Shown piece by piece: positions 1 to 22,189 of a stretch of 22,189 nt of DNA. The position numbers and the translations under genes are program-made. This DNA comes from a virus (lineage: Duplodnaviria; Heunggongvirae; Uroviricota; Caudoviricetes). Where the stretch lies: the IMG/VR virus record IMGVR_UViG_2687453530_000003; one strand, written 5' to 3'. A model generated the notes under the pieces. That model saw only the letters and a program-made list of their open reading frames with translations, did not search any database and was not told where the DNA came from. Numbering within the stretch: position 1 is the stretch's first letter; the number at the start of each line of letters is the position of its first letter.

Positions 1-584
1 ATCATCCACCCAACTTAACTGAAACCAGGATGAAGTATATGCATATAAAGTTCACTTTGCCAAACTTCAGTATAAAAAACCACATAAAAAATAGGGTGTG
101 ATAAAAAATACCGTAACAATAAAGCAAAGGATTATAAATTCCGTTACAGTTACAAATGATACTCAAGAAACAATTCCTTAGGAAAAACTTATTTACAGCC
201 AATAAGTAAGACACTTATATGATATCAAGTTTTCATAAAACATAACTAGGCTAAATAGCTGCGCCTAATACCGCTACACTTTTGCCAGCCCATGTTTGCC
301 TCCGGGTATTGACCCCTTCTCTACGCAACTTCAGTTCCCACCACCAACTTTGCGGCAGCTTTGTAGGATCAATGTCTAAAAGAATAATGGTGACCGATAA
401 GAAAACAACTGAATAACTGCAAATTTTCGCTCAAAACCTTCCTGTCAGATCCATAGCGAATCAAGTGCTGAATGTCACAGTATCGAACAGAAAACAGTGA
501 CGATCTAACCCTTCAAGAATATTCTACGATTGTTCTGTTTAGGAAAAGCAAGGCGGGAAGTCGGGAGATAAGTCATTGATAAAG

Positions 585-645
585 TGGCGGAGAGAGGGGG
601 ATTTGAACCCCCGGTAGAGTTGCCCCTACTCCGGTTTTCGAGACC
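585..645 (-). tRNA. 3' fragment (~61 nt) of a tRNA-Ser (serU/CGA-like) gene; the 5' half is absent, so this is an att-core-like remnant, not a functional tRNA
   Basis: Reverse complement reads GGTCTCGAAAACCGGAGTAGGGGCAACTCTACCGGGGGTTCAAATCCCCCTCTCTCCGCCA, matching the anticodon-stem-to-CCA end of E. coli tRNA-Ser(CGA) as recalled; the sequence 5' of it does not match the tRNA. Confidence 0.6.
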
Positions 646-1388
646 GATGATACAGAGTCGAAAAATCAAAGAGTTAAAAATTTTTCTTGGAATAAATGTC
701 TTAAAATCGTACACGAAAAATCAATGAATTACATAACATTAAAGAAGAATATTCCAAGCCTTCTTGAGGCTACCACCTGTTTTCAGGTGTCATTCAGACG
801 TGATTTGCCCCAGATTGGGAAAGCACGCTTTTTTCTCAGCTATCGTCCTCTTATTTTGCCGTTACATTTCTTTTTGCACTCTAATGATTAATTTACAATA
901 ATAATATCGGTAATTATTGAGTAATAATAAATTGGTTATTGCAAATGTAATTTAATTCCATCTTCGCGTTATATTCCAATCTTTAATCTCCGCATGGAAC
1001 AAGTTGCATGCGTGACTATATTAAGACAACTTATAACCACCAAAACATTTGCTTTGCAAGCAAAAACATTGACCATTGACTCTAAGAAAATTCCGATCTA
1101 TTGTTAGGGTCATCAAAGTTACTTAACAGTATTCCGAAATGAAAATACAAAGCAAGCTAATTGTCTTATTAAACATTATCATTGCATTTATATTATTTGA
1201 GCTTTTAGCTCAAAAATTTGGTTTGAGTACATTATTTTAAAGCAAGATAAACAATATCGGGCACTCTAGTTTTTATAATTAACAATTAAACGTCCATAAA
1301 ATGTTATTTACTTTTCTTCGCTATTGTCATATCTTAATATAGTGGCTTACGCCACTCTACTTTCATCACATTTTGTACGTTTATGTAC

Positions 1389-1419
1389 TCGCCATGAAGC
1401 TCTTTCATGGCGATTTTTT
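1389..1419 (+). terminator. Rho-independent terminator: perfect 10-bp stem, 5-nt loop, T6 tract
   Basis: tcgccatgaa-gctct-ttcatggcga followed by tttttt, read directly. Confidence 0.5.
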
Positions 1420-1685
1420 ATTCTTAATCCAAGAACATACTCCCTACCTATAGCAAAATCACTTTTTGAACAAAAGAATAACGTATTTAGGTAATCATTA
1501 CGAATTTACCCTATAGGTGCTACTGGCCATTCAATATCCGGTGCAGTTGTTGTATTAACACGGTTCAGCAACACCCGATACTTTTTCCAGGCTTCCAGCA
1601 ACGAGTTTTCTTCCTCCGTTGCGATCTCCAGCCCAACAACAGTCTGAACGTACCGGGAACAGCCTCCTTCAGGGCTTGAAGGATA

Positions 1686-3938
1686 TCAATGTTCGCTTCC
1701 TGTTAACTGCCGGACAAGTGCAACCAGTTCGCTTACCTGATTTTCCAGAGTGCTGATCCGGGTGCCTGCTGTTGCCAGATTTTTACGTAGCGTTATGTTT
1801 TCCTCTTCCAGCGCGGTAACGCGACCATCTGTTTCACGGGCGACCTGAACAAGTAACCCCGTCACGGCGGCGTAGTCAACATTCAGATAACGTGTTTCTT
1901 CACGTAATTCATTGCCGTCAACCGTTGGTCCCTGCAACTCTTCACCGTAATGAGTAAACGATCCCACAGCTTCTGGTATCGCCTCCATTACTTCCTGTGC
2001 AATAACGCCAGCATAAGGCATCCCGTTTTCCCTGAGCGTGTAGGTGTATCCGTTCATTTTACGGATTGCTTTCGTCGCGTCGCTGATAACGAGAATATCG
2101 TCTTTAAGGTCGCGGTCTGATGACTGATTCAGCGTTGTGCAATTAATAGCGCCATTTACATCAAACAACTGGCCTGCTGACGTTTTTTGCGCATAAAACA
2201 GATACGCAGCAGACGTTCCAACCTCAAAAACGTTTTGTCGATCACTTGATCCCCATACTTTTGCGGCAAATGATAGTTCTGTATTACCTAAGTTCTGTAA
2301 AACAAAACGATTTCCAGTCCCTGTTTGTTTTGTAAGAGTTAAATCAACAGTTGAGTTAACCTCATCCTTGTTGATAGTGAGCGCCTGCGCTTTAGCCCCG
2401 TTAACAGCACCTGTTTTGAGTTGAACCGCGCCGTCATTACCATTTAACAGTATCTCAGCTCCGCTAAAGAAATTTTTTAGCGACAGCATCTTACTTACGC
2501 CGACTGATGAACCCAACGCCCACGCGAGAGAATTACCGGTGCTATCAAACCCACGTACAAAGCAATCCATTTTGCTATAGTCTGACGTGCTTCCAAGGAC
2601 ATCAATTCGCCCTCCGCCAGATTTTACCGGGTTAGATGTGGTTAATGACCTGACAGCAAGATCGGTAGATGAATTGAGATCGTCTACTGTTAGTAATTTC
2701 TTCCATTCCTGCGTCGTTCCATTTTCAATTGTTCTTCCCCAAAAACCGGAATTGCGGCCTCCGAACTGCACAGCATAATTTTTACTAAATTGAACATGAA
2801 TGCCGCCAAGAACCATAGAACCTGCCGGGCCGTTTGTACTGCCTGCAATTGGTATAAATTTATTAATGTTATCAGTATGCTGCGTGTTCCAGTCTCGTCC
2901 TGTTTTTGTAAGCAGTCCTAATGTCGTGTCGAGCGCTTCGGTTAAAGTAAGGTTTTTAAATTTAACTGCGCTACTTTCGCCAAGACTTAAGTTGTTTCGC
3001 GCATCTTCTACTGTTGTCGCACCTGTACCTCCTTGCCCAACAGCTAATGGCAACCAGCCAGTGCCATTATGACAACCCCACAAACCAGATTTGGAAACCT
3101 GTAAGCGTGGTGCGCCTGAAGAATACGTAGAATATACGTAAGTTGTTTCTTTTCCCTCTTCAACCCTTTCTGTTGATACATCTCTCTTCCATTCAGACCA
3201 GGTACCGCTTCCTCCTTCATATATTCGTCTATAAGTAATTCCCGGATTATTATAAGGGTAGTACACCTGAACGCAGGAAGAAGCAGTGTTGGCTCTCGTT
3301 TGGAGCACTATTAAAGCGCCCGCCAGACCGATTGGGTAATTTAATTCTTCTGTTGCGTAAGCGCTCGTTGGTTGTTGATAGAAACCAGAATATTCACCGG
3401 TAAGGGTGTTTAGGTCAGTATTAGCAAGGCCAGCTTTTTGCTCATACATTACCCGCAAGTTCGCACGTGCTTGCTCGATAGTTCTTCCACCAGTACCGCC
3501 CTGGGCTAAACCTAACGGAGACCATTGTCCAGAAGAAGAATCATAAACTCCCCAACTCCCGTTAGTATGGATTTCAAAGAAACGATCACCAGTTGGACCA
3601 TACATACGAGTTGTTGATTCATTTTGACCAAAGCGGCTTAATTCATCTCTGCGGGTATGACGTATCCATTGCGGGCCAGAACTTTGGCTGTAAATGTACG
3701 AATACAATGATTTTGTATCTGAACCAACAAATAGACCGGAATATCTTTTTGTTGACACTTCTGATCTAACTATATAACCAGAAATAAGATTATCACCGGC
3801 ACTAGACGCTACTGATGGATAACCTTTCGCTGAGATGTAAATCCTGACAAATCCAATATAACCTGATGGCTCAACAGAGATATCAGTGCAGGTCAGCCCC
3901 CCACGCCAGAGACGTGTTGCTGTGGCGACCGTCATCAC
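1686..3938 (-). CDS. Tail fibre protein fragment with C-terminal intramolecular chaperone (peptidase S74-like) domain; probably 5'-truncated, with the true N-terminus replaced at a junction inside lom near position 3890
   Basis: 750-aa ORF with GGTG-x-T-x-E-x-AR-x-NL fibre repeat motifs and a C-terminus (DRDLKDDILVISDATKAIRKMNGYTYTL...) typical of self-cleaving fibre/endosialidase chaperone domains; the first ~16 codons overlap lom out of frame. Confidence 0.7.
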   Translation of the reverse strand: MMTVATATRLWRGGLTCTDISVEPSGYIGFVRIYISAKGYPSVASSAGDNLISGYIVRSEVSTKRYSGLFVGSDTKSLYSYIYSQSSGPQWIRHTRRDELSRFGQNESTTRMYGPTGDRFFEIHTNGSWGVYDSSSGQWSPLGLAQGGTGGRTIEQARANLRVMYEQKAGLANTDLNTLTGEYSGFYQQPTSAYATEELNYPIGLAGALIVLQTRANTASSCVQVYYPYNNPGITYRRIYEGGSGTWSEWKRDVSTERVEEGKETTYVYSTYSSGAPRLQVSKSGLWGCHNGTGWLPLAVGQGGTGATTVEDARNNLSLGESSAVKFKNLTLTEALDTTLGLLTKTGRDWNTQHTDNINKFIPIAGSTNGPAGSMVLGGIHVQFSKNYAVQFGGRNSGFWGRTIENGTTQEWKKLLTVDDLNSSTDLAVRSLTTSNPVKSGGGRIDVLGSTSDYSKMDCFVRGFDSTGNSLAWALGSSVGVSKMLSLKNFFSGAEILLNGNDGAVQLKTGAVNGAKAQALTINKDEVNSTVDLTLTKQTGTGNRFVLQNLGNTELSFAAKVWGSSDRQNVFEVGTSAAYLFYAQKTSAGQLFDVNGAINCTTLNQSSDRDLKDDILVISDATKAIRKMNGYTYTLRENGMPYAGVIAQEVMEAIPEAVGSFTHYGEELQGPTVDGNELREETRYLNVDYAAVTGLLVQVARETDGRVTALEEENITLRKNLATAGTRISTLENQVSELVALVRQLTGSEH

Positions 3939-4380
3939 TTCCGGTCAGCACATCGTGCGTTTTCCCCTTATTGTCAGTTACGCGGATATAATCCCCGGAA
4001 AAAGTCGACACACGGCTGTAAGCCACACCCGCCATCGCATACGCGCTGAACCATTCATTCACGCGCACAGACGGCCCCGCCATTACGCTGAACCAGCGGT
4101 TACGAACGGAATCTTCATGCCAGCGGGTATCGCTGTAACGGGTCAGCTGACGATTCTTGTCTCCTGCATAGCTGAATGACGTCACCATCCCCAGTGTGTC
4201 CGTAAACTCATAACGGTATTTCACGTTAATCCCGTTCAGATCATCACTGCCGGGAACGTTCGTCCGGGCATGAAGATACCCCGCGCTCAGCGTGGACTGA
4301 TGTTCAGACGCCCATGCAGGCGCACCGGATACGGCCAGACAAATGGCTGCGGACAAAATGGCGGCATAAAGTTTACGCAT
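3883..4380 (-). CDS. lom: Lom/Ail-family outer-membrane protein, C-terminally truncated (165 aa versus ~206 in lambda; lacks the terminal aromatic beta-barrel signature)
   Basis: Signal peptide MRKLYAAILSAAICLAVSGAPAWA and near-identity to lambda Lom through ...NTSLAWGA, then divergence and a stop. Confidence 0.8.
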   Translation of the reverse strand: MRKLYAAILSAAICLAVSGAPAWASEHQSTLSAGYLHARTNVPGSDDLNGINVKYRYEFTDTLGMVTSFSYAGDKNRQLTRYSDTRWHEDSVRNRWFSVMAGPSVRVNEWFSAYAMAGVAYSRVSTFSGDYIRVTDNKGKTHDVLTGSDDGRHSNTSLAWGADLH

Positions 4381-4446
4381 AATTACCTCTCGCTTTTCTG
4401 CAATAAAAAAGGCGTCATTTCTGACGCCCGTTCTGGGTTATAAAAT

Positions 4447-6401
<1,955 letters not shown>

Positions 6402-6427
<26 letters not shown>

Positions 6428-6947
6428 TCAGCAACCCCGGTATCAGTTCATCCAGCGCGGCTGCTTTGTTCATGGCTTTGATGATATCCCGTTTCAGGAA
6501 ATCAACATGTCGGTTTTCCAGTTCCGGAAAACGCCGCTGCACCGACAGGGGGATCCCGTCGAGAATACTGGCAATTTCACCTGCGATCCGCGACAACACG
6601 AAAGTACAGAATGCGGTTTCCACCACTTCAGCGGAGTCTCTGGCATTCTTCAGTTCCTGTGCGTCGGCCTGCGCACGCGTAAGTCGATGGCGTTCGTACT
6701 CAATAGTCCCTGGCTGGAGATCTGCCTCGCTGGCCTGCCGCAGTTCTTCAACCTCCCGGCGCAGCTTTTCGTTCTCAATTTCAGCATCCCTTTCGGCATA
6801 CCATTTTATGACGGCGGCAGAGTCATAAAGCACCTCATTACCCTTGCCACCGCCTCGCAGAACGGGCATTCCCTGTTCCTGCCAGTTCTGAATGGTACGG
6901 ATACTCGCACCGAAAATGTCAGCCAGCTGCTTTTTGTTGACTTCCAT
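6402..6947 (-). CDS. nu1: Terminase small subunit Nu1 (NohD-like)
   Basis: 181 aa, MEVNKKQLADIFGASIRTIQNWQEQGMPV..., the winged-HTH N-terminus of lambda Nu1. Confidence 0.9.
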
Positions 6948-7124
6948 TGTTCATTCCACGGACAAAAACAGAGAAAGGAAACGACAGAGGCCAAAAAGCT
7001 CGCTTTCAGCACCTGTCGCTTCCTTTCTTTTCAGAGGGTATTTTAAATAAAAACATTAAGTTATGACGAAGAAGAACGGAAACGCCTTAAACCGGAAAAT
7101 TTTCATAAATAGCGAAAACCCGCG

Positions 7125-7136
7125 AGGTCGCCGCCC
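7125..7136. other. cosN cohesive-end site; the flanking region 6948-7124 would be cosB
   Basis: AGGTCGCCGCCC is the reverse complement of the lambda 12-nt cohesive end GGGCGGCGACCT, flanked by the lambda left-end sequence CTCGCGGGTTTTCGCTATTTATGAAAATTTTCCGG on the minus strand. Confidence 0.8.
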
Positions 7137-7335
7137 CGTAACCTGTCGGATCGCCGGAAAGGACCCGCAAAATGATAATAATTATCATCTGCATGTCACA
7201 ACGTGCATCTACGCCATCAAACCACGTCAAATAATCAATTATGACGCAGGTATCGTATTAATTGATCTGCATCAACTTAACGTAAAAACAACTTCAGACA
7301 ATACAAATCAGCGACACTGAATACGGGGCAACCTC

Positions 7336-7530
7336 ATGTCAACGAAGAACAGAACCCGCAGAACAACAACCCGCAACATCCGCTTTCCTAACCAAATGAT
7401 TGAACAAATTAACATCGCTCTTGAGCAAAAAGGGTCCGGGAATTTCTCAGCCTGGGTCATTGAAGCCTGCCGTCGGAGACTAACGTCAGAAAAGAGAGCA
7501 TATACATCAATTAAAAGTGATGAAGAATGA
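7336..7530 (+). CDS. ylcI: Small basic hypothetical protein of the lambdoid right-end region (YlcI-like)
   Basis: 64-aa ORF at the same relative position as in DLP12/lambda; identity by recall only. Confidence 0.5.
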   Translation: MSTKNRTRRTTTRNIRFPNQMIEQINIALEQKGSGNFSAWVIEACRRRLTSEKRAYTSIKSDEE

Positions 7531-7694
7531 ACATCCCGCGTTCTTCCCTCCGAACAGGACGATATTGTAAATTCACTTAATTACGAGGGCATTGCAGTAA
7601 TTGAGTTGCAGTTTTACCACTTTCCTGACAGTGACAGACTGCGTGTTGGCTCTGTCACAGGCTAAATAGTTTGAATGATTAGCAGTTATGGTGA

Positions 7695-7901
7695 TCAGTC
7701 AACCACCAGGGAATAATCCTTCATATTATTATCGTGCTTCACCAACGCTGCCTCAATTGCTCTGAATGCTTCCAGAGACACCTTATGTTCTATACATGCA
7801 ATTACAACATCAGGGTAACTCATAGAAATGGTGCTATTAAGCATATTTTTTACACGAATCAGATCCACGGAGGGATCATCAGCAGATTGTTCTTTATTCA
7901 T
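7695..7901 (-). CDS. ybcW: Hypothetical protein (YbcW-like)
   Basis: 68-aa ORF; position and size match DLP12 ybcW as recalled. Confidence 0.5.
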
Positions 7902-8186
7902 TTTGTCGCTCCATGCGCTTGCTCTTCATCTAGCGGTTAAAATATTACTTCAAATCTTTCTGTATGAAGATTTGAGCACGTTGGCCTTACATACATCTGT
8001 CGGTTGTATTTCCCTCCAGAATGCCAGCAGGACCGCACTTTGTTACGCAACCAATACTATTAAGTGAAAACATTCCTAATATTTGACATAAATCATCAAC
8101 AAAACACAAAGAGGTCAGACCAGATTGAAACGATAAAAACGATAATGCAAACTACGCGCCCTCGTATCACATGGAAGGTTTTACCA

Positions 8187-8597
8187 ATGGCTCAGGTTGC
8201 CATTTTTAAAGAAATATTCGATCAAGTGCGAAAAGATTTAAACTGTGAATTGTTTTATTCTGAACTAAAACGTCACAACGTCTCACATTATATTTACTAT
8301 CTAGCCACAGATAATATTCACATCGTGTTAGAAAACGATAACACCGTGTTAATAAAAGGACTTAAAAAGGTTGTAAATGTTAAATTCTCAAGAAACACGC
8401 ATCTTATAGAAACGTCCTATGATAGGTTGAAATCAAGAGAAATCACATTTCAGCAATACAGGGAAAATCTTGCTAAAGCAGGAGTTTTCCGATGGGTTAC
8501 AAATATCCATGAACATAAAAGATATTACTATACCTTTGATAATTCATTACTATTTACTGAGAGCATTCAGAACACTACACAAATCTTTCCACGCTAA
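8187..8597 (+). CDS. ybcV: Hypothetical protein of unknown function (YbcV-like, DUF1398-like)
   Basis: Start chosen at [10 protein letters not shown], preceded by GGAAGG; the longer ORF start at 8064 has no ribosome-binding site. Confidence 0.6.
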
Positions 8598-8887
8598 ATC
8601 ATAACGTCCGGTTTCTTCCGTGTCAGCACCGGGGCGTTGGCATAATGCAATACGTGTACGCGCTAAACCCTGTGTGCATCGTTTTTAATTATTCCCGGAC
8701 ACTCCCGCAGAGAAGTTCCCCGTCAGGGCTGTGGACATAGTTAATCCGGGAATACAATGACGATTCATCGCACCTGACATACATTAATAAATATTAACAA
8801 TATGAAATTTCAACTCATTGTTTAGGGTTTGTTTAATTTTCTACACATACGATTCTGCGAACTTCAAAAAGCATCGGGAATAACACC

Positions 8888-9181
8888 ATGAAAAAAATGC
8901 TACTCGCTACTGCGCTGGCCCTGCTTATTACAGGATGTGCTCAACAGACGTTTACTGTTCAAAACAAACCGGCAGCAGTAGCACCAAAGGAAACCATCAC
9001 CCATCATTTCTTCGTTTCTGGAATTGGGCAGAAGAAAACTGTCGATGCAGCCAAAATTTGTGGCGGCGCAGAAAATGTTGTTAAAACAGAAACCCAGCAA
9101 ACATTCGTAAATGGATTGCTCGGTTTTATTACTTTAGGCATTTATACTCCGCTGGAAGCGCGTGTGTATTGCTCACAATAA
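8888..9181 (+). CDS. bor: Bor lipoprotein (serum-resistance / Iss family)
   Basis: 97 aa, lipobox LLITGC, convergent with the lysis genes as in lambda and DLP12. Confidence 0.85.
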   Translation: MKKMLLATALALLITGCAQQTFTVQNKPAAVAPKETITHHFFVSGIGQKKTVDAAKICGGAENVVKTETQQTFVNGLLGFITLGIYTPLEARVYCSQ

Positions 9182-9212
9182 TTGCATGAGTTGCCCATCG
9201 ATATGGGCAACT

Positions 9213-9674
9213 CTATCTGCACTGCTCATTAATATACTTCTGGGTTCCTTCCAGTTGTTTTTGCATAGTGATCAGCCTCTCTCTGAGGGTGAAATAATCC
9301 CGTTCAGCGGTGTCTGCCAGTCGGGGGGAGGCTGCATTATCCACGCCGGAGGCGGTGGTGGCTTCACGCACTGACTGACAGACTGCTTTGATGTGCAACC
9401 GACGACGACCAGCGGCAACATCATCACGCAGAGCATCATTTTCAGCTTTAGCATCAGCTAACTCCTTCGTGTATTTTGCATCGAGCGCAGCAACATCACG
9501 CTGACGCATCTGCATGTCAGTAATTGCCGCGTTCGCCAGCTTCAGTTCTCTGGCATTTTTGTCGCGCTGGGCTTTGTAGGTAATGGCGTTATCACGGTAA
9601 TGATTAACAGCCCATGACAGGTAGACGATGATGCAGATAACCAGAGCGGAGATAATCGCGGTTACTCTGTTCAT
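9213..9674 (-). CDS. Rz: Rz i-spanin
   Basis: [17 protein letters not shown]... near-identical to lambda Rz; start set at the internal Met of the 157-aa ORF. Confidence 0.9.
9272..9454 (-). CDS. Rz1: Rz1 o-spanin lipoprotein, embedded in Rz in the +1 frame
   Basis: 60 aa with lipobox VVVGC and a PPPPP tract, identical in layout to lambda Rz1. Confidence 0.85.
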
Positions 9675-10168
9675 TGCTGACCCCACAAACAGATTTCACG
9701 CTCAATCTCACGACGAGTCATGAGACCTTTCCATTGCTTACCGCCAGCATATGTCCAGCGACGTAGCTGATCACATGCGCCTTTGATATCGCCCTGGTTT
9801 ATTTTGCGAAGAAGCGTCGATGTTCTGAAATTGCCAGCACCCACGTTGTAAACGAATGAGTAAAGAGCGCCGCGCGTTGTTTCCGGTATATCGACTTTGA
9901 TGTACGGGTTAATTTGTCTGGCGACAGTGGCAAGGTCTTTATTCAAGAGTGCTTTGCATTCTGCTTTGGTATACGTTTTACCGAGCATGATGTCTTTTCC
10001 GGTGTGTCCGTGACATACAGTCCATACGCCAACGATATCTTTGTATGGTACGTAGCTGACACCTTCCAGACCATCGTTACCACTTGGGCCAGTAATTAAC
10101 ACTGATGCTATAGCAATTGCTCCGCCACCAATAGCAGCAGCAACGGCTTTTCGTAATGATGGAGGCAT
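9671..10168 (-). CDS. R: SAR endolysin (T4-lysozyme fold, phage 21 R type)
   Basis: 165 aa; N-terminal weakly hydrophobic Gly/Ala-rich signal-anchor-release segment [18 protein letters not shown] followed by a lysozyme domain. Confidence 0.9.
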
Positions 10169-10383
10169 TATTCACCTCTCGCAGCCTTGCGCTTATCTTC
10201 TTTAATCTTGAAATAAAGGTTTGTCAGGTACGTCAGCAGGCCAAATACCAGGCTACCCAGCACACCTATTGCTGCCCACTGTGAGGGCGTGACTTTATCG
10301 AGCAGCTGTAAAAACCAGTAACCGGCACTACCTGCTGAGGTGCCATAGGCGACACCCGTTGTTAACTTATCCATGGATTTCAT
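10168..10383 (-). CDS. S: Pinholin S21 (71 codons, with dual start MKSMDK giving antiholin and holin)
   Basis: [26 protein letters not shown]...[17 protein letters not shown] matches the phage 21 pinholin; the 5' extension of the ORF is non-coding. Confidence 0.85.
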
Positions 10384-10512
10384 AACCCCACCTCGCAGAC
10401 AAAGCGGGTGTAAATTGAGGGAATACAACGTATCGCAAAAAAGCAGAAACGTAACAGACTCGGAGTCAGTGAATAACTCAGGTATTGGGTTATCAGCTAA
10501 TATCGAGACTCA

Positions 10513-10543
10513 AAAAATGGAAAAACCCGCTCGACGGCGGGTT
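10513..10543 (-). terminator. Intrinsic terminator on the minus strand, candidate tR'-like late-leader terminator upstream of S
   Basis: Minus strand reads AAACCCGC-CGTCGA-GCGGGTTTTTCCATTTTTTG: 8-bp GC-rich stem plus U-tract. Confidence 0.45.
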
Positions 10544-10972
10544 TAAGCTGTGTGACGAAGTAACCACTCTTAACAGCATAACCAATTTTTTACGTACGTA
10601 AACCACTAAATGATATTTGCGAGAATGCTACCGAGTATTGAAAACACCACTACAAATACATAAGAAAATCTCAACAAATAACCAATAAATAATTTCCAGT
10701 GTTATTTTTAGCCGGTTTAAATTGAACCTTCAAATTATAGAGCACTTATAAATAACAGCCGTTAATATAAATTGGCTAATAGATTTATTTTTATTCAGCC
10801 AAGAGCCATGAATAGGATTCGATAGAAAAAAGTTCAGATAAAAATAGAGATCTACTTCACAAATCAAACGAGAAACTAAAACTTACATCTTGAAATAATC
10901 ACATTGATTAGATGAATATTTATCGCGCAGTGACATCATTTTTTAATAATAGTTCAAAAAAAAGGGCTCACG

Positions 10973-12055
10973 ATGAAAAAATTAACAGTGGCAATTTCTG
11001 CTGTAGCTGCATCAGTACTGATGGCGATGTCTGCTCAGGCAGCTGAAATTTATAATAAAGACAGTAACAAGCTGGATCTGTACGGGAAAGTTAATGCCAA
11101 GCACTACTTCTCCTCTAATGATGCAGATGATGGTGATACTACTTATGCCCGTCTTGGCTTCAAAGGTGAAACCCAAATCAACGATCAACTGACTGGTTTC
11201 GGTCAGTGGGAATATGAATTCAAAGGCAACCGCGCTGAATCTCAAGGTTCCTCCAAAGATAAAACCCGTCTTGCCTTCGCTGGCCTGAAATTCGGTGACT
11301 ACGGCTCCATCGATTACGGCCGTAACTACGGTGTAGCATACGACATCGGTGCATGGACCGACGTTCTGCCAGAATTCGGTGGCGATACCTGGACCCAAAC
11401 AGATGTATTCATGACTGGTCGCACCACAGGTGTTGCAACTTATCGTAACAACGACTTCTTTGGTCTGGTTGATGGCCTGAACTTTGCAGCTCAGTATCAG
11501 GGCAAAAATGACCGAAATGAAGTAACTGAAGCTAATGGCGATGGTTTCGGTTTCTCAACTACTTATGAGTATGAAGGATTCGGCGTGGGTGCAACCTATG
11601 CTAAATCTGATCGCACTAATAATCAGGTTATCTACGGTAACAACGGTCTGAATGCTTCTGGTCAAAATGCTGAAGTATGGGCAGCTGGTCTGAAATATGA
11701 TGCGAACAACATCTATCTGGCCACCACCTATTCTGAAACCCAGAACATGACTGTTTTTGGTAATAACCATATTGCCAACAAAGCACAAAACTTCGAAGCT
11801 GTTGCACAATATCAGTTCGACTTCGGCCTGCGTCCATCCGTTGCTTACCTGCATTCTAAAGGAAAAGACTTGGGTGTTTGGGGTGATCAGGACCTGGTTG
11901 AATATGTTGATGTAGGTGCAACCTATTACTTCAACAAAAATATGTCCACTTTTATTGACTACAAAATCAACCTGATTGATAAGAGCGATTTCACGAAAGC
12001 ATCTGGCGTTGCTACCGATGATATCGTTGCTGTAGGTATGGTTTACCAGTTCTAA
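10973..12055 (+). CDS. nmpC: General porin of the OmpC/OmpF family, phage-borne NmpC/Lc type (lysogenic-conversion moron)
   Basis: 360 aa, signal peptide [30 protein letters not shown]..., C-terminal ...VAVGMVYQF; sits on the strand opposite the lysis genes as in DLP12. Confidence 0.9.
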
Positions 12056-12190
12056 TTTGATTACTAAAAGATATGTTGTGGGAGGCTTTGCCTCCCCAAC
12101 ATATAAGTGGCTCCCTCAAGCCACTTCCTTTAGAAGCACAACCTTGCTTCTAACTATATAAACCTTCTGTTATATATTACCCTTTATTTT

Positions 12191-12217
12191 TGGGGGCGTT
12201 TCAACGCCCCATTTTTA
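12191..12217 (+). terminator. Rho-independent terminator after the porin gene, last of a series of four hairpins
   Basis: GGGGCG-TTTCAA-CGCCCC followed by ATTTTT; upstream hairpins AGTGGCT-N6-AGCCACT and AGAAGCA-N6-TGCTTCT. Confidence 0.6.
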
Positions 12218-12243
12218 ATAACTTTTAGTAAATAATTGGCGTA

Positions 12244-12465
12244 TTAATTAGAGTTATTAACAACGATATCCATCTCTAACCGGATATCTAATGCCATTAA
12301 CATCCCTTCAATTATGCCCTCAGCCTTTTGTAACCTTTTCCCGATATAACCATCAGAGCAGCAATGCTTACCTGCCAGTGACATGAATGTCATACCGACT
12401 ATATAATAATCTACTAATAAATCGTGCAAATCGCTGTTGTTCTTTTTCAGACGGGCCATGCACAA
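12244..12465 (-). CDS. Hypothetical 73-aa ORF, possibly a remnant of the sieB region; weak
   Basis: ORF only; located where sieB would lie relative to orf28 and ral, but the frame and length do not match. Confidence 0.25.
12379..12407 (+). promoter_or_regulatory. Candidate sigma-70 promoter (TGACAT-17 bp-TATAAT) reading into orf28-ral-ea10-cIII-kil-exo
   Basis: Hexamers and spacing read directly from the sequence; no experimental support. Confidence 0.3.
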
Positions 12466-12500
12466 TCTTTACTACCGCAATCCACTATTTAAGGTGATAC

Positions 12501-12587
12501 ATGGAAGAAGAATTTGAAGAGTTCGAAGAGCATCCTCAGGATGTGATGGAACAATACCAGGACTATCCGTATGACTACGACTATTGA
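12501..12587 (+). CDS. orf28: orf28-like small acidic protein
   Basis: MEEEFEEFEEHPQDVMEQYQDYPYDYDY, 28 aa, overlapping the ral start as in lambda. Confidence 0.55.
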   Translation: MEEEFEEFEEHPQDVMEQYQDYPYDYDY

Positions 12588-12771
12588 TAAAAATCAATGG
12601 TGTGGACAATTCAAGCGATGCAATGGATGCAAGCTGCAATCGGAATGCATGGTTAAGCCTGAAGAAATGTTTCCTGTAATGGATGATGGGAAATATGTCG
12701 ATAAATGGGCAATACGAACGACGGCAATGATTGCCAGAGAACTTGGTAAACAGAACAACAAAGCTGCCTGA
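12571..12771 (+). CDS. ral: Ral restriction-alleviation protein
   Basis: 66 aa, MTTTIDKNQWCGQFKRCNGCKLQSECMVKPEEMFPV..., essentially lambda Ral. Confidence 0.9.
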   Translation: MTTTIDKNQWCGQFKRCNGCKLQSECMVKPEEMFPVMDDGKYVDKWAIRTTAMIARELGKQNNKAA

Positions 12772-12953
12772 TAGTGGCCTTTATTTTTGGCATAAATAAC
12801 AGAATAAACACTGCACTGTGTATTCATTCCAACGAGTGAATACACGGAGCAATGTCGCTCGTAACTAAACAGGAGCCGACTTGTTCTGATTATTGGAAAT
12901 CTTCTTTGCCCTCCAGTGTGAGGGCGATTTTTTATCTATGAGGATATGAATAG

Positions 12954-13322
12954 ATGTCAAACATCAAAAAATACATCATTGATTACGACTGGAAAGCATC
13001 AATAGAAATTGAAATCGATCATGACGTAATGACAGAGGAAAAACTTCACCAGATTAATAATTTCTGGTCAGACTCTGAATACCGACTCAATAAACACGGC
13101 TCTGTATTAAATGCTGTATTAATCATGCTGGCGCAACATGCTCTGCTTATAGCAATTTCAAGCGACTTAAATGCATATGGTGTTGTGTGTGAGTTCGACT
13201 GGAATGATGGAAATGGTCAGGAAGGATGGCCTCCAATGGATGGTAGCGAAGGAATAAGAATTACCGATATCGATACATCAGGAATATTTGATCCAGATGA
13301 TATGACTATCAAAGCCGCCTGA
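12954..13322 (+). CDS. ea10: Ea10-like protein
   Basis: 122 aa at the lambda ea10 position between ral and cIII. Confidence 0.7.
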   Translation: MSNIKKYIIDYDWKASIEIEIDHDVMTEEKLHQINNFWSDSEYRLNKHGSVLNAVLIMLAQHALLIAISSDLNAYGVVCEFDWNDGNGQEGWPPMDGSEGIRITDIDTSGIFDPDDMTIKAA

Positions 13323-13394
13323 GCGCGGCGTTACCGCATACCAATAACGCTTCACTCGAGGCGTTTTTCGTTATGTATAAATAAGGAGCACACC

Positions 13395-13559
13395 ATGCAA
13401 TATGCCATTGCAGGGTGGCCTGTTGCTGGCTGCCCTTCCGAATCTTTACTTGAACGAATCACCCGTAAATTACGTGACGGATGGAAACGCCTTATCGACA
13501 TACTTAATCAGCCAGGAGTCCCAAAAAATGGATCAAACACTTATGGCTATCCAGACTAA
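13395..13559 (+). CDS. cIII: cIII, FtsH inhibitor
   Basis: 54 aa, MQYAIAGWPVAGCPSESLLERITRKLRDGWKRLIDILNQPGVPKNGSNTYGYPD. Confidence 0.9.
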   Translation: MQYAIAGWPVAGCPSESLLERITRKLRDGWKRLIDILNQPGVPKNGSNTYGYPD

Positions 13560-13680
13560 ATTCACTATCGCCACTTTTATTGGCGATGAAAAGATGTTTC
13601 GTGAGGCCGTCGACGCTTATAAAAAATGGATATTAATACTGAAACTGAGATCAAGCAAAAGCATTCACTACCCCCCTTAA
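13528..13680 (+). CDS. kil: Kil, host cell-division inhibitor (50 codons here; the stop appears shifted by the adjacent deletion junction)
   Basis: MDQTLMAIQTKFTIATFIGDEKMFREAVDAYKKWILILKLRSSKSIH..., overlapping the cIII end as in lambda. Confidence 0.8.
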   Translation: MDQTLMAIQTKFTIATFIGDEKMFREAVDAYKKWILILKLRSSKSIHYPP

Positions 13681-13873
13681 CGATGAAACCATGCAGGAGA
13701 TTAACACTCTGCTGATCGCCCTGGATAAAACATGGGATGACGACTTATTGCCGCTCTGTTCCCAGATATTTCGCCGCGACATTCGCGCATCGTCAGAACT
13801 GACACAGGCCGAAGCAGTGAAAGCTCTTGGATTCCTTAAACAGAAAGCCACTGAGCAGAAGGTGGCAGCATGA
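13626..13873 (+). pseudogene. gam: gam-bet deletion remnant: the first ~15 codons of gam joined out of frame to the last ~60 codons of bet
   Basis: ATGGATATTAATACTGAAACTGAGATCAAGCAAAAGCATTCACTA (gam start) abuts AACGATGAAACCATGCAGGAGATTAACACTCTGCTGATCGCCCTGGATAAAACATGGGATGAC (bet 3' end); the bet C-terminus ...[15 protein letters not shown] precedes exo. Confidence 0.8.
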
Positions 13874-14550
13874 CACCGGACATTATCCTGCAGCGTACCG
13901 GGATCGACGTGAGAGCTGTCGAACAGGGGGATGATGCATGGCACAAATTACGGCTCGGCGTCATCACCGCTTCAGAAGTTCACAACGTGATAGCAAAGCC
14001 CCGCTCAGGAAAGAAGTGGCCTGACATGAAAATGTCCTACTTCCACACCCTGCTGGCTGAGGTTTGCACCGGTGTGGCTCCGGAAGTTAATGCTAAGGCG
14101 CTGGCCTGGGGAAAACAGTACGAGAACGACGCCAGAACCCTGTTTGAATTCACTTCCGGCGTGAATATTACTGAATCCCCGATCATCTATCGCGACGAAA
14201 ATATGCGCACCGCCTGCTCTCCCGATGGTTTATGCAGTGACGGCAACGGCCTTGAACTGAAATGCCCGTTTACCTCCCGGGATTTCATGAAATTCCGGCT
14301 CGGTGGTTTCGAGGCAATAAAATCGGCTTACATGGCCCAGGTGCAGTACAGCATGTGGGTGACGCGAAAAGATGCCTGGTACTTTGCCAACTATGACCCG
14401 CGCATGAAGCGTGAAGGCCTGCATTATGTCGTGATTGAGCGGAATGAAAAGTACATGGCGAGTTTTGACGAGATGGTGCCGGAGTTCATCGAAAAAATGG
14501 ACGAGGCACTGGCTGAAATTGGTTTTGTATTTGGGGAGCAATGGCGATGA
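13870..14550 (+). CDS. exo: Exo, lambda 5'-3' exonuclease (Red alpha), intact
   Basis: 226 aa, [40 protein letters not shown]...GFVFGEQWR. Confidence 0.95.
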
Positions 14551-14732
14551 CGCATCCTCACGATAATATCCGGGTAGGCGCAATCACTTTCGTCTACTCC
14601 GTTACAAAGCGAGGCTGGGTATTTCCCGGCCTTTCTGTAATCCGAAATCCCCTGAAAGCACAGCGGCTGGCTGAGGAGATAAATAATAAATGGGGGGGGG
14701 CTGTATGCACAAAGCATCTCCCGTTGAGTTAA
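14547..14732 (+). CDS. orf60a: orf60a-like protein
   Basis: [31 protein letters not shown]...; ATGA overlap with the exo stop. Confidence 0.7.
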
Positions 14733-14896
14733 GAACGAGTATCGAGATGGCACATAGCCTCGCTCAAATTGGAGTCAGGTTTGTGCCAATACCAGTAGAA
14801 ACAGACGAAGAATTTCACACGTTAGCCGCATCCCTTTCACAAAAGCTGGAAATGATGGTGGCGAAAGCAGAAGCAGATGAGAGAGACCAGGTATGA
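14705..14896 (+). CDS. orf63: orf63-like protein
   Basis: [23 protein letters not shown]..., 63 aa. Confidence 0.7.
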   Translation: MHKASPVELRTSIEMAHSLAQIGVRFVPIPVETDEEFHTLAASLSQKLEMMVAKAEADERDQV

Positions 14897-14976
14897 CAAC
14901 CACTGAATGCATTTTTCTGGCAGCGGGCTTCATATTCTGTGTGCTTATGCTTGCCGACATGGGACTTGTTCAATGA
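14893..14976 (+). CDS. Candidate 27-aa single-pass membrane peptide, translationally coupled between orf63 and orf61
   Basis: MTTTECIFLAAGFIFCVLMLADMGLVQ; its ATG overlaps the orf63 TGA (ATGA) and its TGA overlaps the orf61 ATG (ATGA). Confidence 0.35.
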   Translation: MTTTECIFLAAGFIFCVLMLADMGLVQ

Positions 14977-15188
14977 CACCTCAGCAGGAAAACGCCCTTC
15001 GCAGCATTGCCCGTCAGGCTAATTCTGAAATCAAAAAAGCCAGACAGCAGTTTCCGGATAAAAACGTCGATGACATTTGCCGTAGCGTACTGAAGAAGCA
15101 CCGCGAAACGGTAACGCTGATGGGATTCACACCGACTCATTTAAGCCTGGCAATCGGCATGTTAAACGGCGTCTTTAAGGAACGATGA
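14973..15188 (+). CDS. orf61: orf61-like protein
   Basis: MTPQQENALRSIARQANSEIKKARQQFPDKNVDD...; start chosen at the coupled ATG rather than the upstream out-of-context Met. Confidence 0.65.
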   Translation: MTPQQENALRSIARQANSEIKKARQQFPDKNVDDICRSVLKKHRETVTLMGFTPTHLSLAIGMLNGVFKER

Positions 15189-15286
15189 ACATGAAAAGCA
15201 AAATCATCAGGGAGCTACAGGCTCCTTTTTTATTATTCGCATTCACCCTCAAGCGTATTAACCAACAATTCAGGGATTAATGGAAG

Positions 15287-15508
15287 ATGGCAGACATCAT
15301 TGATTCAGCATCAGAAATTGAAGAATTACAGCGCAACACAGCAATAAAAATGCGTCGTCTGAACTACCAGACTGTATCTGCCACTCATTGTTGTGAGTGT
15401 GGCGATCCGATAGATGAACGAAGACGCCTGGTCGTTCAGGGTTGTCGGACTTGTGCAAGTTGCCAGGAGGATCTGGAGCTTATCAGTAAACAGAGAGGTT
15501 CGAAGTGA
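15287..15508 (+). CDS. orf73: TraR/DksA-family C4 zinc-finger protein (lambda Orf73-like RNA polymerase secondary-channel binder)
   Basis: 73 aa with C-x-x-C...C-x-x-C (CECGDPIDERRRLVVQGCRTCASC). Confidence 0.8.
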   Translation: MADIIDSASEIEELQRNTAIKMRRLNYQTVSATHCCECGDPIDERRRLVVQGCRTCASCQEDLELISKQRGSK

Positions 15509-15912
15509 GCGAAATTAACTCTCAGGCACTGCGTGAAGCGGCAGAGAAAGCCGGTGAAGATAAGTGGCAGGCTAAAAAAATAAATGGTGATTTTTTCGTT
15601 ATTCGTCACGGTAGTTATACAAGACAGCATGGCTACACATCGAATCAACCCATTGCGGAGATTGATTGTAAGCCAGTCCGGGATTTTGTTGCCAAGGCTA
15701 ATCCGGCTACCGTGCTGGAATTACTGGATGAACTGGAAGCAGCAAAAAAGCGCATTGCAGAACTGGAAGCGCGGGAAATACTGCTCCCGGAACGTAGCAG
15801 CATGCTTCATCGAACAGATTTTCACGATGATTACCAAACGGTAATGGCATACAAAGTTTCTGAAGTCATCGATGCAATCCGCGCTACTGGCATTCGCATC
15901 AAAGGAGAGTGA
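15505..15912 (+). CDS. ea22: Ea22-like protein, short variant with coiled-coil centre
   Basis: GTG start overlapping the orf73 stop; N-terminus MSEINSQALREAAE and C-terminus ...GIRIKGE resemble lambda Ea22 termini as recalled. Confidence 0.5.
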   Translation: MSEINSQALREAAEKAGEDKWQAKKINGDFFVIRHGSYTRQHGYTSNQPIAEIDCKPVRDFVAKANPATVLELLDELEAAKKRIAELEAREILLPERSSMLHRTDFHDDYQTVMAYKVSEVIDAIRATGIRIKGE

Positions 15913-15913
15913 G

Positions 15914-16669
15914 ATGATTCACTACCACGGTGGGCCTATTACTCCTGATACGTGCGCAATGAGAGCATGGAAAGGGCGACATGCGTTTATCAGTTTTGCG
16001 CATTCAGGCCAGATCAATCTCGCGGCTGAATACTGTCAGTCGTTCGCGCTGGACAACGGTGCATTCACCGCCTGGAAAGCAGCTGGCAAAAACAAAATCG
16101 ACTGGAGCGATTACTACGAGTTTGTTGCTCGCTGGAAGAATCACCCAGGATTCGATTTTGCCATTATCCCGGATATTATTGATGGCGGAGAGGAGGAAAA
16201 TGATGCGCTTCTGAATGAGTGGCCTCACGGAAAACTAGCTGGCGTTCCAGTGTGGCACATGAATGAAAGTGACGCGCGATTTATTCATTTGTGCAATGAG
16301 TTTCCGCGAGTGGCTATCGGTAGTTGTGGCGACTATGACGTAAAGCGCCCAACTCTTGCGGTAGCCAGAATGAAAGACCTGATTCGTCACATTGTTGATG
16401 GGCATGGTCAGCCGGTTACGAAACTACATGGATTGCGCATGTTAAATCCGCTGATATTCACAAAATTACCCTTAGCCAGCGCAGATAGTACGAACGTCGC
16501 TCGAAACATCGGTATTGATAAAGCCTGGTCTGGGGCTTATGCACCTGCAAGTAAAGAGACACGCGCAGCATTAATGGTAGAACGGATTGAGGCACACAAT
16601 AGCCCTGGTTCTCTTGCGTATTGTGAACAACGCGACCGCTTTGAAATGCAATTGCAACTAGCAGTTTAA
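15914..16669 (+). CDS. Queuine tRNA-ribosyltransferase-like (TGT/DpdA-family) protein; candidate 7-deazaguanine DNA transglycosylase
   Basis: 251 aa after a strong ribosome-binding site (AAAGGAGAG); segments FALDNGAF, IIPDIIDGG, VAIGSCGDY, KLHGLRMLNP resemble TGT-fold motifs as recalled; no C-x-C-x-x-C...H zinc motif. Confidence 0.5.
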   Translation: MIHYHGGPITPDTCAMRAWKGRHAFISFAHSGQINLAAEYCQSFALDNGAFTAWKAAGKNKIDWSDYYEFVARWKNHPGFDFAIIPDIIDGGEEENDALLNEWPHGKLAGVPVWHMNESDARFIHLCNEFPRVAIGSCGDYDVKRPTLAVARMKDLIRHIVDGHGQPVTKLHGLRMLNPLIFTKLPLASADSTNVARNIGIDKAWSGAYAPASKETRAALMVERIEAHNSPGSLAYCEQRDRFEMQLQLAV

Positions 16670-16679
16670 GGACTAACAA

Positions 16680-17477
16680 ATGACCACTATTACCAAAGAA
16701 CGTATTGAATTGTTCATTAAAAATCCGCTTGAAAACGGGCTTACTCGTGGCGAACAAATGGAACTGGCACGAATTGCACTGGCATCACTGGAACGCGAAC
16801 TGATTCGCCACGAGCATGCCAAATGGTCTGACTCCACATTTGGCTGCGTTGGCCCCATTGGTCCACTGAAACACCTCTCAAAAGAGGCTCTGGAAGCCGC
16901 AGCCGAACCAGACGATCTCAGCGAGTGGGCTGATATGCATTTCCTGTTGTGGGATGCACAGCGCCGTGCTGGCATCAGCGATGCTGAAATTACCGCTGCT
17001 ATGGAAGATAAATTGAAGATCAACATGGAGCGCCAGTGGCCTGAACCAAAAGATGGTGAGCCTCGCTTGCACATTAAAGAACCCGGCAACTCTCCGGTAA
17101 TTCCGGATGGTTTATCCACGGTATGCGCTGAGGCTTATCAGGTTGTAGGAGTTATGGCAGATGCGCTTGGTGTATTCGGTGATGCAGCAGTACAGAAAGT
17201 TCTGGATAACCTGTCACAGCAAAAACTTGTTCACAGAGATGTGCTGCCGTTCTCGCTTCCGGTGACTCCGGATGGTTGGATAAGCTGTAGTGAGCGAATG
17301 CCGAAAGAAACGGGTGACATTATTGTTGTTTCGGATGGCATTGTAATGTCCGGGATTTCTTATTCTCGTCGTGACGGGTTCTATATAGCCGCATTGGAGT
17401 ACGACGACGATGAGCCAATTGGCGGTGTAACCCACTGGATGCCTCTACCAGAACCGCCTCGATTAAAGGAGCTATAA
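16680..17477 (+). CDS. Two-domain protein: N-terminal DUF550-like (MazG-like dATP/dGTP pyrophosphohydrolase family) plus C-terminal DUF551-like domain
   Basis: 265 aa; family assignment by recalled similarity to prophage DUF550/DUF551 proteins. Confidence 0.5.
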   Translation: MTTITKERIELFIKNPLENGLTRGEQMELARIALASLERELIRHEHAKWSDSTFGCVGPIGPLKHLSKEALEAAAEPDDLSEWADMHFLLWDAQRRAGISDAEITAAMEDKLKINMERQWPEPKDGEPRLHIKEPGNSPVIPDGLSTVCAEAYQVVGVMADALGVFGDAAVQKVLDNLSQQKLVHRDVLPFSLPVTPDGWISCSERMPKETGDIIVVSDGIVMSGISYSRRDGFYIAALEYDDDEPIGGVTHWMPLPEPPRLKEL

Positions 17478-17780
17478 TAGTGAACTATTATATCTATTTG
17501 TATTAAAAGAGTTTTTATAAAATAAATCTCCCAAAGCATGTAAAAACACTGTTAATCTTAACGTGTGTGAAACGTGAAGAGAGGTGTTGAAATGAGCATT
17601 CATGATTTGTGTGAAGATCAAGAGCAATGGGCTATGCAGACCCTTATGGGATCAGGAGTTCTTGCAAGGTGCAGAATCCATAACGATGTAATTTTAGACA
17701 GCGGAAATGATGCTTCTTCTGCTTATAAATTAGGAACTTACCTATATCAAAAAGATAATAGCTGCAACTTATTCAATACT

Positions 17781-17785
17781 CTTAC
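17781..17785. repeat. IS2 target-site duplication, left copy (CTTAC)
   Basis: Identical 5-mer immediately flanks both IS2 ends. Confidence 0.85.
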
Positions 17786-17796
17786 TGGATTTGCCC

Positions 17797-18702
17797 CTAT
17801 ATTTCCAGACATCTGTTATCACTTAACCCATTACAAGCCCGCTGCCGCAGATATTCCCGTGGCGAGCGATAACCCAGCGCACTATGCGGATGCCATTCGT
17901 TATAATGCTCGAACGCCTCTGCAAGGTTCTTTGCTGCCGTTAACCCGTCTGGTTTGGGCATGATACTGATGTAGTCACGCTTTATCGTTTTCACGAAGCT
18001 CTCTGCTATTCCGTTACTCTCCGGACTCCGCACCGCCGTGTTCTTCGGTTCAAGTCCCAACATCCGGGCGAACTGGCGTGTTTCATTAGCCCGGTAGCAT
18101 GAACCATTATCCGTCAGCCACTCCACTGGAGACGACGGAAGATCGTTGCCGAAGCGGCGTTCCACCGCTCCCAGCATGACGTCCTGTACTGTTTCACTGT
18201 TGAAGCCGCCGGTAGTGACCGCCCAGTGCAGTGCCTCACGATCACAGCAGTCCAGCGCGAACGTGACACGCAGTCTCTCTCCGTTATCACAGCAGAACTC
18301 GAACCCGTCAGAGCACCATCGCTGATTGCTTTCTTTCACGGCCACTCTGCCTGTATGTGCCCGTTTCGATGGCGGTACAGCAGGTTTTCGCTCAAGCAAC
18401 AGCGCATTCTGGCGCATGATCCGGTAAACACGTTTGGCATTGATCGCAGGCATACCATCAAGTTCTGCCTGTCTGCGAAGCAGCGCCCATACCCGACGAT
18501 AACCATACGTGGGCAGCTCTCCGATAACATGGTGTATACGGAGAAGCACATCCGTATCATCAGTGTGACGACTGCGGCGGCCATCCATCCAGTCATCGGT
18601 TCGTCTGAGAATGACGTGCAACTGCGCACGCGACACCCGGAGACAACGGCTGACTAAGCTTACTCCCCATCCCCGGGCAATAAGGGCGCGTGCGCTATCC
18701 AC
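17797..18702 (-). CDS. insD: IS2 transposase OrfB (InsD; DDE catalytic domain, expressed as an OrfAB fusion by -1 frameshift)
   Basis: 301 aa, [34 protein letters not shown].... Confidence 0.9.
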
Positions 18703-19025
18703 TTTTTTGCCCGTCCATATTCAACGGCTTCTTTGAGGAGTTCATTTTCCATCGTTTTCTTGCCGAGCAGGCGCTGGAGTTCTTTAATCTGCTTCATGGC
18801 GGCAGCAAGTTCAGAGGCAGGAACAACCTGTTCTCCGGCGGCGACAGCAGTAAGACTTCCTTCCTGGTATTGCTTACGCCAGAGAAATAACTGGCTGGCT
18901 GCTACACCATGTTGCCGGGCAACGAGGGAGACCGTCATCCCCGGTTCAAAGCTCTGCTGAACAATTGCGATCTTTTCCTGTGTGGTACGCCGTCTGCGTT
19001 TCTCCGGCCCTAAGACATCAATCAT
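18660..19025 (-). CDS. insC: IS2 OrfA (InsC; HTH DNA-binding regulator)
   Basis: [53 protein letters not shown].... Confidence 0.9.
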
Positions 19026-19116
19026 CTGTTCTCCAATGACTAGTCTAAAAACTAGTATTAAGACTATCACTTATTTAAGTGATACTGGTTGTCTGGAGAT
19101 TCAGGGGGCCAGTCTA

Positions 19117-19121
19117 CTTAC
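19117..19121. repeat. IS2 target-site duplication, right copy (CTTAC)
   Basis: Matches 17781-17785. Confidence 0.85.
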
Positions 19122-19258
19122 TGAAGCCCGCGACGCAATAAAGGATGCATATGAATCGTATTGTGGGATCGATGATTGCCCACAATGCTCAAAATACATT
19201 GACGATTAATAATATGAACAAGTAACTATCCTCGCACTCGCGGGGATTTCTTTTATCT

Positions 19259-19285
19259 GAACTCGCTACGGCGAGTTTTGTTTTA
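19259..19285 (+). terminator. Rho-independent terminator downstream of ea8.5
   Basis: AACTCGC-TACG-GCGAGTT followed by TTGTTTT. Confidence 0.5.
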
Positions 19286-19297
19286 TGGCGATGATAA

Positions 19298-19465
19298 ATG
19301 CACTTCCGAGTTACAGGTGAATGGAATGGAGAACCATTCAACAGAGTTATCGAAGCCGAGAACATCAGCGACTGCTATGACCACTGGATGCTGTGGGCGC
19401 AGATAGCACATGCAGACGTAACCAATATTCGAATTGAAGAACTGAAAGAACACCAAGCCGCCTGA
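19298..19465 (+). CDS. Small 55-aa ORF between ea8.5 and xis (orf55-like); speculative
   Basis: MHFRVTGEWNGEPFNRVIEAENISDCYDHWMLWAQIAHADVTNIRIEELKEHQAA, translated by hand; weak ribosome-binding site. Confidence 0.35.
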   Translation: MHFRVTGEWNGEPFNRVIEAENISDCYDHWMLWAQIAHADVTNIRIEELKEHQAA

Positions 19466-19476
19466 TGGCGGTTTTT
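19455..19476 (+). terminator. Weak intrinsic terminator upstream of xis
   Basis: CCGCC-TGAT-GGCGG followed by TTTTTT. Confidence 0.4.
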
Positions 19477-19504
19477 TCTTGCGTGTAATTGCGGAGACTT
19501 TGCG

Positions 19505-19723
19505 ATGTACTTGACACTTCAGGAGTGGAACGCACGCCAGCGACGCCCAAGAAGCCTTGAAACAGTTCGTCGATGGGTACGCGAGTGCAGGATATTCCCT
19601 CCTCCGGTTAAGGATGGAAGAGAGTATCTGTTCCACGAATCAGCGGTAAAGGTTGACTTAAATCGACCAGTAACAGGTAGCCTTTTGAAGAGGATCAGAA
19701 ATGGGAAGAAGGCGAAGTCATGA
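19505..19723 (+). CDS. xis: Excisionase Xis
   Basis: 72 aa, MYLTLQEWNARQRRPRSLETVRRWVRECRIFPPPVKDGREYLFHESAVKVDLNRP.... Confidence 0.95.
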   Translation: MYLTLQEWNARQRRPRSLETVRRWVRECRIFPPPVKDGREYLFHESAVKVDLNRPVTGSLLKRIRNGKKAKS

Positions 19724-20771
19724 GCGCCGGGATTTACCCCCTAACCTTTATATAAGAAACAATGGATATTACTGCTACAGGGACCCAAGGACGGGTAAAG
19801 AGTTTGGATTAGGCCGAGACAGGCGAATCGCAATCACTGAAGCTATACAGGCCAACATTGAGTTATTTTCAGGACACAAACACAAGCCTCTGACAGCGAG
19901 AATCAACAGTGATAATTCCGTTACGTTACATTCATGGCTTGATCGCTACGAAAAAATCCTGGCCAGCAGAGGAATCAAGCAGAAGACACTCATAAATTAC
20001 ATGAGCAAAATTAAAGCAATAAGGAGGGGTCTGCCTGATGCTCCACTTGAAGACATCACCACAAAAGAAATTGCGGCAATGCTCAATGGATACATAGACG
20101 AGGGCAAGGCGGCATCAGCCAAGTTAATCAGATCAACACTGAGCGATGCATTCCGAGAGGCTATAGCTGAAGGCCATATAACAACAAACCCGGTCGCAGC
20201 CACTCGCGCTGCAAAATCAGAGGTAAGGAGATCAAGACTTACGGCTGACGAATACCTGAAAATTTATCAAGCAGCAGAATCATCACCATGTTGGCTTAGA
20301 CTTGCAATGGAACTGGCTGTTGTTACCGGGCAGCGAGTTGGTGATTTATGCGAAATGAAGTGGTCTGATATCGTAGATGGATATCTTTATGTCGAGCAAA
20401 GCAAAACAGGCGTAAAAATTGCCATCCCAACAGCATTGCATGTTGATGCTCTCGGAATATCAATGAAGGAAACACTTGATAAATGCAAAGAGATTCTTGG
20501 CGGAGAAACCATAATTGCATCTACTCGTCGCGAACCGCTTTCATCCGGCACAGTATCAAGGTATTTTATGCGCGCACGAAAAGCATCAGGTCTTTCCTTC
20601 GAAGGGGATCCGCCTACCTTTCACGAGTTGCGCAGTTTGTCTGCAAGACTCTATGAGAAGCAGATAAGCGATAAGTTTGCTCAACATCTTCTCGGGCATA
20701 AGTCGGACACCATGGCATCACAGTATCGTGATGACAGAGGCAGGGAGTGGGACAAAATTGAAATCAAATAA
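19701..20771 (+). CDS. int: Integrase Int (tyrosine recombinase), lambda type, full length
   Basis: 356 aa, MGRRRSHERRDLPPNLYIRNNGYYCYRDPRTGKEFGLGRDRRIAITEAIQANIELFSG...; overlaps xis as in lambda. Confidence 0.95.
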   Translation: MGRRRSHERRDLPPNLYIRNNGYYCYRDPRTGKEFGLGRDRRIAITEAIQANIELFSGHKHKPLTARINSDNSVTLHSWLDRYEKILASRGIKQKTLINYMSKIKAIRRGLPDAPLEDITTKEIAAMLNGYIDEGKAASAKLIRSTLSDAFREAIAEGHITTNPVAATRAAKSEVRRSRLTADEYLKIYQAAESSPCWLRLAMELAVVTGQRVGDLCEMKWSDIVDGYLYVEQSKTGVKIAIPTALHVDALGISMKETLDKCKEILGGETIIASTRREPLSSGTVSRYFMRARKASGLSFEGDPPTFHELRSLSARLYEKQISDKFAQHLLGHKSDTMASQYRDDRGREWDKIEIK

Positions 20772-20859
20772 TGATTTTATTTTGACTGATAGTGACCTGT
20801 TCGTTGCAACAAATTGATAAGCAATGCTTTTTTATAATGCCAACTTAGTATAAAAAAGC
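20772..20859. other. attL: attL: P' arm plus 15-bp lambda core (core at 20845-20859, TTAGTATAAAAAAGC, reverse complement of GCTTTTTTATACTAA)
   Basis: Core read directly; the P' arm sequence ATGATTTTATTTTGACTGATAGTGACCTGTTCGTTGCAACAAATTGATAAGCAATGC matches lambda attP P' as recalled. Confidence 0.85.
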
Positions 20860-20905
20860 AGGCTTCAACGGATTCATTTTTCTATTTCATAGCCCGGAGC
20901 AACCT

Positions 20906-22189
20906 GTGAACACATTTTCAGTTTCCCGTCTGGCGCTGGCATTGGCTTTTGGCGTGACGCTGACCGCCTGTAGCTCAACCCCGCCCGATCAACGTCCTTC
21001 TGATCAAACCGCGCCTGGTACCTCTTCTCGCCCGATTCTGTCGGCAAAAGAAGCGCAGAATTTCGATGCTCAACACTATTTTGCATCCCTGACACCAGGT
21101 GCAGCAGCGTGGAATCCTTCCCCGATTACCCTGCCTGCGCAACCTGACTTTGTTGTCGGCCCGGCGGGCACTCAAGGTGTAACGCATACCACGATTCAGG
21201 CGGCGGTAGATGCGGCAATTATCAAGCGTACCAACAAGCGCCAGTATATTGCCGTGATGCCTGGTGAGTATCAGGGAACGGTATATGTCCCTGCCGCTCC
21301 GGGTGGAATTACTCTGTACGGTACAGGTGAAAAACCGATTGATGTGAAGATTGGGCTTTCCCTTGATGGTGGCATGAGCCCTGCCGACTGGCGTCACGAC
21401 GTCAACCCGCGCGGCAAATATATGCCAGGTAAACCAGCGTGGTATATGTACGATAGCTGCCAGAGCAAACGCAGCGACAGTATCGGTGTTCTCTGCTCTG
21501 CGGTCTTCTGGTCACAAAACAATGGCCTGCAACTGCAAAATCTGACCATCGAAAACACGCTGGGCGATAGCGTAGATGCAGGTAACCATCCGGCGGTGGC
21601 ACTGCGTACTGATGGTGACCAGGTACAGATTAACAACGTTAACATTCTCGGTCGTCAGAACACCTTCTTTGTCACCAACAGCGGTGTGCAGAACCGTCTG
21701 GAAACGAATCGTCAGCCGCGTACGCTGGTGACCAACAGCTACATTGAAGGGGATGTGGATATCGTTTCTGGTCGCGGCGCAGTGGTGTTCGATAACACCG
21801 AATTCCGCGTGGTGAACTCACGTACTCAGCAAGAAGCGTATGTGTTTGCACCGGCTACGCTGTCCAACATTTACTACGGTTTCCTCGCCGTAAACAGCCG
21901 TTTCAATGCTTTCGGTGATGGTGTGGCGCAACTGGGCCGCTCGCTGGATGTTGATGCCAATACCAACGGTCAGGTGGTGATCCGTGATAGCGCCATCAAC
22001 GAAGGTTTTAACACGGCTAAACCGTGGGCCGATGCGGTGATCTCTAATCGTCCGTTTGCGGGTAATACCGGCAGCGTAGATGATAACGACGAAATACAGC
22101 GCAATCTGAATGACACTAACTACAACCGCATGTGGGAATACAATAACCGCGGCGTGGGTAGTAAAGTGGTTGCAGAGGCGAAGAAGTAA
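20906..22189 (+). CDS. ybhC: Host YbhC, outer-membrane lipoprotein with pectinesterase-like fold (acyl-CoA thioesterase); the chromosomal gene flanking lambda attB
   Basis: 427 aa, GTG start, lipobox LTACS, pectin-lyase-fold beta-helix signature; identity by recall of E. coli YbhC. Confidence 0.9.
   Translation: MNTFSVSRLALALAFGVTLTACSSTPPDQRPSDQTAPGTSSRPILSAKEAQNFDAQHYFASLTPGAAAWNPSPITLPAQPDFVVGPAGTQGVTHTTIQAAVDAAIIKRTNKRQYIAVMPGEYQGTVYVPAAPGGITLYGTGEKPIDVKIGLSLDGGMSPADWRHDVNPRGKYMPGKPAWYMYDSCQSKRSDSIGVLCSAVFWSQNNGLQLQNLTIENTLGDSVDAGNHPAVALRTDGDQVQINNVNILGRQNTFFVTNSGVQNRLETNRQPRTLVTNSYIEGDVDIVSGRGAVVFDNTEFRVVNSRTQQEAYVFAPATLSNIYYGFLAVNSRFNAFGDGVAQLGRSLDVDANTNGQVVIRDSAINEGFNTAKPWADAVISNRPFAGNTGSVDDNDEIQRNLNDTNYNRMWEYNNRGVGSKVVAEAKK

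Follow-up and report, generated by a model that had tools for sequence, protein, structure and literature searches.

A tRNA-Ser fragment in the cargo arm of a lambda-site prophage as the likely fossil attR of a serU-integrating phage

The lambda-bio and lambda-gal transducing phages arise by imprecise excision, which leaves a hybrid att site and adjacent bacterial DNA in the phage genome, and Escherichia coli K-12 carries tRNA pseudogenes at the ends of its cryptic prophages, pauD at DLP12 and ptwF at CP4-6. The serU/yodB locus is the integration site of the Sakai prophage Sp14 and of the Stx1d prophage of O121:H7 (PMC8190617, PMC9729726), and PatE, PsrA and PsrB are prophage-encoded AraC-like regulators of EHEC, of which patE (z0321, OI-8) has been reported at the thrW prophage (PMC10877973). 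Here we analysed a stretch of 22,189 nucleotides of tailed-phage DNA (IMG/VR record IMGVR_UViG_2687453530_000003, Caudoviricetes; hereafter the window), and in particular its first 1,686 nucleotides. We consider it likely that this part is a mosaic, non-essential cargo arm, equivalent to the b region of lambda, of a defective prophage at the lambda attachment site, and that a piece of tRNA-Ser within it is the fossil attR junction of a lambdoid phage that integrated into serU.

The stretch is internal to the lambda-site prophage and not alongside it. The attL core lies at 20845-20859 on the minus strand, between int and ybhC, where an earlier note on this DNA had placed the lambda core of one prophage end; a second core, attR, matching at 14 of 15 bases, lies 1,755 bp to the left of window position 1, outside the window and beside ybhB, so that the two cores bracket 1-1686. 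The note had described the stretch as next to a lambda-type prophage and had suggested that its fragment comes from a different integrative element or a graft; neither the first statement nor an element end beside the prophage agrees with a second prophage end 1.75 kb further left. Its description of the region as AT-rich with short ORFs only is accurate: 1-1686 has 36.2% GC against 46.7% in the rest of the window, and the longest ORF wholly contained in 1-1505 encodes 70 amino acids. The stretch borders the start of the prophage late genes, with the gene of a side tail fibre (1686-3938, annotated as 1686-3896, minus strand) that carries a C-terminal Peptidase_S74 chaperone domain, followed by a C-terminal remnant of a tail-fibre-assembly (tfa) gene at 1506-1637 of the minus strand (ORF 1506-1640). 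The remnant matches PHROG tail-fibre-assembly families at E-values of 1e-12 to 1e-19, is annotated as a partial tfa pseudogene, and is overlain by a sub-threshold Rfam match to IS009; at both permissive and gathering thresholds, Rfam found nothing in 1-1505.

The tRNA fragment occupies 585-646 on the minus strand and is identical at 62 of 62 nucleotides to positions 29-90 of K-12 serU, which encodes tRNA-Ser(CGA), including the CCA end, an exact match of a length that excludes chance as its source. The copy reported earlier, of 61 nt at 585-645, is thus real and exact, and one base longer than described. It comprises the anticodon arm, the variable arm, the T arm and the 3' strand of the acceptor stem with CCA, while the 28 nt at the place of the 5' half show no match to serU, as was also claimed. 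The earlier reading would have fallen had the fragment failed to align to a tRNA-Ser 3' end or belonged to a complete, functional tRNA gene; the fragment does align, and ARAGORN predicts no tRNA in the whole window. A complete cloverleaf requires the acceptor 5' strand and the D arm, and only serU 29-90 is present, so that 585-646 is not a functional tRNA-Ser gene; it is an att core together with the displaced 3' half of the host tRNA.

What lies on either side of the core identifies the kind of junction. In O111 strain RM9322, a genuine attR (5662-6197 of locus L004) is 97.2% identical to the window over 307-841 and has yodB on one side and nleC and a tail-fibre gene on the other; in other genomes, too, arm, core and yodB flank adjoin at the genuine attR. 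The piece accordingly consists of a phage arm at 647-841, the P arm of serU-integrating lambdoid phages, which in RM9322 runs straight into the core and then the yodB flank; the core; and 278 bp of bacterial DNA at 307-584, the B' flank, which correspond to the chromosomal spacer that immediately follows serU on its yodB side. These 278 bp adjoining the core had been overlooked at the first reading. In line with this, KU052038, the record of the SerU-LTIIb prophage, has the identical 62 nt at attR, annotated as a pseudo tRNA-Ser. Together with the match of 307-841 to a genuine attR next to yodB in RM9322, this annotation supports two earlier proposals: that the fragment derives from the att site of an element integrating into a tRNA-Ser gene, and that the left portion of the window was grafted in by recombination.

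The B' flank is 96.4-96.8% identical to the yodB-serU spacer of K-12, APEC O78, O111 and the LT-IIb host strain; over 307-646 as a whole, the identity is 98.8% with the serU locus of isolate CB6886 and 97% with that of K-12. When positions 1-945 were used as a query, 5,422 of 5,426 E. coli genomes gave a match, which in the sampled rows usually covered 307-646 and lay under an annotated tRNA-Ser. One may still ask whether the fragment is a decayed tRNA gene borne by the phage, or a phage attP, with the 278 bp being phage DNA that happens to resemble the host spacer, given that lambdoid prophages often carry tRNA genes and that the attP for a tRNA site holds the 3' half of the tRNA. We regard this as very improbable, as almost all E. 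coli genomes, among them K-12, which has no prophage there, possess a matching spacer downstream of serU. The genuine attL of RM9322, moreover, has unrelated DNA after serU: the integrase gene follows within 52 bp and the 278 bp are absent, which rules out the 278 bp as the int-proximal phage arm. Finally, the allele of the fragment is that of the host: at the RM9322 attL (the one lysogen compared), the tRNA 3' copy supplied by the phage has two paired changes in the variable arm that are absent here. From the attL layout and the tRNA allele it follows that the piece in the window is of the attR type and not an attP. An attR-type relic is thus recognised by tRNA identity from the anticodon arm to the 3' end, a phage arm on one side, DNA from downstream of serU on the other, and the host allele, all of which are found here.

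The junction shares with the attR of serU prophages (Sp14, Stx1d and SerU-LTIIb, KU052038) the 62-nt fragment, the yodB-side flank and the arm 647-841, seen in several genomes. Unlike these, it lies away from the serU locus, in a lambda-site prophage, retains only 278 bp of the flank, is fused to an AraC-family gene, and has neither a partner attL nor a cognate integrase. No serU-type integrase is encoded in the window, where the only Int is of the lambda type and about 25% identical to a serU-prophage Int fragment, and in the near-identical APEC O78 genome the intact serU is about 1.25 Mb away. The proposed search for an intact tRNA-Ser gene and a direct repeat consequently delimits no island, and with serU distant, Int solely of the lambda type and the lambda cores bracketing the region, the fragment is not a current element boundary. 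It resembles pauD and ptwF in being a partial 3' tRNA copy left by site-specific integration, and differs in that those mark the border of an element at the original tRNA locus, whereas the serU fragment has been displaced into another phage. As a tRNA fragment it is an ordinary relic, of a junction type that is already known.

The junction also travels in phage genomes. Three phage genome records, ev099, mEp332 and PhiR70_1, are about 99% identical to the window over 1-1686. This segment is placed there between tfa and a lambda-type attP and int, and the series runs from stf and tfa through the AT-rich stretch, the tRNA fragment, the AraC gene and IS remnants to attP and int. Bacterial DNA contiguous with a hybrid att site, the footprint expected of imprecise excision, is thus found inside three phage genomes. 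A module consisting of the AraC gene, the 306 bp in front of it, the 278 bp and the core further recurs in O157:H7, where it lies in a prophage at thrW, and in UPEC85 and BE311. The 278 bp of the module copies group together (98-99% identical) and differ by 3-4% from the resident chromosomal copies. A pattern scan with one genome per species returned no matches.

These records bear directly on whether the junction could have formed without a phage genome, by a large chromosomal inversion or translocation between a serU prophage and a lambda-site prophage. APEC O78 would offer material for such an event, as it carries inverted copies of about 1.4 kb that are 99.2% identical and about 1.25 Mb apart (window 307-1719 and L013 4242-5654). 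The phage genome records that carry the whole module nevertheless refute it, and the same module in prophages at thrW in O157:H7, the presence of only 278 bp of bacterial DNA rather than a chromosome arm, and the 3.2% divergence of the captured 278 bp from each of the two resident copies of that genome all point the same way; we hold a rearrangement of this kind to be hardly credible. The comparison with lambda-bio and lambda-gal is closer: as there, phage genomes carry, near att and int, a hybrid P-core-B' site that continues into bacterial DNA originating from one flank of the former integration site. The captured piece is, on the other hand, very small and non-coding, an integration module of different specificity has since taken the place of the old one, and the excision itself is one that we infer.

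At its other end, the captured junction meets, at 306/307, the 5' region of a gene for an AraC-family regulator, to which it is fused. This gene, annotated in APEC O78 and GZM7, encodes a PatE/YdeO-like protein of 247 amino acids and begins with an ATG immediately to the left of window position 1, outside the window; 1-306 (minus strand) is its 5' flank and probably, as a putative assignment, its regulatory region. It contains a promoter-like site running from 63 to 34, a match to the consensus only, and a Shine-Dalgarno-like GGTGGA, and it travels with the gene in O157:H7, UPEC85, BE311, ev099 and mEp332. That 1-306 belongs to the AraC gene had been overlooked at the first reading. The protein has HTH_AraC and HTH_18 domains, and its best NCBIfam match, to YdeO, lies below the family cutoff. 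With an AraC-type C-terminal helix-turn-helix, a length of about 250 amino acids and a position in a prophage cargo region, it has the features of the PatE/Psr group, and, like patE, the gene in O157:H7 sits in the thrW prophage, in the cargo region beyond the tail fibres. Identity with PatE is putative and drawn from position and annotation, and the gene lies outside 1-1686. We considered whether the AraC gene had been captured from the neighbourhood of serU together with the 278 bp and rejected this for the one lineage checked: the serU locus of CB6886, which is the closest in sequence (98.8%), lacks the gene and the segment joined at 306/307, and K-12-type homology runs on past that point in this lineage.

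The sequence of events that we favour for the fossil attR would have three steps. A serU phage would first have recombined in the serU anticodon arm, leaving the displaced 3' half of the host tRNA beside its tail-fibre-distal arm (647-841). Imprecise excision of the lambda-bio kind, or some comparable illegitimate join, would then have moved this arm, the 62-nt core and the 278 bp into a phage genome, replacing the int side, and the captured flank would have become fused at 306/307 to the PatE-like AraC gene and IS remnants. The integration module would also have been exchanged, with the lambda-type attP and int beyond, so that the phage line would integrate at the lambda site (ybhB/ybhC). Imprecise excision is the most likely mechanism of capture, and this the most likely order of events; an intermediate phage with a serU-type int beside the captured flank was not among the fetched loci.

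Today the fragment is inert, neither a tRNA nor a prophage border, with no cognate integrase nearby, and is passively carried. In the past, the core evidently served as a crossover point between phage arms. In the O157:H7, UPEC85 and BE311 copies of the module, homology to the window ends exactly at 646/647 and a different arm follows. This second arm, which carries a GIY-YIG gene, was sought at genuine serU attR sites and not found there; it was found at the inspected thrW and ssrA prophages, at ssrA joined to only 18 nt of the anticodon stem-loop. The APEC O78 serU locus, in turn, retains a stump of the phage end seen in the window, 1.07 kb long and nearly identical, so that exchange between the lambda-site and serU loci within a genome is possible and could have shaped the sequence to the right of the core.

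Such a pattern might suggest that the core, which holds a nearly complete anticodon stem-loop, is still active as a secondary att site for serU-specific integrases and acts as a recombination hotspot, at which serU phages could insert into resident lambda-att or thrW prophages or swap arms with them. Two unrelated arms abut the module, with homology breaking off exactly at 646/647 (O157:H7 and UPEC85 as against the window), the second arm alone is joined to the serU anticodon stem-loop in prophages near ssrA, and in APEC O78 the identity to the serU stump is 96.8% on the left of the core and rises to about 99.8% on its right. Earlier events at the true serU locus could equally have produced this pattern, however, as could homologous exchange in the 62-66 nt that are shared, and we saw no tandem prophage integrated at this core and no serU-type integrase in the window. 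Continuing activity of the core as a hotspot therefore strikes us as improbable, and a passively carried fossil attR remains our preferred reading.

To the right of the phage arm, a short, very AT-rich linker at 842-942 (25.7% GC) is common to close relatives of the module only. It is followed by a conserved block at 943-1505 (plus strand), just distal to tfa, that is present in many lambdoid prophages, at prophage ends next to ydfJ, sitD and serU as well as in lambda-att phages, and that has the appearance of one small transcription unit. The unit comprises a promoter-like TTGACT-17-TATTGT at 1076-1104, an ORF of 33 amino acids at 1139-1240 and, at 1389-1413, a terminator hairpin with a run of T after it, all on the plus strand; promoter and terminator are consensus matches, kept in a divergent copy. 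The ORF, overlooked at the first reading and absent from the RefSeq and phage-record annotations viewed, keeps its 33 codons in every one of the 56 copies that include the start. Compared with the GF50 copy, which is 79% identical, it shows 18 nucleotide differences and only 5 amino acid differences, for a dN/dS of about 0.09 that indicates purifying selection, and none of 20,000 random-substitution trials did as well; three diverged lineages were available for these comparisons. Judging from this conservation, 1139-1240 is probably the gene of a hydrophobic small protein, for which it is a candidate and in which one membrane-spanning stretch is predicted. The mRNA is structured (z = -4) and its 3' UTR long and conserved; no obvious Shine-Dalgarno sequence was found.

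Nine ORFs of the stretch were compared with Pfam and PHROG, and only the tfa remnant at 1506-1640 matched. Besides 1139-1240, eight short ORFs in 1-1505, including one of 55 amino acids at 724-891, have no Pfam or PHROG match; the ORF 724-891 is annotated in the ev099 record and was treated as spurious, because it spans the mosaic boundary at 841. The earlier statement that the stretch holds no convincing gene thus stands for the other ORFs and fails for 1139-1240, with its dN/dS of 0.09 and conserved frame. The peptide of 1139-1240 itself has no match in Pfam or PHROG and no similarity to any known family. A phmmer search of 1.84 billion representatives retrieved only the peptide and one frameshift variant, Rfam has no match for the unit, and a full-text literature search for the peptide returned nothing. 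With 33 amino acids, a membrane stretch, a putative promoter and terminator of its own and a structured mRNA, it resembles phage cargo 'morons' and type I toxins of the Hok, Ldr, TisB and ZorO types. It shows no sequence similarity to a known family, and no conserved antisense promoter was found at the unit; a fold-back between the start-codon region and the 3' UTR is predicted, at weak support, with only 2 compensatory pairs and a covariation term of about 0. Two bolder readings, that 1139-1240 encodes an undescribed membrane peptide of 33 amino acids with a role of its own and that the internal serU core is still used by serU-type integrases, we consider rather unlikely.

Were the core indeed still in use, incoming phages could enter prophages already in place and exchange entire arms with them at a fixed position, and lambdoid mosaicism would have a site-specific route. 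A true gene at 1139-1240 would mean that many lambdoid prophages, irrespective of where they integrate, encode at their tail-fibre-distal end a 33-amino-acid membrane peptide, which could act as a toxin or as a modulator of superinfection or of the membrane; the conserved 33-codon ORF gives small-protein work a concrete candidate. The near-identical inverted copy of 1.4 kb at the serU locus could serve as a substrate for large inversions, and for annotation the locus teaches that a partial tRNA within a prophage need not be an element boundary. The stretch provides a clean and datable footprint of the uptake of bacterial DNA and of a change of integration specificity in temperate phages: a hybrid att site with 278 bp of chromosome persists in phages that now use the lambda site, beside a regulator related to the acid-resistance activator PatE.

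The window is identical (100%, BLAST) to chromosomes of E. coli, avian and others, such as GZM7, NC19 and XB2, and matches that of APEC O78 except where the tail-fibre gene has an indel. It is a defective lambdoid prophage occupying the lambda attachment site. Next to ybhC are int-xis and, at 20845-20859, an exact lambda core; a second core, identical in 14 of 15 bases and accompanied by the expected bacterial flank, lies beside ybhB, 1,755 bp left of position 1. The stretch 1-1686, which the earlier note had set next to a lambda-type prophage, therefore lies inside it, between the tail-fibre gene and attR, in a place corresponding to that of the dispensable b region of lambda. Left of position 1 follow, in order, a 247-aa AraC-family gene (minus strand), IS3-family remnants and attR. 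The prophage is defective because all head and most tail genes are deleted; at 4447-6427 (minus strand), a direct fusion connects the C-terminal portion of tail-tip protein J with the N-terminal portion of the large terminase. The same ybhC site is used by Sp3 (PMC8190617, PMC9729726).

Several other features accompany this setting. The tail fibre (1686-3938, minus strand) carries a C-terminal Peptidase_S74 self-cleaving chaperone domain, although a tfa remnant comes after it; at the 5' end the fibre gene overlaps a truncated lom gene (3895-4380, minus strand), and in APEC O78 the fibre gene is ~1 kb longer, a difference that suggests a recent replacement or deletion in the fibre. An OmpC/NmpC-like porin gene (10973-12055, plus strand) has the lysis genes on one side, a truncated Q antiterminator on the other and DLP12-like neighbours (essD, rrrD, rzpD, bor, ybcV, ybcW and ylcI), an IS2 copy (17797-19025, minus strand) sits in the early-left region upstream of xis and int, and the lambda cIII thermoregulator RNA element (RF01804, 13382-13440, plus strand, 88.5 bits) is the sole above-gathering Rfam match in the window.

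The first 1.7 kb are indeed AT-rich, as the earlier note had described, with 36.2% GC against 46.7% in the remaining window. The tRNA-Ser fragment reported there at 585-645 is also real, extending one base further: 585-646 (minus strand) is identical over all 62 nt to positions 29-90 of K-12 serU, the tRNA-Ser(CGA) gene, and spans the anticodon arm, the variable arm, the T arm and the acceptor 3' strand with CCA, while the 28 nt ahead of it show no match to the tRNA 5' half. It is not part of a complete tRNA gene; ARAGORN called none in the whole window.

Local BLAST against fetched loci resolved the stretch into a mosaic. Positions 1-306 are present wherever the AraC gene occurs; 307-584 are a 278-bp chromosomal spacer found directly downstream of serU towards yodB; after the serU 3' part, 647-841 form the phage arm that adjoins the fragment at the genuine attR of serU lysogens. 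A linker of 25.7% GC (842-942), a block found just past tfa in many lambdoid prophages (943-1505) and a remnant of the tfa C-terminus (1506-1637) complete the series, up to the tail fibre from 1686. A query with 1-945 was matched in 5,422 of 5,426 E. coli genomes, the match typically being 307-646 under an annotated tRNA-Ser in the rows sampled.

Sakai Sp14 and a Stx1d prophage both occupy serU/yodB, a site of lambdoid insertion known from the literature (PMC8190617, PMC9729726). In O111 RM9322, the gene order is yodB, spacer, fragment, the arm 647-841, nleC and tail fibre, and the SerU-LTIIb prophage record annotates an identical 62-nt pseudo tRNA-Ser adjoining yodB. At the opposite end of the prophage in RM9322, the intact serU is separated by 52 bp from the 3' terminus of the integrase gene, the DNA beyond CCA is unrelated to the 278 bp, and the functional serU (locus L068, 25307-25396) is a hybrid whose phage-supplied 3' half differs from K-12 serU in the variable arm by two paired, compensatory substitutions. 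These are absent from the window fragment, which keeps the unaltered host sequence. Because the integrase end lacks the 278 bp and carries the altered variable arm, the reading of the fragment as an attP is ruled out; judged by these alignments, 307-841 form an attR (P arm-core-B' junction) with its real bacterial flank. The proposal that a serU-integrating element left the fragment as a grafted att relic is thus upheld by the arm and spacer at the RM9322 attR, whereas its role as an element border is not: it is an internal fossil in the cargo arm of a lambda-att phage. The lambda-type window integrase (356 aa) shares only ~25% identity with the serU-prophage integrase fragment.

The AraC gene, the 306 bp, the 278 bp and the core also occur together in UPEC85, BE311 and the O157:H7 lambdoid remnant at thrW, the Sp1/CP-933H region. 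In all three, homology to the window stops exactly at 646/647, beyond which lies another arm, encoding a LEM-3-like GIY-YIG gene. In APEC O78, the stump at the serU locus is 96.8% identical to the window left of the core and about 99.8% right of it. Since these breaks fall at the core edge, they indicate that exchange has occurred there, which could have been mediated by integrase or by homologous recombination within the common 62-66 nt. Prophages near ssrA also have the GIY-YIG arm attached to serU anticodon stem-loop sequence. In these (loci L066 and L067, both 4983-5000), the arm abuts only ~18 nt of the stem-loop, beside a restriction-modification pair; the junction may be what is left of an attP or may have arisen by secondary-site recombination.

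Within 1-306, the minus strand has a promoter-like site (63->34), and the ATG of the AraC gene is preceded by a Shine-Dalgarno-like GGTGGA. The gene product contains HTH domains of the AraC type and resembles YdeO most closely, at a score under the YdeO family cutoff. PatE, an activator of acid-resistance genes, is placed on OI-8 in a review (patE, z0321; PMC10877973), and from the O157:H7 position we infer that the AraC-family gene corresponds to it. An origin of this gene by capture from around serU finds no support in CB6886, the closest lineage examined.

Three phage genome records contain 1-1686 at ~99% identity, Lambda_ev099 (NC_049953), mEp332 (PV340541) and PhiR70_1 (PV340577), with coverage reaching 1648 in ev099 and 1631 in mEp332. 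These last two share the order J, lom, stf, tfa, AT-rich stretch with the fragment, AraC gene and IS remnants, followed in ev099 by a lambda-type attP, int and xis. Bacterial DNA joined to a hybrid att site therefore sits in phage genomes, an architecture shared with specialised transducing phages of the lambda-bio type, although the phages carrying this module now have an integration module of another specificity. The 278-bp copies in such modules (window, ev099, O157:H7 and UPEC85) are 98-99% identical among themselves. Chromosomal copies from K-12, APEC O78, O111 and the LT-IIb host, 99.6-100% identical to one another, differ from them by 3-4%; the chromosomal copy of isolate CB6886 reaches 98.8% over 307-646. 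This pattern agrees with one capture event, in a different lineage, and later dissemination by phages. A piece of chromosome beside an att relic points to imprecise excision, by which a serU-integrated phage would have taken its host flank along with the att junction; a later change of integration site would have made the phage line one of lambda-att type.

The resident serU locus of APEC O78 (NC_020163.1; 4093-6164 of locus L013) has a 427-bp spacer plus serU 3' part in duplicate, flanking a 1.07-kb prophage stump that corresponds to window 647-1719 and joins the spacer inside the final 34 bp of the tail-fibre gene. Relative to the window copy, ~1.25 Mb away, this one has the opposite orientation, and the two are a possible inversion substrate. 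An origin of the junction by large-scale inversion between a serU prophage and one at the lambda site is nevertheless unlikely, given that the flank is only 278 bp, that the module is present in phage genome records and that the captured 278 bp differ in sequence from both resident copies.

The earlier note had found no convincing gene in the stretch. This holds for most short ORFs, which are noise (the longest entirely inside 1-1505 has 70 aa), but not for a 33-aa ORF at 1139-1240 (plus strand), encoding MKIQSKLIVLLNIIIAFILFELLAQKFGLSTLF. It is preceded by a promoter-like TTGACT-17-TATTGT (1076-1104), followed by a terminator, an 11-bp hairpin and T run (1389-1413), and lies unannotated but conserved in many lambdoid prophages, at their tail-fibre-distal end. 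All 33 codons are intact in 56 of 56 start-containing copies, from E. coli loci and 48 IMG/VR contigs, the latter fetched by a 3' UTR pattern that inflates the apparent conservation of the 3' UTR. Selection was analysed over three diverged lineages only. Against GF50, the most diverged copy (79% nucleotide identity over 351 bases), the ORF shows 18 nucleotide and only 5 amino-acid differences (dN/dS 0.09), an outcome with an open frame and at most 5 amino-acid changes that none of 20,000 random-substitution trials reproduced; the third lineage adds 4 synonymous changes and 1 non-synonymous change. The sole promoter-like site and plus-strand terminator of the diverged copy are both homologous to those of the window. 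The mRNA is predicted to be well structured (z = -4), with a predicted pairing of the start region and 3' UTR that finds little covariation support. The ORF is likely to be a real small-protein gene. Its strongly hydrophobic peptide had no homologue outside its own cluster among 1.84 billion representatives and no Pfam or PHROG family match; it may act as a membrane-active cargo protein or a type I-like toxin.

Relics such as this fragment, and imprecise excision as their mechanism, are well known; the literature searched gave no account of this particular combination of AraC gene, spacer and core. The main interest lies in the clean footprint left when host DNA was captured and the integration site later changed, together with a conserved, unannotated small ORF.

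Follow-up and report, generated by a model that had tools for sequence, protein, structure and literature searches.

A probable 8.6-kb deletion scar between quuD and ral in a defective lambdoid prophage of APEC O78-like Escherichia coli

Gene content around the Q-to-S interval

The window, that is, the entire stretch of 22,189 nucleotides analysed here (IMG/VR record IMGVR_UViG_2687453530_000003), is 99.97–100% identical to APEC O78-like E. coli chromosomes. It represents a defective lambdoid prophage that occupies the lambda attachment site in this poultry-associated lineage. The element is located at a phage attachment site beside an integrase gene (Table 1) and lacks functions that induction, replication or morphogenesis require: cI, cro, N, O and P are missing, as are the genes for head and tail, gam and the bet N-terminus, and Q is truncated. 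Further decay is apparent in (i) the fusion of terminase A to the C-terminus of J near position 5380, where the head and tail genes are absent, (ii) a 958-bp deletion at 13677/13678, which accounts for gam and the bet N-terminus, and (iii) an IS2 insertion. The region of main concern here, 10384–12500, starts one base past the S start codon and ends one base before the ATG of orf28 (position 12501).

Table 1. Coordinates of genes, signals and the junction in the window.
Feature	Position	Strand	Description
bor	8888–9181	plus	serum-resistance lipoprotein, 97 aa; PF06291; 97/97 identical to lambda Bor
Rz	9213–9674	minus	spanin, 153 aa; PF03245; 153/153 identical to ev243
Rz1	9272–9454	minus	60-aa lipoprotein embedded in Rz, frame intact
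R	9671–10168	minus	SAR-type endolysin, 165 aa; PF00959
S	10168–10383	minus	phage-21-type pinholin, 71 aa, dual start M1/M4 (MKSM); PF04971, E = 3.5e-35
tR'-like late-leader intrinsic terminator	10512–10544	minus	stem-loop 10544–10523, then UUCCAUUUUUU; T tract to 10512
pR'-like late promoter (predicted)	10568–10602	minus	-35 TTTACG 10602–10597; -10 TATGCT 10580–10575; predicted +1 A 10568
AT-rich divergent control region upstream of porin gene	10604–10972		29% GC
Equivalent of start site implied by DLP12 reporter numbering	10924–10956	minus	-121/+650 fragment
Sigma-E-like site	-35 10955–10950; -10 10933–10929	minus	GAACTA, TCACT; +1 ~10924; from consensus
Porin gene	10973–12055	plus	NmpC/Lc/OmpD-type general porin, 360 aa, intact, signal peptide; PF00267 1–337/337, E = 1e-151
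Four stem-loops 3' of porin gene	12071–12104, 12105–12126, 12131–12152, 12193–12210	plus	fold z-score -7.4 to -8.4 vs shuffles
Intrinsic terminator (last stem-loop)	12193–12210 + AUUUUU	plus	terminator scan
Q fragment	12244–12463	minus	3' fragment of Q21-family antiterminator gene, quuD type; codons 56–127 and stop; start and first 55 codons missing
Deletion junction (putative)	12460–12463		GCAC common to both parental sequences; ungapped alignments to lambda and ev243
orf28	12501–12587	plus	tblastn 100% to lambda
ral	12571–12771	plus	tblastn 98.5% to lambda; PF11058
Two terminator-like hairpins between ral and ea10	12763–12788, 12906–12935	plus	terminator scan
lambda att core	20845–20859		GCTTTTTTATACTAA; between int (19701–20771) and ybhC

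A first-pass annotation had proposed that the whole block from N through Q is absent from this interval and is replaced by a porin moron and an AT-rich spacer. Searches with tblastn using lambda and ev243 queries returned no match anywhere in the window for sieB, N, rexA/B, cI, cro, cII, O, P, ren, the nin genes, rusA or ylcG, so that the proposed loss of sieB, N, rex, cI, cro, cII, O, P and nin is borne out. The block does not, however, extend through all of Q: sequence is missing from sieB to Q codon 55, whereas a 220-bp fragment with 72 of 127 codons survives. This fragment is 98.6% identical to gp60 of phage ev243, a QuuD-type antiterminator of 127 aa, and aligns with positions 56–118 of 118 of PF06530 (E = 2.6e-19; 69.8 bits at a cut-off of 26), the Q21 family (PMC9388147). 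Since a PDB sequence search with the 73-aa fragment gave zero matches, the family assignment rests on Pfam. The QuuD type has ~127 aa, and no complete frame of this kind with a start of its own was found, residues 1–55 being deleted. That a frame is open from a TTG at the junction is a matter of chance; the fragment is a pseudogene, which is also how RefSeq annotates it (quuD pseudogene). With Q truncated, the element provides no functional cognate Q in cis, and the only other Q21-family gene found in APEC O78, in the prophage at argU, is just 50% identical and has a different promoter-upstream region. The proposed absence was to be given up if homologues of N, cI or Q turned up in a translated search; N and cI are absent, and formally a Q homologue is present, although truncated and without a start.

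Contrary to the proposed replacement, the missing genes were not exchanged for anything. The porin gene, the hairpins and the spacer constitute the usual Q-to-S interval of DLP12-type late regions: the interval is fully accounted for by that of ev243 (99.2%) and of DLP12 (96–97%), and it is found between intact Q and S genes in 36 phage records holding at least 80% of it, among them ev243, PhiR26_1, mEp332 and Perceval. Rfam yielded no match at threshold in 9900–13100, two matches with E near 1 being noise.

The lysis genes are intact and lack their cognate Q. S is identical at all 71 residues to both DLP12 EssD and the ev243 holin, and R at 164 of 165 to DLP12 RrrD and to its ev243 counterpart. 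As read from the sequence, the hydrophobic N-terminal segment of R is rich in Gly and Ala; after it come E35, D44 and T50, which we take, after the phage 21 literature, to be the positions of the Glu-Asp-Thr catalytic triad. A dual-start class II holin together with an endolysin exhibiting a signal-anchor-release segment and triad identifies S–R as a pinholin and SAR-endolysin system of the phage 21 type.

Identity of the porin to NmpC as reconstructed for K-12 is 90%; both gaps and the majority of the differences are located between residues 148 and 270 of 360. The protein also passes the curated threshold set for the OmpC subfamily model in NCBIfam. The four hairpins previously noted 3' of this opposite-strand gene were all located and fold better than shuffled sequences. 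Possession of its own terminator and presence in an unrelated backbone, that of the P1-like phage P7, are features of a moron; Lc of phage PA-2 is presumably a porin lysogenic-conversion cassette of the same kind. A promoter scan of 10604–10972 revealed no sigma-70-like site matching at 9 or more of 12 positions. The cassette retains signals of its own, namely the upstream region and the 3' hairpins ending in the terminator, and the porin is predicted to be expressed.

Late promoter, terminator and spacer

The spacer between S and the porin gene had been described as about 540 bp of AT-rich DNA with a tR'-like terminator about 130 nt upstream of S. It measures 589 bp (34% GC; 29% in the porin-proximal 369 bp), and the terminator, an 8-bp GC-rich stem followed by a U tract, is confirmed 129 nt before the S ATG. 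Its assignment to the late leader is supported by its position immediately downstream of a homologue of the Stx-phage pR': positions 10521–10603 exhibit 78% identity over 83 bp to the region of Sp5/Stx2 II that extends from 14 nt before the Q stop codon through pR', and the predicted +1 aligns with the start site mapped for Sp5 pR' by dRNA-seq (PMC7547250). This terminator, which folds at +25 to +46 of the predicted leader, has conserved counterparts in Sakai Sp5/Stx2 II and in the prophage that APEC O78 carries at argU. That prophage carries a third Q21-family allele and combines the same conserved leader with a different promoter-upstream region, while QuuD-type Q is 79% identical to Q of the Sp5/933W type. 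Hence, a promoter and initial transcribed region homologous to a mapped pR' of the same Q family are followed by a terminator ahead of the late genes, and we predict that 10568–10602 represents pR'. Against this, its two hexamers agree with the sigma-70 consensus in only 8 of 12 bases, and a simple scan for promoters missed the site. A location of pR' immediately downstream of Q, as in lambda and Stx phages, was considered and rejected: the scan called no promoter-like minus-strand site in 12056–12243, and 10521–10603 is the only homologue of the mapped Sp5 pR' and leader.

Because the terminator adjoins the pR' homologue, the porin cassette sits between Q and its predicted promoter. It follows from this arrangement that the late promoter of DLP12-type late regions would be located ~185 bp upstream of S and not beside Q, which should aid the annotation of many E. 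coli prophages. In a second prophage of the same strain, another opposite-strand gene occupies the same place between Q and the late promoter. In the remnant itself, pR' should still fire, the transcript stopping at tR' after ~50 nt because no cognate Q is made. The view that the lysis cassette is orphaned of its native control is only partly correct: the cognate Q is lost, but the cassette retains a pR'-like promoter and a terminator and, base for base, the DLP12 spacer, for which expression under host control (RpoE, Hha) has been reported (PMC7918800).

A further start site may be located in the same spacer. According to a published report (PMC7918800), the lysis genes of DLP12 influence how many vesicles are produced, and RpoE, Hha and a Q-type factor act on them. 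Back-calculation from the primers of the -121 to +650 reporter used in that study (the forward primer maps to 11045–11026; the reverse primer as printed has no match within 3 mismatches and was placed by eye at ~10258–10279) implies a different start near 10924, ~360 nt upstream of the pR'-like start at 10568, which counts against the pR' assignment. The corresponding sequence, 10924–10956, is invariant between the window, DLP12 and ev243, and judging from the consensus and from the title of the cited paper it may constitute a sigma-E promoter.

The junction, its origin and its consequences

Homology to the Q region of ev243 is unbroken up to position 12463, and homology to the ral region of lambda and ev243 is unbroken from 12460 onwards. 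The two thus share the four bases GCAC (six of seven if CA-N-GCAC is counted), with neither added bases nor an IS element at the junction. The corresponding coordinates are 34398 in lambda (ral side) and 6593–6596 and 15232–15235 in ev243 locus L004, and the window lacks exactly 8,639 bp that the intact phage ev243 has. Our alignments thus make it very probable that the region between S and orf28 is the scar of an 8.6-kb deletion in one lambda-like phage, that is, the outcome of ordinary prophage decay. A microhomology of 4 bp is short and could be a coincidence, and the enzymology of the deletion is not recoverable from sequence. Among 5,426 complete E. coli genomes, 21 (APEC O78-like; from chicken, duck, pig, dog and human) carry the identical junction, which is therefore real and was probably inherited from a single ancestor; the 21 copies are 100% identical over junction queries of 241 bp and 317 bp.

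The parent is best approximated by free phages that are 96–99% identical, and would have resembled ev243 and ev099. Its left arm (int-xis-exo-ral) would have been of the lambda type and its late region of the DLP12/21 type, the latter running Q21-family Q, opposite-strand porin cassette, pR', tR', S, R, Rz/Rz1 and bor. Both arms are collinear with single intact phages (98–99% identity to ev243 on each side; ev099 covers 49% of the window). The mosaic character inferred in the first-pass annotation is thus real: the late region resembles those of DLP12 and 21 (over 6120–12463, 96% of its nucleotides are identical to DLP12, and it has a Q21-family Q, a P21-type holin and a SAR-type endolysin), and the left arm is lambda-like (99% identity from ral to exo). 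The mosaic did not, however, arise in the deletion event but is older, because the intact phages ev243, ev099, mEp332, PhiR11_1 and 434 already carry both arms. The genomes retrieved included no undeleted ancestor that occupies the same site and is near-100% identical on each arm; ECCWS199, the best full-length quuD match inspected, was rejected as such an ancestor, as it holds a differently decayed prophage at argU.

Based on these alignments, we propose that a single illegitimate recombination between two GCAC tetranucleotides removed the 8,639 bp, from ~40 bp upstream of orf28 to Q codon 55, and would have taken with it sieB, N, nutL, pL/oL, rexAB, cI, pR/oR, cro, cII, O with ori, P, ren, the nin genes, rusA, ylcG and the 5' part of Q. 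By lambda annotation, the deleted block holds pL/oL, nutL, N, cI, cro, O and P. Because pL/oL, nutL and N lie in the deleted interval, the early-left genes have lost their native promoter and antiterminator, in agreement with the earlier proposal that this operon is orphaned; orf28 and ral now head a promoterless arm. The hairpins between ral and ea10 should, without N, stop read-through before cIII and kil, both of which are intact and 100% identical by tblastn. Both early promoters, both antiterminators and the replication origin would have been lost together, leaving the remaining toxic genes (kil, S, R, Rz) without a driver, so that the remnant can be stably carried. The textbook way for a lambdoid prophage to turn cryptic is to lose its block of immunity and replication genes. 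The endpoints may then exemplify a survivable deletion, in which pL, pR, N, ori and the 5' end of Q leave together and kil and the lysis genes presumably fall silent. Overall, the element is a defective prophage of a well-known kind, and its truncated quuD is already flagged by RefSeq in these genomes.

The Q fragment was also inspected for promoters. T at 12402, the sole difference from ev243 and DLP12 inside it, converts CATAAT to TATAAT in a sigma-70-like site matching at 11 of 12 positions (12378–12407, plus strand) and directed into orf28 and ral. A promoter adaptation after the deletion was rejected as the explanation: many genomes with full-length quuD are 100% identical over 12340–12463, and T is a common allele. 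The fragment contains no CII-type TTGC-N6-TTGC site such as that of the lambda antisense promoter paQ, the only one in the window being located at 19479–19492, the position expected for pI.

It is tempting to ask whether the late module has been retained for a function. Domestication, in which the porin, Bor, Lom and a Q-less lysis cassette are kept under host signals (sigma-E, Hha), as proposed for DLP12 in K-12, with roles in envelope remodelling, vesicle production, biofilm formation or serum resistance, is in our judgement rather unlikely. Although the element has undergone at least four further decay events, the retained late-module genes are all intact and nearly the same as in functional phages, the spacer including the start-site region implied by the DLP12 reporter numbering is invariant, the junction persists in 21 genomes from several host species, and the effects of the DLP12 lysis genes on vesicles and their response to RpoE, Hha and a Q-type factor (PMC7918800) fit such a scenario. 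Intactness may, however, only mean that the deletion is recent, junction copies that are 100% identical give no signal of purifying selection, and transcripts from the upstream start would still meet tR' without cognate Q. The intact surface-protein genes (porin, Bor, Lom) kept in an avian-pathogenic lineage are reasonable candidates for testing.

Still more speculatively, and with a chance that we consider slight, the remnant could be a non-inert, host-wired late module devoid of Q, with a leader RNA and switchable lysis genes. If so, (i) constitutive transcription from pR' as far as tR' would yield a ~50-nt leader RNA, the counterpart of the leader from which StxS derives, which could have a role in trans, (ii) host envelope stress could switch on the intact pinholin, endolysin and spanin via the upstream sigma-E-like start, and (iii) Q of an incoming phage of the QuuD or 933W type could trigger the lysis genes and thus premature lysis of the infected cell.

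The deletion reading must also be weighed against a chimera of two resident prophages, one DLP12-like and one lambda-like, which we regard as very improbable. E. coli genomes often hold several lambdoid prophages with common modules (5 places per genome, in the median, match a 5-kb query), DLP12, to which the late arm is 96% identical, usually resides at argU, and ECCWS199 carries a differently truncated Q-porin-lysis module at that site. However, the 4 bp shared at the junction do not suffice for homologous exchange, the order and orientation of both arms fit a single ev243-/ev099-like genome of which intact examples exist, and the argU site of APEC O78 is already taken by another remnant, whose Q and lysis genes differ from those described here. 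Moreover, such an event would also have rearranged the chromosome, but the genes that flank the element, ybhC, ybhJ and ybhI, are those found in K-12. An artefact of assembly or sequencing, e.g. a repeat collapsed between prophages, which the first-pass annotation had named as a possible refutation, is effectively refuted: prophage repeats often cause mis-assembly and parts of the region recur within genomes, but the identical junction occurs in 21 complete genomes sequenced independently in different laboratories and from different hosts, and its two sides, sharing 4 bp only, offer no repeat to collapse.

Comparison with known phages and prophages

With the region thus best read as a deletion scar, its close relatives include the intact phages ev243, ev099, mEp332 and PhiR11_1, which match the window at 94–99% identity on both the ral-exo arm and the Q-porin-S-R-Rz-bor late region and differ in keeping the 8.6-kb sieB-to-ylcG block, a complete Q, gam and bet. 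PhiR26_1 and Perceval have the Q-porin-S late region in common with the window and, in the listed regions, which were compared for Q, ylcG and rusA only, retain these genes. DLP12 (qsr') of E. coli K-12, likewise a defective remnant, is 96–97% identical at the nucleotide level over 6120–12463, from nohD to quuD, and exhibits the same order of Q, opposite-strand porin, essD, rrrD, rzpD/rzoD, borD, ybcV, ybcW and ylcI, with a near-identical S-to-porin spacer (572 to 589 bp). DLP12, however, is located at argU, has its own integrase and a full-length quuD, and its nmpC is broken by IS5, whereas the window has the lambda attachment site, a lambda-type int-to-ral arm, only the last 72 codons of Q and an intact porin gene.

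A phage-borne general porin of the OmpC/OmpF/PhoE family is common to the cassette of the window and to nmpC of DLP12 and of phage P7. In P7, the same porin gene, ~60 bp upstream of it and four 3' hairpins are found at 75% identity inside an unrelated P1-like genome; all four hairpins occur at the same positions beside the P7 gene, although their stem sequences differ.

Finally, the Stx phages (Sakai Sp5, 933W, Stx2 II) possess a Q of the same PF06530 family, 79% identical to the type of Q from which the fragment derives, and their -35 element, start site, initial transcribed region and first hairpin are homologous to those of the window. In these phages, however, pR' overlaps the last Q codons, and the mapped transcript runs for 258 nt to a second terminator, ahead of the tRNA genes and stx. 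In the window, by contrast, ~1.6 kb (porin cassette and AT-rich DNA) lie between pR' and the end of Q, the tail of QuuD is divergent beyond residue 120, and only the first hairpin-terminator lies before S. The Stx-phage Q-pR'-tR' late cassette, to which the late signals of the remnant thus appear to be related, is the source of the small RNA StxS.

Losses and survivors in the prophage

This defective lambdoid prophage bears the scar of a genuine deletion with sharply defined ends. The window aligns at 99.97-100% identity to complete APEC O78-like E. coli chromosomes (from chicken, duck, pig, dog and human), and the element occupies the lambda attachment site as a prophage, with phage rightward transcription on the minus strand and the plus-strand order bor, Rz, R, S, interval 10384-12500, orf28, ral, ea10, cIII, kil, exo, xis, int. 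At 3887-3895, in the side-tail-fibre gene, 1,266 bp are absent when compared with strain APEC O78 (L001 5622-6887), the alignment blocks overlapping by 9 bp; the window thus comes from a strain related to APEC O78 rather than from APEC O78 itself.

When the lambda and ev243 versions of SieB, N, RexA, RexB, CI, Cro, CII, O, P, Ren, the Nin proteins, RusA and YlcG were used as tblastn queries (ev243 being the intact lambdoid phage taken as reference), no match was found in the whole 22-kb window. Since the lambda annotation places pL/oL, nutL and N between the ral-side breakpoint and cI, these belong to the deleted block as well. The first-pass annotation, sound on most points, had considered everything from N through Q to be absent, which is right for N and the rest, but a 3' pseudogene of Q had been overlooked: translated search for N, cI and Q homologues detected neither N nor cI, yet returned a fragment 98.6% identical to ev243 gp60, which matches positions 56-118 of PF06530 (E = 2.6e-19), the Q21 family (PMC9388147), and which RefSeq labels quuD, 'incomplete, missing N-terminus'.

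The surviving genes are well preserved. S is identical to EssD (71/71) and begins with the dual start MKSM; R (164/165 identical) carries E35, D44 and T50 as well as an N-terminal segment rich in Gly and Ala; the Rz protein matches that of ev243 (153/153), with Rz1 open; Bor is identical to that of lambda (97/97); and identity to lambda is 98-100% for kil, cIII, ea10, ral and orf28. Domestication for the benefit of the host would be a possible reading of these sequences. Two terminator-like hairpins lie between ral and ea10, and in the absence of N stray transcription should, we infer, halt before kil. The cIII mRNA thermoregulator (Rfam Lambda_thermo, RF01804; 13382-13440, plus strand; 88.5 bits, where the gathering score is 50) is intact although its operon lacks pL. 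The sole TTGC-N6-TTGC (CII-box-like) site of the window (19479-19492, plus strand), just upstream of xis, corresponds in position to the lambda pI promoter; the activator CII being deleted, int expression from pI should therefore be lost.

Table. Features of the prophage remnant (window positions) and of the argU prophage of APEC O78 (positions in L009, NC_020163.1 1262000-1311000)
Feature	Position	Strand	Remarks
S ATG	10383	minus	
S-to-porin spacer	10384-10972		589 bp, 34% GC
Leader hairpin	10544-10523	minus	U tract to 10512
Predicted +1 A	10568	minus	aligned to Sp5
Predicted -10 TATGCT	10580-10575	minus	aligned to Sp5
Predicted -35 TTTACG	10602-10597	minus	aligned to Sp5
Porin gene	10973-12055	plus	360 aa; PF00267 match over full profile
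Four stem-loops	12071-12104, 12105-12126, 12131-12152, 12193-12210		
quuD 3' fragment	12244-12463	minus	220 bp; residues 56-127 and stop of 127-aa QuuD-type antiterminator
Two terminator-like hairpins	12763-12788, 12906-12935	plus	between ral and ea10
int	19701-20771		lambda-type
att core GCTTTTTTATACTAA	20845-20859		between int and ybhC
argU prophage, iss	L009 14089-14382		Bor-family serum-survival gene
argU prophage, leader	L009 18945-18999		91% identical to window 10521-10575; late genes follow
argU prophage, opposite-strand gene	L009 19141-20160		after Q
argU prophage, Q	L009 20175-20555		intact, Q21 family

The junction and the course of decay

In ungapped alignments, identity to the Q region of ev243 is unbroken up to 12463 and identity to the lambda/ev243 ral region is unbroken from 12460 on, so that GCAC at 12460-12463 is common to both parental sequences (6/7 bases if CA-N-GCAC is counted); the alignments contain neither filler bases nor an IS element at this point. 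The two copies of GCAC lie 8,639 bp apart in the ev243 locus (L004 6593-6596 and 15232-15235), and on the ral side the break is at lambda coordinate 34398, still short of sieB and ~40 bp upstream of orf28. A junction of this type is the hallmark of an illegitimate, microhomology-associated deletion and does not fit site-specific or homologous exchange. That two prophages instead recombined into a chimera is unlikely, given that the join has only 4 bp in common, that both arms line up collinearly with single phages, and that a separate remnant occupies the argU site. An assembly artefact, which the first-pass annotation had raised against its own reading, is excluded by the junction itself, which was found with 100% identity and full coverage of a 241-bp query in 21 of 5,426 complete E. 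coli genomes (the same 21 with a 317-bp query in sensitive mode), the remaining genomes matching one side only.

We thus favor a single deletion, which would have taken both early promoters, all of N, the function of Q, the repressor and the origin. Loss of cI alone would be lethal; this deletion would have been survivable because the drivers of kil and S-R-Rz were lost along with cI. Three further losses would have followed in the remnant. A truncated terminase A (large subunit) has been joined to the C-terminus of J close to 5380 (4447-6427, minus strand), so that every head gene and most of the tail genes have been lost, whereas nu1 (6402-6947) has been retained together with the cos-proximal region. 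At 13677/13678 (gam/bet), where the join overlaps by 2 bp, 958 bp are missing when compared with ev243, which removes gam past its first ~18 codons and the first 194 codons of bet and leaves kil, overlapping gam, complete. Finally, IS2 is inserted between exo and xis (transposase 17797-19025, as annotated by RefSeq in the identical sequence of APEC O78).

Within the Q fragment, a sigma-70-like site in antisense orientation (12378-12407, plus strand; GTGACA, 18 bp, TATAAT; 11/12 match) has since the deletion pointed into orf28 and ral at a distance of ~95 bp. Intact quuD genes commonly carry the TATAAT allele too, with CATAAT in K-12 and ev243. This candidate promoter could allow N-independent expression of ral.

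Porin cassette and probable late promoter

The interval extends from 1 base past the S start codon to 1 base short of that of orf28, and the porin-proximal 369 bp of its spacer have 29% GC. The porin, 90% identical to reconstructed K-12 NmpC, scores above the cut-off of the NCBIfam OmpC-subfamily model. The interval had been viewed as a replacement for the lost block. However, 10384-12243 is a normal Q-to-S interval, 99.2% identical to that of intact ev243, and 36 phage records (PhiR26_1, mEp332 and Perceval among them) contain at least 80% of it between full-length Q and S; nothing took the place of the lost block. The stem-loop region (12071-12210) folds 7-8 SD better than shuffles on either strand, and its fourth hairpin, read on the plus strand (GGGGCGTTTCAACGCCCC followed by ATTTTT), is a good intrinsic terminator in the terminator scan. 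The P1-like phage P7 carries a 75% identical porin gene, along with ~60 bp upstream and the 3' region, between odaA and ssb (L012 1564-2900); its four hairpins occupy the same positions with different stem sequences, the last likewise being followed by a U tract. The hairpins are thus part of the porin cassette, and the cassette is a mobile, self-terminated unit.

In a sensitive DNA search of the interval, many Stx phages matched 10521-10603 at 77-78% identity, over a stretch that in these phages begins 14 nt before the Q stop codon and continues into the downstream leader. Over residues 1-120 the Sp5/933W-type Q (PF06530) and the QuuD type share 79% identity; beyond residue 120 the tail of QuuD is divergent. 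For Sp5, a Stx-phage prophage of Sakai, the pR' start site has been mapped together with a 3' end 258 nt downstream (Sy et al., PMC7547250). When these coordinates are moved to the current Sakai record by an offset of +142, the 3' end is the last T of the terminator T run, and the start lies 7 nt after a TATCAT hexamer with TTTACG 16 bp upstream. The offset, taken from the older Sakai coordinates, is presumably correct, with these two sequence coincidences as its check. This alignment is supported by a third Q21-family allele, the argU-prophage Q of APEC O78 (50% identical): its leader is conserved, and the sequence upstream of the leader's start site is unrelated to the window's. A conserved leader with a promoter-upstream region varying with the Q allele would be expected if that region held the putative Q-binding element. 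The porin cassette thus probably sits between Q and its pR', in which case the 'tR'-like terminator' recognized upstream of S in the first-pass annotation is indeed the first terminator of the late leader, homologous to that of Stx phages.

A second start site may be considered. The DLP12 lysis-operon control region was cloned as -121 to +650 (Pasqua et al., PMC7918800), with the numbering of Rueggeberg et al. 2015 ('regulated by RpoE', as quoted in PMC7918800). The forward primer of that study maps to 11045-11026, and the DLP12 amplicon totals 771 bp with the reverse primer set by eye at ~10258, a sum which places +1 at the equivalent of window 10924. Upstream of it lies TGAACTA-N16-TCACT, identical in the window. 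We take this motif to resemble the sigma-E consensus. A transcript from ~10924 would still need to pass tR'.

Relation to known phages and prophages

Remnants of this kind are already well known. DLP12 of K-12 is 96-97% identical over window 6120-12463, bearing out the DLP12-like character previously assigned to the late region; its nmpC is split by IS5, whereas the porin gene in the window is full length, and the spacer hardly varies between the window, DLP12 and ev243. The int-exo side had likewise been correctly described as lambda-like: the ral-exo arm (98-99% identity) is carried by the same intact phages as the Q-to-S interval, and the lambda/DLP12 mosaic is thus older than the deletion. 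The argU prophage remnant of APEC O78 (L009 14089-20555) has the same layout as the late region of the window, and accessory genes appear to have been inserted repeatedly in the gap between Q and pR'. The prophage at the DLP12 site of strain ECCWS199 (L008 8846-15401) has decayed differently: ~110 bp separate full-length quuD from two genes, a truncated regulator and a cI-like S24 peptidase, and a terminase small-subunit fragment adjoins a tail-tip fragment. The Q-porin-lysis module seems repeatedly to outlive the rest of the phage.

Follow-up and report, generated by a model that had tools for sequence, protein, structure and literature searches.

A promoter-like motif antisense to a truncated Q gene upstream of orf28–ral in a defective lambdoid prophage

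Prophage context and the deletion junction

We analysed a stretch of 22,189 nucleotides (the window; IMG/VR record IMGVR_UViG_2687453530_000003) in which the 3′ remnant of the Q antiterminator gene quuD, read on the minus strand, lies between an NmpC/OmpC-like porin gene and the lambda-type genes orf28, ral, ea10, cIII and kil, all on the plus strand (Table 1). RefSeq annotates the quuD remnant as a pseudogene without its N-terminus. A defective lambdoid prophage adjoining ybhC at att-lambda matches the window with 100% identity in APEC O78 and in about 20 further E. coli genomes, mostly poultry-derived. The terminase, tail-tip, lom and tail-fibre genes at 1500–6500 are truncated pseudogenes, which marks the prophage as heavily decayed, and an IS2 element lies at about 17797–19025, between ea22-like genes and xis.

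Alignment of the window with the viable phage ev243 is colinear and shows 8,635 bp missing at an overlap of GCAC. Window positions 8831–12463 correspond to ev243 44860–41231 (Bor, Rz, R, S, the porin and the 3′ part of Q), and positions 12460–13678 correspond to ev243 32595–31377 (orf28, ral, ea10, cIII and kil). The deleted 8,635 bp held sieB, N, nutL, pL, rexB, rexA, cI, cro, cII, O, P and ren, and also took the nin genes, rusA, ylcG and the first 54 codons of Q. In lambda coordinates the junction falls at 34398, 41 bp upstream of orf28, and the promoter-like motif described below lies 51 bp from it. We found no trace of the deleted 8.6 kb or of pL/OL anywhere in the window, and no homology to lambda 34399–38500; a tblastn search of the window gave no hit for N, the boxB pattern of nutL was absent, and the window contained neither cI coding capacity nor operator half-sites. 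A reading made earlier from the sequence alone (the sequence-only reading) had described this prophage as lacking pL and cI; colinearity with ev243 and the window-wide searches confirm both losses and add that of N. A second deletion, of 959 bp, joins lambda 33180 to 32221 at a TT microhomology, with the loss of gam and of 590 bp at the 5′ end of bet.

Table 1 Features of the window from the porin gene to kil, with positions counted from the first nucleotide of the window
Feature	Position	Strand	Remarks
NmpC/OmpC-like porin gene	10973–12055	+	Intact; co-oriented with orf28–ral; possible source of read-through
Intrinsic terminator of the porin gene	12193–12216	+	Fold z-score −3.0; K-12 equivalent is a mapped 3′ end, followed by a Rho-dependent region
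quuD (Q antiterminator) 3′ remnant	12244–12462	−	Residues ~55–127 of 127; PF06530 positions 56–118
−35-like hexamer gTGACA	12378–12383	+	5/6 against TTGACA; reverse complement of quuD codons M-S-L
−10-like hexamer TATAAT	12402–12407	+	6/6; reverse complement of quuD codons Y-Y-I
Predicted transcription start	12413–12416	+	6–9 nt past the −10; predicted from the hexamer positions alone
Deletion junction	12460–12463		4-bp GCAC microhomology; quuD codon ~55 joined to lambda 34398; ev243 41231 joined to 32595
orf28	12501–12587	+	28-residue acidic peptide, uncharacterised; intact; AAGGTGA Shine–Dalgarno sequence upstream
ral	12571–12771	+	Antirestriction/modification-enhancing protein, 66 aa; intact; E38D relative to lambda
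Intrinsic terminator, ral/ea10 interval	12906–12933	+	8-bp GC-rich stem, then U6
ea10 (DUF2528)	12954–13322	+	
Intrinsic terminator, ea10/cIII interval	13346–13370	+	8-bp stem, then U5; fold z-score −3.9
cIII	13395–13559	+	Identical to lambda CIII
kil	13528–13680	+	47/47 lambda residues conserved; stop lost

The plus-strand block from orf28 to kil is 98.9% identical to lambda 34398–33180 and keeps the lambda gene order, with terminators between the genes. The lambda stop codon of kil, TAA, has become TAC, which adds the residues YPP before a new TAA made at the second deletion junction (13669–13680). The sequence-only reading had asked whether kil carries inactivating changes relative to lambda; it does not, since the changes amount to this three-residue extension of an otherwise complete protein. 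The cIII thermoregulator element (Rfam Lambda_thermo, RF01804; 13382–13440, plus strand) is intact and scores 88.5 bits.

The promoter-like motif and its coding origin

The sequence-only reading had proposed that a near-consensus sigma-70 promoter is aimed at orf28 and ral. The elements on which it rested, TGACAT at 12379–12384 and TATAAT 17 bp further on, are present exactly where it had placed them and in the orientation it gave, and TATAAT ends 94 bp before the orf28 ATG, as against the roughly 95 bp claimed. The pair nevertheless fits the sigma-70 consensus better in another register, in which gTGACA is followed by an 18-bp spacer and TATAAT, for a total of 11 matches out of 12 (5/6 plus 6/6). 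In this register the spacer lies within the sigma-70 range of 16–18 bp and above its optimum. The −10 hexamer has the A at position 2 and the T at position 6 expected of a sigma-70 site, and inspection of the sequence revealed no extended −10 TG. An 18-bp spacer and a G at the first position of the −35 weaken a promoter without abolishing it. Fold prediction for the 87-nt leader showed no strong or unusual structure.

The motif is the sole match of at least 11/12 in the window when both strands are scanned. We compared this count with 300 dinucleotide-preserving shuffles of the window, which gave a mean of 0.44 such sites per shuffled window and at least one site in 35% of shuffles. Looser promoter matches between 9000 and 17000 numbered 6, against 14.1 expected, and so are depleted if anything. 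We conclude that the frequency of the motif in the 22-kb window is no higher than chance. An Rfam scan returned no match at the motif. A perfect palindrome, TGACAT-GA-ATGTCA (12379–12392), overlaps the −35, and a second, TATATA (12400–12405), lies in the −10. Both are probably coincidental by-products of quuD codons (M-T-F-M-S and Y-Y-I, respectively), and the −35 palindrome resembles no operator that our analysis recognised.

The motif sits antisense within the truncated quuD coding sequence. It is not an intergenic promoter; it is part of a dead gene, and the deletion brought it to its present place. Intact K-12 quuD carries the same stretch as GTGACA-18-CATAAT, and the lone difference changes the encoded residue to Val, not Ile. 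The T at 12402 is the minority (Ile) allele, with K-12 and phage ev243 both having C (CATAAT, Val). We found the quuD segment in 1,726 E. coli genomes among 5,426 complete genomes, and the exact TATAAT version in 67 of the 1,726. Just 21 of these 67 have the deletion junction, in identical form in all 21, and the three TATAAT genomes without the junction that we inspected all have a full-length quuD. Because TATAAT also occurs in intact quuD genes, the allele predates the deletion, and these genome comparisons identify it as a standing Ile/Val polymorphism. On the same grounds we reject a C-to-T change that created TATAAT after the deletion.

The position of the motif within a Q gene raised the possibility that it is a conserved antisense promoter which down-regulates Q in intact phage, in the manner of lambda paQ, and was only secondarily put upstream of ral. 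Besides its antisense placement, this idea has in its favour that matches of 10–11/12 are found in about 1,700 E. coli genomes with a DLP12-type quuD; however, those quuD copies are nearly identical overall, so that the shared motif is uninformative on selection. We looked at an alignment of nine Q alleles, with Q genes 75–88% identical to quuD. The −35 is replaced by GCGCCA in Lambda_2E9, H-19B, P13803, VT2phi_272 and 933W, the −10 is replaced by CGTAAT, with loss of the key A, in the Q alleles of Stx phages (H-19B/933W), and the Q gene of SfIV has neither hexamer; of the Q genes of H-19B, 933W, Lambda_2E9 and SfIV, all of which lack the −35, most have lost the −10 as well. Across these divergent alleles the hexamers are not conserved, and nothing points to a promoter under selection. 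Nor is there a CII box beside the −35, as no TTGC-N6-TTGC repeats occur in 12360–12400, and those tables of a 3,376-dataset transcriptome compendium (PMC10392735) that we searched contain no antisense quuD transcript. The loss of hexamers in divergent Q alleles largely refutes a conserved paQ-like function, which we reject as barely credible.

Terminators on either side of the motif

The porin gene upstream is of the NmpC/OmpC/Lc type and is intact here, whereas in K-12 an IS5 element interrupts nmpC. A very AT-rich stretch (27–30% GC at 10600–11000) lies before the porin gene in the window, and the porin may be an expressed lysogenic-conversion gene. On the opposite strand, a DLP12-type late promoter pR′ appears to survive at 12160–12215 (minus strand); the wild-type K-12 start at 574416 (+) corresponds to window position 12167 (−). 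Because Q is truncated, the lysis genes essD, rrrD and rzpD (10428–9213) can no longer be switched on.

Published K-12 maps place terminators between the porin gene and the motif. Term-seq 3′ ends at the porin terminators lie at 574476 and 574366/7, equivalent to window positions 12107 and 12216/7, and a Rho-dependent termination region lies at 574331, equivalent to 12252 (PMC7815308). Given this Rho region, antisense quuD RNA is, by analogy with K-12, exposed to Rho, and transcription that runs on from the porin gene is cut short upstream of the motif; the action of Rho thus argues for low output in vivo. On the strand leaving the porin gene, K-12 also has a Cappable-seq 5′ end at 574458, between the 3′ ends at 574476 and 574366/7, and the corresponding part of the window (within 12107–12252, plus strand) may give a short transcript of some 90 nt that is antisense to pR′.

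These data bear on a further explanation, that orf28 and ral are transcribed mainly by read-through from the porin gene and not from the motif. The porin gene is intact and runs in the same direction, and K-12 has abundant 3′ ends at the porin terminators with a Rho region just past them, which shows that read-through does reach antisense quuD to some extent. Such transcripts would nevertheless have to pass at least two mapped 3′ ends, one of them a strong hairpin with a U-tract, and then the Rho termination region upstream of the motif, and the 250-nt untranslated stretch of antisense quuD favours Rho. We consider a predominant contribution from porin read-through very unlikely.

Downstream of the motif, the sequence-only reading had carried the transcript through ral into cIII and kil, provided that the promoter is active and that neither terminators nor silencing block it, such that the cell would constitutively make Kil, which inhibits division, and the FtsH inhibitor CIII. 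All of these genes are intact and share one orientation, cIII does not differ from its lambda counterpart, kil has all 47 lambda residues and only a 3-aa tail in addition, and the thermoregulator element of cIII is preserved, all of which is compatible with that model. It is opposed by the two canonical intrinsic terminators between ral and cIII (Table 1), which, from their predicted hairpins, we take to be the lambda tL2 cluster (ral to bet) described by Luk and Szybalski. We found no usable coordinates for lambda tL2/tL3 in the literature, and terminators are not annotated in the lambda records of GenBank. Lambda reads through these terminators only when N acts at nutL; with both deleted here, no antitermination is available. 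With two terminators after ral, and N and nutL gone, constitutive production of CIII and Kil is unlikely, as is the proposed read-through. Kil blocks FtsZ assembly and is toxic, and 21 identical genomes have kept kil intact, which suits a poorly expressed gene better than a constitutively expressed one. We judge the model of read-through as far as kil to be highly improbable.

Activity of the motif and comparison with known systems

We next considered whether the motif fires at all. GC content is 35–41% across 11900–13300, which is prophage DNA. In the data of Forrest et al. 2022 (PMC8894471), K-12 ybcQ (quuD) is in the list of H-NS-bound genes, with a log2FC of +1.9 in Δhns cells, and among the plus-strand start lists those of Δhns and Δhns pRok, but not that of the wild type, contain K-12 starts at 574181 and 574183 (+), inside the −10 patch. 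The sequence-only reading had named H-NS silencing as grounds for discarding its promoter. The listing of the K-12 homologue as H-NS-bound and its derepression point that way, but the starts seen only in Δhns cells are on the strand opposite to that of the motif, and the H-NS data are from K-12, where the right-hand flank differs and the −10 is the weaker CATAAT. By analogy with the homologous K-12 locus, the candidate promoter is probably weak or H-NS-silenced in vivo.

The K-12 equivalent of the predicted start is at about 574169 on the minus strand of NC_000913.3. We found no entry for a start there in the accessible Cappable-seq supplement tables (PMC4782308) and none in the accessible part of the ROSE supplement (PMC10301672), and a literature search yielded nothing on antisense transcription of quuD. 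The absence of a motif-strand start in the tables searched counts weakly against firing.

A second consideration is what a transcript would do for the host. The targets of Ral are type IA systems such as EcoKI, whose de novo methylation it enhances (PMC12707154). The yjiS–yjiA interval of APEC O78 (NC_020163.1, 592927–597017) is taken up by a penicillin G acylase gene and is free of restriction genes, whereas the same interval in K-12 holds mcrBC, hsdSMR and mrr; the whole immigration-control region is missing from APEC O78. Since hsdRMS is absent from this canonical locus, Ral is probably without a target in APEC O78, which undercuts the relevance to host physiology that the sequence-only reading had attached to Ral. 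The worry that motivated the question, constitutive CIII and Kil in the host, is likewise undercut by the terminators, by the loss of N and nutL and by likely H-NS silencing, and the practical importance of the motif is small.

Taken together, we favour, with moderate confidence, the view that the motif is an accidental, cryptic promoter-like by-product of the quuD coding sequence, which could at most drive orf28 and ral and is probably weak or silenced. The −35 is supplied by the antisense of Met-Ser-Leu codons and the −10 by the antisense of Tyr-Tyr-Ile codons. One 8,635-bp deletion at GCAC microhomology, in an ev243-like lambdoid prophage at att-lambda, removed everything from sieB through Q codon 54 and left the motif 94 bp upstream of orf28–ral. 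In principle, RNA polymerase could initiate near 12414 and yield an orf28–ral RNA of roughly 500 nt, terminated at 12906–12933, with little or no transcription into cIII or kil, and any Ral so made would lack a type IA restriction target, in APEC O78 at least. On its sequence, the motif is an ordinary candidate for a cryptic intragenic promoter.

Sites with an 11/12 match, a perfect TATAAT and an AT-rich discriminator usually initiate in E. coli, and judged by these features real activity of the motif is possible. It may thus be an active constitutive sigma-70 promoter caught by the deletion, from which the lineage would make Orf28 and Ral in a moron-like fashion while the terminators spare cIII and kil. 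Apart from the match itself and its perfect −10, this reading draws support from the leader free of strong structure, from the good Shine–Dalgarno sequence of orf28 and from the integrity of both orf28 and ral; translation from 87 nt past the start would also shield the transcript from Rho. However, the K-12 homologue is listed as H-NS-bound, no motif-strand start appears in the K-12 tables searched, the allele is older than the deletion and so gives no sign of selection, and the type IA hsd target of Ral is missing from its canonical locus in APEC O78, which leaves no evident benefit. We regard an active promoter as somewhat unlikely. If the motif is active, it would be a clean natural case in which a deletion has made a spurious antisense promoter in a dead gene into a promoter for intact phage genes, and would open a route to studying the uncharacterised Orf28.

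A stronger form of the same idea is that the deletion made a repressor-independent unit, through which a poultry-associated E. coli lineage constitutively expresses Orf28 and Ral from a captured antisense Q promoter. We consider this very unlikely. If it were true, any benefit retained in a host without a type IA system would point to a new activity of Orf28 or Ral.

Returning to the favoured reading, a cryptic by-product of quuD, we compared the locus with known systems. The genes downstream of the motif are those of the lambda pL early-left operon, as orf28, ral, ea10, cIII, kil and their terminators share about 99% identity with lambda and follow its order. In contrast to that operon, pL, the OL1–3 operators, N and nutL are absent here, and the motif shares neither sequence nor origin with pL, lacks a repressor operator and is unable to support antitermination. 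The motif does not belong to the pL system.

Lambda paQ, a CII-activated promoter inside gene Q, resembles the motif in being an antisense promoter-like element in a Q antiterminator gene. The two differ in that the Q family here is PF06530, not that of lambda Q, and the motif belongs to the 3′ half of its gene. Moreover, the motif is near-consensus for sigma-70 and not CII-dependent, lacks TTGC repeats and is not conserved in related Q alleles.

In the Rac prophage, sbcA-type rearrangements activate recET and lar, as shown genetically. The prophage described here resembles such sbcA-type fusions, in that a rearrangement in a defective prophage puts repressor-independent signals before early-left genes that include a ral-like antirestriction gene; activation in Rac is a genetic result, whereas promoter activity here is predicted from sequence.

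The motif works like the spurious intragenic or antisense promoters, silenced by H-NS, of AT-rich genes that E. coli acquired horizontally (Singh et al. 2014, PMC3923964; Forrest et al. 2022, PMC8894471); Rho, too, keeps such promoters quiet. Like them, the motif consists of antisense −10 and −35 elements derived from AT-rich prophage coding sequence. The K-12 homologue is listed as H-NS-bound and is derepressed in Δhns cells, and on the opposite strand the same patch contains a K-12 start seen only in Δhns cells. Unlike those promoters, the motif lies in a host gene that is a truncated pseudogene, and the deletion has put the intact, translatable orf28 and ral directly downstream, so that the transcript here would be a coding mRNA, in contrast to non-coding noise.

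Follow-up and report, generated by a model that had tools for sequence, protein, structure and literature searches.

Deletion of dpdA in phage CAjan removes dPreQ0 (PMC6884629), and the DpdA of phage 9g alone in E. coli puts preQ0 of the host into plasmid DNA. The bacterial DpdA retains the zinc motif CXCX2CX22H (PMC10164549). For the known 7-deazaguanine modifications of DNA, a base exchange after replication has been proposed (PMC10516641). A further set of phages, among them SPN3UB (by its protein), HK106, SfI, BTP1 and 7-11, was listed as "DpdA-only" by Hutinet et al. 2019. The DNA of phage 7-11 contained 50 dADG per 10^6 nt, corresponding to 0.02% of G modified, and in Orion, another DpdA-only phage that was tested, no modification was found. 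In the literature combining DpdA with "lambdoid", and among the DpdA papers from 2024 onward, we found no work on the clade described below.

Here we present two adjoining genes in a DNA stretch of 22,189 nt (IMG/VR record IMGVR_UViG_2687453530_000003), referred to as the window. An earlier sequence-only reading had proposed that the first gene encodes a DpdA/TGT-like transglycosylase, the second a DUF550-DUF551 fusion, and that the two form a DNA-modification module. Both packed ORFs were found, gene 1 at 15914-16669 and gene 2 at 16680-17477, each with its own Shine-Dalgarno sequence.

The prophage remnant

The window contains a cryptic lambda-like prophage remnant located at the lambda attachment site in E. 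coli. Its gene order is exo, DUF1317, DUF1382, a hypothetical gene, TraR, Ea22-like, gene 1, gene 2, ea8.5-like, xis and int. The lambda-type order described earlier agrees with this, with the corrections that the ea8.5-like ORF is cut by IS2 and that the element is a deleted remnant. A TraR/DksA zinc-finger gene (15287..15508, plus strand; PF01258, E 4.2e-9) is followed by an Ea22-like gene of 135 aa (15505..15912, plus strand; PF13935, E 2.9e-17) directly upstream of gene 1. On the other side of the gene pair, the ea8.5-like gene (17574..17796, plus strand; PF20735, E 1.1e-7, residues 14-65) is a pseudogene according to PGAP. It is interrupted by an IS2 insertion on the minus strand, with approximate ends 17785..19115, an IS3-like IS2 transposase annotation and terminal inverted repeats at 17794-17826 and 19075-19107.

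The remnant is devoid of N, pL, the immunity region (cI, cro), the replication region (O, P), nin and most of Q, and only truncated forms of bet, J (tail tip), ea8.5 and the gene for the terminase large subunit remain. Given these losses, normal early expression is unlikely, and expression of gene 1 at this locus is doubtful. The two genes might then be silent cargo of a decaying prophage that serves no purpose at present, irrespective of the role that the family has in intact phages. The deletions, the truncations and the IS2 insertion all favour this explanation, as do terminator-like sites at 12906, 13346 and 15209 on the plus strand, upstream of gene 1, with no N present for antitermination. 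Against it, neither of the two ORFs is disrupted, many strains share both at 100% identity, and a strong sigma-70-like site (11/12 matches, plus strand, 12378-12407) could drive the remnant operon. We consider silent cargo a possibility of some weight, though short of an even chance. The reading we prefer, in which gene 1 modifies DNA, allows for poor expression from the remnant and is set out in the Discussion.

Gene 1 and its relatives

Gene 1 (15914..16669, plus strand) encodes 251 aa beginning with MIHYHGG, and its start residue is common to 31/31 aligned homologues. Direct reading of the sequence placed a Shine-Dalgarno sequence, AAGGAG, at 15902..15907 on the plus strand, 6 nt 5' of the ATG; a strong ribosome-binding site had been noted previously. 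PGAP names the product "hypothetical protein" (WP_000582229.1).

Several searches led to the DpdA family. PHROG 887 ("queuine tRNA-ribosyltransferase") matched gene 1 with an E of 2.6e-101. A family profile built from 76 relatives aligned with the experimentally validated DpdA of CAjan (hhalign 98.7%, E 2.7e-16, 173 columns), pairing LDNGAFS with LDSGAFS, KLHGLRM with KLHAFGI and SADST with SCDSS. The homologue in phage 7-11 shared 35% identity with gene 1 (BLASTP E 8e-32), the SfI protein 67% and SPN3UB gp54 (YP_007011024) 92%. Because the latter was catalogued as a DpdA in 2019, the family of gene 1 is already known and not novel. The relationship to the Queuovirinae appears to be distant, as suggested by a tblastn search at 1e-5, whose 107 phage records are not enough to cover this group.

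Gene 1 had no match in Pfam, NCBIfam or PADLOC. The Pfam TGT model PF01702 matched neither gene 1 nor any of the 76 relatives; the validated CAjan DpdA has no Pfam match either, PF01702 included, and the PF01702 test is therefore uninformative for phage DpdA. Searches of PDB sequences by phmmer and hmmsearch with gene 1 and the profiles A1 and A2 gave only noise, and the CAjan DpdA likewise found nothing among them. The family profile showed no similarity to one E. coli Tgt sequence in hhalign, where a single-sequence template is too weak. Thus neither the Pfam, NCBIfam, PADLOC and PDB HMM searches nor this hhalign comparison connected gene 1 directly with canonical TGT at the sequence level. 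A first AF2 model, from a shallow alignment of relatives of >=65% identity, was poor (pLDDT 63) and its Foldseek matches were meaningless. Foldseek with gene 1 returned generic TIM barrels only. At the level of the fold, gene 1 was assigned to the TGT superfamily, with a (beta/alpha)8 TIM barrel like that of TGT, ArcTGT or DpdA.

A profile comparison had been suggested as the check on gene 1; it reached the CAjan DpdA and left canonical TGT unmatched at the sequence level. With PHROG 887 and the CAjan profile match in agreement, the TGT/DpdA-like assignment of the earlier reading held, and the searches support gene 1 as a TGT-fold, DpdA-family protein without a zinc site.

The three motifs thought to resemble the TGT pocket are present in gene 1, FALDNGAF at residues 44-51, IIPDIIDGG at 84-92 and VAIGSCGDY at 133-141, and they fall on family-conserved columns. 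Among 76 diverse relatives D47 was invariant, and A50, P86, D87, I89, G91 and G136 were conserved in >=90%. No zinc motif of the type CxCxxC...H or CXCX2CX22H occurs in the 251 aa, as had been noticed. The additional claim that zinc loss is the pattern of phage and bacterial DpdA was correct in part: the DpdA of phage CAjan is without the motif, whereas the bacterial enzyme keeps it.

The putative catalytic residues of gene 1 are D47 and D191, plus D87 or D90, H115 and H172. In the 76 relatives (31-53% identity) D47, H172 and D191 were invariant and D87 and H115 were conserved in >=90%. The order D...D...H...D is that of D95/D130/H181/D256 in bacterial DpdA, and D47 and D191 align by hhalign with LDSGAF and SCDSS of CAjan. 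Gene 1 thereby contains candidates for all three active-site aspartates of TGT/DpdA (acid/base, base recognition and nucleophile), the middle one being ambiguous between D87 and D90; hhalign pairs the CAjan Asp with D90.

When the CAjan FolE, QueD, QueE and QueC proteins were used in tblastn, neither the window nor any of 160 related loci was found to contain them, in line with the earlier statement that no preQ0 synthesis genes lie nearby. As no preQ0/G+ synthesis genes are co-encoded, gene 1 was placed in the DpdA-only group. A reliance on the queuosine pathway of the host, as suggested earlier for gene 1, had been proposed by Hutinet et al. 2019 for these phages. By its sequence, gene 1 is a zinc-less protein of minimal size (251 aa) that belongs to the TGT superfamily and there to a "singleton DpdA" clade in temperate phages of gamma-proteobacteria. 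The family is large: clustering at 90% identity gave >7,700 clusters, at 50% there were 1,561 representative ones, and dpdA alone was found in 204/5426 E. coli genomes, ~4% of complete genomes.

Fusions were present among the relatives, QueD-DpdA-like (P0256) and Dam-DpdA-like (P0241), and a VUT/YhhQ-like gene lies directly upstream of the dpdA relative in phage Phleasolo and in locus L069. Relatives fused to QueD or placed beside a VUT/YhhQ-like gene are rare. Orphan DNA methyltransferases of three families were found directly beside dpdA in 35/80 clade-2 loci (66-69% identity). The QueD and Dam fusions, the VUT/YhhQ-like neighbour and the orphan methyltransferases are a context that favours a link to the pathway or to DNA modification. 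Counting against DNA modification by gene 1, among the tested DpdA-only phages Orion is unmodified and 7-11 carries the modification at only 0.02% of G.

An alternative is that the TGT fold was kept while the substrate diverged, gene 1 being a Cap10-like enzyme that attaches a 7-deazaguanine to a protein or takes it off (to counter type IV CBASS, for instance), a tRNA transglycosylase or a plain DNA glycosylase. However, the only significant relatives with experimental data, CAjan and 7-11 (the latter with dADG), act on DNA, and it is DNA methyltransferases and QueD that occur beside members of the family or fused to them. In addition, no Cap9/QueC-like or CD-NTase gene is found nearby, and the zinc subdomain of TGTs and bacterial DpdA is missing. 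We regard a diverged substrate as unlikely. A more speculative proposal, to which we give little credence, concerns the zinc-less clade of ~250 aa as a whole: these proteins might not simply insert preQ0 but use another host base (preQ1 or a purine analogue) or a non-DNA target, for instance to disturb host immunity that depends on 7-deazaguanine (type IV CBASS Cap9/Cap10 or QatABCD), and together with the neighbouring orphan methyltransferases they might occupy an interchangeable anti-defence slot.

Gene 2

Gene 2 (16680..17477, plus strand) encodes a mosaic Eaa-type protein of 265 aa as seen with Pfam, with four segments that have separate PHROG matches. Its Shine-Dalgarno sequence, AAGGA, was read at 16668-16672 on the plus strand. 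PGAP divides the gene into a pseudogene fragment and a 234-aa protein. An N-terminal 34-aa module (16680..16781, plus strand) is covered by PHROG 3323, 10451 and 660, which match residues 1-48. It is followed by DUF550 (PF04447, MazG-like dATP/dGTP pyrophosphohydrolase; 16803..17090, plus strand, residues 42-137, E 1.1e-41, 141.4 bits vs a cutoff of 23) and by DUF551 (PF04448; 17274..17459, plus strand, residues 199-260, E 7.3e-14, 52.8 bits vs a cutoff of 22). The predicted DUF550-DUF551 fusion was borne out by these matches.

Biochemical work on the DUF550/MazZ family has been published (PMC12884076, PMC8342488). The acidic residues E69xxE72...E82xxD85 of gene 2 have the same spacing pattern as E35/E38/E50/E53 of MazZ, so that the four acidic metal ligands are present along with an HMM match above the gathering score. 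DUF550 of gene 2 is probably an active MazG-like dNTP pyrophosphohydrolase.

Neighbourhood of dpdA in related loci

The arrangement of the two genes speaks in some respects for a two-gene module, in which the DUF550 pyrophosphohydrolase would support DpdA, e.g. by shaping the dGTP pool. They lie on the same strand, 10 nt apart, and the same arrangement was present in 87 complete E. coli genomes; SPN3UB also has the 10-nt spacing between dpdA and a downstream Eaa gene. Further, in Acinetobacter phage SH-Ab 15497 a different pathway of base replacement includes a DUF550 protein that hydrolyses dGTP and dATP.

The related loci argue against such a module. DUF550 was directly downstream of dpdA in 13/33 loci with a dpdA identity of >=98% and in 2/47 loci at 86-94% identity (a third has DUF550 upstream), and at 66-69% identity it adjoined dpdA in 0/80 loci, leaving no conserved adjacency across the three identity bands. 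No DUF550 lies beside dpdA in SPN3UB, SfI, Eeyore or Vibrio phage D453; the downstream Eaa gene of SPN3UB is without the domain, and in the other three the neighbours of dpdA are different. Ea22-like genes were the commonest upstream neighbour (53/164 loci), and a TraR/DksA gene adjoined dpdA in 32/164 related loci. In 80 IMG/VR loci the modules around gene 2 were shuffled, and tblastn with sub-segments showed that, in most of the near-identical loci, the 34-aa module remains attached downstream of dpdA irrespective of the domains that come after it. When a 2.1-kb query (Ea22-like gene, dpdA and gene 2) was used, ~3000 of the 5426 E. coli genomes matched some part of it, as compared with 204 for dpdA alone, and we concluded that one or more of the flanking modules are in much wider circulation than dpdA itself.

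Nor would the chemistry call for a partner of this kind, since a post-replicative base exchange (PMC10516641) requires no dNTP hydrolase. The claim that genes 1 and 2 form a module is largely refuted by the neighbourhood statistics; we consider it very improbable. The gene orders indicate that gene 2 is a mosaic neighbour of dpdA through modular recombination and not through functional coupling. A role of gene 2 in 7-deazaguanine chemistry was likewise rejected.

Discussion

Taken as a whole, the explanation that we find rather more probable than its opposite is that gene 1 inserts low levels of host-made preQ0 into DNA as a protection against restriction, that gene 2 is unrelated to this, and that normal early expression from the remnant is unlikely. 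The mechanism is inferred by homology, with the chemistry as shown for bacterial DpdA. Gene 1 would be made from an early operon after infection or induction, and its substrate would be double-stranded phage DNA, modified by base exchange. D191 would attack C1' and displace guanine, giving a covalent enzyme-DNA intermediate, while D47 would act as general acid/base. A 7-deazaguanine made by the host, preQ0 from FolE-QueD-QueE-QueC or possibly preQ1, would then resolve the intermediate. In this way a small share of the bases would become dPreQ0 or of the dADG type, and restriction would be blunted.

The RefSeq label of the family is still "hypothetical protein", and no Pfam or NCBIfam model of it exists. 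If lone DpdAs do mark phage DNA with host preQ0, an epigenetic 7-deazaguanine mark, low in level and dependent on the host, would be found in many temperate phages that infect enteric pathogens. Such a mark would matter for the escape from restriction, for defences that act on modified DNA (GrwAB, for example) and for artefacts in nanopore sequencing. In practical terms, gene 1 of this window receives a better annotation and the proposed two-gene system is removed.

Comparison with known systems

The bacterial TGT and ArcTGT proteins (PF01702) act on tRNA, whereas the closest characterised relatives of gene 1 act on DNA; gene 1 has no sequence match to them and is without their zinc subdomain. 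The DpdA of the bacterial Dpd system (S. Montevideo, PDB 7UI4) comprises 413 aa with four insertions and CXCX2CX22H, and needs DpdB and ATP. Gene 1 has no zinc site, no PADLOC match and no dpdB or dpdC neighbours. Membership in the bacterial Dpd system was rejected, there being no PADLOC match and the neighbours being lambdoid early genes.

Gene 2 shares the PF04447 match and the ExxE...ExxD pattern with the DUF550/MazZ of the Z-genome phage (Acinetobacter phage SH-Ab 15497). It differs in having no PurZ, DatZ or DUF5664 context, and its DUF550 is joined to DUF551 as one of the modules in a shuffled, lambdoid protein of the Eaa type.

DpdA1 of the Queuovirinae (CAjan, 9g, Bas24), validated preQ0-inserting DNA guanine transglycosylases, are homologous to gene 1 by profile. 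The CAjan DpdA and gene 1 both contain LDxGAFS, KLH and S(A/C)DS(T/S), and both have neither a zinc motif nor a Pfam match. The CAjan protein has 306 aa, is encoded in a FolE-QueD-QueE-QueC-YhhQ cluster and goes along with ~30% of G modified, while gene 1, with 251 aa, stands alone, and its modification level is expected to be low.

The closest resemblance is to the singleton "DpdA-only" phages (group 3; Salmonella phages SPN3UB, BTP1, SEN1 and 7-11, Enterobacteria phages HK106 and SfI), whose proteins are like gene 1 in length. They too have no preQ0-synthesis genes of phage origin and a host with the full queuosine pathway. The dpdA of SPN3UB is placed in the nin region and gene 1, within its cryptic E. 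coli prophage, in the pL/ea region; beyond this location and the PGAP label, nothing substantive sets gene 1 apart from the group.

Gene 1 as a member of the DpdA family

Two adjacent + strand genes were analysed: gene 1 (15914-16669, 251 aa), proposed by the sequence-only reading to be DpdA-like, and gene 2 (16680-17477, 265 aa), proposed to encode a DUF550-DUF551 protein. Both open reading frames were present exactly as described. The ATG of gene 1 at 15914 lies one base past the stop codon of the Ea22-like gene, with AAGGAG 6 nt upstream, and the start MIH(Y/F)HGG was shared by all 31 aligned homologues. For gene 2 the start is at 16680, and AAGGA precedes it by 7 nt.

Gene 1 gave no match in Pfam, NCBIfam or PADLOC, and sequence and profile searches of the PDB gave nothing. 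Its assignment to the DpdA branch of the tRNA-guanine-transglycosylase superfamily rests on four independent lines of evidence, and the DpdA-like reading was right. Residues 1-248 matched PHROG 887 ('queuine tRNA-ribosyltransferase') with an E-value of 2.6e-101. A family profile of 76 relatives, picked from 1,561 representative clusters and only 31-53% identical to gene 1, was aligned with the validated DpdA1-type enzyme of phage CAjan; hhalign reported a probability of 98.7% (E 2.7e-16, 173 columns) and paired LDNGAFS, PVWH, KLHGLRM and SADST of the family with LDSGAFS, PCFH, KLHAFGI and SCDSS of CAjan DpdA. The AlphaFold2 model of gene 1, calculated from a diverse alignment, was confident (pLDDT 96.3, pTM 0.92) and contained eight beta-alpha units, a fold in keeping with this superfamily. 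D47, H172 and D191 were invariant in the family and D87, H115 and G136 nearly invariant, all located at C-terminal strand ends. In the active site of bacterial DpdA, D95 is the general acid/base, D130 and H181 recognize the base and D256 is the nucleophile (PMC10164549); the putative catalytic residues of gene 1 come in the same order, with the ambiguity that hhalign paired the mid-barrel Asp of CAjan DpdA with D90 of gene 1, not with D87.

CAjan DNA lost all its dPreQ0 when dpdA was deleted (PMC6884629), and this validated enzyme likewise has no Pfam match and no Zn motif. The same negative results for gene 1 are therefore no argument against its membership. The three motifs quoted earlier for gene 1 (FALDNGAF, IIPDIIDGG and VAIGSCGDY) coincided with the best-conserved alignment columns of the family and, as claimed, no CxCxxC...H motif is present in the gene 1 sequence. 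The use of this Zn-less pattern as a hallmark of DpdA holds for phage DpdA1 and fails for bacterial DpdA.

Gene 2 and the proposed two-gene module

Gene 2 matched PF04447 (DUF550, E 1.1e-41) and PF04448 (DUF551, E 7.3e-14), in agreement with its proposed domains. It is a mosaic of four pieces that match different PHROGs: an N-terminal module of 34-48 residues, DUF550, a linker module and DUF551. PGAP called a pseudogene for the N-terminal piece and placed the start of the DUF550 protein at a codon other than ATG.

We compared the surroundings of dpdA in related IMG/VR loci, since genes 1 and 2 had been proposed to form a 7-deazaguanine DNA-modification module. In the 33 loci with dpdA at least 98% identical to gene 1, dpdA was almost always followed by gene 2 residues 1-34, and DUF550 was found in only 13. 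Among near-identical loci (L006-L035) the rest of gene 2 was swapped for DUF550 plus DUF551, for DUF551 only or for unrelated sequence, so the first 34 codons (16680-16781) mark a recombination boundary within the coding sequence. When dpdA was 86-94% identical (47 loci), DUF550 lay downstream in two and upstream in one; at 66-69% identity (80 loci, the SfI-like clade) it was adjacent in none and within 4 kb in only eight. Salmonella phage SPN3UB has a downstream 'Eaa' gene with the same 10-nt spacing and without DUF550, and the dpdA neighbours in SfI, Eeyore and a Vibrio phage were unrelated. When 5,426 complete genomes of E. coli were searched with a 2.1-kb query of the Ea22-like gene, dpdA and gene 2, about 3,000 matched some part of it, a joint count for all segments, DUF550 included. 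Only 204 of the 5,426 had dpdA, and 87 had the whole arrangement; at least one flanking module is therefore far more widespread than dpdA.

The only characterisation of DUF550 comes from a Z-genome phage of Acinetobacter, where it acts as a dGTP/dATP pyrophosphohydrolase (PMC12884076, PMC8342488). The DUF550 domain of gene 2 may well be active, because the ExxE...ExxD pattern is kept. The chemistry proposed for DpdA is a post-replicative base exchange (PMC10516641), which has no need for a dNTP pyrophosphohydrolase of this kind. We concluded that the two-gene module is essentially refuted, as the DUF550 adjacency is not kept across related loci, and that modular recombination in the ea/nin regions best explains why dpdA and gene 2 are neighbours.

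Genomic context of the dpdA relatives

Neither the window nor any of 160 related IMG/VR loci contained a homologue of FolE, QueD, QueE or QueC. In one metagenomic family representative (P0256, 335 aa) the DpdA-like domain is preceded by a fused QueD/PTPS domain at the N-terminus (residues 7-134, E 1.2e-24). This 'Rosetta stone' fusion would tie the family to preQ0 synthesis, provided that it is not an artefact of gene calling. Another representative (P0241) is a fusion of a Dam methyltransferase with a DpdA-like domain.

The VUT family is the family of the preQ0 importer YhhQ. In the T1-like Escherichia phage Phleasolo (Rogunavirinae; L086, 4522-5825) the DpdA-like homologue, 42% identical (E 2e-44), lies directly downstream of a transporter gene annotated as VUT family, the Pfam match of which was weak (E 0.07). 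The same order was seen in a lambdoid IMG/VR contig (L069, 3528-4753). This pairing suggests that precursor import is coupled to base insertion without synthesis genes.

In 35 of the 80 SfI-like-clade loci (among L119-L169) an orphan DNA methyltransferase immediately adjoined dpdA. These enzymes belonged to three unrelated families (MT-A70, n=21; C5-methylase/Dam fusion, n=9; N6/N4 methylase, n=5), and the site may be an interchangeable DNA-modification slot. The association is suggestive, a hint and not proof, because the loci were not dereplicated and the phage regions concerned are known slots for accessory genes ('morons').

The prophage remnant and expression of gene 1

The window is identical to part of E. 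coli APEC O78 (NC_020163.1) and of numerous further avian and porcine E. coli genomes. The lambda-like prophage occupies the lambda attachment site, with ybhC on one side and ybhB/bioA on the other. Read along the + strand, the direction of the early-left operon, the gene order is ral (12571-12771), DUF2528 gene, cIII, kil, bet fragment, exo (13870-14550), DUF1317, DUF1382, a hypothetical gene, TraR/DksA (15287-15508), Ea22-like (15505-15912), gene 1, gene 2, ea8.5-like fragment, IS2, a small ORF, xis, int (19701-20771) and ybhC.

The prophage is a defective remnant. At a deletion junction (12244-12600), a piece from the C-terminal end of the Q antiterminator gene (12244-12462, - strand) directly adjoins the region upstream of ral; N, pL, the immunity region (cI, cro), cII, O, P and the nin genes have therefore been lost. 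On the - strand a truncated terminase large-subunit gene (5381-6427) runs straight into a piece of tail tip gene J (4447-5382), thus the whole head and tail morphogenesis block is deleted. The lom (3781-4380) and tail-fibre (411-3716) genes are retained, and the lysis cassette (9213-10383) is intact. IS2 (17785-19115, terminal inverted repeats 17794-17826 and 19075-19107) sits inside the ea8.5-like gene. To the sequence-only reading we thus add this broken gene, the defective state of the prophage and the division of gene 2 into two PGAP features.

Some further features were observed. Only a C-terminal fragment of bet (13670-13873) remains beside the intact exo, so that the Red recombination system is incomplete. 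The late region (8888-12055) keeps host-interaction accessory genes, bor (8888-9181) and an OmpC/NmpC-like porin gene (10973-12055), with lom further left. Near the Q/ral junction, at 12501-12587, there is a small ORF with a very acidic product (MEEEFEEFEEHPQDV...), and the mechanical ORF 17574-17963 is the ea8.5 N-terminus running on into IS2 sequence.

With pL and N lost and three terminator-like hairpins on the way from ral to gene 1, expression of gene 1 in the remnant is questionable. Within the Q fragment, a strong sigma-70-like site (GTGACA-18-TATAAT, 11/12 matches; 12378-12407, + strand) is aimed into the remnant operon. The possibility that gene 1 is silent cargo of a decaying prophage concerns this locus only and is compatible with a DpdA function in intact phages.

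Known relatives and proposed mechanism

By tblastn 107 of 50,697 phage records contained a relative of gene 1. SPN3UB gp54 was 92% identical, SfI gp34 67% and the homologue of phage 7-11 35% (BLASTP E 8e-32). The DpdA-like assignment is already in the literature: in Supplementary Data 1 of Hutinet et al. 2019, SPN3UB (YP_007011024), SfI (YP_009147480), HK106, SEN1, BTP1, PEAT2 and 7-11 appear with DpdA and nothing else. Such phages form 'group 3' (76 phages), and singleton DpdAs from gamma-proteobacterial phages cluster on their own (Hutinet et al. 2019). The authors considered that singleton DpdAs could use host preQ0, and left to further work whether they have diverged. Our literature search brought up no subsequent work on the lambdoid clade.

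In an intact phage the DpdA gene would be transcribed among the delayed-early genes. The enzyme would bind duplex DNA and flip a guanine out; D191 would become covalently linked in a glycosyl-enzyme intermediate, and D47 would protonate the guanine as it leaves. Attack by host preQ0 would then yield dPreQ0; use of preQ1 or another base is also compatible with the sequence.

The gene lies in the pL operon in the window, whereas in SPN3UB it lies in the nin region. Just two group-3 phages, Orion and 7-11, were analysed in that study: Orion DNA was unmodified and its host is without the preQ0 pathway, and 7-11 DNA contained 50 dADG per 10^6 nt, ~0.02% of G (PMC6884629). With DpdA of phage 9g alone in E. 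coli, host preQ0 was inserted and 0.03-0.3% of G was modified (Hutinet et al. 2019). For enzymes of the gene 1 type a low stoichiometry would be expected, as in 7-11.

Follow-up and report, generated by a model that had tools for sequence, protein, structure and literature searches.

The closest described counterparts of this locus are the attL of a lambda lysogen, the related phages ev099 (NC_049953, Radostvirus; 47.2 kb), mEp332 (PV340541; 46.2 kb) and PhiR70_1 (PV340577; 48.8 kb), and the defective prophage DLP12 of Escherichia coli K-12. Our search of the literature on ev099, mEp332 and PhiR70 returned nothing beyond a mention of mEp332. The stretch of DNA that we analysed (the window, 22,189 nucleotides) resembles a lambda lysogen in the layout int-P'-O-B-ybhC, in an identical attL core and P' arm, in its B arm and host location, and in int and xis genes that are 99% identical to those of lambda. 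It differs from lambda in that its prophage has a diverged attR P arm, a changed C site (CAACTTT) and heavy deletion, and in its late, lysis and b regions, which resemble those of DLP12 and ev099. The match to ev099, mEp332 and PhiR70_1 is broader, covering int-xis-attP, the P arm allele and the b-region (with its patE-like regulator, IS fragments and serU fossil) at 98-99.7% identity, as well as a colinear gene order that includes the porin moron and DLP12-like lysis genes. Unlike these phages, however, the window prophage is without about 26 kb of DNA (head/tail, immunity, replication and gam/bet), and has another side tail fibre and ea region, plus an IS2 element. DLP12 is likewise a defective lambdoid remnant with int, the lysis genes essD, rrrD and rzpD, nohD, an nmpC/ompD-type porin, bor, ybcV and ybcW, and these genes of the window prophage carry DLP12 names in RefSeq. 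DLP12, though, occupies the argU tRNA gene and has another integrase, whereas the window element sits at the lambda attB with lambda Int and has both att sites intact.

A motif search of the window identified a single exact copy of the 15-bp common core O of lambda, GCTTTTTTATACTAA, at positions 20845-20859 on the minus strand, which contains the 7-bp overlap TTTATAC. When this region was read in the lambda orientation and compared to the lambda genome (NC_001416), the core was identical at 15/15 positions, and the adjoining 100 nucleotides, running through the P' arm into the 3' end of int, were identical at 100/100. The P' arm (20760-20844, minus strand), which is contiguous with the 3' end of int and overlaps its last codons, was shown by motif scanning to contain a C' core-type site, an IHF H' site (about 20807-20819) and an arm-type Int site (about 20789-20798), all located at the offsets that they have in lambda attP. 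In a megablast comparison with phage genomes, the homology to lambda stopped at window position 20859 (lambda 27724), which is the outer edge of the core, so that the break in phage homology falls exactly at the core. The host side of this junction is that of an unoccupied attB: the 120 nucleotides outside the core were identical (120/120) to the ybhC side of K-12 attB, whose core also matched. This side comprises the B arm and the ybhC upstream region (20860-20905, minus strand), in which the motif scan placed a B core-type site, CTGCTTTTT, and is followed by ybhC itself, the host gene on the gal side of attB (20906-22189, plus strand), as indicated by the open reading frame list, the RefSeq annotation and the K-12 gene order ybhC-attB-ybhB.

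The cognate recombination proteins were also encoded in the window. The int gene (19701-20771, plus strand) ends 73 bp from the attL core and encodes a lambda-type tyrosine integrase of 356 amino acids, 354 of which are identical to those of lambda Int; RefSeq annotates it as a tyrosine-type recombinase/integrase, and its R-K-H-R-H-Y catalytic residues (R212, K235, H308, R311, H333 and Y342) are all present. The xis gene (19505-19723, plus strand), annotated as excisionase, encodes 72 amino acids, of which 71 are shared with lambda Xis. A preliminary description of this DNA had claimed an intact lambda attL beside ybhC, with a core and P' arm identical to those of lambda and a full-length int, and these comparisons bear out each of those points. 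We are highly confident that positions 20760-20870 should be regarded as a genuine attL (B-O-P'), representing the ordinary left junction of a decayed lambda-like prophage at the classic attB.

The same description had stated that no matching right end is present in the window, and our search, which found no second exact core there, agrees with this. It had offered two explanations, namely that attR lies beyond the window or that the right end had been replaced. In the second of these, the window would hold an orphan attL, the right end including attR having been deleted or replaced by unrelated DNA so that the element was permanently locked; the lack of a second exact core, and a leftmost 1.5 kb that is without lambda homology and contains a tRNA-Ser fragment, are both consistent with such a loss. 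We addressed this issue in the 17 genomes in which 80% or more of the window is present, several of which are 100% identical to it and of the APEC O78 type; the E. coli chromosomes with 100% identity include GZM7, NC19, XB2, NC22, EM22-18-53 and APEC O78. The position of attR was taken from genomes that are identical across all 22,189 window bases, not from the window itself, and its coordinates are given here for the GZM7 locus with 12 kb of flank (L001, in which the window occupies 12001-34189). Searching the flank for a second core and for the ybhB/bio side of attB, as had been suggested, located the attR core ACTTTTTTATACTAA at L001 10245-10259, which is 1741-1755 bp to the left of window base 1 and on the same strand as the attL core. 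This core sits 90 bp past ybhB (L001 9678-10154), and the order leftward from the window is a gene for a 247-amino-acid AraC-family regulator, IS3-family fragments, a short gene fragment, ybhB, and then bioA with the other genes of the bio operon.

Both sides of this second junction matched those of a direct-orientation attR (P-O-B'). Its phage side consists of a lambda-type P arm followed by the sib hairpin, and its B' (ybhB) side was identical at 140/140 positions to the right side of K-12 attB. Furthermore, attL and attR together rebuild attB, as the left side of attL, the core and the right side of attR matched K-12 attB at 275/275 positions. The junction of ybhB, attR and the AraC gene was present at 100% identity, and contiguous with window base 1, in 17/17 genomes, demonstrating that the partner attR exists and that the window stops short of it. 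From one core to the other, the prophage spans 22,615 bp. Of the two explanations, the location of attR beyond the window was thus the correct one, and replacement of the right end was unsupported, because attR is present and the DNA to the left is native to related phages. The genomes that carry the window all have, 1.74 kb to its left, an attR complete with core, P arm, sib and an exact B'/ybhB flank, and the DNA that had seemed foreign is native to ev099, mEp332 and PhiR70_1, in which it forms the accessory region; an orphan attL is therefore exceedingly unlikely. What lies immediately left of the window is essentially the arrangement that the preliminary description had named as evidence against its own view, an attR core with a contiguous b-region, except that this b-region is that of the phage's own lineage and not that of lambda. 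One lesson of this locus is that a 22-kb window can cut off a partner att site.

The P arm of attR (L001 10260-10410) was identical to that of lambda at 124/150 positions in an ungapped alignment. A motif scan placed P2 and the IHF sites H1 and H2 at their lambda positions, and the alignment showed that the P1 sequence was kept; the spacer near the core has diverged, and by our own reading the Xis-binding region is conserved as well. Because of this divergence of the P arm, attR is best described as lambda-like, and strictly not as lambda's own. The attR core differs from that of attL by a single G to A change, located outside the 7-bp overlap, and this change yields a C site, CAACTTTTT (CAACTTT), that is a perfect match to the consensus used in the scan. 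The one-base difference between the two cores is as predicted for strand exchange within the overlap, by which the left half of the core is derived from attB in attL, and from the phage in attR. PhiR70_1 has the same A and the same P arm allele, and the P arm identity was 99.6% to PhiR70_1 and 98.1% to mEp332. The P arm of attR is thus a natural attP allele that is common to PhiR70_1 and mEp332; a third variant was found in ev099.

The relationship to these phages continued from the att site into the window. The stretch from sib to the tail-fibre genes (L001 10440-13700, which includes window positions 1-1700) was 99.2-99.3% identical over 3.2 kb to PhiR70_1, ev099 and mEp332, and in ev099 the homologous stretch is placed between the tail fibre assembly gene and attP-int, the position of the lambda b-region. 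The part of this b-region equivalent that lies inside the window (1-1505) begins with the upstream region of the patE-like AraC regulator gene (1-306), which starts just left of base 1. Comparison with K-12 assigned the following positions to 278 bp of captured yodB-serU intergenic host DNA (307-584) and to the 3' 62 nucleotides of serU (585-646), and comparison with SerU-LTIIb assigned positions 647-762 to the arm of a serU-integrating phage; AT-rich non-coding DNA fills the remainder (763-1505). Positions 307-646 were 97.1% identical to K-12 2,043,190-2,043,529, and positions 307-762 were 95.4% identical to the right (attR) end of SerU-LTIIb, a phage integrated at serU whose record has the same order of tail fibre genes, tRNA-Ser pseudogene and yodB. 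ARAGORN detected no complete tRNA in the window, indicating that the Ser sequence is a 3' fragment only, and an Rfam search of the window at gathering thresholds returned only the lambda cIII thermosensor, with no match at the att region or the serU fragment. The preliminary description had depicted this end as unrelated DNA that carried a tRNA-Ser fragment in place of a lambda tail or b-region. The fragment it reported corresponds to the 62 nucleotides of serU, but the DNA is not unrelated and a tail region is not absent, since remnants of tail-fibre, lom and J genes occupy window positions 1686-5380.

The composition of this module could also suggest a composite origin, in which a separate serU-type island, bearing the AraC regulator, the IS fragments and the tRNA-Ser repeat, had inserted into or beside a resident lambda-type prophage. 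The module does have the serU 3' fragment with its host flank, IS3-family fragments and the patE-like gene, and the last of these occurs in an O157-like chromosome as well, where it adjoins another integrase. However, the same module is present at 99.2-99.3% identity inside phage genomes of 46-49 kb, with the same sib/P-arm and tfa junctions, which shows that it was already in the phage lineage and was not a later arrival in the chromosome. A composite origin is accordingly very unlikely, and both a separate island and a replacement that followed integration were rejected as sources of the left-end DNA because the same DNA with the same junctions occurs in three phage genomes. As judged from these matches, the left-end DNA is the native accessory region of the ev099/mEp332/PhiR70_1 lineage and not a replacement, and the tRNA-Ser fragment is best read as a fossil prophage/host junction inside the phage genome and not as a boundary of the present element. 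In the variable b-region, a stretch without lambda homology beside the tail fibre genes is nothing unusual.

We lean towards the view that this b-region has kept, in fossil form and complete, the right junction of a lambdoid prophage once integrated at serU, as a scar of imprecise excision or of recombination between prophages, after which the lineage would have switched to the lambda int/att. If this is true, the serU fossil would be a datable record of a change in integration site by a phage whose cargo included host DNA and a patE-like regulator of acid resistance. The fossil junction is, for all that, only a mildly interesting by-product of an ordinary and already known kind of feature, a textbook lambda attB/attL/attR system.

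The gene for the AraC-family regulator (L001 11257-12000, minus strand; 247 amino acids) lies next to the window, which begins one base after its start codon. The protein was identical at 246/248 positions to one whose gene lies at about 309 kb of an O157-like chromosome; the O-island OI-8 of EDL933 is located near 300 kb. PatE (z0321, in OI-8), an AraC-like protein encoded by a prophage, activates acid-resistance genes (PMC10877973). The regulator beside the window is probably PatE, an identity that we infer and mark by the term patE-like. The module with this regulator was present in 644 complete genomes.

The upstream region of this gene contains the only other match to the core in the window, GGTTTTTTATACTGA at 67-81 on the minus strand, which has two mismatches and an intact TTTATAC overlap. 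With the tolerance of up to two mismatches used in the search, 0.05 such matches are expected by chance per window, and this rarity, together with the kept overlap and the direct orientation relative to the attL core, could be taken to mean that GGTTTTTTATACTGA is a true or secondary right junction that bounds an element of 20.8 kb. Neither a P arm nor a B' arm adjoins it, however, and it lies 67-81 nucleotides upstream of the start codon of the patE-like gene, with which it is conserved in ev099 and PhiR70_1. It also travels with this gene in the O157-like chromosome, where the gene adjoins a different tyrosine integrase, and the genuine attR with its exact host flank is located further left. 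The probability that GGTTTTTTATACTGA bounds the element is thus next to negligible, and it was rejected as an attR or secondary att site because it has no arm sequences and belongs to the patE-like upstream region even where no lambda att is present. It is probably a chance resemblance in an AT-rich upstream region.

Between its two att sites, the prophage proved in local BLAST comparisons to be colinear with ev099 and PhiR70_1 from attR to attL, apart from discrete losses. Genes at the deletion breakpoints are marked as partial in RefSeq. The tail-end remnant (1506-5380, minus strand), delimited by the RefSeq annotation and by breakpoints relative to ev099 and PhiR70_1, comprises a tfa fragment, a side tail fibre of the S74 peptidase type, a lom fragment and a C-terminal J fragment that is fused to a terminase fragment. 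ev099 and PhiR70_1 have a different side tail fibre and a different ea region. The fusion of the J C-terminus to the terminase N-terminus, near position 5380, marks a deletion from J to the large terminase gene that took away about 16.5 kb of head and tail genes. Next to this junction lies a late-region remnant (5380-12463, minus strand; RefSeq) that is colinear with ev099 1747-34 and 47224-42020 and contains the N-terminal large-terminase fragment, nohD/Nu1, the cos region, ylcI, ybcW, ybcV, bor, Rz/R/S, the porin moron and a Q fragment. An intact bor serum-resistance lipoprotein gene was observed at 8888-9181, and the porin moron, which is of the OmpC/OmpD/NmpC type and intact at 360 amino acids, lies at 10973-12055 between the Q fragment and the lysis genes.

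A second deletion, from Q to ral, removed about 8.2 kb that include N, cI, cro, cII, O, P and nin, with its junction at approximately 12463-12803. Beyond it, the early-left (pL) operon remnant (12803-17700, plus strand; RefSeq, colinear with ev099 and PhiR70_1) retains ral, cIII with its thermosensor, kil, a bet fragment, exo and ea genes; a third loss of about 1 kb, comprising gam and part of bet, joined kil to the bet fragment at approximately 13677. The cIII thermoregulator RNA (Rfam Lambda_thermo, RF01804; 13382-13440, 88.5 bits) is intact despite the deletion of pL/N upstream of it. An IS2 element of 1331 bp (17786-19116, minus strand), identified by its terminal inverted repeats, by sequence reads and by its annotated IS2-family transposase, is located upstream of xis and is flanked by a 5-bp target duplication, CTTAC, at 17781-17785 and 19117-19121. 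Three otherwise near-identical genomes matched only 94% of the window, a value that fits the absence of a 1.3-kb element, suggesting that the part missing from them is IS2. Other genomes have extra inserted DNA, as the matching region is about 1.3-2.6 kb longer in them than the window itself.

The colinearity with ev099 shows that, relative to its viable relatives, this prophage has lost genes that are essential for lytic growth, and it is a defective lambdoid prophage that would be expected to be unable to induce, replicate or build virions. The inability to self-induce is suggested by the loss of pL/N and cII and by the presence of IS2 upstream of xis-int, and xis and int are probably poorly expressed. 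The sequence requirements for excision are, however, intact: int, xis and both att sites are present, and attR has kept P2, H1, H2 and the C site. Excision in trans is therefore plausible, and the element could probably still come out given expression of Int and Xis, for instance from a superinfecting phage with a lambda att site.

We conclude with high confidence that a lambda-family phage of the ev099/mEp332/PhiR70_1 type integrated by means of Int at the canonical attB between ybhC and ybhB, an event that produced attL (B-O-P') at ybhC and attR (P-O-B') at ybhB. After integration, the segments from terminase to J and from Q to ral, and gam with part of bet, were lost, and IS2 was gained upstream of xis. 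The survivors are int, xis, both att sites and several accessory genes, namely the porin, bor and the patE-like AraC regulator; this prophage cargo is relevant to APEC strains. With int, xis, attL and attR intact, the remnant may be open to mobilisation or removal in trans.

The junction of int, attL and ybhC was found in 1866 of the 5426 complete E. coli genomes, and that of ybhB and attR in 1919. Roughly one in three complete E. coli genomes thus has a prophage junction at the lambda attB, and the value of the present analysis lies mainly in correct annotation. Where the site is empty, the match ended within the core, which is the expected outcome.
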